DNA of 24,000 bases from Pyrinomonadaceae bacterium. GTDB lineage: Bacteria; Acidobacteriota; Blastocatellia; Pyrinomonadales; Pyrinomonadaceae. A program made the translations under genes and the position numbers. The notes beneath the pieces are model-generated. The model was given only the letters and a program-made list of their open reading frames with translations. It was not told where the DNA came from and did no database searches. The stretch lies in the NCBI GenBank assembly GCA_963700165.1, contig OY969475.1, positions 2,489,969-2,513,968 of the forward strand, in the 5' to 3' direction. How positions within the stretch are numbered: position 1 is the stretch's first letter; every line of letters starts with the position of its first letter. Below are positions 1 to 24,000 of the stretch, in pieces.

Positions 1-2235
1 GCTCTCGGCAACGCCTACATGACAGGCTATACATCCTCGTCAAATTTCCCGACGACGCCTCTGGCTTACGACACTTCAATTGACGGAGTCTACGATGCCT
101 TCGTCACCAAGCTCAACGCGAGCGGCTCGGCTTTGATTTACTCAACTTACATAGGCGGCAGCGGCAATGAGCGCGCGGATGGCCTCGCTTTAGACAGCGC
201 GGGCAAGGTGTATATCACGGGGCGCACCAATTCTGAGAATTTCCCGACGCCGCTCGGAAGCCTTGATCGAACATTCAACGGCGGACAATTCGATGGCTTC
301 GTGGCCGCGTTCGGCGTGAATGGTGACAGCATATTTTACTCGACCTATCTTGGAGGCGCGGGTAACGATAATGGCGATGATTCGGACTTTCTCTTTCGCC
401 GCGTCGGAGAAATCGCCGTTGACGGAAATGGTAACGCTTATGTGACAGGCTCTACGCAGTCCGGCAATTTTCCGACGATGAATCCCATACAGGCCGCGAA
501 CGGTGGCGGGACTTGCCCGTTCGGTCTCTCGCTCTGTCAGGATGTCTTCGTCACTAAGCTGAATCCAACCGGCGAGGCTCTGGTTTACTCGACCTATCTG
601 GGCGGCTCGGATTCTGACAGGGGCACGGACATCGTGGTTGATCTTGCGGGTAATGCTTATGTGACGGGCGAGGCAATCTCGACCGGCTTCCCGACGACGC
701 AGGGGGCATTCCAGACGACCTGTTCCATATCCAGTGGAGGCTTTGTCGCCAAGATAAATGCAGAAGGCGCGTTCGCTTATTCGAGTTGTCTGGGCGGCGG
801 GGGCAGCATCAATCTGGGAGGCAATGGCTTGCGTATCGCTGTGGATACGACCGGGCACGCATACGTTACCGGAGACACAAGCTCTTTCACTTTTCCGACA
901 ACGCCCGGAGCTTTTCAGCCGGCGAAAGCGGGCGACATAGATGCATTTGTCACCAAAGTAAATCCGAGTGGCTCTGCGCTTGTCTTCTCCACGTATCTGG
1001 GCGGGCTTGATGACGAGTACAGCGGCGGCATTCAGGTTGACAACGCGGGCAATGTTTATGTTTCAGGAGGGACTACCTCTGGCGGGAGTTTTCCGATTCT
1101 CAACCCGCTGGTCCAATATAATCCGAACGCGACGCGCGATGTGTTCGTGACGGTCTTCAATCCGACCGGCAATGCGCTCGTTTATTCGACGGGTCTCGGC
1201 GGCGGCAGGAACGAGAGATCCAATGACCTCGACCTTGATCGCGCGGGCAACGTTTACGCGGCAGGCGAGACCACCGGGATTGTGGGCGCCGGAAGTTTCC
1301 CGACGACTGCGGGAGCGGCGCAAACCACTTATGGCGGGGGCGCGACCGATGGCTTCGTTTTCAAAATCGGTAATGCGTTGGTGGCGGGTCGCCGGACGCA
1401 GTTCGATTTCGACGGCGATGACAAAACAGACCTGGCCGTCTGGCGTCCCGGCGGGGCTACATGGTACATCCGCCAGAGTTTTAATAGTGCTTTGCAGACG
1501 CGGCAGTTCGGCTTGAGCAGCGACGTGCCCGTCGCAGGTGATTATGACGGCGACGGCCATACGGACACGGCTGTCTTTCGTCCATCAAACGGCGCTTGGT
1601 ACATCATGCAAAGCCTGCAAAACACTTTGAAGGCTCAGCAGTTCGGGACGAGCGGCGATGTCCCTGTGCCTGCGGATTATGACGGCGACGGCAGCACGGA
1701 CATCGGCGTTTATCGTCCATCGAACGGCACTTGGTATATCCTGCACAGCCTGACTAATAATTTTCGTGCGGAAAATTTTGGGGCGAGCGCAGACCTGCCC
1801 GTGCCTGCGGATTTTGATGGAGACGGCAAAGCAGACCTCGCGGTCTTTCGACCGGGCGAAGGCAACTGGTATATCAAGCAGAGCCTCGACGGAGCTTTTC
1901 GCGCGGAGCATTTCGGCGCGAGCGGAGACAGGCCACTCCCTAGAGACTATGACGGCGACGGCAAAGCGGACATCACAGTCTTTCGACCGGACAATGGCAC
2001 CTGGTACATCCTGAACTCGGCGACAACCGGGCCGGTTTTCACAGCGCGGCAATGGGGTCTCAGCACAGACTTGCCAGCACCCGGAGATTACAACGGAGAT
2101 GGGACGACTGACCTCGCGGTCTTCCGCCCAACTAACGGCTTCTGGTATATCCTGAACTTGGTCGAAGGCACCTTCCGCGCAGAGCAGTTCGGACAGAGCG
2201 GCGACCTGCCCGTGCCGGGCGCGCTCATTCCTTGA
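1..2235 (+). CDS. Secreted repeat protein, 5'-truncated by the window edge: SBBP-type beta-propeller repeats followed by six FG-GAP/VCBS-like repeats
   Basis: Frame 1 is open from nt 1 (ALGNAYMTG...), so the listed ATG at 19 is internal. N-terminal part has recurring G-NAYVTG-T-S-NFPTT and DAFVTKLN-SGSALVYSTYLGG units typical of SBBP beta-propeller repeats. C-terminal part has six ~60-aa units, DYDGDGKTDLAVFRP-NG-WYI....FG-SGD-PVP (FG-GAP/VCBS-like). Confidence 0.8.
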   Translation, partial: ALGNAYMTGYTSSSNFPTTPLAYDTSIDGVYDAFVTKLNASGSALIYSTYIGGSGNERADGLALDSAGKVYITGRTNSENFPTPLGSLDRTFNGGQFDGFVAAFGVNGDSIFYSTYLGGAGNDNGDDSDFLFRRVGEIAVDGNGNAYVTGSTQSGNFPTMNPIQAANGGGTCPFGLSLCQDVFVTKLNPTGEALVYSTYLGGSDSDRGTDIVVDLAGNAYVTGEAISTGFPTTQGAFQTTCSISSGGFVAKINAEGAFAYSSCLGGGGSINLGGNGLRIAVDTTGHAYVTGDTSSFTFPTTPGAFQPAKAGDIDAFVTKVNPSGSALVFSTYLGGLDDEYSGGIQVDNAGNVYVSGGTTSGGSFPILNPLVQYNPNATRDVFVTVFNPTGNALVYSTGLGGGRNERSNDLDLDRAGNVYAAGETTGIVGAGSFPTTAGAAQTTYGGGATDGFVFKIGNALVAGRRTQFDFDGDDKTDLAVWRPGGATWYIRQSFNSALQTRQFGLSSDVPVAGDYDGDGHTDTAVFRPSNGAWYIMQSLQNTLKAQQFGTSGDVPVPADYDGDGSTDIGVYRPSNGTWYILHSLTNNFRAENFGASADLPVPADFDGDGKADLAVFRPGEGNWYIKQSLDGAFRAEHFGASGDRPLPRDYDGDGKADITVFRPDNGTWYILNSATTGPVFTARQWGLSTDLPAPGDYNGDGTTDLAVFRPTNGFWYILNLVEGTFRAEQFGQSGDLPVPGALIP

Positions 2236-2267
2236 CGAAGCACCTGCTGAACTGAGGCTCACACATG

Positions 2268-2294
2268 AAAGGCCGCTCACCATGAGCGGCCTTT
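2268..2294 (+). terminator. Rho-independent terminator candidate after the repeat-protein gene
   Basis: 11-bp perfect GC-rich stem aaaggccgctc / gagcggccttt with a 5-nt loop, starting 33 nt after the stop codon. The following T tract (ctactttcc) is weak. Confidence 0.55.
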
Positions 2295-2320
2295 CTACTT
2301 TCCGCCTAATGTGATTGTAA

Positions 2321-2495
2321 GTAGTGGTTCAGTTTGAAATGCTGTTGAATATCCACGATGACGAAAGAATCTCGCGCAAAGACGCAAAGGCGCAAAGAAA
2401 GCCGCAAAGATAAAGCATGGCTCAACCCCTTTGCGTCTTTGCGCCACCAGCGCGAACCTGTTTTTTCTTTGCTCTGTTTGAAACTGATCCACTAC
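2321..2495 (+). mobile_element. MITE-like fold-back element, copy A (GTAGTGG...CCACTAC family)
   Basis: 19-bp terminal inverted repeats: GTAGTGGTTCAGTTTGAAA on the left, and GTAGTGGATCAGTTTCAAA as the reverse complement of the right end. Internal arms of GCGCAAAG / CTTTGCGC repeats. Two more full-length copies lie at 6485-6657 and 15225-15397. It has no coding capacity. Confidence 0.65.
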
Positions 2496-2622
2496 TAAGT
2501 TCCGATATAGTTTGGCTCTCACTCTTCTTTGCTGTTATCTTTGGAAACCGCACGCGAGTCCCGGTTTTTATTGCTTTATCGTTCTCTCACAAAGCTCATA
2601 GGTTCAGACGAGGAACTTACAG

Positions 2623-5034
2623 ATGCCCGTTCCGCCTCCCGAAGTTTTCATCTCATATTCCAGTGTGGATAAGAGCTATAAAAACGCTCTCCTCAAGCAG
2701 CTTACAGTCCTTGAGCAACAGGACGTGATTTCCAACTGGCATGACGGACTGCTCGTGCCGGGACAGCAATGGAACGAAGAGATCGTCGGGCATTTGAAAT
2801 CCTCCCGCGTGATTCTGTTGCTCATCAGCCCTGACTTTCTGATTTCCGGTTACGTCAATAACGTCGAGCTAAAACTCGCTGCCGACAGGCACAAGGCGAA
2901 AGAGCTTTGTGTGATTCCCGTGCTGGTGCGCAACACCAACGGCTGGAAGGGGCACGCATTCGGCAGCCTCAAACTCGGCGACCTGCAAGCCGTGCCTGCT
3001 AACGAGAAATTTATTAAAGATTCGACTAATCGGGACAAAGCTTATGCCGAAGTCGCGCAAGGGATTCAGCGCGCTGTGGAAGAATTGAAAGTTGCCGCCG
3101 CAGAATCTCTACTGCCCGAAAACCTCCCGCCCCCGCCGGAAGTGGATTTCGTATCCCGCGAAGGAAGAGACGGGCGCGACATCATAGAGCGATTAAAAGA
3201 AGACCTCAGCCCGAACAGCCCGCGCCTCCTCGCGCTGGTCGGAGACGGCGGAGTCGGTAAGACCACCCTCGCCGCCGAAGCCGTGCGCGCTCTGGCAAAC
3301 AACTTCGCGGGACGCATCGTGTGGGCCAGCGCGGAGAAGCGCGCGGACTTTACCTTCTCCACGCTGCTCGACGAGATTGCCGCCCAGTTGGGCGAGAGAG
3401 AGCTATCCAAACTTGCCCTTGAGCATAAAGAGACAGCAGTGCGCCTCTTGATTGCTGCTGATGCGACGCTCATCGTGCTGGACAACTTTGAAACCGTCTC
3501 GACCGGCGAGCAACAAACAGCCTGCACAAAGTTTCTCGCCTCCGCGCAATGTCCCGCCCTGATTACGACGCGGCAGCGCGTTGACGGCGCACGTCCCCTC
3601 TATGTTGACGCGATGAAGCCCGCAGAGGCGCAAGAGTTTTTGGAAAAATTAACAGGGCAGATGCAAGACCCGGCAGTTTTCACTGACGAAGTTCGCCAGC
3701 GCATCATCGAGACGGCGGACGCGCGCCCTTACGTGATGCAATGGGTAGCCGCGCAGATTGACACGGAAGCACAGGAGCCGGATGTAATTCTGGAAGAACT
3801 CTCCCACGGCAGAGGCGACGCCGCCGAGCGCGTCTTTGACCGCTCCTACAATCTTCCGCAACTGGGAGACGACGGGCGAGCCGCACTGCTTGCCCTCTCG
3901 CTCTTTGTCCCAAGCGCGACCCGCGAGGCACTGGCCGCAGTCGCCGGATTCGAGAATGATTTAGAGCGAGTCAACGAAGCGGTCACTAGCTTGCGCTCAC
4001 TCCTGTTACTCAAGGGAAAGGAAGGCAACAAGCGTCTAGCCACCGAAGGCTTAACTCGCAGTTTGGCGCAAGCAAGTTTGGCCAAAGACGACCGCGCCGA
4101 TGTGTTCCACCAGCGATTCGTCGCATACTTTCTGAATTACGCCGAGGCGCACGCACAGCCGACGCCTGAAGATTTCGATGCGCTTGAGGGAGAAAAAGAC
4201 AACGTGCTGAGTGCGATGGATGAGGCGTTCGAGCTAAGTAATTGGTTAAGTGTTATTCGGTTAATGGGGGCGATTAACTTTGATGGCGTGAACGGATTTT
4301 TGACAACACGTGGCTACTGGGACGAAGCGGTAAGCAAGGGCAAGCAGGGGTTAGATGCAGCGAAGATTGTCAGTAGTGAATGGCACATTGCTGCGTTCGC
4401 TAATGGACTCGGAGCGATGTTTTCAAATCGTGGAGACTATTCAGCGGCGAAAAAATATTATGAGTTGGCTCTAGAGATTGCTAGACGATTAGATATAAAA
4501 CAAGGATTATCTGCGACTTTACATGAGTTGGGGAGACTTGCCAAAGCTAAAGGAGAATTGGAAGAAGCGCGGAGACTCTATAATGAGAGTTTGGAGATTG
4601 AAAAGATGCTTGGAAATCAGAGCGGCATTGCTGGCTCGCTGCATGAGTTGGGGAGGCTTGCGCAAGCTCAAGGCGAGATAGCCGAGGCACAACGACTCTA
4701 TGATGAGAGCTTGAAGATTAAAAAGGAGCTTGGCAATCAGAGTGGTATCGCTATGACGCTAGGTCAGTTAGGTAATATGGCCTGTAGTCAAGGGTATTTA
4801 GAAGAAGCGCGGAGACTCTATAATGAGAGTTTGGAGATTACAAAGATGCTTGGCGATCAGAGCAGCATCGCTGGCTCGCTGCATAATTTGGGAATGCTGG
4901 CAGAGCTAGAGGACAATAAATCGGAAGCAGTGCGGCTGTATCGTGAGTCGTTAATTATCTTTGAGAGGCTTGGCTCGCCGTATGCGGAGATTGCACGCCA
5001 GAACTTGGCGCGGGTGGAGGGGGAATCTTCCTGA
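2623..5034 (+). CDS. TIR - NB-ARC (STAND P-loop NTPase) - TPR repeat protein; bacterial NLR-like/Avs-like candidate immune protein
   Basis: GAGGAA Shine-Dalgarno 7 nt upstream of the ATG. N-terminus VFISYSSVD...ILLLISPDFLISGYVNNVELKLA matches a TIR_2-type fold with a Glu at the usual catalytic position (codon at 2866-2868). Walker A is LVGDGGVGKTTLA (3241-3267), Walker B is LIVLDNFE (3469-3492), followed by ALITTRQR (RNBS-B-like). The C-terminus has five 40-aa TPR_12-like units, LHELGRLAQAQGE..EA.RLY.ESL.I.K.LGNQSGIA. Confidence 0.85.
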   Translation: MPVPPPEVFISYSSVDKSYKNALLKQLTVLEQQDVISNWHDGLLVPGQQWNEEIVGHLKSSRVILLLISPDFLISGYVNNVELKLAADRHKAKELCVIPVLVRNTNGWKGHAFGSLKLGDLQAVPANEKFIKDSTNRDKAYAEVAQGIQRAVEELKVAAAESLLPENLPPPPEVDFVSREGRDGRDIIERLKEDLSPNSPRLLALVGDGGVGKTTLAAEAVRALANNFAGRIVWASAEKRADFTFSTLLDEIAAQLGERELSKLALEHKETAVRLLIAADATLIVLDNFETVSTGEQQTACTKFLASAQCPALITTRQRVDGARPLYVDAMKPAEAQEFLEKLTGQMQDPAVFTDEVRQRIIETADARPYVMQWVAAQIDTEAQEPDVILEELSHGRGDAAERVFDRSYNLPQLGDDGRAALLALSLFVPSATREALAAVAGFENDLERVNEAVTSLRSLLLLKGKEGNKRLATEGLTRSLAQASLAKDDRADVFHQRFVAYFLNYAEAHAQPTPEDFDALEGEKDNVLSAMDEAFELSNWLSVIRLMGAINFDGVNGFLTTRGYWDEAVSKGKQGLDAAKIVSSEWHIAAFANGLGAMFSNRGDYSAAKKYYELALEIARRLDIKQGLSATLHELGRLAKAKGELEEARRLYNESLEIEKMLGNQSGIAGSLHELGRLAQAQGEIAEAQRLYDESLKIKKELGNQSGIAMTLGQLGNMACSQGYLEEARRLYNESLEITKMLGDQSSIAGSLHNLGMLAELEDNKSEAVRLYRESLIIFERLGSPYAEIARQNLARVEGESS
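4387..4986 (+). repeat. Intragenic tandem repeat: five 120-bp (40-aa) TPR-like units within the TIR-STAND gene
   Basis: 4561-4599 is identical to 4801-4839 (39/39 nt). About 78/85 nt are identical over 4561-4645 vs 4801-4885, at an offset of exactly 240 bp. The region looks more A/T-rich than the rest of the gene. Confidence 0.85.
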
Positions 5035-5070
5035 GATGTGTTGTTTTGCTCAGATATTTTGAGGATTCCG

Positions 5071-5111
5071 GCAGGCAGTTTTATGTTAGCAGCAATGCTG
5101 CCTGCTTTGTT
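5071..5111 (+). terminator. Possible intrinsic terminator after the TIR-STAND gene
   Basis: Stem gcaggcag (5071-5078) / ctgcctgc (5098-5105), with an alternative inner stem gcagc-aat-gctgc, followed by tttgtt. The loop is long, so the call is weak. Confidence 0.3.
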
Positions 5112-5295
5112 GGCGCAGTGTCCGATGAAATCGGCAGGCTTGCCGGGAAGGTCGGCGGACGTGCCGATTGCGGAATAGAATCAAGTCATCTTCACCTCCG
5201 CAATCCGAAATCCGCAGTCCGTAATCCCTTGTCCCGCTACTGTAGGCGGTTCTGACTTTTCCCTTTTTTGTGCGTGCCATTTATGATGCCTGCCT

Positions 5296-6501
5296 GTGAT
5301 TGAAGAGTTGAATTTGATGATCGTGGCGGGCGAGGCTTCGGGTGATGCTCATGCGGCGTCGCTGGTGGGGGCGTTGCGCGAGCGTGCGCCGCAGGTTGAG
5401 TTTAAGTTCTTTGGCTCGACGGGGCAAAAGATGCGTGGGGCGGGTGTGGAGTCTGTCGTGCGCGCGGACGAGTTGGCGATTATGGGTATCGTCGAGGTGG
5501 GAAAGGTGTTGCCGAAGTTCTGGCGCGCTTTTCGGGAATTGAAGCGCGCGGCGATTGAGCGTGAGCCGGATGCTGTGATTCTGGTTGACTGGCCTGAGTT
5601 TAATTTGCGGCTCGCACGCGCGCTGCACCGGAGGGGGCTTCGCGTCGTGTATTACATCAGCCCGCAGTTGTGGGCCTGGCGTTCTTACCGCGTGCGCAAC
5701 ATTCGTCGCGACGTAGACCAGTTGCTCTGCATTCTTCCCTTCGAGCCTGCGTGGTACGTTGAGCGCGGTATCACGCACGCGGAGTTTGTGGGCCACCCGC
5801 TCGCGGGCGAAGTTCATGCGCTGGACGACCGCGAGGAATTTTGCGCGCGTCATGATCTAGATTCAAAGAGGCCGATCATCGCGCTGCTGCCCGGCAGCCG
5901 TCATAAAGAGATTGAGCGCATCCTGCCGCCGATGCTCGATGCGGCGGCGATTGTGTCCGCCCAAAAACCTGACATCCAGTTCGTCCTCGCGCTCGCGCCT
6001 AACCGGCCTGTGGAAGAAGCCGAAGCAATCATCTCTGCCAAAAGCAGTGAATCGAGATTGCCGGAAGCTTTGCGCATCGTGCACCACGAGACGCGCGAAG
6101 CTCTCGCAGCGGCGGATGCGGCAGCCGTCGCCAGCGGCACGGCGACGCTCGAAGCCGCGCTCGTAGGGACGCCTTTCGTCATCGTCTACAAAGAATCTGC
6201 TATCAACTGGCACACGCTCGGTCGCCTGATTAACGCAGAACACTTTGGCCTCATCAACCTCATCGCAGGCGAGCGGCTGGTGACAGAGTTGATGCAACAC
6301 GATTTGACGGGAGAGAAGCTGGCGAAGGAATTGCTGTCGCTGCTTGACAGGCAACGTAACGAAGCCTTGCGCATGCGGCTCCGCGAAGCGACCGCCAAAC
6401 TCGGCGCGGGAGGCGCATCACTGCGCGCAGCCGATGCGATTCTCGGCAAGGTTCAAGAGTGGAGACAGGATAAGACAAAGCATGGTAGTGGTGCAGTTTG
6501 A
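5296..6501 (+). CDS. lpxB: Lipid-A-disaccharide synthase
   Basis: Collinear similarity to E. coli LpxB from memory: VAGEASGD, ELAIMGIVEV, VDWPEFNL, YYISPQLWAWR, ILPFE, GHPL, LLPGSR, ASGTATLE. Start is GTG at 5296, with an alternative ATG at 5317. The last five codons and the stop lie inside repeat copy B. Confidence 0.9.
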   Translation: MIEELNLMIVAGEASGDAHAASLVGALRERAPQVEFKFFGSTGQKMRGAGVESVVRADELAIMGIVEVGKVLPKFWRAFRELKRAAIEREPDAVILVDWPEFNLRLARALHRRGLRVVYYISPQLWAWRSYRVRNIRRDVDQLLCILPFEPAWYVERGITHAEFVGHPLAGEVHALDDREEFCARHDLDSKRPIIALLPGSRHKEIERILPPMLDAAAIVSAQKPDIQFVLALAPNRPVEEAEAIISAKSSESRLPEALRIVHHETREALAAADAAAVASGTATLEAALVGTPFVIVYKESAINWHTLGRLINAEHFGLINLIAGERLVTELMQHDLTGEKLAKELLSLLDRQRNEALRMRLREATAKLGAGGASLRAADAILGKVQEWRQDKTKHGSGAV

Positions 6502-6657
6502 AATTCTGATGCCTATCCATCATCACGAAGAAACTCGCGCAAAGGCGCAAAGGCGCAAAGGGATTGAGAGATGCTTAATCGGTCGTGCTTGCTTTGCGTC
6601 TTTGCGCCTTTGCGGGAACCTGTTTTTTCTTTTCCATCTTTGTAACTGACCCACTAC
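6485..6657 (+). mobile_element. MITE-like fold-back element, copy B (same orientation as copy A)
   Basis: Termini GTAGTGGTGCAGTTTGAAA ... CTTTGTAACTGACCCACTAC. Internal GCGCAAAGGCGCAAAGGCGCAAAG / CTTTGCGTCTTTGCGCCTTTGCG arms. Overlaps the 3' end of lpxB and ends 30 nt before the kinase start codon. Confidence 0.65.
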
Positions 6658-6686
6658 CGTTTGAGGTGTAGAATAGAAATCCACAG

Positions 6687-8699
6687 ATGGCGGAACCAGA
6701 GCGCAAACTCGGCCCCTACACACTCGTCAGCAAGATCGGGCGCGGCGCTTTCGGCGTCGTCTGGCTCGCCGAAAAACGCTCCTCCATCGCCACTACCCGC
6801 TTCGCTCTCAAACTCCCACGCGACGAAGACATAGACCTGGACGCCTTCAAACACGAAGCCGCCATCTGGCTACAGGCCAGCGGACACCCGAACGTCGTCC
6901 CCATGATCGAGGCGGACATTTACGATGAGCAGGTTGTCATCGTCAGCGAGTACGTGACGGACGGGTCATTGGCCTCATGGCTCAAAGGGCACGGAGGCCG
7001 CGCGCCTTCGATTGAAGCGGCCACAGAGTTGATGGACGGCGTGCTGGCCGGACTCTCTCACCTGCATGAGCGGCATATCATTCACCGCGACCTCAAGCCT
7101 GACAACATCCTCTTGCAAAGAGAGACGCCGCGCCTCGCCGATTTCGGCATCGCGCGCTTGCTCAAATCCGGCTCGTACAGCACGAACGTCAGCGGGACGC
7201 TGGCTTATATGGCTCCCGAAGCCTTTGACGGAAAGCGTAACGAGCAGACGGACGTGTGGTCTGCGGGCGTCATCTTCTATCAACTGCTGGCGGGACGCTT
7301 GCCTTACGACCAGAGCGATACTGTCTCGTTCGTCGGCGCGATTATGCGACACGACCCGCCGCCATTGCCGGAGACTGTGCCCGAAGTCTTGCGACAGATA
7401 GTGATGAAGGCTTTAGAGCGAGAGGCTGCGAAGCGTTATGCGACGGCGAAGGAGATGCGAAGAGATTTGATTGAGGCCGAGCGGCTGCTGTGGTTGAAAG
7501 CGCGCGAAGGGCGAGAAGCCCTGCCCGTACCGGTCAAAGACCCGCAAGCCACGCTCGTGCTTCCTCCCGCAGAGGATAGGAAAGCGCAGACCAAGCCTGC
7601 AATCGAACTACCACCGACTATTCCAGCGACACCTCAGAGAGAGACAGACCGCACGGCGGAAAAGACTATCCCGCAATCTACTTTTCCGCTTGAGTTGCAG
7701 ACCGCCCAGACGATTGAGCCGACGCACGAAGAAGACAGCGCGCCATCGCCTGTCATTCCGGTGAAAGCACGCTCGCGCAGCCGTCTATGGCTGAGACGCA
7801 TCGGTGGCGTTTTGCTTTTGTGGATTCTCATCGCGGCGGGAATTTATCTGTGGATGACGAGAGACTATGCGAAGCAGACGTTAAGCGGACATACGTGGAT
7901 AGTCAATTGTGTTGTCTTCTCGCCCGACGGCAAGTTGCTGGCGAGCGCGAGTACTCAGGAGATAAACTTTTGGGATGCACAAACAGGTGCGTTGAAGCAG
8001 ACCTTAAAGGTCTCTGGCAGCAGGTATGAGTCAATCGCCTTCTCGCCCGACGGGAAATTGCTGGCAAGCGCAAGTACGGACGGGTTACGCTTGTGGGATG
8101 TGCAGACAGGGGAATTGAAGCAGACCTTAACCGGCGCCGGGTTAATATCGGTCGCCTTCTCGCCGGATGGGAAGACGCTGGCGAGCGGGAATGAGGGCTA
8201 CTTCAGGACGGTGAAACTGTGGGATGTGCAAACAGGCGCGTTGAAGCAGACCTTGAACGGGTCTAATCCAGTCGCCTTCTCGCCCGACGGGAAGTTGCTG
8301 GCGTATGTGGGGGAAGGCATCACGCTATGGGATGTGCAAACAGGCGAGTTGAAGCAGACCTTGAGCGGGGGTGAACCATTCGCCTTCTCACCGGACGGGA
8401 AGATGCTGGCGTGCAGGGCTGGCGAGTTGGTGAAAGTGTGGGAGGTGCAAACCGGTGAGCTGAAGCAGACCTTAACTGATTTGAGGATCGCTTCGGTCGC
8501 CTTCTCGCCGGATGGGAAGACGCTGGCGTGCGGGAGTTGGGACAAGACTGTGAAGCTATGGGACATACAATCCATCGCGTTGAAGCAGACCTTGATCGGG
8601 CATCGGTCTCAGGTGAATTCGGTCGCCTTCTCGCCGGACGGGAAAACACTGGCGAGCGCGGGTGAGGACGAGAAAGTGAGGCTGTGGCACGTCGAATAA
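6687..8699 (+). CDS. Hanks-type Ser/Thr protein kinase - single TM helix - seven-blade WD40 repeat protein
   Basis: Kinase motifs GRGAFGVVWLA, ALK, HRDLKPDNILL (7083-7106), DFG, APE. Pro-rich linker. Hydrophobic helix IGGVLLLWILIAAGIYLWM (~7800-7856), preceded by RSRSRLWLRR. Then seven VAFSPDGK-LAS....LWDVQTGELKQTL units. Confidence 0.9.
   Translation: MAEPERKLGPYTLVSKIGRGAFGVVWLAEKRSSIATTRFALKLPRDEDIDLDAFKHEAAIWLQASGHPNVVPMIEADIYDEQVVIVSEYVTDGSLASWLKGHGGRAPSIEAATELMDGVLAGLSHLHERHIIHRDLKPDNILLQRETPRLADFGIARLLKSGSYSTNVSGTLAYMAPEAFDGKRNEQTDVWSAGVIFYQLLAGRLPYDQSDTVSFVGAIMRHDPPPLPETVPEVLRQIVMKALEREAAKRYATAKEMRRDLIEAERLLWLKAREGREALPVPVKDPQATLVLPPAEDRKAQTKPAIELPPTIPATPQRETDRTAEKTIPQSTFPLELQTAQTIEPTHEEDSAPSPVIPVKARSRSRLWLRRIGGVLLLWILIAAGIYLWMTRDYAKQTLSGHTWIVNCVVFSPDGKLLASASTQEINFWDAQTGALKQTLKVSGSRYESIAFSPDGKLLASASTDGLRLWDVQTGELKQTLTGAGLISVAFSPDGKTLASGNEGYFRTVKLWDVQTGALKQTLNGSNPVAFSPDGKLLAYVGEGITLWDVQTGELKQTLSGGEPFAFSPDGKMLACRAGELVKVWEVQTGELKQTLTDLRIASVAFSPDGKTLACGSWDKTVKLWDIQSIALKQTLIGHRSQVNSVAFSPDGKTLASAGEDEKVRLWHVE
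7881..8696 (+). repeat. Intragenic WD40 repeat array with high internal DNA conservation (seven units of 35-42 codons)
   Basis: gtcgccttctcgcc(c/g)ga(c/t)gggaag..ctggcg recurs seven times, and tgggatgtgca(a/g)acagg.g.gttgaagcagacctt recurs five to six times. Differences and indels fall in the segments between these blocks. Confidence 0.85.
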
Positions 8700-8763
8700 A
8701 CCGTACCCGCTCAAGAGCAGACCAGCCGAAGTGATAAGGATAGCAACAAATCAACTGCTTTTT

Positions 8764-8859
8764 CTTTGCGTGCTTGGCGTCTTAATTCTTTGCGGTCTTT
8801 GCGTTAAAATCACTTAACCGCAAAGACCGCAAGGAAGAACTGCGCAAAGCTCGCAAAGA
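8764..8859. repeat. CTTTGCG-type palindromic element between the convergent kinase and lpxD genes; probable bidirectional terminator
   Basis: Inner stem ctttgcggtctttgcg (8788-8803) / cgcaaagaccgcaagg (8819-8834), 15/16 complementary. Weaker outer arms at 8764-8781 / 8841-8859. Shares the CTTTGCG motif with the MITE-like family but lacks the GTAGTGG termini. Confidence 0.55.
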
Positions 8860-8874
8860 GTTTCTACTCTTGAT

Positions 8875-9951
8875 TCACATATTTTGTGTCTCCGTGTCCG
8901 TCTCTTTGATTCTCTCTTCCAGCTCGGCAACTTTCCGGCGCAGCTCTTTGACCTCTTCGCGCAGTTGGGGCAGGCGATTCATGTGTGCGTTGAGTCGTTT
9001 GTAATCTTCTAAGGGCTGCACGGGGATGCCCCACCAGACTCCCGCGCGCACGATCTTACCGGGCAAGATGCCCGCCTTTGAGCCTATGATCGCGCCCGAT
9101 TGCACGCGCGCGTGATCGCCCATCCCGACCTGCCCGCCGATGATGGCATCGTCTTCAATCACTGTGCTGCCGGAGATGCCCGTCTGCGATGCGATGACGA
9201 CGCGCTGGCCGATCTGCACGTTGTGCGCGATTTGCACGAGGTTGTCTATCTTGGCCGCGCGACCGATGCGCGTCTCTCCGAGCGCGCCACGATCAATACA
9301 CGTCGCGGCTCCAATCTCTACATCGTCTTCGATGATGACTGTGCCAATCTGCGGAAACTTGTGGCGAAAATTATTTTCATCGGGCACGTAGCCGAAACCG
9401 TCTGCTCCGATGACCACGCCCGCATGCAGAATCACACGCTCTCCCACAGAGACGCCTTCATACAGGACGACGTTCGGATGGATGATGCAATCGCGCCCGA
9501 TGCTCACGTCGTCTCCGACACACGCTCCATGATAAAGCTGTGTTCCCTCGCCTACATTCGCGCGCTCGCCGATTGAGACATGCGCGCCGATGTAAACGTC
9601 TTCGCAGACTTGCGCGCTGGCGGCGATGATGGCGGTCGGATGAATCGAAGCAGGCAATCTTTTCGGCGGATGCAAAATCTCTGCGATTAAAGCGAAGGCG
9701 AGTTTCGGGCGCGCAACACGAATCAAGCATTTGCCTTCCAACTCGGGAGAAGCTTCCGGCACGATCAGGCACGCAGCGTGACTGTCAAGAGCGTTTTCCA
9801 GCATCTTCGCATCTTCAACGAAAGCGATTTCGTTTTCCGACGCTCTTTCAATGCTTGCCACGCCTCTGATGACAATGCTGCCATCGCCCGCAACGCTCCC
9901 GCCAACATGCGCCGCCAGTTCAGCCACCGTTTTCTCTTTGTGTGCGCTCAT
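8875..9951 (-). CDS. lpxD: UDP-3-O-acylglucosamine N-acyltransferase
   Basis: N-terminal LpxD-type domain (LAAHVGG...I.GVASIE.A...EIAFVED), a long left-handed beta-helix of hexapeptide repeats, GADGFGY motif, C-terminal helical tail. Lies 21 nt downstream of lpxA. Confidence 0.9.
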   Translation of the reverse strand: MSAHKEKTVAELAAHVGGSVAGDGSIVIRGVASIERASENEIAFVEDAKMLENALDSHAACLIVPEASPELEGKCLIRVARPKLAFALIAEILHPPKRLPASIHPTAIIAASAQVCEDVYIGAHVSIGERANVGEGTQLYHGACVGDDVSIGRDCIIHPNVVLYEGVSVGERVILHAGVVIGADGFGYVPDENNFRHKFPQIGTVIIEDDVEIGAATCIDRGALGETRIGRAAKIDNLVQIAHNVQIGQRVVIASQTGISGSTVIEDDAIIGGQVGMGDHARVQSGAIIGSKAGILPGKIVRAGVWWGIPVQPLEDYKRLNAHMNRLPQLREEVKELRRKVAELEERIKETDTETQNM

Positions 9952-9972
9952 AAGAAATGCTTATCTGATTCG

Positions 9973-10800
9973 TCAACCGAAAGATTCAGCCTGTCCGGCC
10001 ATTGCTTCCTCCGTAGCACCTTGCTGAAGTTTTCGGGCGCGTGTAAATCCGCGTCTGGATGCTTTGATAAATTTGAACAGATGCTGAACGTGCTCGTCCT
10101 CCGATTGCTCCATCTCTGTCAGAGCATCTTCCAGAGGCAAGGCCGAGCGAAACAGAAGCTGATAAGCTCGCTTCAAATTGCGTCGCGCTTCAGAGGAAAA
10201 GCCTGCGCGCCTCAAGCCCACAGTGTTCAAGCCGCGCACGCGCGCAGGGTTGCCGTCCGTGATAAAGAACGGCAGCACGTCCTGCACTATCTTCGACTTG
10301 CCGCCGACCATCGCATAACGTCCCATCCGCACGAACTGGTGCGCGCCCGCATTGTTCGAGAGAAAGACGTGGTCTTCGACACAGATATGTCCCGCCAGCG
10401 CAGCCCCGTTGGCAAAGATGTTGTCGTCTCCGACCTCGCAGTTATGCGCGAGGTGAACGCCGATCATCAAAAAATTGCGGCTGCCGACGCGCGTCACTTC
10501 CCCTTCGCCGCTCGCGCGATGAATCGTCACGTACTCCCGAATCAAATTGTCATCGCCGATTACTAAGCCGCTCCGCTCGTCCTTAAACTTCACATCCTGC
10601 GGCTCGCCGCCGACCACCGCGTGCTCGTAAATACGATTGCGCTTTCCCAAAGTGGTGAAGCGTTTGATGACGGCATGCGCGGCGATGTCGCAGCCTTCAC
10701 CGATGGTCACGTCGTCTTCGATGACGGCGTAAGCCCCGACGCGCACGTCTGCCGCGAGACGCGCTTGCGGGCTGATGATGGCTGTCGGATGAAGACTCAT
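9973..10800 (-). CDS. lpxA: Acyl-ACP--UDP-N-acetylglucosamine O-acyltransferase
   Basis: Collinear with E. coli LpxA from memory: HPTAII, hexapeptide repeats, VTIHRA, VGS.N.LM...H.AH.C.VG, HQF...G..AMVGG, GLN..GLRR.GFS.E, AY.LLFRS. Confidence 0.9.
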   Translation of the reverse strand: MSLHPTAIISPQARLAADVRVGAYAVIEDDVTIGEGCDIAAHAVIKRFTTLGKRNRIYEHAVVGGEPQDVKFKDERSGLVIGDDNLIREYVTIHRASGEGEVTRVGSRNFLMIGVHLAHNCEVGDDNIFANGAALAGHICVEDHVFLSNNAGAHQFVRMGRYAMVGGKSKIVQDVLPFFITDGNPARVRGLNTVGLRRAGFSSEARRNLKRAYQLLFRSALPLEDALTEMEQSEDEHVQHLFKFIKASRRGFTRARKLQQGATEEAMAGQAESFG

Positions 10801-10995
10801 GATGCGCCGAAAATGTCAGGCGCGATAGTACATGCACGACGATTGCTGTCGCAAGATGACTTAACCCGAAAGAGATTTTTACCGGCTGGAAACAGCAGGG
10901 TATGATTTGGATTTTAAAGACGTAGACGCTTTCGTGTGATGATGAGCTTGTCGCAGATGAATGAGCGTGCTGGTTGAAACAGGGACTCTACCTTA

Positions 10996-13755
10996 TCAAT
11001 TGCCCAAGAATTTTTGTTGCTCCTGCGGTGTCAGTGGCTGCCGCGTCTGGGGACGCTTTCTGGCTAGTTCAAGCAGGTCATCTATAGAATCTGGCAGGTC
11101 AGTGGGATCAGTGGTTCTCCAGACGCGCGCCGATTTATCCGCGCCCCCGGTGACCATAAAATCACCTTTGGGGCTGAAGGCGACGCTGTATATCCAGTTC
11201 TTGTGTCCGCGAAATTCGCTTAGCACTGTCCATACTTTATCCGGCGTTTGCCTCCATATCCGCGCATTGTAATCCCAACATGCTGTCGCGATGTCATCTT
11301 TAACGGGGCTGAATGCTGCGTCATACACGATATGCGGGTGATTCAAGAAGTGTTCCTGCTCCTTACCCGTCTCTAAGTACCAGACGCGCGCCGTCCTGTC
11401 GCCACTCGCGGTGACGACGAGCTTGCTATCTTGACTGACCCCCGCGCCATACACTGAAGCGGTATGCCCGTTCAATCTTAATTCAGGCTTCCATGTGCCG
11501 CCGACCTGCCATACCAATACCACGCTACTCTGTCCCGTTGTAATAATGTGCTTGCCGTCAGGGCTGAAGTTCACATCGAAGACTGCGCCGGTATGTCCTT
11601 TCAGTTCCATGGGACGGGCGTCGCCCGCTGGCGGCGATGATGGCGGCGTTCCCGGCGGTTGCTGTGTGCCTTCTTGTGGCGGAGGCTGCGCGCCTCCTTG
11701 TGGCGGGGGTGCTGTCTTAACTCCCTGCAAGACGGCTTCCTGCTCCCACGTTTCAACCTTCCAGACCTGTGGCGAAGGGTCATCGCTCGTGGTGATTAGA
11801 TAGCTGCTGTCAGGACTGAATGCCGCGCTATAAACCCTCTGGTCTTTTTCCGCCAACTTGCGCAACGGGGTGACTTTTAACAGTGGGAGGGGCTGCCAAT
11901 TGCTGACCTCCCAAACGCGCGCCGTGCTGCCCTCCAAGTTTGCCGCAACCAGATATTTTCCGTCAGGGCTGAACGACACTTTACGCGCGCCTTTTGAATA
12001 TTTGCCGGGATCATCCTGTGGCTGTAGCTCTTTGACGAGAGCGCCTGTTTTCGCATCCCACACCTTGACCGGCTCAGACAGAGCCGCCGTTGCGATCAAT
12101 GTTCCGTCATGATTGAACACAGCGTTTCTCACTTCGCCATTATGCGGTAAGACAAGCTCCGTGTGAGTTTGGAGCAAAGCCGCTTTGAGAGCTTGTCTGG
12201 CTTCATTGGTAGGGCTTTCTTTGACCGCCTCGATAGCCAGGAGCAGGCTCAAGTCAGGATCAGAGGCCACATGCGCGAAGGCATGAGCGGCTATCGCGCG
12301 CGAACGGGATTCCTTGTTGGCGCGGCGAGCCGCTCTCCACTGGTAGATCGCGACGCCCGTTGCTGCGATGGCTATTATCAAGAGCAGCGACAATCCGCTC
12401 ACCTGTTTGCGCAGCCGAAGTGATTCCATCCGTTCGCGCTGGCGCTCGGCCTCTGCCTGTTCCTTCTTGAGCCGTTCCTGCTCTTCGCGCTTGATGCGCT
12501 CCTGCGTTTGCTGCTCCGTATAACGGCGTCGCCAATCGAGGATTGATGCGCCCAACACGTCATGAAAAATCTCGTAGCGCAGATTGTCCGGCTGATCCGG
12601 CGGCGGGGAGACAGAGCGCAGGATACGCACTTCCGGCGAGCCGAGCAGCATCAGGACGCGGCTGGCATCTGCGTCGGGCAGCTCGACATAAGAGGCGAGG
12701 TCTGCGGGCGTGTGCGCGATCTTCATGCCGGAGGGCGTGACCAGATAACGAAACAGGCGCGCGGCGATGTCGCGTTCGCTCTCCGGCAGCTTGTTCATCA
12801 CCGTATCCAGATGCGTCCGCACGATGCTCTGCGCTCCGCCGAGCCGCTGCAAAGTCTCAAGCCGCAGCAGATGTGACCCGGCTGCCATCTCTTCATTCCA
12901 GAGACGCATCAAGACCATTTGTAAGAACGGCGTCTCGATGCGCGAATCTTCGCCGAGATGGTCTGGCAGGCGTGCGCTGCCGCCTTGCCCGTGCCCGGAT
13001 TGTGCGATGGTAACTTTGCCTGTCTTCACCTGTTCGAGCAGGGATTCGACAAGGCTGTCTTCGATAGAGACTTGCGGCTGGCCTTCTTTCAAATTCCGGT
13101 TATAACTGTCGAGCGGTTTGAGCACCGCCTCGCGCCCAGCTTCCATGTCCAGATGTTCCAGCCGCAGCATGTTGCCGAGCAGTCTGGGGATGCGCCCGCG
13201 AAAGCGATCCAGCTTACTCAGGCCGTCATCCCGCAGCGAGAGCAGAAAGTTTGCATCCACTTCCTGACGATTGACGGCTCTGGCAAACTCCGCGTCAAAG
13301 CCTTCGTCCGACTGCGTGGGCGGATGATAAAGACAAAACTCTTCAAACTGATCGAAGAATAAGAAGATGGGGCCGCGCAAGTGCTTGCCGCACCGCAAGA
13401 GGAATTCATCGAGCGGGAGAGCCAGATCAACGTCTACAGCTTTGCCGGTTTTTTCCGTGACGGCGCGCAATATCTCGCGCTTGAGCATCGTCGCAAAGCC
13501 CGCGTCCTGCCATTGCCGGAAGACGACCACTGCGAGCCTCGGCTCGCGTCTCAATTGCGGCACGACGCCCGCCAGCAAGACAGAGCTTTTGCCGACCCCG
13601 CTCGCGCCGTACAGAATCGTCAAAGAGGCCGCGTACAAATTCGAGGCAATGATCTCCTGATCGCGCTCGCGCCCGAAGAAGTAAGCGCGGTCAGCCTCCG
13701 TATACGGTTGCAAACCTTTGTAGGGACAAAAATTTGTGGGCAGCTCGCTAGACAT
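10996..13755 (-). CDS. nSTAND-type P-loop NTPase - coiled coil - hydrophobic helix - WD40 repeat protein (NLR-like)
   Basis: N-terminus CPYKGLQPYTEADRAYFFGRE + LYGASGVGKSSVLLAG (Walker A, 13582-13608) + FLFFDQFEE (Walker B) matches the novel-STAND-NTPase-1 pattern. Charged coiled coil at aa ~410-450. Hydrophobic helix VSGLSLLLIIAIAATGVAIYQW (12340-12402). C-terminal WD40 blades (FSPDGK..., GH...V, WD/VW motifs), with a Pro/Gln-rich insert at 11611-11715. Confidence 0.85.
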   Translation of the reverse strand: MSSELPTNFCPYKGLQPYTEADRAYFFGRERDQEIIASNLYAASLTILYGASGVGKSSVLLAGVVPQLRREPRLAVVVFRQWQDAGFATMLKREILRAVTEKTGKAVDVDLALPLDEFLLRCGKHLRGPIFLFFDQFEEFCLYHPPTQSDEGFDAEFARAVNRQEVDANFLLSLRDDGLSKLDRFRGRIPRLLGNMLRLEHLDMEAGREAVLKPLDSYNRNLKEGQPQVSIEDSLVESLLEQVKTGKVTIAQSGHGQGGSARLPDHLGEDSRIETPFLQMVLMRLWNEEMAAGSHLLRLETLQRLGGAQSIVRTHLDTVMNKLPESERDIAARLFRYLVTPSGMKIAHTPADLASYVELPDADASRVLMLLGSPEVRILRSVSPPPDQPDNLRYEIFHDVLGASILDWRRRYTEQQTQERIKREEQERLKKEQAEAERQRERMESLRLRKQVSGLSLLLIIAIAATGVAIYQWRAARRANKESRSRAIAAHAFAHVASDPDLSLLLAIEAVKESPTNEARQALKAALLQTHTELVLPHNGEVRNAVFNHDGTLIATAALSEPVKVWDAKTGALVKELQPQDDPGKYSKGARKVSFSPDGKYLVAANLEGSTARVWEVSNWQPLPLLKVTPLRKLAEKDQRVYSAAFSPDSSYLITTSDDPSPQVWKVETWEQEAVLQGVKTAPPPQGGAQPPPQEGTQQPPGTPPSSPPAGDARPMELKGHTGAVFDVNFSPDGKHIITTGQSSVVLVWQVGGTWKPELRLNGHTASVYGAGVSQDSKLVVTASGDRTARVWYLETGKEQEHFLNHPHIVYDAAFSPVKDDIATACWDYNARIWRQTPDKVWTVLSEFRGHKNWIYSVAFSPKGDFMVTGGADKSARVWRTTDPTDLPDSIDDLLELARKRPQTRQPLTPQEQQKFLGN

Positions 13756-13895
13756 TCTAGTGTCAGGGAAACGGATATACTAAAATTTCAAAACGCGAAG
13801 GCAGGGCTTTGCGTCTTGAGTTCTTTTTGTCCCTTGAAGGTTTTAATTACTCTCTAACCTAAGTTGCTAGTGATAGATATTTTGCTAGACTTCTT

Positions 13896-14058
13896 AAATT
13901 GCCACTAGCTTCAGCTAGTGGATCGAGGTTTCTCCTAGCCGTCGGCTTTAGCCGAACAATTTAAGCTGAAGCAATAAGGACCAGGATTTATTTGTATTTT
14001 GGCTCAAGCCTGCTTTCTGTTGTGCCATGTCTCCACTAGCTAAAGCTAGTGGCAATTT
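13896..14058. repeat. A/T-rich inverted-repeat element (CCACTAGC family) between the SIR2-like and STAND genes
   Basis: Termini AAATTGCCACTAGCTTCAGCTAGTGG (13896-13921) and CCACTAGCTAAAGCTAGTGGCAATTT (14033-14058) are inverted copies; each is itself a palindrome. The interior has mini-palindromes (GGCTTTAGCC, GCCGTCGGC, GGCTCAAGCC). Confidence 0.7.
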
Positions 14059-14083
14059 ATTAATTCGCAATTTGGGTTATTTT

Positions 14084-15025
14084 CTAAGTGACTTGCTCAC
14101 TCAGCACGCGAACAAACTCGTTGATGTCAACATCGAAAATCTGCACCTTGCGCGCATCCCACAGTTTGGTCTCAAGGTAAGAAGGCTTGAACTGGATAGC
14201 CCATGAGCTTATTTCCTCATCTTCTTCCATGTCCTCCGAATCCCCTCCGGTCGGGAGCGCAGTTCGCAGGTTCTTGAGCACCACTCGCAAATTCCAGTCG
14301 CGCAGCCCGTAACCCAGAAACAGAAAATAGCGCGAGCGGAAATAGCGCATGAACTGCGCGGGCACAGCCGTCTGCCCCGTCATGCGCGAGAGGAAATCCA
14401 CGTAGTCCTCTTCCGTGATGACATAGCTGTCCCACTTCTGCGCCGTGCGATCCACCGTGCCGTGCATCTTGTAGATAACGGAAGTCGTCTTGAGATCAAC
14501 GATGAGCTGGTTAGGCTCCACGACCTGCGGCTCAGCCGCGCCGTGCTTCCACCAGAGGACAGAGGCTTCGACATCCTTCCGGTCGGTCGGGTGAATCACG
14601 AGGTCAAAGGGCAGGCCGAGATTGTTAAAAGCGCGCTCCGTCAAATCGTCATAATTGGTCGTGACGATCAGGAGCGGCGTGTTGCGCGAGGCTTCCGCGA
14701 GATAATTGTGTATCGGGCACGGCTCGAAGTCCTTGTCAAAAACCTCTTTGAGCCGCTCGCGCAGGCGTCGGCGCTTGGTCGTCTCGACAAAGTAAGAGGC
14801 GACTTTGGCGAGGTCTATCGTGTCGCTTTCACTGTCTGCGGGAAAGCTGATTTTCGAGGCGAGAAAGCGCGACAATTCTGCCCCGCTCGGCAGGAAAGGG
14901 CTGTTCATCTCCCACGGTGAGCCGGGCGGCTGGCGCGTCCCGAAATTGACGCCCGCGCCTAAGAAGGGGACGACCTCGCCCCTCTTCAACAGCTCCGCGA
15001 TTTCTCCATACGGTGGATCGTGCAT
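14084..15025 (-). CDS. SIR2-like domain protein (SIR2_2/DHS-like NAD-binding fold); candidate NADase effector
   Basis: VVPFLGAGVN (Rossmann Gly-rich loop), LLIVTTNYDDLTERAF (Asn124, codons 14648-14662), IYKMHGT (His188, codon 14462-14464), VITEEDY, FLFLGYGLRDWN. These match the stand-alone SIR2_2 family pattern. At 313 aa there is no room for a SLOG or other fused domain. Confidence 0.8.
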   Translation of the reverse strand: MHDPPYGEIAELLKRGEVVPFLGAGVNFGTRQPPGSPWEMNSPFLPSGAELSRFLASKISFPADSESDTIDLAKVASYFVETTKRRRLRERLKEVFDKDFEPCPIHNYLAEASRNTPLLIVTTNYDDLTERAFNNLGLPFDLVIHPTDRKDVEASVLWWKHGAAEPQVVEPNQLIVDLKTTSVIYKMHGTVDRTAQKWDSYVITEEDYVDFLSRMTGQTAVPAQFMRYFRSRYFLFLGYGLRDWNLRVVLKNLRTALPTGGDSEDMEEDEEISSWAIQFKPSYLETKLWDARKVQIFDVDINEFVRVLSEQVT

Positions 15026-15224
15026 CAGAACCCTTCAAGCGTTAGTGAGAGTTTCAGGGAAAGAGCGTCCGGTCAAGCGTGGCTCATAAAATTCAGAAAA
15101 GGCATAAGTTAAACGGCAAGAAAAGACTTAACCGTGAAGCCTACAGAGACAGTGAAGCCGGAAAAGATACCAACCAGAGCTTATACGCCTCTCACAAATC
15201 GGTGTCAATAATTATCCCGCTTCG

Positions 15225-15397
15225 GTAGTGGGCCAGTTTCAAACATGGCAAAGAAAAAACAGGTTCCCGCAAAGGCGCAAAGACGCAAAGCAAGCAATCA
15301 AGATAAAGCACCGCTCAACCCCTTTGCGTCTTTGCGCCTTTGCGGGAGGTTCTTTCCTGATGCTGGATGACACTTGAATTTCAAACTGACCCACTAC
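15225..15397 (-). mobile_element. MITE-like fold-back element, copy C (inverted relative to copies A and B)
   Basis: Termini GTAGTGGGCCAGTTTCAAA ... TTTCAAACTGACCCACTAC. The interior ggcaaagaaaaaacaggttcccgcaaaggcgcaaagacgcaaagcaagca is the reverse complement of the copy B segment tgcttgctttgcgtctttgcgcctttgcgggaacctgttttttcttttcc. Confidence 0.65.
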
Positions 15398-15550
15398 CCC
15401 CGCGTCCTGCACGCCCTGACCAAACGCTATCTCCTTCTGACACCTTGCCTTAAACTGCTATAGACACTATCATGTGATGCCGCAAAGCTTTGCGCCTTTG
15501 ATGGGCGCGGGCGATAGCGGAGAGTTAGAGCTTACATCAAGTATTTAGGA

Positions 15551-17569
15551 GTGCGCAGAAGTGTGCGCTCTGCCTTCATTAAGGAGATTGTATCTTTGTT
15601 TAGCGATCAATTTCGCCGAGGCGAATCAAACAAGGGAAGATTCAGCGGGGTCAAAAGCTCCAAGCTGATCTCGAACCTTTCGGATGTGGCGTGGAAGGCG
15701 TTTCAGTCCATCAACCAGCGTCTGCCGGAAGGCGAGGCGATTCGACCGAAGTGGGCAGCAGAGCCACTTCTGAAATCTTATGAGCGCACTGCGCCGCCAT
15801 TGGGCTTCCCGCGCGAGACGGACTCTTTGTGCCCGCGCTGCGTCACGGAAGTCAGGAACGCAGTCATCACCGGCGAGACGACGCTTGAGACCTTGATGCA
15901 CCAGCATCCGGGCGAAATCAAGGCGCAGATTCTGGAAGAGAACGGACAGGTCATCATGCGCAAGACCTGCCCGAAGCATGGCGAGTTTACGGACGTGATG
16001 GCGACCGACCCGAAATTTTTGGAGCGCATCGAATCTCTCTTTTATGGACGCGACTTTCGCTCTGCCGAAGACTCGCACGTTCACAAGCACGGCACATCAA
16101 ACATCAAGTTCGGACGCGGCGCGGTGTTGACGGTTGACCTGACGAATCGCTGCAACATGATGTGCAACCCGTGCTTCATGGATGCCAATCAGGTCGGCTA
16201 TGTGCACGAGCCTACGTTTGAAGACACGAAGGCGATTTTAGACAACGCCGTCTCCTTCAAACCAAAGCGACAGATCATCATTCTCTTTTCCGGCGGCGAG
16301 CCGACGCTCTCGCCTTACTTTCTTGACGCGGTCGCTTATGCCAAAAAAGTCGGATTTTACAGAATCCTAGCGGCCACCAACGGCATCCGCTATGCCGAAG
16401 ACATAGAGTTCTGCAAAGCCGCTAAAGCTGCCGGGCAGCATGGCGTCTACCTGCAATTCGATGGCGTCTCTGAAGAGAAGAACAAGCATCGCGGCGTCGG
16501 CAACCTGTTTGATGTCAAGCTGCGCGCGATTGAAAATTTGGCGAGCGTCGGCATCAAGGTCACGCTCGTGACGACCATCGTCAACACGATTAACAATGAT
16601 GCTATCGGGCAGATCGTCGAGTTCGCGGCGCAGAACATAGACAAAGTTCAGACCATTGCGTTCCAGCCGGTCTCGTTCACGGGTCGCGATGAAGACGTGC
16701 CTGACGACATTCGCATGCAGCAGCGTTACACGCTCGCGGGCATGACGCATGACCTCAAAGACCAGCTCGACGGCAAATTGCAGCCACTGCGCGATTGGTT
16801 TCCGCTCTCTTCTTACTCTGCGTTTACGAGCGTGATGGACATGTTGCAGGGCGCGGACGCGCCGTGGGGCTGGTCTAGTTGTAACTGCCATCCGAACTGC
16901 GGCATCTTTACGTTGATCGTCGTCAACCGCCAGACGGGCGAGATGAATTCGCTCTTCGATTTTTTCAACTACGAGCAGTTCATGAAAGACGTGGCGGTGA
17001 TTACGGACACGGCGCGCGGCAAAAAACTTTCTTACGCGCAGCTTGGCATGGCTATCATGCGCAACTATGACGCGGCGCGTGCGCCCGAAGGCTTTCCCAT
17101 CTCGCAGATCGTCAATCTCTTCAAGCCGTCTTCGACCAACTCAAGCTCTGATCGCAACGACCGCATGAAGGCGCAAGGGACAACTGCCGACTCGAACGAC
17201 ATGTGGCGCGTGCTCTGCGTCGAGGGCATGTGGTTTCAGGATTTGTTCAATTACGATTTCCGCCGCACAGAGATGTGCGTGATTCCCTACGGCACACAGG
17301 AAGGCGAAATCTCTTTCTGCGCTTACAACACAGGAGTCGGCTGGCGACAGATTATCGAGAACATGCACAAGACCGCCAGCCTCTCCGAATGGTATGAAGA
17401 GCATGGACGCCATGCTGTCTATGCCAAAGGCAAAGCCGTGCCCGGCATCTCCAAAAAGCATTCGCTCTCGCTGCCCATCGTCCATCAGATTCTGGCGGAA
17501 GATAGAGGCGAGGACACAAGGCCGGTGACGCCTTATCTGATTGAAGAAGACGAGAAGATCACTGTCTGA
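15551..17569 (+). CDS. Large radical SAM enzyme, COG1964-type (Tes / GDGT-MAS tetraether-synthase-like)
   Basis: N-terminal Cys pairs CPRC...(~40 aa)...CPKHGEF. Canonical CX3CX2C motif CNMMCNPC (16151-16174). GGEPTL. Further Cys motifs SSCNCHPNCG and MCVIPYG...ISFCAYN. 672 aa. The start is uncertain: GTG at 15551, or in-frame TTG at 15596 with an AGGAG 9 nt upstream. Confidence 0.7.
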   Translation: MRRSVRSAFIKEIVSLFSDQFRRGESNKGRFSGVKSSKLISNLSDVAWKAFQSINQRLPEGEAIRPKWAAEPLLKSYERTAPPLGFPRETDSLCPRCVTEVRNAVITGETTLETLMHQHPGEIKAQILEENGQVIMRKTCPKHGEFTDVMATDPKFLERIESLFYGRDFRSAEDSHVHKHGTSNIKFGRGAVLTVDLTNRCNMMCNPCFMDANQVGYVHEPTFEDTKAILDNAVSFKPKRQIIILFSGGEPTLSPYFLDAVAYAKKVGFYRILAATNGIRYAEDIEFCKAAKAAGQHGVYLQFDGVSEEKNKHRGVGNLFDVKLRAIENLASVGIKVTLVTTIVNTINNDAIGQIVEFAAQNIDKVQTIAFQPVSFTGRDEDVPDDIRMQQRYTLAGMTHDLKDQLDGKLQPLRDWFPLSSYSAFTSVMDMLQGADAPWGWSSCNCHPNCGIFTLIVVNRQTGEMNSLFDFFNYEQFMKDVAVITDTARGKKLSYAQLGMAIMRNYDAARAPEGFPISQIVNLFKPSSTNSSSDRNDRMKAQGTTADSNDMWRVLCVEGMWFQDLFNYDFRRTEMCVIPYGTQEGEISFCAYNTGVGWRQIIENMHKTASLSEWYEEHGRHAVYAKGKAVPGISKKHSLSLPIVHQILAEDRGEDTRPVTPYLIEEDEKITV

Positions 17570-17585
17570 TTAGAACATTCCTGTT

Positions 17586-17678
17586 CTTTGCGTCTTGAGT
17601 CTTTCTTTGTTTGCGCCACCAGCGTGCAACGTTGCTGGTTCTCGCTGGTGGCGCAAAGATAAGAGATAAGACGCAAAG
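17586..17678. repeat. CTTTGCG-type palindromic element; probable terminator of the radical SAM gene
   Basis: Arms ctttgcgtctt...gcgccaccagcg (17586-17624) and cgctggtggcgc...aagacgcaaag (17643-17678), with a 12-bp perfect inner stem GCGCCACCAGCG/CGCTGGTGGCGC. Starts 17 nt after the stop codon and is followed by ggttttg. Confidence 0.55.
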
Positions 17679-17885
17679 GGTTTTGAATGAATCAGCAGTT
17701 GAGTTTTTAAAAATTTCTAAGCTGGTAAATATCCGCGCTGATTTGTTTTATGCAGTAAAGTTCCTTCTCTGGCCCTGACTGCACGTTATCACAGCCTGCA
17801 AATTAACCCGACACGCACTCAAAAGGCTGCCTACACATTCTGAGGTTTCCTTAGAATATAACCCCATAGAAAGAGTTTTTAGATA

Positions 17886-18758
17886 ATGAGAAAAGCACTA
17901 TCCGTATGTTTTTTAGCCTTATTGGTTTTGAATTTGACATTGCCCCTTTCCGTGACACGGGCGCAGGAGGCGGCAAAGGCTTCGCAACAGGATCAAACAA
18001 TTTCCCCGACCTTGAAAAATGAAGATGTCCTGACAATGCTTAAAACAGGTCTTTCGCCTGAGATCGTGATTGCTAAAATCAAAGCTTCTGCCTGCGAGTT
18101 CAACACGACCCCTGCGGCCTTGCAGGAACTCAAGACAGCCAATGTGCCTGAAGCGGTGATTATGGCTATGGTACAGGCTCCGGTCGGCGTGGCCGGAAAT
18201 TCTGTTGCGAGTTCCAATGACGCAGCAGGCAGCGTTGAAGTGAGAATCCCTGACGGCACGCCTCTGGAAGTCGAACTCATGTCGAACCTCTCTTCGGCGA
18301 CAGCCAAAGAGGGTGACATCATTGACTTCACGGTCGTCTCTCCGGTTGTCGTCAACGGAGTCACGGTGATTGAAAAGGGCGCGCCTGCGAAAGCCCGTGT
18401 GGCGGGCGTCAAGAAAGCAGGCTACTGGGGCAAAGCCGGAAAGATCGGCTGGACGATGCAGGAAGTGCTATTGGTTGACGGCAATCGCACGCCTCTGCGT
18501 ATGGAAAAGAAGTTGACGGGCGACAGCAAGGGCGGCACAGTGGCGACAGCTACGATTGTGACGGCTGTGGTCTTCTGGCCTGCTGCTCCGTTCTGGGGAT
18601 TTAAGAAGGGCAAGAATGCTGTGTTCCCTGCCGGCAAGCGTTTTGAAGCCTTCGTGCATGGCGATGTCAAGGCGAAAGGTACGCCCGTCAGGATGACAGC
18701 CATGCAACCCGTCACCGAGCAGACAAAAGCTCAGACCACGGAAACAGCCAAACCTTAA
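17886..18758 (+). CDS. Hypothetical secreted/membrane-anchored protein
   Basis: Signal-peptide-like N-terminus MRKALSVCFLALLVLNLTLPLSVTRAQEA. Hydrophobic segment TVATATIVTAVVFWPAAPFWGF near the C-terminus. I recognise no family. Confidence 0.6.
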   Translation: MRKALSVCFLALLVLNLTLPLSVTRAQEAAKASQQDQTISPTLKNEDVLTMLKTGLSPEIVIAKIKASACEFNTTPAALQELKTANVPEAVIMAMVQAPVGVAGNSVASSNDAAGSVEVRIPDGTPLEVELMSNLSSATAKEGDIIDFTVVSPVVVNGVTVIEKGAPAKARVAGVKKAGYWGKAGKIGWTMQEVLLVDGNRTPLRMEKKLTGDSKGGTVATATIVTAVVFWPAAPFWGFKKGKNAVFPAGKRFEAFVHGDVKAKGTPVRMTAMQPVTEQTKAQTTETAKP

Positions 18759-18908
18759 GAGCGAGGCTATTGTTTCGCTCTAAGTGCCGAGCGCGTCTCT
18801 GCAAGCTTGAATCCGGCGATGTATTTATCAATAATGCTTGCGATTCAAGTTTGCAGAGAAGCTTTACTAAAGAGAGCTTAGTCTTTTTAAAACATTCCGT
18901 TCGACCAT

Positions 18909-19919
18909 TTGCTCCTGATGAAACTATCACAGAAAATCAGCCGTCTAGCCACGACCGCAAAGCTTTTCGTTTCCGGTCTGCCGAAAAACTCTGTTGGCTC
19001 GATTGATGTCACCAATCGCTGCAACCTGCGCTGCGAGCATTGCTACTTTTTCGCCGAAGATCATAAGGGCGAAAAGGAACTCACGAACGACCAGTGGATT
19101 GAAAAGCTCGAAGCGATGAAGGCTGCGGGACATCCGATGCTGCTCTGCACCTGGGTCGGCGGCGAGCCGATGGTGCGCCGCTCGCTGATCGAAATCGGGC
19201 GCAAATATTTTAAGCACAATACCATCGTCACCAACGGCACGATGGAATTGCCGGACTGGCAGGATTGCACCTATGTCATCTCGATAGACGGCACGGAAGA
19301 AGCCTTTGCGCGGATGCGCGCTCCCGGCCTGTACCAGAAGATTAAGCAGAATGTCATAGACCATCCCGAACTGAGGATTCAAATCTCCTGCGTGCTGACG
19401 AGCATCACCAAAGATTGCGTCGAAGAGCTGGTCAAAGAATGGGGCACGATTGCGCGCAGCGGTGTGATTTTTGATTTCTTTACGCCCGTCACGAATTTGG
19501 ACGAAGCATTGTGGCTCGATTGGGAAACGCGCGACCGCTTGATAGACCAGATACTCGCTTTAAAGAAGAAATATCCGGGCGTTATCAACATGCTGGATTC
19601 GACGCTTGATTTGATGAGATCGAAGAACGCCAAGCGCGTCACGGACAACTGCGAGTTTGCCAAAAAAGCTTTCGCGCTCAACCCGACCGGAAAGCAGAAA
19701 GGCAAATGTATGATGGGCGATAACGCGGACTGTGACCGTTGCGGCTGCGTCGTTCCCTTTCACATGGCAACCCTCAGCAGCCGCCGCTTGATGCTCAAAG
19801 AGACCATCAAAAAACAGTTCGCTCCGAAAAGACCTGCCTCCATGTCTCCGCAAAAACCCGTCCAGATTGCCGCGCGAACTTCATGGCAAAGCTCCGCCAG
19901 ACCGGACGACGCATTTTAA
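18909..19919 (+). CDS. Radical SAM protein with a C-terminal Cys-rich (SPASM/twitch-like) motif
   Basis: IDVTNRCNLRCEHCYF (CX3CX2C, 19020-19043), WVGGEPM, C-terminal CMMGDNADCDRCGC. TTG at 18909 per the ORF track; the first ATG is at 18918. Confidence 0.75.
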   Translation: MLLMKLSQKISRLATTAKLFVSGLPKNSVGSIDVTNRCNLRCEHCYFFAEDHKGEKELTNDQWIEKLEAMKAAGHPMLLCTWVGGEPMVRRSLIEIGRKYFKHNTIVTNGTMELPDWQDCTYVISIDGTEEAFARMRAPGLYQKIKQNVIDHPELRIQISCVLTSITKDCVEELVKEWGTIARSGVIFDFFTPVTNLDEALWLDWETRDRLIDQILALKKKYPGVINMLDSTLDLMRSKNAKRVTDNCEFAKKAFALNPTGKQKGKCMMGDNADCDRCGCVVPFHMATLSSRRLMLKETIKKQFAPKRPASMSPQKPVQIAARTSWQSSARPDDAF

Positions 19920-19921
19920 GA

Positions 19922-20009
19922 AATTAAAAATTAAAAATGTAAAGTGCAAAATTGAAGACAGCATCTCTCGCCTCTTCAATTTTGCACTTTACATTTTTAA
20001 TTTTTAATT
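19922..20009. repeat. A/T-rich perfect 36-bp inverted repeat (hairpin) between convergent genes
   Basis: The left arm 19922-19957 is the exact reverse complement of the right arm 19974-20009, with a 16-nt loop. It starts 3 nt after the radical SAM stop codon and contains the stop codon of the minus-strand HisKA ORF. Confidence 0.85.
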
Positions 20010-20332
20010 GTTCCGTCTGCTTCCTGTTCGTCATCGTAGCCTTGTGCGGGAATCGGGCGCTGCACGTTGCGGAGGCGGGCGACGGTGTCTCTGATGCGGG
20101 CGGCAAGCTGCTCTATGGTTTCGACGCGCCGACGCGCCGAATCGCTCAGTTCATCGCGCAGCAGTAGTTGCGCCTGACCGATCACGCCCGTCAGAGGGTT
20201 GTTGATTTCGTGGCGGACATGCGCTACCAAATCCGCAATTTCCGTGAGCTTTGCTTCATGCTCGGCGATTAATTTGCGCAAGTCTTCTTCCGTTGTTCTA
20301 TCATTCCGGGCGAGCGGGTTGTCTGTGCTCAT
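19997..20332 (-). CDS. Stand-alone HisKA (dimerisation/phospho-acceptor) domain protein; truncated or orphan histidine-kinase fragment
   Basis: H-box VAHVRHEINNPLTGVIGQAQLLL. No N/G1/F/G2 ATPase boxes before the stop. The start is uncertain: ATGs at 20332, 20380 and 20566. The track's TTG start at 20605 overlaps the tRNA and is rejected. Confidence 0.45.
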   Translation of the reverse strand: MSTDNPLARNDRTTEEDLRKLIAEHEAKLTEIADLVAHVRHEINNPLTGVIGQAQLLLRDELSDSARRRVETIEQLAARIRDTVARLRNVQRPIPAQGYDDEQEADGTIKN

Positions 20333-20510
20333 CTTGGCTTTTGAAGATTCCTTTGTCGTAAATGATACCGGCGGAGACATATGAACGACGAAAGGCGCAT
20401 CTGGTCGGCCTCTCACCTTTGGGGCAGAGCAGCTTGAAAGCTCTGGCTTGTATTGTGCGTCGGATACGTCGTCTTGGGCAAGCTTAATTTTCACGTCTCG
20501 CGCACGGCGG

Positions 20511-20540
20511 TTGACAATTAGGTGTGCGGGCACGTAAATT
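20511..20540 (+). promoter_or_regulatory. Sigma70-like promoter candidate for tRNA-Gln
   Basis: TTGACA (20511-20516), then a 17-18 nt spacer, then GTAAAT/TAAATT (20534-20540). Lies ~50 nt upstream of the tRNA 5' end. Confidence 0.35.
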
Positions 20541-20590
20541 TTTAAGCCTGTCGTCCGAGAGGCCATCCCACTCTGGATCAGAAAATTTAA

Positions 20591-20661
20591 TGCCGGGTCG
20601 TCCAATGGTAGGACACATGACTCTGGATCATGTTATCGGGGTTCGAGTCCCTGCCCGGCAG
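20591..20661 (+). tRNA. tRNA-Gln (anticodon CUG); CCA not encoded
   Basis: Manual cloverleaf: acceptor TGCCGGG/CCCGGCA (U1-A72) with G73 discriminator; D arm GTCC-AATGGTA-GGAC; anticodon arm CATGA-CTCTGGA-TCATG; variable loop TTAT; T arm CGGGG-TTCGAGT-CCCTG. Confidence 0.85.
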
Positions 20662-20715
20662 ATACCTTTCTTCTGAACCGATCTACGCCCTCATAACCAA
20701 CCTGTACTAACAAGG

Positions 20716-21135
20716 GTGATGAAGAAGCGATGTGCAAGATGCGGCAAGAATCGAGACGAGAAATTCTTTAATCGTCGAAGAGCCTCCGGCCTACAACCAT
20801 ATTGCCGGGACTGCCGGAGAACTAGAGCCAGAGCGCACTACGCAGCTAACCGAGAATATTATCTTGAAAAGGCTGGCCGCCATCGTTGCAAGCTAAAGAC
20901 TATAATTCACGAGGCTAAATCTTTCCCTTGTGCTGATTGCGGTGGTAATTACCCCTATTACGTAATGGATTTTGATCACAGAGCGGGCAAAGAATTCAAT
21001 CTGGGAGGCGCGCATACACGGAAAAGCATTCAGGCGGTTTTGAACGAGATCGAAAAATGTGATGTTGTCTGTTCTAATTGCCACCGCGAGCGATCTTTCC
21101 AAAGATTGAACAAGTCTAAGCTGATAGTGAAATAA
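20716..21135 (+). CDS. HNH (His-Me finger) endonuclease-family protein with an N-terminal Cys4 zinc ribbon
   Basis: CARCG...YCRDC, then C.DCGG..PYYVMDFDHR...EIEKCDVVCSNCHR, the pattern of small free-standing HNH nucleases. GTG at 20716 is followed immediately by ATG at 20719. Confidence 0.7.
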   Translation: MMKKRCARCGKNRDEKFFNRRRASGLQPYCRDCRRTRARAHYAANREYYLEKAGRHRCKLKTIIHEAKSFPCADCGGNYPYYVMDFDHRAGKEFNLGGAHTRKSIQAVLNEIEKCDVVCSNCHRERSFQRLNKSKLIVK

Positions 21136-21138
21136 AAA

Positions 21139-21167
21139 GTGGAGTTCAACTCCCTGTCCCGGAGCCA
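21139..21167 (+). other. tRNA 3'-half-like fragment (T-arm + acceptor + CCA); possible att-site remnant
   Basis: gtggagttcaactccctgtcccggagcca resembles the 3' end of the tRNA-Gln 480 bp upstream (cggggttcgagtccctgcccggcag). No matching 5' acceptor strand or anticodon arm is found upstream. Confidence 0.45.
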
Positions 21168-21187
21168 AATTAAGTTTTACACTCAAT

Positions 21188-21219
21188 GGGTTCTGAAACA
21201 ATGAAAAGTTTCGGAACCC
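21188..21219. terminator. Hairpin between the convergent HNH and PNPOx-like genes (bidirectional terminator candidate)
   Basis: 12-bp stem gggttctgaaac / gtttcggaaccc (one G-U pair) with an 8-nt loop. Confidence 0.4.
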
Positions 21220-21270
21220 ATATGTGTTATAGCTTCTCTCCTCAAGAGAGCTGCTGTGGCGCAGGCTCGC

Positions 21271-21705
21271 TTAGATTGTCTTGCGCCCGTAGATGGCGTC
21301 GGGTCGCACGCGGTAAATCGCGATGTTGTTGAGACGCTTCCACGCGCCGATCTCAGTCTGGTTGAGCGCGGGAGTCAGAGCCGGATTGCTCTTGGTGATG
21401 ATCTGCATGGCGTGCTCTGTGTCTTCCGGTCTGGTAATCCTTTCAGCCTTGCCGACGACCATCACGCTTTGCCAGTGCGACGGGTCAGACACCTCTTCGA
21501 CCTGAAAACAGATTTCATGATTAGCGGCGATAAATTCCGTCTTGGTGCCTTCGGTCGTAAAGAAATAGAGGTCAGACAAATCGTATGCGTAGTGCATCGG
21601 CACCACGTACGGATGCCCGTCGCGCGCACATCCCAAGTGCCCGTAGCCGATGCGCTGCAAGAGCGACTGCATCTCTGATTCGGACATGTTCTCAACTTTT
21701 AACAT
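21271..21705 (-). CDS. Pyridoxamine 5'-phosphate oxidase-family (FMN-binding split-barrel, Pyridox_ox_2/NimA-like) protein
   Basis: LLQRIGYGHLGCARDGHPYVVPMHYAYD...LYFFT.EGTK...I....ICFQVEE......W.SV.V.G.AE.I matches that family pattern. Confidence 0.65.
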   Translation of the reverse strand: MLKVENMSESEMQSLLQRIGYGHLGCARDGHPYVVPMHYAYDLSDLYFFTTEGTKTEFIAANHEICFQVEEVSDPSHWQSVMVVGKAERITRPEDTEHAMQIITKSNPALTPALNQTEIGAWKRLNNIAIYRVRPDAIYGRKTI

Positions 21706-21749
21706 TGCGGTTTCTCCCTGTGTTCATCAAAACCAACACCGGCCAAGAG

Positions 21750-22355
21750 CTATTTCACATTGCCGTAGAAAGAATAATCAGCCTGCGGCCCGTTGACTTG
21801 CAGCACCCAGTGATTGAAATCCGAAGCATCGTCACAGTTGTTGCCGCGACCTTGCAGCACGAGACGAAAAGTGCCGCCCTGTGCGAGGCCGCGCTGGAAA
21901 ATTCCAGTCCCTTTGACTTCGCCCGCCAACCGCCACTCTTTATAGAGCATCGCGCTGGCGGCAGACCTTTTTTTCTCACGCATGTCAACTTTGTAAACAT
22001 TGAGCTTGTCGGAGAGCATGAGATTCAGTTTCCCTGTTTGCCCTTGACGATTCTTAAAGGTCAGCTCCCATTGTTTGCCTTTGGGCAACAGCGAAATCGT
22101 GTAGACCCACGGGTAAGACATGTCAGCCACGATGCCTTTGCCATTCACTTCTTCTCCGGCTTCGGTCATAAAAAGCTCAGCGCGCGGGGCCAGTTTTATA
22201 TTTTCCAAAACACTCGTCTGGTACTCTTCTAACTTGCGCGTGTCGTCGTACCAGGTGCCCTCTTCGGCGCAACAGGCGCAGGCCGTCACGCCTTCCGGCG
22301 CTAACATCGTACCGGCCAGTAACAGCAGCACGATAAAAATCGGTGCGAATCTCAT
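21750..22355 (-). CDS. Hypothetical secreted protein
   Basis: Start re-assigned to the ATG at 22353-22355 (MRFAPIFIVLLLLAGTMLA signal peptide; GGGGGAAAAG purine-rich stretch just upstream). The longer track ORF to 22451 would overlap the divergent GT28 gene start. I recognise no family; note the CACCAEEG motif after the signal peptide. Confidence 0.55.
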   Translation of the reverse strand: MRFAPIFIVLLLLAGTMLAPEGVTACACCAEEGTWYDDTRKLEEYQTSVLENIKLAPRAELFMTEAGEEVNGKGIVADMSYPWVYTISLLPKGKQWELTFKNRQGQTGKLNLMLSDKLNVYKVDMREKKRSAASAMLYKEWRLAGEVKGTGIFQRGLAQGGTFRLVLQGRGNNCDDASDFNHWVLQVNGPQADYSFYGNVK

Positions 22356-22443
22356 TTTCTTTTCCCCCGTCCAGGACTTCGGATTGATATAGAATAGCAG
22401 ACAAGTTCTTTTTAACTTCAGCCGGTTCTCTTTTTCCAAACAC

Positions 22444-23574
22444 ATGTTCAAAAAAGTCTTGATTCTTTCAGCCTCCGCCGGAGCCGGGCACGTCCGCGCA
22501 GCCGAAGCCGTCGAGCGCGCCTTCGCGCAAATGCACGCCGCGCAAGAGGTGCGTCATATAGATGTCTTACAGTATACCAACAAGCTCTTTCGCCATCTCT
22601 ACTCCAAAGCTTATTTGGAGATGGTCAACAAGATGCCGGAAGTTTTGGGCTGGCTCTACGACCAGCTTGACAAGCCGTGGCAGAACGAGCGCAGACGCCT
22701 CGCGCTCGACAAGCTTAACACGCGCCCGCTCGTCAAGTTTCTGGGAAACTACCAGCCGGACATTATCGTCTGCACGCACTTTCTTCCGGCGGAAATCATC
22801 TCATGGCTCAAGGCGAAGGAGCGCATCGCCTCAAGGCAAGCCATCGTCGTGACGGATTTCGACGTGCATGCGCTCTGGCTCTGTCATCACTACGAGCGAT
22901 ATTTTGTCGCGCTCGATGAAACCAGAGTCCACATGGAAAAGCTAGGCATCCCCAACGCCAAGCTGACCGTCACGGGCATTCCCATAGACCCGCTCTTCGC
23001 GTTGCAGAAAGACAAACGCGAGATGCGCGTCAAGCATGGTTTGCAAACGGACGTGATGACCATTCTGGTTTCTGCCGGGGGCTTCGGCGTCGGGCCGGTC
23101 GAGCATATTTTGGAATCGCTCTCAGGCATGCGCCACCCCGCGCAGGTCGTAGCCCTCTGCGGGCGCAATCAGGAACTCAAAAGCCGCCTTGACAAGCTGG
23201 CGGCAAGATTATCACACGCAGGCAACATCAATATTAAAACCGTCGGCTACACGACCGAGATGGACGAGCTGATGTCTGCTTCAGATATTCTTTTAGGAAA
23301 ACCCGGCGGGCTGACCACCTCAGAAGCTCTCGCTAAAGAACTGGTCTTCGTCATCGTCAACCCCATCCCCGGACAGGAAGAACGCAACTCGGATCACCTG
23401 CTCGAAGAAGGCGTCGCCATCCGCTGCAACAACCTTCCGGCGCTGGCCTACAAGATAGACCGCCTCTTGGACGACCCCGCGCGCTTCGCACACATGCAAG
23501 CCCAAGCCCGCCGCCTCGCACGCCCCCACGCCGCGCACACGATTGTAGAGAGCCTTTTGAGCATCAATGAATAA
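22444..23574 (+). CDS. GT28-family glycosyltransferase, MGDG-synthase/UgtP-like (diacylglycerol glycosyltransferase)
   Basis: N-terminus VLILSASAGAGHVRAAEAV... plus PDIIVCTHFLP, VVTDFDVHALW, YFVA..E, GIPI.P.F are collinear with B. subtilis UgtP / the MGDG_synth domain from memory. The C-terminal half is GT-B (GKPGGLTTSEA). Confidence 0.75.
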   Translation: MFKKVLILSASAGAGHVRAAEAVERAFAQMHAAQEVRHIDVLQYTNKLFRHLYSKAYLEMVNKMPEVLGWLYDQLDKPWQNERRRLALDKLNTRPLVKFLGNYQPDIIVCTHFLPAEIISWLKAKERIASRQAIVVTDFDVHALWLCHHYERYFVALDETRVHMEKLGIPNAKLTVTGIPIDPLFALQKDKREMRVKHGLQTDVMTILVSAGGFGVGPVEHILESLSGMRHPAQVVALCGRNQELKSRLDKLAARLSHAGNINIKTVGYTTEMDELMSASDILLGKPGGLTTSEALAKELVFVIVNPIPGQEERNSDHLLEEGVAIRCNNLPALAYKIDRLLDDPARFAHMQAQARRLARPHAAHTIVESLLSINE

Positions 23575-23579
23575 ACCAA

Positions 23580-23752
23580 GGATGGACAGGATAAAGAACA
23601 AGGATGAAGGCGGAAGGATGAAGGCGGAAGGATGACAGGCATGCTATTGAGCCTTAAGTAGCTCATCTCAAATAGCATCTCCTTCATCCTTCATCCTTCC
23701 GCCTTCATCCTTGCTTTCCTATCCTGCTCATCTTGTCCATCCCTGTTTGACT
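23580..23752. repeat. Imperfect long inverted repeat (GGATGAAGG family) downstream of the GT28 gene
   Basis: The left arm ggatggacagg...aaggatgaaggcggaaggatgaagg mirrors the right arm ccttcatccttccgccttcatcctt...gtccatcc. Arms are ~75 nt with indels. It sits between convergent genes. Confidence 0.75.
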
Positions 23753-23758
23753 CTCTTC

Positions 23759-24000
23759 TTATCGCGGAATCTTGTTTGAATGCTGGTAGACGCCGAGTTG
23801 CCTGTCGTGCATCCTTGAGAACAAAGCAAGAATGATAATTGCGCCGACGAGCGCGAGAAACATGTCCCAGTGCGAATCCCAGATGTCGCCCTGCGTGCCC
23901 AAAAAGGCGTCGCCCAAATCAGGCCACACCAGTTTTGCCACCCACCACTCTATGAACTCGTAGAACGCGCCGATGGCAAGCACGATTGAAGCCGTGATAA
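23759..24000 (-). CDS. DUF2238/YjdF-like inner-membrane protein, N-terminal part lies beyond the window
   Basis: GAFYEFIEWW....FLGTQGDIWDSHWDM motif. The reading frame stays open upstream of the listed GTG to nt 24000. Confidence 0.6.
   Translation of the reverse strand, partial: ITASIVLAIGAFYEFIEWWVAKLVWPDLGDAFLGTQGDIWDSHWDMFLALVGAIIILALFSRMHDRQLGVYQHSNKIPR

Follow-up and report, generated by a model that had tools for sequence, protein, structure and literature searches.

The gene described here, contained in a 24,000-nt window (the whole stretch of DNA that was analyzed), is an intact ORF for a bacterial NLR-like protein of an already-known type, in which a TIR domain, an NB-ARC switch, an ARC-like helical/winged-helix region, and a TPR array are joined in a single chain. 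It is an old, vertically inherited chromosomal resident of the junction between lptD and lpxB in at least 4 Pyrinomonadaceae species, and its product probably acts in the cytoplasm as a STAND (NLR-like) receptor, one that belongs to the AP-ATPase/NB-ARC clade. Immune function is the best reading of such a protein and, in our judgment, a probable one, reached through domain logic and not through genomic context. The protein is a member of a recognized class and overturns nothing; an identical sequence is already recorded in NCBI/ENA.

Domain architecture and conservation

The ORF begins with ATG and occupies exactly the coordinates proposed for it in the first-pass annotation (Table 1). That annotation had read TIR, NB-ARC, and TPR domains from motifs in this one gene and had named a failure of profile searches as evidence that would count against it. 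All 3 domains were detected, with TIR_2, NB-ARC, and TPR_12 each exceeding the curated Pfam cut-off (28, 23.5, and 30.1 bits, respectively), and the folds match as well.

Table 1. Features of the NLR-like gene and its flanks, in window coordinates.
Feature	Position (nt)	Strand	Evidence or remark
MITE-like repeat copy; adjoins the gene, not part of it	2321..2496	.	terminal inverted repeats GTAGTGG...CCACTAC
Conserved leader / probable promoter region, 125 nt	2497..2622	+	aligned in all four syntenic genomes
Shine-Dalgarno GAGGA	2610-2614	+	8 nt before ATG
Complete ORF, TIR - NB-ARC - helical/winged-helix - TPR, STAND/NLR-like	2623..5034	+	803 aa
TIR domain, TIR_2 residues 8-121	2644..2985	+	Pfam 48.6 bits
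Predicted BB-loop GLLVPGQQW, residues 42-50, between strand B and helix B	2746..2772	+	model secondary structure
Candidate catalytic Glu E82 codon, context SGYVNNVE82L	2866..2868	+	Glu in 42/43 homologs
NB-ARC nucleotide-binding domain, residues 187-382	3181..3768	+	Pfam 51.6 bits
Walker A / P-loop LVGDGGVGKTT, residues 205-215	3235..3267	+	conservation in homologs
Walker B LIVLDNFE, residues 283-290	3469..3492	+	D287, E290 invariant, 43/43
Sensor-1 / RNBS-B-like ALITTR, residues 312-317	3556..3573	+	T315, R317 invariant, 43/43
ARC-like helical/winged-helix region and pre-TPR helices, residues 383-565	3769..4317	+	model helices
TPR sensor, six helical hairpins, residues 566-800	4318..5022	+	AlphaFold model, TPR_12
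Terminator-like stem-loop GGCAGGCAG...CTGCCTGC then TTTGTT	5070..5110 (stem-loop about 5070-5105)	+	-18.5 kcal/mol
lpxB	5296-6501	+	next gene 3' of the NLR

A sequence-only search of the PDB with the NTPase-TPR part returned TPR proteins alone, so this part required comparison at the level of the fold. The full-length AlphaFold model (pLDDT 87.9, pTM 0.76) has as its best Foldseek match the archaeal STAND-TPR protein 6mfv (E 5.7e-15 over 684 aligned columns), followed by the RPP1 resistosome, a plant TIR-NLR (8.8e-11), with Apaf-1 (2.1e-10), MalT, CED-4, ZAR1, and NRC among the further matches. Homology to plant receptors is also evident at the profile level, where positions 5-342 of the family profile align with residues 8-356 of Roq1, collinear through TIR and NB-ARC (E 4e-11). 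The 824-aa "Tetratricopeptide repeat protein" of PDB entries 9m0n/9umd was considered as a possible solved homolog because of an N-terminal TIR match (E 0.044); it has no match to the TIR+NB-ARC profile, we found no paper on it, and it is at most a lead.

The nucleotide-binding region belongs clearly better with NB-ARC than with NACHT, whose model reaches 18.4 bits there, under its cut-off of 26.7. Conservation was counted in an alignment of 43 homologs, and the GGVGKTT, LDNFE, and TTR motifs picked out in the first-pass annotation are present and kept in 42 or 43 of them. Within Walker A, whose GDGGVGKTT core spans residues 207-215, the residues G207, G209, G210, G212, K213, and T214 are invariant (43/43), and in the Sensor-1 motif the position between the 2 invariant residues, 316, is occupied by T or S. 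The best-conserved part of the family extends beyond these motifs, covering residues 331-520 with a mean identity of 67%, and the AlphaFold model places 2 short beta hairpins at residues 464-473. Foldseek supports a predicted succession of nucleotide-binding domain, helical domain, and winged helix as in Apaf-1, CED-4, and plant NLRs.

The N-terminal domain is matched by the Thoeris ThsB1 model of PADLOC (PDLC00420; E 3.1e-34) over residues 6-160, that is, to nt 3102, a match that concerns this domain only. Profile matches to the TIR in the PDB comprise Cat1, TLRs, BtTir, AbTir, and Roq1, and the top Foldseek matches of a TIR-only model are all TIR domains (RPS4, MAL, TLR1/10, Roq1, RUN1, SARM1, and BtpA). 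This TIR-only model is of moderate quality (pLDDT 64.8, with the loop at 106-134 below 50), which is enough for recognizing the fold and insufficient for active-site geometry. The predicted BB-loop was assigned by its position in the TIR fold; G47 in this region is invariant, and W50 is found in 40/43 homologs. The glutamate that had been suggested for the catalytic position is E82, which profile alignments place on the second Glu of the Roq1 "LEEL" motif (E86, chain numbering) and on the Glu of Cat1 and BtTir, making it a candidate for the catalytic residue of helix C. Catalytic TIRs canonically have the spacing W-x3-E, and here the spacing from the conserved aromatic Y77 to E82 is one residue longer.

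The sensor had been annotated as five TPR_12-like units, a count that holds for the Pfam stretches (5, totaling 124.9 bits) and not for the model, which has one hairpin more (Table 1). Four near-perfect 40-aa units begin at residues 609, 649, 689, and 729, encoded by 120-nt direct repeats that are 75-79% identical, and each combines a fixed scaffold with hypervariable positions at 6, 12, 19, 23, 30, and 34. The sensor is diversifying: it is the fastest-diverging part of the protein among syntenic orthologs (46-64% identity versus 68-84% elsewhere), and counts of repeat units range from 4 to 10 among orthologs and from 1 to 10 in the family. This family is large, acidobacterial, and multi-copy, with several paralogs per genome, and it swaps effectors, the NB-ARC-TPR chassis also occurring with GT4-conflict, PNP_UDP_1, AAA_35, and ParA+TIR N-termini. 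Our literature search on acidobacterial NLRs found nothing specific.

Genomic context and history of the locus

Orthologs with 63-71% identity are present in 3 other species-level Pyrinomonadaceae genomes (loci L003, L004, and L005), and the gene order lptD, NLR, lpxB-lpxD-lpxA is common to all 4 genomes together with the same, largely conserved 125-nt leader. The flanking core genes are 71-93% identical among the same genomes. The first-pass annotation had viewed the gene as an autonomous insertion and had itself listed a conserved housekeeping context of orthologs as evidence to the contrary; this context is what we found, and with the same lptD-lpxB position and leader in 3 other genomes the insertion is unsupported.

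Both flanks named in that annotation, the MITE-like element on the 5' side and lpxB on the 3' side, are real. The repeat has an internal GCAAAG-rich hairpin between its terminal inverted repeats and is a dispersed element lying outside the conserved leader, with 2 more full copies in the window. At the orthologous site, L003 carries a copy in the equivalent position, L005 retains a remnant, and L004 lacks the element. Because it is dispersed, and present, absent, or degraded at this site, the repeat is no mark of recent insertion, and we rejected a recent MITE-mediated arrival of the gene, since the element-gene junction is common to L003 and the leader is kept in L004 and L005, where the element is absent or degraded.

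The gene was also said to have signals of its own, which is correct for the Shine-Dalgarno sequence and the leader. The downstream hairpin is present, but it is not kept in L003, L004, or L005 and is for this reason weak evidence of a terminator; terminator-like matches in the region are not above chance (5 versus 3.9 +/- 2.0 in shuffles). A simple scan for the sigma-70 consensus upstream of the gene gave no match, a scan that is uninformative for Acidobacteriota. An operon with lpxB might be imagined, as both genes lie on the forward strand with short gaps in the relatives. It is unlikely, because the lpxB-proximal sequence is conserved, the NLR-lpxB spacer is variable, and in L003 this spacer contains an IS-like insertion with both genes retained.

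The actual lineage-specific insertions of the window are a kinase-WD40 gene and a pair of nSTAND-WD40 and SIR2 genes. More distant homologs of the NLR are not beside lpx genes, and their neighbors are mostly housekeeping genes, such as those for Pyr_redox_2, fumarase, E1 dehydrogenase, and DinB. Defense islands or mobile elements were not the rule around the NLR or the other homologs examined, and no copy of the fused module was found on plasmids or phages.

Proposed mechanism and its alternatives

At rest, the TPR solenoid and the winged-helix region would keep an ADP-bound NB-ARC closed. The concave TPR surface would bind a protein ligand, for which a phage protein is the most plausible choice, and this would lift autoinhibition and permit ADP/ATP exchange and oligomerization of the NB-ARC domains. 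The oligomer would then hold the TIRs in BB-loop-mediated pairs with active NAD+-cleaving sites around E82, and if NAD+ were consumed in this way, the infected cell would stop growing or die, an outcome that would amount to abortive infection. The functional model adopted here is that of single-gene TIR-STAND proteins, which have experimental anti-phage activity, and we lean toward ligand-triggered oligomerization that activates a TIR NADase, in an anti-phage suicide defense, as the probable role of the protein. The ligand, the oligomerization, the NADase activity, and the immune outcome are what we infer in this model.

The TIR might have a different output. Thoeris ThsB and plant TNLs make TIR-derived second messengers, and ThsB-like TIRs are known as makers of signaling nucleotides and not as NAD+ depleters, so the output here could be a signal, with a cyclic-ADPR-type or ADPR-conjugate messenger switching on an effector encoded elsewhere instead of NAD+ being depleted. 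ThsB as the best defense-library match of the TIR and the profile homology to the TIR and NB-ARC of plant TNLs both point in this direction, as does the window's gene for a ThsA-like SIR2 protein, some 9 kb from the NLR (14084-15025). However, the NLR has no conserved partner gene as a neighbor across the 4 syntenic genomes, and the SIR2 gene has SIR2_2 alone, with no SLOG/Macro-type ligand sensor, forms a pair of its own with an nSTAND1-WD40 gene, and is missing in the syntenic relatives, where lpxA adjoins a radical-SAM gene. A Thoeris-like pairing of the NLR with a gene that is lineage-specific, without SLOG, and this distant was therefore rejected, and a signal-generating TIR as such strikes us as rather unlikely.

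A non-immune role has its own attractions. If the protein were a housekeeping or regulatory STAND switch with the logic of MalT, AfsR, or NPHP3, its ligand would be a metabolite or protein of the cell itself, possibly tied to the assembly of the outer membrane or lipid A, and it would adjust physiology via NAD+ turnover or protein-protein scaffolding. Conservation of the leader and of the position from lptD to lpxB-lpxD-lpxA in 4 species would suit such a switch, as would the location of other family members among metabolic genes, the lack of any mobile-element association in our analysis, the similarity of the TPR region to AfsR, and the presence of MalT among the fold matches; defense and non-defense clades of STAND proteins are, moreover, interspersed with each other (PMC12803255). 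Against it, the protein has no DNA-binding or regulatory output domain, its sole output being a TIR with a conserved candidate catalytic Glu, and relatives exchange the N-terminus for conflict-type effectors. The sensor far outpaces the neighboring core genes in divergence and has 4 to 10 units among orthologs, and fast divergence together with a variable number of units is unexpected for the receptor of a fixed endogenous ligand. The link to lipid A is further loosened by the variable NLR-lpxB spacer with its IS-like insertion in L003, neither gene having been lost there, and by the distant homologs that lie away from lpx genes. We consider a housekeeping switch, in any of these forms, unlikely.

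A receptor for self/non-self (kin) recognition or programmed cell death between bacterial cells, with the hypervariable TPR units as an allorecognition surface, would fit the high-identity units with few hypervariable positions, their variable copy number, and the multiple paralogs per genome, but it is highly improbable, as the N-terminus is a complete TIR and not an amyloid-signaling motif, there is no Bell-type partner gene, the loci examined suggest no exported or contact-dependent component, and we know of no multicellular habit in Pyrinomonadaceae.

A broader reading would be that Pyrinomonadaceae keep a vertically inherited repertoire of TIR-NB-ARC-TPR receptors within the core genome, each at a fixed address such as the lptD-lpxB junction and each diversifying by reshuffled, near-identical 40-aa units with a few hypervariable contact positions. 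This is speculative and we would expect it to hold with low probability; if true, it would be a bacterial counterpart of the germline NLR repertoires of plants and fungi, unlike typical defense genes, which are mobile and island-borne. In a bolder version, the lptD/lpxB-linked NLR may "guard" lipid A/LPS assembly against phage interference.

Comparison with known systems

Functional precedents are single-polypeptide defense proteins that join a TIR to an NTPase and/or a helical-repeat sensor, as in TIR-NLR, TIR-II, and Avs-TIR. The TIR-NLR of P4 satellites is a single-gene TIR-STAND protein with anti-phage activity in E. coli (PMC9122126), and the TIR-II systems of E. coli, which combine TIR and TPR (with or without an ATPase), need the TIR active site for their anti-phage activity (PMC11350192). 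The likeness to both is one of architecture. TIR-STAND defense proteins of this kind are found in phage/satellite hotspots or defense islands, whereas the gene described here lies among core genes. Direct binding of phage proteins drives oligomerization of TPR-like Avs sensors (PMC12803255), and an Avs affiliation had been implied for our protein in the first-pass annotation. It does not follow from the searches: in PADLOC v2.0.0 (2023), a release older than the Avs7-20 families of PMC12803255, no model for Avs, bNACHT, or any other STAND/NLR defense system matched at E <= 1, and the hits at that threshold were to ThsB, to generic TPR models, and weakly to a handful of unrelated models. Avs genes also sit in defense islands or mobile elements, in contrast to the lptD-lpxB junction here, and bNACHT proteins differ in the NACHT module, for which the score here falls short, as given above. 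With Thoeris, the strong match to the ThsB1 model is shared, but ThsB is a stand-alone protein with an adjacent ThsA, whereas here the TIR is fused to a STAND-TPR sensor and none of the 4 syntenic loci has a ThsA-type neighbor (a SLOG-bearing SIR2 or TM/Macro effector) next to the gene.

The archaeal protein 6mfv and the regulators MalT and AfsR have the same layout of NTPase, helical/winged-helix region, and TPR sensor, and for AfsR the TPR and NB-ARC regions match the family profile. None of these matches reaches the TIR, those to AfsR beginning at position 159, and MalT and AfsR are by name transcriptional regulators, whereas in our protein the effector is a TIR and a DNA-binding domain is lacking. 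NB-ARC/TPR proteins of fungi and "multicellular bacteria" resemble it in architecture, in being multi-copy, and in near-identical repeats with hypervariable positions, which are a hallmark of fungal NLR repeats (10.1101/2020.01.06.895854; PMC4986451). The effector here is a TIR and not an amyloid or HeLo/Bell-type signaling module, and the hosts here belong to the phylum Acidobacteriota; the text of the survey (10.1101/2020.01.06.895854) nowhere uses the word "Acidobacteria".

TIR-NB-ARC proteins with repeat sensors are bacterial relatives of the TNL immune receptors of plants, and this family offers a compact protein (803 aa) with a confident model, in which homology of the TIR+NB-ARC module to Roq1 is detectable. 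With the ligand and product identified, the family would provide an acidobacterial data point on how STAND sensing is coupled to a TIR NADase and would bear on stable, vertically inherited receptors as opposed to mobile defense cargo, as well as on the diversification of specificity in consensus-like TPR arrays. Plant TNLs sense through LRRs and a C-JID, whereas the sensor here is TPR_12, an all-helical solenoid in the model; the TIR here belongs to the bacterial TIR_2/ThsB type, identity is just about 15%, and there is no EDS1-type downstream pathway. What is held in common with Roq1 and RPP1 is a TIR followed collinearly by NB-ARC, with E82 falling on the Glu of the Roq1 "LEEL" motif, and, by analogy, ligand-induced oligomerization that activates a TIR NADase is likely to be the common logic of these receptors.

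Domain architecture and putative active site of the NLR

The NLR gene is real, intact, and well conserved, and what the first-pass annotation had observed of it from motifs is confirmed. Its open reading frame starts with ATG at the position claimed, a database record with the identical protein exists on a 5.19-Mb NCBI/ENA contig, and the three proposed domains all score above their curated Pfam cut-offs, with the quoted NB-ARC motifs found in the protein (see table). The gene also has its own Shine-Dalgarno sequence, GAGGA, 8 nt upstream of the ATG.

Features of the window, of the NLR protein, and of related loci
Feature	Position	Strand	Description
SBBP beta-propeller / FG-GAP repeat gene	19-2235	+	135-nt tandem units; upstream of NLR gene
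Hairpin terminator	~2267-2295		perfect 13 bp; 3' of SBBP/FG-GAP gene
MITE-like copy	2321-2496		upstream of NLR gene
NLR gene	2623-5034	+	803 aa
MITE-like copy	6485-6658		
Kinase-WD40 gene	6687-8699	+	Ser/Thr kinase fused to WD40 repeats, 670 aa
Palindrome	8763-8859		GCAAAG-rich hairpin, 46-nt arms; 3' of kinase-WD40 gene
nSTAND1-WD40 gene	10996-13755	-	919 aa
Palindrome	13888-14066		35-nt arms; between SIR2 and nSTAND genes
SIR2_2 gene	14084-15025	-	313 aa; upstream of nSTAND1-WD40 gene; PADLOC ThsA-type SIR2 matches, 2e-19
MITE-like copy	15223-15398		inverted
MITE-like copy	17601-17659		partial
Palindromes	19922-20009, 23593-23713		perfect 37-nt AT-rich inverted repeat; GGATGAAGGCGGAAGGA-type inverted repeats
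TIR_2, NLR protein	residues 8-121		Pfam 48.6 bits, cut-off 28
NB-ARC, NLR protein	residues 187-382		Pfam 51.6 bits, cut-off 23.5
TPR_12, NLR protein	five stretches		Pfam 124.9 bits, cut-off 30.1
GDGGVGKTT	residues 207-215		NB-ARC motif
LIVLDNFE	residues 283-290		NB-ARC motif
ALITTR	residues 312-317		NB-ARC motif
Tandem or closely spaced family pairs	L008 174-4352; L018 9980-16613; L081 6836-11184; L024/L028		L024/L028 on one contig

When 43 full-length homologues are aligned, no variation is seen at the Walker A residues, at Walker B D287, at E290, or at sensor-1 T315/R317, nor at TIR residues F9, S11, G47, S69, and S75, and 42 of the 43 keep E82. Profile alignment pairs E82 with the second Glu of Roq1 LEEL, E86 by chain numbering, the catalytic residue of Roq1, and the equivalent Glu in Cat1 and in BtTir also falls on E82, the putative catalytic Glu of the TIR domain. 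In SGYVNNVE (residues 75-82; window 2845-2868) the conserved aromatic Y77 is separated from E82 by one residue more than in the canonical TIR W-x3-E, and in HMMER alignments Roq1, Cat1, and BtTir each show a gap of one residue along this stretch.

With a mean pLDDT of 87.9 and a pTM of 0.76, AlphaFold models the full-length protein confidently. The model is made up of a TIR-like alpha/beta domain and a P-loop domain, a helical stretch containing two short beta hairpins (residues 464-473), which we read as helical plus winged-helix, and six helical hairpins within residues 566-800. The best Foldseek match in the PDB is the archaeal STAND-TPR protein 6mfv (E 5.7e-15), followed by the plant TIR-NLR RPP1 resistosome (8.8e-11) and then Apaf-1, MalT, CED-4, ZAR1, and NRC proteins, while a TIR-only model of moderate quality (pLDDT 64.8) returned TIR domains as all its top matches. 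The PDB also holds a solved 824-residue "Tetratricopeptide repeat protein" (9m0n and 9umd, 10 chains in 2 entries), for which our literature search found no describing paper. Its residues 2-102 weakly match the TIR profile of the NLR family (E 0.044), it has no match to the TIR+NB-ARC profile, and the two entries may represent a bacterial TIR-(STAND)-TPR protein of solved structure.

Genomic setting and age of the NLR gene

The closest homologues lie in three related Pyrinomonadaceae genomes (L003, CAWFML010000005; L004, OY970389; L005, OY969701) in the same slot, which reads lptD(-), NLR(+), lpxB(+), lpxD(-), lpxA(-), radical SAM, and onward, and about 125 nt before the ATG, Shine-Dalgarno included, are conserved in all 4 genomes. 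With orthologues at the same lptD/lpxB slot behind the same leader, the proposal of an autonomous insertion did not hold. Homologues at 61% identity or less all lack lpx neighbours, and recurrently adjoin genes for housekeeping functions (Pyr_redox_2 oxidoreductase, fumarase, E1 dehydrogenase, DinB) and a small HTH_3 gene. No fused module was found on sequenced plasmids or phages, both collections being poor in Acidobacteriota. Because of the syntenic slot, the conserved leader, the housekeeping neighbours, and the lack of plasmid or phage copies, the NLR gene is an old, vertically transmitted chromosomal resident, and this stable address among lipid A genes is worth keeping.

The small HTH_3 (XRE-type) gene lies at most three genes from non-syntenic family members in 15 loci (L010, L012, L015, L021, L026, L027, and others; e.g., L026 13247-13609), and two neighbour families without a Pfam match recur in 19 and 15 loci. 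These may reflect either shared synteny or a functional partner.

Downstream of the NLR gene, the terminator-like hairpin exists as a stem-loop followed by TTTGTT 3' of the stop codon (-18.5 kcal/mol), but it is not conserved in relatives; the lpxB-proximal sequence is conserved, and in L003 an IS-like element separates NLR and lpxB. All of this is consistent with, if not proof of, separate transcription units. That spacer in L003, the closest relative (the same locus as L001; 12515-14016), carries an array of ~GCCGAGAAGCTCGG-type hairpin repeats, and its IS-like element has a 261-aa reverse-strand ORF with no Pfam match, bounded by inverted repeats and duplicated CTGCAATCTAATA.

The MITE-like element noted upstream of the NLR gene is real, but its role as a sign of recent insertion is ruled out, since it lies outside the conserved leader and, at the equivalent spot, L003 has a copy, L005 a degraded one, and L004 none. 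The repeat, about 175 nt long, is bounded by terminal inverted repeats (GTAGTGG...CCACTAC) and carries a GCAAAG-rich hairpin in its interior. Its three full copies in 24 kb are mutually 73-85% identical and all sit at gene junctions, two adjoining genes missing from relatives, and it belongs to a dispersed family with copies or remnants also in L003, L004, L027, L062, L064, and L068.

Judged against the same three relatives, the window contains several lineage-specific additions. The kinase-WD40 gene, whose WD40 units are near-identical DNA repeats and whose product strongly matches the PADLOC mad6 and PD-T4-6 kinase models, stands between lpxB and lpxD, which are neighbours in the relatives. 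The nSTAND1-WD40 and SIR2_2 pair, adjoined by a MITE copy, stands between lpxA and the radical-SAM gene, directly adjacent in all three, and has the look of a candidate defence module of two genes (SIR2 + STAND) specific to this lineage. The place of the SBBP/FG-GAP gene is held in the relatives by lptD on the opposite strand.

Family, effector swaps, and the TPR sensor

The NLR family comprises at least 797 proteins at E < 1e-10 (8000 candidates scored), those with named sources being nearly all Pyrinomonadaceae/Blastocatellia. A scan of species-representative genomes yielded 154 related stretches; among the 80 kept, nearly all from Pyrinomonadaceae/Blastocatellia MAGs, several genomes have more than one locus, and tandem pairs at a few loci suggest local duplication. 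When the TIR+NB-ARC part alone served as query, 225 clusters (50% identity) were recovered at E <= 1e-30, some with other N-termini on the NB-ARC-TPR chassis: GT4-conflict glycosyltransferase, PNP_UDP_1, AAA_35, and ParA-like plus TIR. Swapped effectors are typical of conflict-related STAND proteins.

Units of 40 aa make up the TPR region, and at the DNA level the copies inside the NLR gene share 75-79% identity. Over 485 units from 119 family members, with 1 to 10 strict units per protein, scaffold positions are almost fixed, and variability is high at positions 6, 12, 19, 23, 30, and 34 (also at 38-39). The four syntenic orthologues share 68-84% identity in TIR, NBD, and ARC but only 46-64% in residues 521-803, and the whole protein is 63-71% identical versus 71-93% for core neighbours, as expected for a receptor with a diversifying ligand-binding end. 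The TPR-coding part (4318-5034) has a G+C of 0.48 (0.57 elsewhere in the gene, 0.55 over the window) and a strongly positive GC skew; foreign origin seems a less likely cause than the biased amino-acid content of the repeated unit.

Earlier surveys had noted the NB-ARC/TPR NLR-like architecture in bacteria (see the citations in 10.1101/2020.01.06.895854), and TIR is among the N-terminal effectors listed for bacterial NACHT STAND proteins (10.1101/2022.07.19.500537). Our literature search found nothing specific on acidobacterial members, and the word "Acidobacteria" is absent from the text of the 2020 survey, 10.1101/2020.01.06.895854. Also worth keeping is the acidobacterial family itself, which is multi-copy and has hypervariable, consensus-like TPR units.

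Proposed mechanism and comparison with known systems

The best-supported model, and one we consider reasonably probable, is a ligand-gated STAND switch. The TPR solenoid would bind a protein ligand, NB-ARC would exchange nucleotide and oligomerise, and the clustered TIR domains would form active NADase sites around E82, with loss of NAD+, or a TIR-made signal, leading to cell arrest. The parts list, the conserved ATPase and TIR key residues, the homology to Apaf-1 and TNLs, the diversifying sensor, and the modular effectors are demonstrated here, and we infer the rest from established systems. E. coli is defended by a single-gene TIR-NLR (PMC9122126), TIR+TPR(+ATPase) proteins give protection that depends on the TIR (PMC11350192), and Avs TPR sensors bind phage protein directly and tetramerise (PMC12803255).

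If the TIR instead generated a signal for an effector in trans, its strong ThsB-type match would be accounted for, but the gene lacks any conserved partner, and we think this unlikely. A non-immune regulatory STAND tied to core or envelope physiology would suit the conserved housekeeping context and is quite improbable given that the output is a TIR, the sensor evolves fast, and the effector swaps are of conflict type. Allorecognition we regard as very improbable indeed.

The architecture and probable function of the NLR are as expected. The suggested Avs affiliation was not borne out, as no Avs model (Avs1-5) matched in PADLOC. Membership in bNACHT is not shown, NACHT scoring 18.4 bits against a Pfam cut-off of 26.7, nor is membership in Thoeris, the gene having no ThsA partner, or in the plant TNLs, the protein carrying TPRs in place of LRRs. 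The protein is homologous to, and probably works like, TIR-NB-ARC receptors, and falls in the NB-ARC/AP-ATPase STAND clade and the TIR_2 family. Its match to Roq1 is collinear over TIR and NB-ARC (profile positions 5-342 versus Roq1 8-356, E 4e-11), and so clean a profile-level link to plant TNLs is worth keeping.

Follow-up and report, generated by a model that had tools for sequence, protein, structure and literature searches.

The locus examined here raises the question of whether a gene for a stand-alone SIR2-like protein and the gene for a STAND NTPase with WD40 repeats directly downstream of it act as one system, and what kind of system that would be. The window, meaning the whole stretch of DNA analysed, comprises 24,000 nucleotides from a Pyrinomonadaceae bacterium (GCA_963700165.1, contig OY969475.1). 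An earlier note on this DNA had described two co-directional open reading frames of 313 and 919 aa and proposed that they form a two-gene, NAD+-depleting conflict system; both reading frames were found as described (Table 1).

Table 1. Features of the SIR2 and nSTAND1-WD40 gene pair and its surroundings, with positions in the window
Feature	Position (nt)	Strand	Basis or remark
Kinase-TM-WD40 gene	6687-8699		Layout like 919-aa protein
nSTAND1-TM-WD40 protein, 919 aa, putative switch and sensor partner	10996..13755	-	Pfam and AF2 model
7-bladed WD40 beta-propeller, aa 532-880, predicted sensor	11116..12162	-	PF00400, AF2 and Foldseek
Disordered P/Q-rich insert in WD40 propeller, aa 679-715	11611-11721	-	AF2
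Hydrophobic transmembrane-type helix, aa 452-471, VSGLSLLLIIAIAATGVAIY	12343..12402	-	Kyte-Doolittle 2.41
Long charged helix joining NTPase to membrane segment, aa 399-446	12418..12561	-	AF2 secondary structure
nSTAND1 NTPase module, aa 11-438	12442..13725	-	PF20703
Walker B FDQFEE, aa 134-139	13339-13356	-	Motif script
Walker A GASGVGKS, aa 50-57 (K56)	13585-13608	-	Motif script
Intergenic gap between the two ORFs, 328 bp	13756..14083		Holds hairpin element
MITE-like hairpin element	about 13888-14066		35-nt inverted arms at 13888-13922 and 14032-14066
Stand-alone SIR2_2 protein, 313 aa, predicted NADase effector	14084..15025	-	Pfam PF13289 and motifs
H188 in KMHG (aa 186-189)	14462-14464	-	Motif script
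N124 in TTNYD (aa 122-126)	14654-14656	-	Motif script
GAG loop, aa 23-25	14951-14959	-	Motif script
Upstream intergenic region, presumed promoter region of the pair	15026..15550		CHAT/patatin position in close relatives
Second, different palindromic element upstream of SIR2	15224-15398		Insertion relative to L005 by blastn

Profile searches placed both proteins in the families that the earlier note had named. The 313-aa protein matched SIR2_2 (PF13289, E 2.9e-22, 79.7 bits, Pfam cut-off 24.5 bits), and the residues of its GAG, TTNYD (N124) and KMHG (H188) motifs were invariant among 42 homologues. Its PDB profile matches were ThsA, KomC and DSR2. In a Foldseek search with the predicted model, which is of moderate confidence (pLDDT 69.9) and has a TM-score of about 0.5 to its PDB matches, all 12 matches with E <= 0.001 (7.5e-8 to 5e-6) were defence SIR2 NADases, including EfAvs5 (PDB 9jap, E 5e-6); classical sirtuins reached an E value of only about 0.08. 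The entire protein contains a single Cys and therefore has no Cys4 zinc module of the sirtuin type. By sequence and predicted fold, it thus resembles the defence NADases KomC, ThsA, DSR2 and Avs5, not classical sirtuins, and homology suggests that it may hydrolyze NAD+ and deplete the cellular pool.

The 919-aa protein matched nSTAND1 (PF20703) over aa 11-438 with E 8.6e-41 and 141 bits (cut-off 27.1 bits) and WD40 (PF00400) with E 4.5e-45; G50, G53, G55 and K56 of its Walker A motif and D135, Q136, F137, E138 and E139 of its Walker B motif were invariant in the NTPases of 45 homologues. Its AF2 model has a mean pLDDT of 82.7, the low-pLDDT segments of the propeller lying between aa 679 and 711, and the WD40 part matches 7-bladed propellers in Foldseek with a target-normalised TM-score of about 0.9. 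The segment previously called a coiled coil is indeed helical and appears in the model as one long charged helix. No PADLOC or NCBIfam family was found for this protein, no solved relative of its NTPase was found by sequence, and no adaptor domain (EAD or Death-like) for docking of SIR2 on the NTPase was visible in the Pfam search. Compared with the closest relative (L005), SIR2 has a dN/dS of 0.15 and its partner one of about 0.3 in both the NTPase and the WD40 part, which indicates that both genes are under purifying selection.

The linkage of the two genes was found to extend far beyond this genome. Among 80 loci from about a dozen phyla that carry SIR2 homologues of 46-92% identity, an nSTAND1 gene or fragment adjoined SIR2 in all 80 and lay downstream of it in 76; the taxa include Acidobacteriota, Chloroflexota, Verrucomicrobiota, Planctomycetota, Gemmatimonadota, Geobacter, proteobacteria, Polyangiaceae, Dadabacteria and KSB1. 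In the reverse direction, three loci were selected for the similarity of their NTPase, and all 3 had SIR2 directly upstream. The two partners have also diverged together (mirror-tree r = 0.79, with 0 of 999 permutations as high), some genomes carry two to three paralogous pairs, and divergent paralogous pairs occur within one locus or genome in L001, L006, L038, L045 and L060. Furthermore, nSTAND1-HEAT-SIR2 proteins exist as single chains (6 confirmed by Pfam and 3 more by NTPase BLAST), with SIR2 at the C-terminus and no transmembrane segment in any of the nine, and CHAT-SIR2 and DUF4062-SIR2 fusions exist as well. The two-gene reading is thus supported, the SIR2 and STAND/WD40 genes representing a unit kept together over about a dozen bacterial phyla.

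The spacing of the pair in the window is unusual, as the gap in most other loci measures roughly -4 to +25 bp, with start and stop codons overlapping by 4 bp in many pairs (e.g., L001). The repeat element that the earlier note had reported in the 328-bp gap proved to be a hairpin, in which each 35-nt arm holds a 20-nt palindrome; its predicted folding energy is -74.4 kcal/mol (z = -7.2), its palindromic core has 2 matches compared with 0 expected by chance, and no copy of the element was found in 84 loci. Because L005, with a gap of 168 bp, does not carry the element, the 328-bp gap is, on sequence comparison, a lineage-specific insertion of the hairpin and not the ancestral state. As the element lies between the genes, the pair is only a candidate co-transcribed unit in this genome, which counts against the reading as one module.

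While the SIR2 and NTPase core is constant, the C-terminal sensor is not, with at least 15 unrelated types found. Of 71 sensors, 35 are WD40, about 11 TPR and 5 pYEATS, and the others are PD40, a kinase plus multiple transmembrane segments, or of no assignable type; the propellers of some partners are TolB-like PD40 or DPPIV_N. A WD40 instead of a TPR sensor, which had been put forward as a defining trait, is therefore not one. Additional effector genes are likewise optional across loci (CHAT, patatin or subtilase), a CHAT protease gene being located upstream of SIR2 in close relatives and a patatin gene replacing it in one case. The window pair has neither a CHAT nor a patatin gene, and tblastn found no CHAT remnant upstream of SIR2. 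Such exchange of sensors, together with expanded paralogues and accessory CHAT, patatin or subtilase genes, is characteristic of conflict systems.

The hydrophobic helix that the earlier note had placed between NTPase and sensor was confirmed. One hydrophobic segment is found at the matching position in nearly all split partners, being absent only from L033 and L072, and is a conserved, defining feature of these proteins. Its core averages 21 aa and ends in aromatic residues in many partners, an RRxRR-type N-flank is conserved before it, and the flanks contain a mean of 5.95 K+R on the N-side versus 3.16 on the C-side (N > C in 56 of 62). Since the helix is conserved and its charge bias corresponds to an N-in/C-out orientation, the variable C-terminal sensor is probably extracytoplasmic. 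The like arrangement of the neighbouring kinase-TM-WD40 gene and the TolB-like PD40 or DPPIV_N propellers of some partners also favour this topology.

Taken as one immune-type module, the chances are a little better than even that the two genes encode a membrane STAND switch with a periplasmic WD40 domain and a separate SIR2 NADase triggered by it. The 919-aa nSTAND1-clade switch would be held in the inner membrane by its single helix, with the NTPase on the cytoplasmic and the propeller on the periplasmic side. An extracytoplasmic or envelope ligand bound to the propeller could cause the NTPase modules in the cytoplasm to oligomerise in an NTP-dependent manner, the oligomer might then recruit and assemble the 313-aa SIR2 protein, and assembled SIR2 would hydrolyze NAD+ like ThsA, DSR2, KomC and Avs5, leading to growth arrest or death. 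Among SIR2 NADases, activation through filaments or oligomers is established for Avs5 (PMC11897194). A sensor across the membrane could not auto-inhibit the NTPase by direct contact in the way of Apaf-1 or Avs proteins, and would therefore require a mode of activation unlike that known for STAND proteins. This, the lack of a visible adaptor domain, the moderate confidence of the SIR2 model and the equal flank charges of the 919-aa protein weigh against the reading. An immune role is suggested by sequence; the lack of a match between PADLOC models and the NTPase partner, and the absence of close relatives of the pair from the phages, plasmids and viral contigs of the mobile-element collections searched, speak against it.

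The same NADase module could also operate entirely inside the cell, with the helix merely a tether on the inner face or re-entrant, and a cytoplasmic WD40 domain sensing an intracellular, membrane-proximal invader protein as Avs/NLR-like proteins do. Every bacterial STAND sensor characterised so far works in the cytoplasm (PMC11897194, PMC12931631; Lee et al. PMC13581612), WD40 and TPR repeats are typical cytosolic STAND sensors, the 919-aa protein itself shows no charge bias, with 6 K+R on either side, and L033 and L072 dispense with a transmembrane segment altogether. However, a core of about bilayer-spanning length, its frequent aromatic ends and the strong family-wide positive N-flank speak against a tether, as do the 3-5 transmembrane segments that replace the soluble sensor in some relatives and the lack of the helix in all fused C-terminal-SIR2 relatives, making this explanation unlikely.

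The pair could instead serve housekeeping signalling across the membrane, such as envelope or cell-cell sensing, with SIR2 ADP-ribosylating or deacylating a specific target or regulating NAD+ metabolism without lethal depletion. The pair occupies a fixed site in Blastocatellia, between a radical-SAM gene and lpxD/lpxA, and this syntenic position beside the lipid-A genes lpxA, lpxD and lpxB looks more vertically inherited than that of a typical mobile defence gene, which also counts against a conflict module. SIR2 is highly conserved as well (68-92% identity across the 120 protein clusters nearest to it, almost all of them acidobacterial where the source is named), the topology is receptor-kinase-like, and absence from mobile elements would fit. 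Outside Blastocatellia, however, the neighbours are unrelated (e.g., polA in L088), SIR2 matches the defence NADase branch by fold and sequence and has no sirtuin zinc module, and the swapping of sensors at one locus, together with paralogues and add-on genes, points to conflict; a housekeeping role therefore seems improbable. Decay of the module in this genome, with CHAT lost, the operon broken by hairpin elements flanking SIR2 and the genes no longer cooperating, is a still more doubtful proposition. The wide gap, the two MITE-like insertions not present in the closest relative and the missing CHAT remnant would agree with it, but neither ORF is interrupted, every catalytic motif is kept and both genes are under purifying selection, L005 likewise has no CHAT gene and most loci of other phyla never had one, and no terminator-like site was found on the coding strand of the gap.

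No experimentally characterised or PADLOC-listed equivalent of the split SIR2 and nSTAND1-TM pair was found, in agreement with the earlier note. Avs5 (AVAST type 5; EfAvs5 and PaAvs5) also combines a SIR2 NADase, a STAND NTPase and a C-terminal repeat sensor, and its logic, from trigger through an NTPase-dependent oligomer or filament to NAD+ hydrolysis, is that expected for the pair (PMC11897194, PMC12931631). In contrast to Avs5, where SIR2 is N-terminal and the sensor SAMD9-like, the pair has SIR2 as a separate polypeptide (C-terminal in fused relatives), an nSTAND1-clade NTPase matched by no PADLOC AVAST model, a transmembrane helix separating NTPase and sensor, and a WD40, TPR, pYEATS or PD40 sensor. 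The conflict systems described by Kaur, Burroughs, Iyer and Aravind (PMC7159879, eLife 2020; PMC8195603, eLife 2021) have in common with the pair the PF20703 clade, an NTPase core that stays constant while sensors vary and effectors can be exchanged, and hosts among environmental bacteria. The shared repertoire includes sensors of the pYEATS and FGE types as well as caspase/CHAT and trypsin-like effectors. Their separate effectors are coupled via EADs and Death-like domains, whereas no such adaptor was seen in the pair. In the main text, SIR2 is named once in the 2021 paper and not in the 2020 paper, never beside nSTAND1, and neither describes the conserved transmembrane helix of this sub-clade.

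Thoeris ThsA, DSR2 and KomC (Kongming), which come nearest to the SIR2 protein in sequence and structure, have the same catalytic Asn and His, but the window protein does not have the SLOG/STALD domain of ThsA, the giant fused sensor of DSR2 or the KomA/KomB partners of KomC, its partner being a STAND NTPase. The best full-length Foldseek match of the 919-aa protein was Apaf-1 (E 7e-26), an AP-ATPase with WD40 and thus also a STAND NTPase with a propeller sensor, although with a global TM-score of only about 0.3. Apaf-1 lacks a membrane helix, its effector is recruited via CARD, not SIR2, and no NB-ARC match was among the 25 Pfam families listed for the 919-aa protein. PknD-type receptor Ser/Thr kinases carry extracellular beta-propellers. 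These kinases and the kinase-TM-WD40 gene in the window resemble the 919-aa protein in their order of cytoplasmic catalytic module, Arg-rich flank, single transmembrane helix and beta-propeller, while the output of the pair would be a STAND NTPase with a trans-acting SIR2 instead of a kinase. The WD40 domains of the two window proteins show generic similarity only, with 28% identity.

The SIR2 and nSTAND1 genes of the window were found side by side well beyond it. In a scan with each species represented by one genome, 271 stretches were found to encode SIR2 relatives, and the best 80 of these (46-92% identity) were examined by calling ORFs in all loci and searching them with the window NTPase module and an iterated profile. 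These 80 loci come from Acidobacteriota, Chloroflexota, Verrucomicrobiota, Planctomycetota and Gemmatimonadota as well as from Geobacter and other Desulfuromonadales, alpha- and beta-proteobacteria, Polyangiaceae, Dadabacteria and KSB1. An nSTAND1 gene or its fragments adjoins the SIR2 gene in all 80, and in 76 it is the next gene downstream in the same orientation, mostly with gaps of -4 to about +25 bp and with frequent ATGA-type 4-bp overlaps. The gene order is reversed in four loci (L044, L048, L053 and L061), and at L023, L050, L062 and L071, where ORFs were over-extended, the nSTAND1 gene was assigned on inspection. When the search was reversed, a SIR2_2 gene was found immediately upstream of three of three NTPase homologues picked by NTPase similarity only. 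Moreover, SIR2 and NTPase pairwise distances are correlated across 79 full pairs (mirror-tree r = 0.79; 0 of 999 permutations above 0.20).

The two proteins also occur as one chain. When 1.84 billion representative proteins were searched exhaustively, 514 SIR2 clusters (50% identity) were obtained at E ≤ 1e-30. Eleven of the top 150 clusters are represented by proteins of at least 600 aa, six of which were confirmed by Pfam as single-chain nSTAND1-(HEAT)-SIR2 fusions, and three more can be aligned with the NTPase of the window (about 30% identity). As Rosetta-stone proteins, the nSTAND1-SIR2 fusions independently support a joint function of this SIR2 clade and nSTAND1. Taken together, linkage, the reverse test, co-divergence and the fusions exclude chance adjacency of the two genes. 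The earlier note had proposed a single module with effector and sensor/switch split into two genes; the linkage, the co-divergence and the fusions support this proposal, and co-occurrence of the two families, suggested there as a check, was found from either side. The same SIR2 clade was also found by Pfam fused to a CHAT protease (P0294) and, in a protein of 516 aa, to DUF4062 (P0285), which has been reported as a TIR-like NADase in a 2026 preprint; these two members of the protein-cluster search would be double-effector proteins.

Strongly diverged paralogous pairs coexist within one locus or genome. In a 6.27-Mb Pyrinomonadaceae genome (L001), the first pair is followed at 14287-20508 by an orphan 290-aa SIR2 and then by a second diverged pair, and the same region is present in L011. 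The 311-aa SIR2 of this second pair matches the window SIR2 only at E 2e-13 and overlaps a 1442-aa nSTAND1-WD40, giving a tandem array of paralogous modules. A single SIR2 gene at locus L028 (5124-10584) precedes a tandem of two nSTAND1 genes whose propellers are of the PD40/DPPIV_N type, so that one effector may serve two receptors. The pair is widespread in soil and sediment bacteria and has a cultured carrier, Geobacter hydrogenophilus DSM 13691.

Both ORFs of the window were found on the minus strand, exactly as described earlier.

Features of the window discussed in the text
Feature	Position (nt)	Strand	Detail
TIR-NB-ARC-TPR protein, 803 aa	2623-5034	+	Without TM helix
lpxB	5296-6501		
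Ser/Thr kinase-TM-WD40, 670 aa	6687-8699	+	TM aa 372-390, preceded by RSRSRLWLRR
lpxD	8875-9951		
lpxA	9973-10800		
nSTAND1-helix-WD40 ORF, 919 aa	10996-13755	-	Pfam PF20703 and WD40
Hairpin element in the 328-bp SIR2-NTPase gap	13888-14066		35-nt inverted arms 13888-13922 and 14032-14066
SIR2_2 ORF, 313 aa	14084-15025	-	Pfam PF13289
Second, different palindromic MITE-like element, upstream of SIR2	15224-15398		Outer 20-nt inverted repeat 15224-15243/15379-15398; inner perfect 26-nt repeat 15265-15290/15322-15347
290-aa ORF	17886-18758	+	Signal-peptide-like N-terminus; no Pfam family

The 313-aa product falls in the SIR2 superfamily (SIR2_2, 79.7 bits against a cut-off of 24.5, E 2.9e-22), and the hallmarks that had been read from the sequence, i.e., GAG at 23-25, TTNYD with N124 and KMHG with H188, were located by script and are invariant among 42 SIR2 homologues. 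The closest protein match, at 92% identity, comes from a Pyrinomonadaceae MAG. A PDB search with a profile of the 42 homologues found only ThsA, KomC, DSR2 and a 278-aa SIR2 chain of the KomBC complex (9v0g). The AF2 model (pLDDT 69.9) consists of the SIR2 fold only, beginning at about residue 5-20 (helix 6-14, strand 18-22), and Foldseek matched it at E 7.5e-8 to 5e-6 exclusively to KomC, SeThsA, DSR2 and EfAvs5. Classical sirtuins (SIRT2, Leishmania Sir2) reach only E ~0.08. Since the whole sequence holds one Cys, the Cys4 zinc module of sirtuins is absent, and with neither this module nor a close fold match the protein does not class with the sirtuin deacylases. PADLOC matches are all partial (ThsA, PDC-S25, generic SIR2 and Dsr2), and a search of NCBIfam gave no family. 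On the basis of the profile and Foldseek matches, the missing Cys4 module and the partial PADLOC matches, the protein belongs to the defence-type NADase branch, and its similarity to ThsA, DSR2, KomC and Avs5 suggests that it may hydrolyze NAD+.

The partner protein was confirmed as an nSTAND1 P-loop NTPase (141.3 bits against a cut-off of 27.1, residues 11-438) with WD40 repeats (E 4.5e-45). Walker A K56 and FDQFEE (134-139) were located and are invariant among 45 homologues. In the AF2 model (mean pLDDT 82.7), the NTPase module extends to about residue 396 and is followed by a long charged helix (399-446), a break, a helix (455-494) holding most of a hydrophobic stretch (452-471), two short helices and a beta-propeller (532-880); the coiled coil and hydrophobic helix of the earlier note correspond to the charged helix and the hydrophobic stretch. 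In Foldseek searches, the propeller resembled 7-bladed WD40 domains, and Apaf-1 was the best match of the whole chain. The propeller is interrupted by a disordered P/Q/G-rich insert of low AF2 confidence (TAPPPQGGAQPPPQEGTQQPPGTPPSSPPAGDARP, aa 679-715, nt 11611-11721). PADLOC found nothing at E ≤ 0.01 for this protein or its homologous partners. The WD40 region was also considered as a recent copy of that in the neighbouring kinase-WD40 gene, which was rejected on a generic similarity of 28%.

A hydrophobic helix is a conserved feature of the split nSTAND1 sub-clade, in which nSTAND1 is encoded apart from SIR2. Nearly all split partners carry one strongly hydrophobic segment within residues 410-520, directly after the NTPase module, and some have 3-5 of these segments in place of a soluble C-terminal domain. 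The helix is missing only in L033 and L072, and two other apparent exceptions fall just under the threshold. The hydrophobic core has a mean length of 21.3 residues in a set of 62 non-redundant proteins with a single helix, and an RRxRR-like motif lies directly next to the helix. K+R average 5.95 per 15 residues before the helix compared to 3.16 after it, and the N-terminal side is richer in 56 of the 62. The positive-inside rule predicts the orientation of a signal-anchor; by this rule, the helix is probably a signal-anchor that keeps the NTPase in the cytoplasm and the C-terminal domain out of it. A membrane helix between NTPase and sensor had been suggested earlier; across the sub-clade the helix is conserved and its flanks are biased, but the window protein itself lacks the bias (6 vs 6 K+R), so that the predicted topology is drawn from the family. 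This N-in/C-out topology would fit three further observations: the helix is absent from all nine fused proteins with a C-terminal SIR2; some split partners carry PD40 or DPPIV_N propellers, which are typical of periplasmic proteins; and the Ser/Thr kinase-TM-WD40 gene inserted between lpxB and lpxD appears to have the same layout as the nSTAND1 protein, with the catalytic module inside, the propeller outside and an Arg-rich flank.

What varies within the module is the domain that follows the helix. WD40 accounts for 35 of 71 non-redundant C-terminal regions, TPR for about 11 and pYEATS for 5, and the remainder are PD40, kinase plus multi-TM, FGE-sulfatase or without a family match; the 36 non-WD40 regions form at least 14 unrelated sequence clusters. 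Even at the same Blastocatellia chromosomal site, WD40, short TPR or other sensors are found on a conserved SIR2 and NTPase core. Thus, a WD40 sensor in place of TPR, as noted earlier, holds for the window but not for the family in general.

In Blastocatellia, this site is flanked by lpxA/lpxD on one side and by a radical-SAM gene (Zn_ribbon_HMPTM) with divergent transcription on the other, and its constancy among relatives points to a hotspot of integration or to a conserved island. A 1,200-aa CHAT protease gene is located immediately upstream of SIR2 in many Blastocatellia relatives; the window lacks this gene, with no CHAT remnant found at 15026-15550, and the closest relative of the window (L005) is likewise without CHAT or a remnant of it. 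PADLOC and NCBIfam gave no family for the CHAT protein. Across loci, the third gene upstream of SIR2 encodes CHAT in 8 cases and is otherwise unrelated apart from three single cases, a patatin at L032 (8057-9862), a subtilase at L063 (7923-9983) and a second nSTAND1 at L082; a patatin gene was also found at L087 (3360-4994), outside this comparison. The core therefore consists of two genes, and the position occupied by CHAT, patatin or subtilase looks like a swappable slot for accessory effectors.

The 328-bp gap between the two genes does hold a repeat element, as the earlier note had cautioned. This hairpin (-74 kcal/mol, z = -7.2) and the palindromic element upstream of SIR2 are both insertions relative to L005, so that SIR2 is bracketed by two lineage-specific hairpin insertions. 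The only Rfam matches of the gap and the upstream region were to "miRNA precursor", all below threshold, and are explained by the hairpin-forming sequence. A promoter and terminator scan of 10800-15600 was close to shuffled sequence (4 promoter-like sites vs 2.2 expected and 5 terminator-like sites vs 5.7), and none of the sites lies on the coding strand of the gap.

In the mechanism that we propose, a ligand would bind the extracytoplasmic propeller, the cytoplasmic NTPase modules would oligomerise in an NTP-dependent manner, the oligomer would assemble the separately encoded SIR2, and SIR2, once activated, would deplete NAD+. Activation through filaments or oligomers has precedents in Avs5 (PMC11897194) and, judging from PDB titles, in ThsA and KomC. 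A separate cytoplasmic effector would be expected because the C-terminal end, where soluble relatives carry the effector, would lie outside the cell in a membrane-spanning form. We tentatively consider it possible that the sub-clade represents an "outside-in" NLR-like receptor, in which a hypervariable extracytoplasmic domain (WD40, TPR, pYEATS, PD40 or multi-TM) would recognise threats at the envelope or in the periplasm, for instance a predator, the toxin of a competitor or a phage that adsorbs or ejects its genome, and the signal would pass through the membrane to assemble a trans-acting SIR2 NADase.

Other readings were weighed against this one. The sensor could be cytoplasmic and the helix merely a tether; the balanced flanks of the window protein speak for this explanation and the bias in most of its relatives speaks against it, and we regard it as unlikely. 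It is similarly improbable that the pair serves non-immune envelope or cell-cell signalling, with SIR2 modifying a specific target. A fixed position beside lipid-A genes would fit such a role, and so would the absence of the pair from plasmids, phages and viral contigs: tblastn of SIR2 against plasmids gave a sole match of 32% identity in a chromosome-sized Nonomuraea replicon (11.85 Mb), a phage collection searched with SIR2 gave nothing, and IMG/VR gave only 4 distant SIR2 relatives (26-31% identity). With no close relative in these searches, mobility on known elements is not supported. Finally, the module could be decaying in the window genome, which seems very unlikely, since both genes are under purifying selection relative to L005 (dN/dS 0.15 for SIR2, 0.32 for the NTPase and 0.31 for WD40) and no terminator-like site was found on the coding strand of the gap.

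Among characterised systems, Avs5 (SIR2-STAND) is the closest, and the window pair probably works similarly without being a member. In Avs5, an N-terminal SIR2 is fused to STAND, whereas the window pair is encoded by separate genes and its fused relatives carry SIR2 at the C-terminus; moreover, the 919-aa protein was not matched by the defence HMMs for the Avs5-type NTPase and sensor. The window pair is therefore not Avs5, for which phage-triggered filamentation and NAD+ depletion are experimental properties (PMC11897194, PMC12931631). In Thoeris, the ThsA SIR2 is fused to SLOG/STALD and a ThsB TIR gene is adjacent, but the window SIR2 has neither: PADLOC ThsA matches cover part of the SIR2 portion (best stretch 141-212 of a 478-position profile), and the only TIR gene in the window is located about 9 kb away and itself encodes an NB-ARC-TPR protein. 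Unlike DSR2, with its large fused C-terminal sensor, and SIR2-HerA, with an adjacent HerA, the window SIR2 is a 313-aa protein with nSTAND1 and radical-SAM neighbours.

The nSTAND1 clade was named by Kaur et al. (eLife 2021, PMC8195603), and this paper and its predecessor (eLife 2020, PMC7159879) describe adaptor-coupled effectors, in which effector and NTPase N-terminus carry the same adaptor domain. By comparison, Pfam found no shared adaptor (EAD/Death-like) domain on the two window proteins, and nSTAND1 starts at residue 11. The main texts of both papers mention no SIR2 partner or conserved TM helix for nSTAND1. A 2026 census covers 589 STAND clades including nSTAND clades, and neither SIR2-in-trans nor a transmembrane STAND arrangement turned up when the main text of its two versions was searched by term. 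Literature searches on nSTAND1, SIR2-STAND and transmembrane or periplasmic STAND gave no account of this pair, those on SIR2-STAND and on transmembrane or periplasmic STAND returning only Avs5 or unrelated work. PADLOC-DB 2.0.0 and NCBIfam have no family for the NTPase partner, and the NTPase module gave no significant match in a sequence search of the PDB. These searches agree with the earlier remark that no experimentally characterised system with this arrangement was known to its author.

We infer that the pair is a STAND plus NADase conflict system, split over two genes, of the nSTAND1 clade and predicted to span the membrane. To our knowledge, every bacterial STAND immune receptor characterised so far (Avs1-21, bNACHT, CapRel-type and others) is a soluble protein that senses phage proteins intracellularly, and the effector is almost always fused to the receptor. 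A two-gene SIR2-STAND unit is by itself solid and unsurprising; it would add a STAND clade (nSTAND1) with a dedicated SIR2 acting in trans and offers a test case for activation of a separate NADase by a STAND oligomer. The probable extracytoplasmic sensor would surprise specialists, as this could be the first transmembrane STAND receptor of this kind and would extend pattern recognition to before or at cell entry, with a logic, if true, nearer to Toll-like receptors than to the cytosolic NLR/Avs proteins known so far.

Several other genes were observed at these loci. A 437-aa ORF lies between SIR2 and nSTAND1 in L002 (11043-12356), L003, L004, L008 and L009 and, judging from gap size, probably in L010; it had no match in Pfam, NCBIfam or PADLOC and may represent either an additional component or a mobile insertion in one sub-lineage. 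In the window, NLR-like and receptor-like genes are interspersed among lpxB, lpxD and lpxA. The TIR-NB-ARC-TPR protein, located between an FG-GAP/SBBP repeat protein and lpxB, has a classical soluble NLR-like architecture, and its TIR matches the PADLOC ThsB model (E 3e-34). The 290-aa ORF is flanked by radical-SAM genes at 15551-17569 and 18909-19919.

Follow-up and report, generated by a model that had tools for sequence, protein, structure and literature searches.

ORF1, a radical SAM enzyme of the Tes/GDGT-MAS type encoded in a 24,000-nucleotide stretch of DNA (hereafter the window), most likely couples iso-branched chains tail to tail, which would yield membrane-spanning lipids of the iso-diabolic-acid type. 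The protein is homologous to the archaeal enzymes over its full length and retains their conserved sites, and from these we infer its substrate and product. Iso-diabolic acid forms the core of brGDGTs and serves Acidobacteria as their membrane-spanning chain, and the family of Tes homologues has already been published as candidate makers of bacterial lipids that serve as palaeoclimate markers. For the locus as a whole, we lean towards a reading in which ORF1 is the tail-coupling enzyme, ORF3 acts as an accessory on the same lipids and ORF2 is a bystander, and we consider this reading reasonably probable.

All three ORFs lie on the forward strand where the preliminary description had put them (15551-17569, 17886-18758 and 18909-19919, listed with 672, 290 and 336 aa), and their numbers of homologues, more than 8000 for ORF1, about 1000 for ORF2 and about 510 for ORF3, indicate that they are genuine genes and not chance ORFs. 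The reading frame of ORF1 is open from GTG 15551, giving 672 aa, and its probable start is TTG 15596, which would give 657 aa (15596..17569). AAGGAG sits 7 nt upstream of this TTG, 657 aa is the length of most homologues, and the match of several fragmentary database representatives begins at query residue 16. Residue numbers of ORF1 follow the 672-aa version. The start of ORF3 is most likely ATG 18918, giving 333 aa (18918..19919). The window comes from a Pyrinomonadaceae-like genome of a soil acidobacterium (Acidobacteriota subdivision 4).

ORF1 combines the Pfam domains Zn_ribbon_HMPTM and Radical_SAM. Its best NCBIfam match is Tes (NF045702; 316.3 bits, covering the 486-position profile from 2 to 483, against 209 bits for TrsS), and PDB entry 7TOL is matched with E=5.2e-67 over ~480 residues (query 123-618, chain 36-515). 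Pfam, NCBIfam and PDB matches hence agree with the earlier assignment as a COG1964-type Tes/GDGT-MAS radical SAM enzyme, and the zinc ribbon is of the HMPTM type. ORF1 is no peptide maturase. The score lies below the NCBIfam Tes cut-off of 450 bits, yet the key sites are kept; ORF1 is thus a Tes variant and not a strict member. In a rough NJ tree ORF1 falls into a clade of its own, which has a member of 44% identity in Terriglobus roseus DSM 18391.

The motifs quoted in the preliminary description were all recovered (C94-P-R-C97, C140-P-K-H143-G, C201-x3-C205-x2-C208 and C444-N-C446-H-P-N-C450-G). Residues C94, C97, C140 and H143 (15830..15979) make up a rubredoxin-like zinc-ribbon metal site that is invariant in alignment A1; its GDGT-MAS counterpart is C9-X2-C12-X20-C33-X2-H36 (PMC9433317). 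In a set of 83 sequences (ORF1 and 82 related bacterial loci), C140 and H143 are kept in 81 and the remaining two are gaps. The radical SAM cluster motif C201-x3-C205-x2-C208 (16151..16174) is likewise invariant in alignment A1. Towards the C-terminus (16898..17320), C450, M560, C576, Y580 and C590 align with C338, M439, C455, Y459 and C470 of GDGT-MAS; PMC9433317 mentions Met439 and Tyr459 by name. C450 is kept in 83/83 sequences and the other four in 82/83 each, and the conserved cysteines C450, C576 and C590 are the putative ligands of the catalytic [4Fe-4S] cluster at the C-terminus. The N-terminal auxiliary [4Fe-4S] motif of archaeal Tes, CPxxCGxCxxH, is replaced in ORF1 by a cysteine-free segment (16064..16120) in which only the histidine H180 is kept. 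C73, C77 and C80 of GDGT-MAS correspond to gaps in ORF1 and all 82 related bacterial loci, the equivalent of His83 is kept in 82 of these 83 sequences, and the motif was found in 15 other family representatives, MJ0619 and TrsS. The alignment indicates that the auxiliary cluster has been lost in the ORF1 clade, in which case its members must receive electrons by another route than the archaeal enzyme does.

ORF1 resembles archaeal Tes/GDGT-MAS (MJ0619, PDB 7TOL/7TOM, NF045702) in its radical SAM core, in the rubredoxin-like metal site C-X2-C...C-X2-H, in the C-terminal cluster ligands together with the labile Met, and in the conserved Tyr. Unlike the archaeal enzyme, ORF1 is without the three cysteines of the auxiliary cluster and has extensions of ~75 aa at the N-terminus and ~50 aa at the C-terminus. 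Both enzymes likely share their chemistry, in which two chains ending in isopropyl are joined through their terminal sp3 carbons; iso-branched fatty-acid tails and phytanyl tails share one terminus (PMC8941075). Since the host of ORF1 is bacterial, its substrate would presumably be a glycerolipid with fatty-acyl or alkyl chains and not archaeol. The mechanism of GDGT-MAS has been described (PMC9433317, PMC13459092). By homology, the radical SAM cluster of ORF1 would cleave SAM, and the 5'-deoxyadenosyl radical would abstract hydrogen at the terminal methyl group of a membrane glycerolipid chain that is iso-branched (iso-C15-type). The carbon radical would be stored on a sulfide within the catalytic [4Fe-4S] cluster at the C-terminus, and a second SAM would give rise to a radical on a second chain that attacks the first, so that the two tails become joined by the C-C bond found in iso-diabolic acid.

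That bacterial homologues make membrane-spanning lipids of the brGDGT or iso-diabolic-acid type, as the preliminary description stated, is indeed a published proposal: Zeng et al. 2022 put forward membrane-spanning lipid synthesis for bacterial Tes homologues (PMC8941075). ORF1 probably belongs to the same protein group as the homologues proposed for brGDGTs there and by Halamka et al. 2022 (PMC10087280). In that work, the homologue of Edaphobacter aggregans shows 32% identity (e-61) to M. acetivorans Tes. To judge by the available text of these two papers, the clade without the N-terminal cluster is not set apart and a partner such as ORF3 is not described. Their top matches, from Koribacter and Solibacter (40-42% identity), may represent a different subtype from ORF1. 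Experimental proof of a membrane-spanning lipid made by a bacterial Tes homologue has not been reported (PMC11868695, PMC13459092). In bacteria, synthesis of diabolic acids has been demonstrated by experiment for Mss (Thermotoga maritima Tmari_0825, T. ethanolicus WP_129545148.1), likewise a radical SAM enzyme, whose overall role, by its description, is the one proposed for ORF1. Mss is reported absent from Acidobacteria, in which no mss homologue was found (PMC13159169), so that another synthase is needed there.

The ORF1 clade lies chiefly in Acidobacteriota, whose label is carried by 68 of the 80 best genome matches at species level. Among them, subdivision 4 is represented by Pyrinomonadaceae and Blastocatellia, subdivision 1 by Acidobacteriaceae and Terriglobales, and subdivision 3 by Bryobacterales. 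Iso-diabolic acid has been reported from subdivisions 1, 3, 4 and 6, and subdivision 4 is reported to make it abundantly in the form of glycerol ethers (PMC13274423). Of 14 acidobacterial genomes from iso-diabolic-acid producers, however, just 3 had Tes homologues under the stringent criteria of Sahonero-Canavesi et al., who suggested an alternative pathway. Members of the ORF1 clade also occur in MAGs labelled Latescibacterota, Gemmatimonadota and Myxococcota, which is a further point against the lipid reading. [quoted passage not shown] Within the Tes superfamily, ORF1 could have a different job and modify another lipid or a cofactor, as its paralogue TrsS may. The mismatch with iso-diabolic-acid producers would fit this explanation too, as would the score under the Tes equivalog cut-off, the loss of the [Fe4S4]N cluster together with the gain of both terminal extensions, the separate clade in the NJ tree and the fact that the function of bacterial Tes homologues is itself a proposal. 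We nevertheless regard a different job as rather unlikely, given that every residue tied to C-C coupling is kept (the C-terminal cluster ligands and the counterparts of Met439 and Tyr459), that Tes is the closest curated family by ~100 bits and that the distribution is centred on the phylum known for iso-diabolic acid.

The three genes had been put forward as a cassette in a membrane-lipid neighbourhood. Fourteen related genome loci of Pyrinomonadaceae extend far enough downstream for a comparison; ORF3 lies next to the tes-like gene in two of the 14 and an ORF2-like gene in seven. In locus L001 an unrelated gene separates tes-like from ORF3, and in L002 it is a different one again. The three genes do not form a conserved cassette, and the proposal is supported in part only: what holds is the link of ORF1 to ORF3, seen among close ORF3 homologues. 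The GT28/MGDG-synthase-like gene 2.5 kb downstream (22444-23574) and the lpx genes (lpxB 5296-6501, lpxD 8875-9951, lpxA 9973-10800) are present in the window as described, but the former is not a conserved neighbour and the latter reflect family-level synteny only. Across the tes-like family no neighbour is conserved, lipid genes included. Such data are also what would be expected if ORF1 were the sole lipid enzyme, with ORF2 and ORF3 as unrelated neighbours held in place by shared ancestry in a sub-lineage of Pyrinomonadaceae, so that no cassette exists. The low counts, the variable or missing spacer gene and the absence of a family-wide neighbour all favour this explanation, and the related loci are phylogenetically close, so that the adjacency counts are not independent. 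However, wherever the sequence upstream of a close ORF3 homologue is readable, it contains a tes-like gene, and the link persists while the spacer changes from 6 nt to 2.3 kb (gap 6-2317 nt). Moreover, a divergent branch of the ORF3 family (44% identity) directly follows a tes-like gene of 82% identity in L099, and an ORF3 homologue of 35% identity lies 60 nt upstream of TrsS, a Tes paralogue, in L105. We hence see ORF1 acting alone as a possible but less probable explanation.

ORF3 is an accessory radical SAM enzyme present in some Pyrinomonadaceae, and gene linkage suggests that it probably acts on the same lipids as ORF1, at the tail or the head group. Alignment with ORF1 is confined to the radical SAM core, and Radical_SAM is its only Pfam match; the Pfam SPASM family was not matched, and the earlier description of ORF3 as SPASM-like is not supported. 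Next to the radical SAM cluster (C38-x3-C42-x2-C45), cysteines C80, C248, C267, C275, C278 and C280 are conserved, the C-terminus being Cys-rich, and all are kept in homologues of 35-100% identity except for C280, which is His in the most distant one (L105). The genomic logic is that of the tes/mss-gms clusters of Acidobacteria and Planctomycetes, in which a further radical SAM enzyme, the non-B12 protein Gms of the SPASM/twitch class, is encoded next to tes in some bacteria (Garcia et al. 2024, PMC11214058). Unlike ORF3, Gms is a close AhbD homologue (e-79) of at least 400 aa with a 100-aa N-terminal COG4001 lipid-binding extension (PMC11214058). ORF3 as Gms was rejected, since it has 333 aa, reaches only 34.7 bits with the AhbD model and is without the N-terminal extension.

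Distant homologues of ORF3 belong to clusters of phospholipid synthesis and transport: at 43-50% identity they adjoin PIP-synthase-like, flippase-like, HpnN-like RND, MlaC and OEP genes. The PIP-synthase-like CDP-alcohol transferases, together with a Gfo/Idh/MocA (inositol-dehydrogenase-like) gene, would fit an action of ORF3 on a polar head group (cyclitol or sugar) and not on the tail, like that of twitch-type sugar/cyclitol radical SAM enzymes, and Foldseek matches to the sugar- and nucleotide-acting BlsE, viperin and DesII point the same way. The structural matches are generic, however (AF2 model with pLDDT 82; best folds SkfB, SuiB and anSME, TM 0.5-0.6), and the partner of ORF3 in Pyrinomonadaceae is the homologue of a tail-coupling enzyme and not a head-group gene, which makes action on the head group unlikely. 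Maturases of the SkfB, SuiB, CteB and YydG type are the top PDB matches of ORF3 in sequence and fold, as expected for a RiPP maturase with a modified peptide as the product of the locus. This we consider very improbable: the similarity is weak, no NCBIfam family comes near its cut-off (at most 53 bits against 300-650), neither a conserved small precursor ORF beside ORF3 nor a peptidase or RiPP transporter nearby was found, ORF3 directly abuts the tes-like gene in several loci, and its distant homologues lie in lipid clusters.

ORF2 (17886..18758) begins with the typical Sec signal noted earlier (MRKALSVCFLALLVLNLTLPLSVTRA/QE), followed by a small helical domain (residues ~45-97) and, at residues ~115-267, a predicted VirB10/TrbI-like beta-barrel with a hydrophobic helical hairpin. 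It matched no family in Pfam or NCBIfam, and its homologues are all unnamed and, where a taxon is given, come from Pyrinomonadaceae or Acidobacteriota. The AF2 model (pLDDT 70.6) matches the C-terminal domains of VirB10, ComB10 and CagY in Foldseek (E ~1e-5, TM (target) 0.40-0.48). ORF2 is probably a lineage-specific secreted envelope protein that lies between ORF1 and ORF3 by chance and takes no part in the chemistry.

A gene for a small HisKA-only (DHp) protein (19997..20332, reverse strand; Pfam HisKA 1.1e-12) is a frequent neighbour in Pyrinomonadaceae and lies downstream of the tes-like gene in 7 of the 14 related loci. The ORF as listed has 202 aa and extends to 20605, its 5' end overlapping a tRNA gene; the homologue in L001 has 105 aa.

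The preliminary description of the window proposed that three consecutive genes form a membrane-spanning-lipid cassette, and the three open reading frames were recovered on the same, forward strand at 15551–17569 (ORF1), 17886–18758 (ORF2) and 18909–19919 (ORF3). For ORF1, the most likely start is TTG 15596 rather than 15551, because an AAGGAG lies 7 nt upstream of this codon, the resulting 657 aa equal the modal length of homologues, and several fragmentary database representatives start matching at query residue 16; residue numbers given here refer to the 672-aa frame. All cysteine motifs pointed out for this protein are present, namely C94-P-R-C97, C140-P-K-H143-G, C201-x3-C205-x2-C208 and C444-N-C446-H-P-N-C450-G. 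Pfam detects an HMPTM zinc ribbon (Zn_ribbon_HMPTM, 2e-14) and a radical SAM domain. The assignment to the Tes/GDGT-MAS family holds: Tes (NF045702) is the top NCBIfam model (316.3 bits, profile positions 2–483 of 486), and the GDGT-MAS structure 7TOL is matched with E=5.2e-67 over query residues 123–618. The top matches are thus to the Tes family; top matches among peptide maturases, which had been named as speaking against this assignment, were not obtained. Despite the alignment along the full profile length, the score stays under the equivalog cut-off of NF045702 (450 bits). The uncharacterised Tes paralogue TrsS, a radical SAM (seleno)protein (NF045646), was rejected as an identity for ORF1, with 209.3 bits against a cut-off of 490 bits; a true TrsS, encoded at locus L105, reaches 538 bits. 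Homologues of ORF1 at 84–93% identity come from Pyrinomonadaceae or Acidobacteriota wherever a taxon is given, which places the window in a genome of Acidobacteriota subdivision 4 (Blastocatellia). Membership of ORF1 in the Tes superfamily is, in our view, practically beyond doubt.

GDGT-MAS contains four metallocentres: C9, C12, C33 and H36 hold a rubredoxin-like Fe, C73, C77, C80 and a His ligate an N-terminal [4Fe-4S] cluster, and to these are added the radical SAM cluster and a C-terminal [4Fe-4S] cluster in which Met439 is labile. [quoted passage not shown] We compared these sites in an alignment that combined the window protein, its counterparts from 82 related bacterial loci and the M. 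jannaschii enzyme MJ0619, the sequence of which was rebuilt from a printed alignment. The rubredoxin-like site (C-X2-C...C-X2-H) is formed in ORF1 by C94, C97, C140 and H143, which are invariant in our alignment of ORF1 relatives, and C140 and H143 align with C33 and H36 of GDGT-MAS. The radical SAM CX3CX2C motif comprises C201, C205 and C208, while C450, M560, C576, Y580 and C590 correspond to C338, M439, C455, Y459 and C470 and are found in 82–83 of the 83 sequences. Taken together, rubredoxin residues, radical SAM motif and C-terminal set are kept in 81–83 of 83. At the level of the sequence, homology and conservation of the catalytic residues are therewith shown for ORF1, and the conservation of C450, C576 and C590 suggests that these three residues serve as cluster ligands.

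The N-terminal cluster is a different matter. The counterparts of C73, C77 and C80 are absent from all 83 sequences, that is, from the window protein and the 82 bacterial loci, where they align to gaps; solely the His of this motif remains in the clade, as H180 in ORF1. Both MJ0619 and TrsS have the complete motif CPxxCGxCxxH, as do 15 of 16 representatives from outside the ORF1 clade. A rough neighbour-joining tree, computed without bootstraps and with TrsS as outgroup, unites the sequences devoid of this cluster in a single clade inside the Tes family, and members of this clade carry extensions of ~75 aa at the N-terminus and ~50 aa at the C-terminus. Since ORF1 lacks the N-terminal cluster and scores below the curated threshold, while the features of the coupling chemistry are kept, it is a Tes variant that falls outside strict membership. 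The acidobacterial clade represents a Tes version with three metallocentres, a point of relevance to enzymology as well as to the design of search models. The accessible excerpts of the bacterial-Tes literature describe neither this uniform loss of the N-terminal cluster nor the ORF3 family as a partner.

A scan with one genome per species yielded at least 593 genomes with an ORF1 relative. Acidobacteriota account, by label, for 68 of the best 80 of these (Pyrinomonadaceae, Blastocatellia, Terriglobia, Acidobacteriaceae, Terracidiphilus, Bryobacterales and Thermoanaerobaculia), and the remaining 12 are labelled Latescibacterota, Gemmatimonadota, Myxococcota, proteobacterial groups or Bifidobacteriaceae. 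Terriglobus roseus DSM 18391 possesses a relative with 44% identity; for 20 distant representatives, source names were available only for Terriglobus roseus, Parcubacteria and Thorarchaeota. Two genome loci (L059 and L081) from Blastocatellia/Pyrinomonadaceae MAGs encode a second subtype of ORF1 relative (52–54% identity), which groups with the versions of subdivisions 1 and 3; hence, two such subtypes exist within subdivision 4.

Subdivisions 1, 3, 4 and 6 of the Acidobacteriota are reported to contain iso-diabolic acid, subdivision 4 having it in abundance as glycerol ether (PMC13274423). Mss is the experimentally proven bacterial synthase, and mss homologues are reported to be absent from Acidobacteria (Sahonero-Canavesi et al., PMC13159169). 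As the preliminary description stated, brGDGT-type lipids have been proposed as products of bacterial Tes homologues: the proposal was made by Zeng et al. in 2022, who describe phytanyl and iso-fatty-acid termini as identical (PMC8941075), and the pathway of Halamka et al. is built upon it (PMC10087280). The literature of 2025–2026 reports no test of any bacterial Tes homologue (PMC11868695, PMC13459092). Against the proposal stands the report that only 3 of 14 genomes of producers yielded Tes homologues when stringent criteria were applied (Sahonero-Canavesi et al., PMC13159169). The clade described here may be under-counted by stringent searches that start from archaeal sequences, and this could explain the result.

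We consider it reasonably probable, judging from the sequence comparisons, that ORF1 couples chains into an iso-diabolic-acid-type membrane-spanning lipid. Two SAM would be spent per bond: hydrogen would be abstracted from the terminal methyl group of an iso-branched chain, the resulting radical would be held on the C-terminal cluster, and its joining to a second chain radical would give the membrane-spanning product. Substrate and product are inferred here, as is the electron supply, which would have to operate without the N-terminal cluster. brGDGTs and their iso-diabolic-acid precursors are the basis of widely used palaeotemperature and pH proxies, and the chain-joining enzyme of Acidobacteria is still sought, in a phylum that lacks Mss and for which bacterial Tes homologues have only been proposed. 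For subdivision 4, which is rich in iso-diabolic acid ether, the locus supplies a candidate that is well delimited and can be cloned. Given that both the Tes family and the hypothesis have already been published, the window adds one more member, from subdivision 4, and the gain is, for now, incremental.

De novo clustering of the neighbours over 82 loci revealed no gene that is kept across the family of ORF1 relatives and nothing beyond family-level synteny. In Pyrinomonadaceae, lpxB, lpxD and lpxA (5296–6501, 8875–9951 and 9973–10800 in the window) lie upstream of the tes-like gene at 15 of the 22 loci with enough upstream sequence. At the 14 loci of this family with at least 2.5 kb of downstream sequence, an ORF2-like gene follows in seven, a small HisKA-only gene in seven and ORF3 in two. 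At locus L001, whose two radical SAM genes are close relatives (90% identity for ORF1, 88% for ORF3), a gene unrelated to ORF2 stands in the intervening position, and another locus (L002) has two small genes there. The GT28/MGDG-synthase-like gene, present at 22444–23574, is separated from ORF1–ORF3 by a tRNA-Gln gene, and no counterpart accompanies the tes-like genes at related Pyrinomonadaceae loci; the sole distant match (L044, 28% identity) lies ~8 kb from a tes-like gene. Because neighbour content varies in all these respects, the three genes do not constitute a conserved functional cassette, although about ten contigs, all from one sub-lineage, share their exact order. The membrane-lipid theme read from the lpx and GT28 genes likewise falls away, the former being family-level synteny and the latter a non-recurrent gene beyond the tRNA. 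Promoter and terminator scans of 15000–20700 produced no more hits than shuffled sequence did and are uninformative on operon structure, and an Rfam search found the tRNA-Gln only, the long intergenic regions being devoid of riboswitches.

ORF3 is indeed a radical SAM protein, with C38-x3-C42-x2-C45 and a Pfam Radical_SAM match; its likeliest start is ATG 18918 rather than 18909, giving 333 aa. The family counts ~510 clusters and has no curated model. Beyond the radical SAM set, C80, C248, C267, C275, C278 and C280 are kept in homologues at 35–100% identity. The C-terminal C248, C267, C275, C278 and C280 are family-wide, with no SPASM match in Pfam, and C280 is replaced by His in the most distant homologue, at L105. 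The AlphaFold model (pLDDT 82) resembles SkfB, SuiB and anSME in a generic manner (TM 0.5–0.6), the twitch enzyme SkfB being the top match (TM 0.59), and Foldseek returned generic radical SAM folds only. Several identities could be rejected. A truncated Tes is not encoded, as hhalign against ORF1 covers the radical SAM core only. Gms, a close AhbD homologue of at least 400 aa, has a 100-aa N-terminal COG4001 extension (PMC11214058); ORF3 has 333 aa, matches the AhbD model TIGR04545 with 34.7 bits against a cut-off of 500 and at residues 33–116 only, and its radical SAM motif begins at residue 38, which leaves no space for such an extension. Likewise, a RiPP system is not apparent, as no conserved small precursor-like ORF was found.

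The genomic company of ORF3 is telling. In a metagenome search, wherever the sequence upstream of a close homologue (72% identity or more) was readable, a same-strand tes-like gene was found there, at distances from 6 nt to 2.3 kb. A branch of the family with 44% identity directly follows an 82%-identical tes-like gene (L099), and at L105 (6685–9233) a homologue of 35% identity lies 60 nt upstream of the true TrsS gene, which may reflect an old partnership of the two radical SAM families. The surroundings of L105 look archaeal, with STT3 and URO-D genes. Homologues of 43–50% identity, at L003 and on a JGI contig, are found in lipid-type clusters, next to an HpnN-like RND transporter, a flippase-like protein, a PIP-synthase-like CDP-alcohol transferase, a Gfo/Idh/MocA oxidoreductase, OEP and MlaC. 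This type of cluster, which spans 2597–13908 at L003 and includes two further unknown proteins, appears to be an uncharacterised system for inositol-lipid synthesis and export. Elsewhere, an ORF3 homologue in the same identity range adjoins a PIP-synthase-phosphodiesterase fusion (L101), and two contexts are not lipid-related (L095 and L098). On this basis, we regard ORF3 as an accessory enzyme of the radical SAM type, tied functionally to membrane lipids and Tes-family enzymes, whose target could be a lipid tail or a head group. The family is a separate lead to bacterial lipid tailoring. A bolder idea, to which we give little credence, is a two-enzyme module in some Pyrinomonadaceae, where ORF1 would make the iso-diabolic chain and ORF3 a further radical modification (branch, ring, H-type cross-link or head-group change). 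If true, ORF3 would be the first of a new bacterial membrane-lipid tailoring family that is also at work in inositol-phospholipid/lipid-transport clusters of other phyla.

ORF2 (290 aa) bears the clear Sec-type signal peptide ascribed to it and belongs to a family of ~1000 unnamed proteins with no Pfam domain, from Pyrinomonadaceae or Acidobacteria where a taxon is given. In the model (pLDDT 70.6), the signal helix is accompanied by a small helical domain and by a beta-barrel that bears a hydrophobic helical hairpin. This barrel matches the C-terminal domains of VirB10, ComB10 and CagY (E ~1e-5, TM (target) 0.40–0.48), and the predicted structure looks like that of an envelope protein. No type IV secretion genes lie near ORF2, and nothing links the protein to lipid chemistry. 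Its C-terminal half has a predicted fold resembling that of the VirB10/TrbI outer-membrane barrel, with an antenna-like hydrophobic hairpin.

Downstream of ORF3, the HisKA-only ORF listed at 19997–20605 on the reverse strand (202 aa) is overlapped at its 5' end by tRNA-Gln(CTG) (20591–20661, forward strand); hence, the real gene probably covers ~19997–20332 and encodes ~111 aa. Its protein has no ATPase domain and is the type that often adjoins tes-like genes in Pyrinomonadaceae, at the seven of 14 loci mentioned. A Cys-rich protein of 139 aa follows (20716–21135, forward strand), which contains several CxxC pairs and belongs to no Pfam family; PADLOC relates it faintly (E=9e-4) to a type IV methyl-directed restriction enzyme, and at L030 a homologue (49% identity) comes after the HisKA gene.

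Between lpxA and the tes-like gene, a reverse-strand pair at 10996–15025 consists of an nSTAND1-WD40 NTPase gene (10996–13755) and a SIR2_2 gene (14084–15025), the top PADLOC match of which is the SIR2 part of ThsA. The pair occupies the same spot at L004, L015 and, weakly, L012, and is absent from L001, L008, L010 and L023; it appears to be an insertion of defence-type genes that varies among loci. Furthermore, the forward strand encodes a TIR-NB-ARC-TPR STAND protein (2623–5034; TIR part against ThsB, 3e-34) and, inserted between lpxB and lpxD, a Ser/Thr-kinase-WD40 protein matching PD-T4-6/mad6 kinases (6687–8699). Several immune-like or signalling NTPase genes thus lie amid the housekeeping lpx genes.
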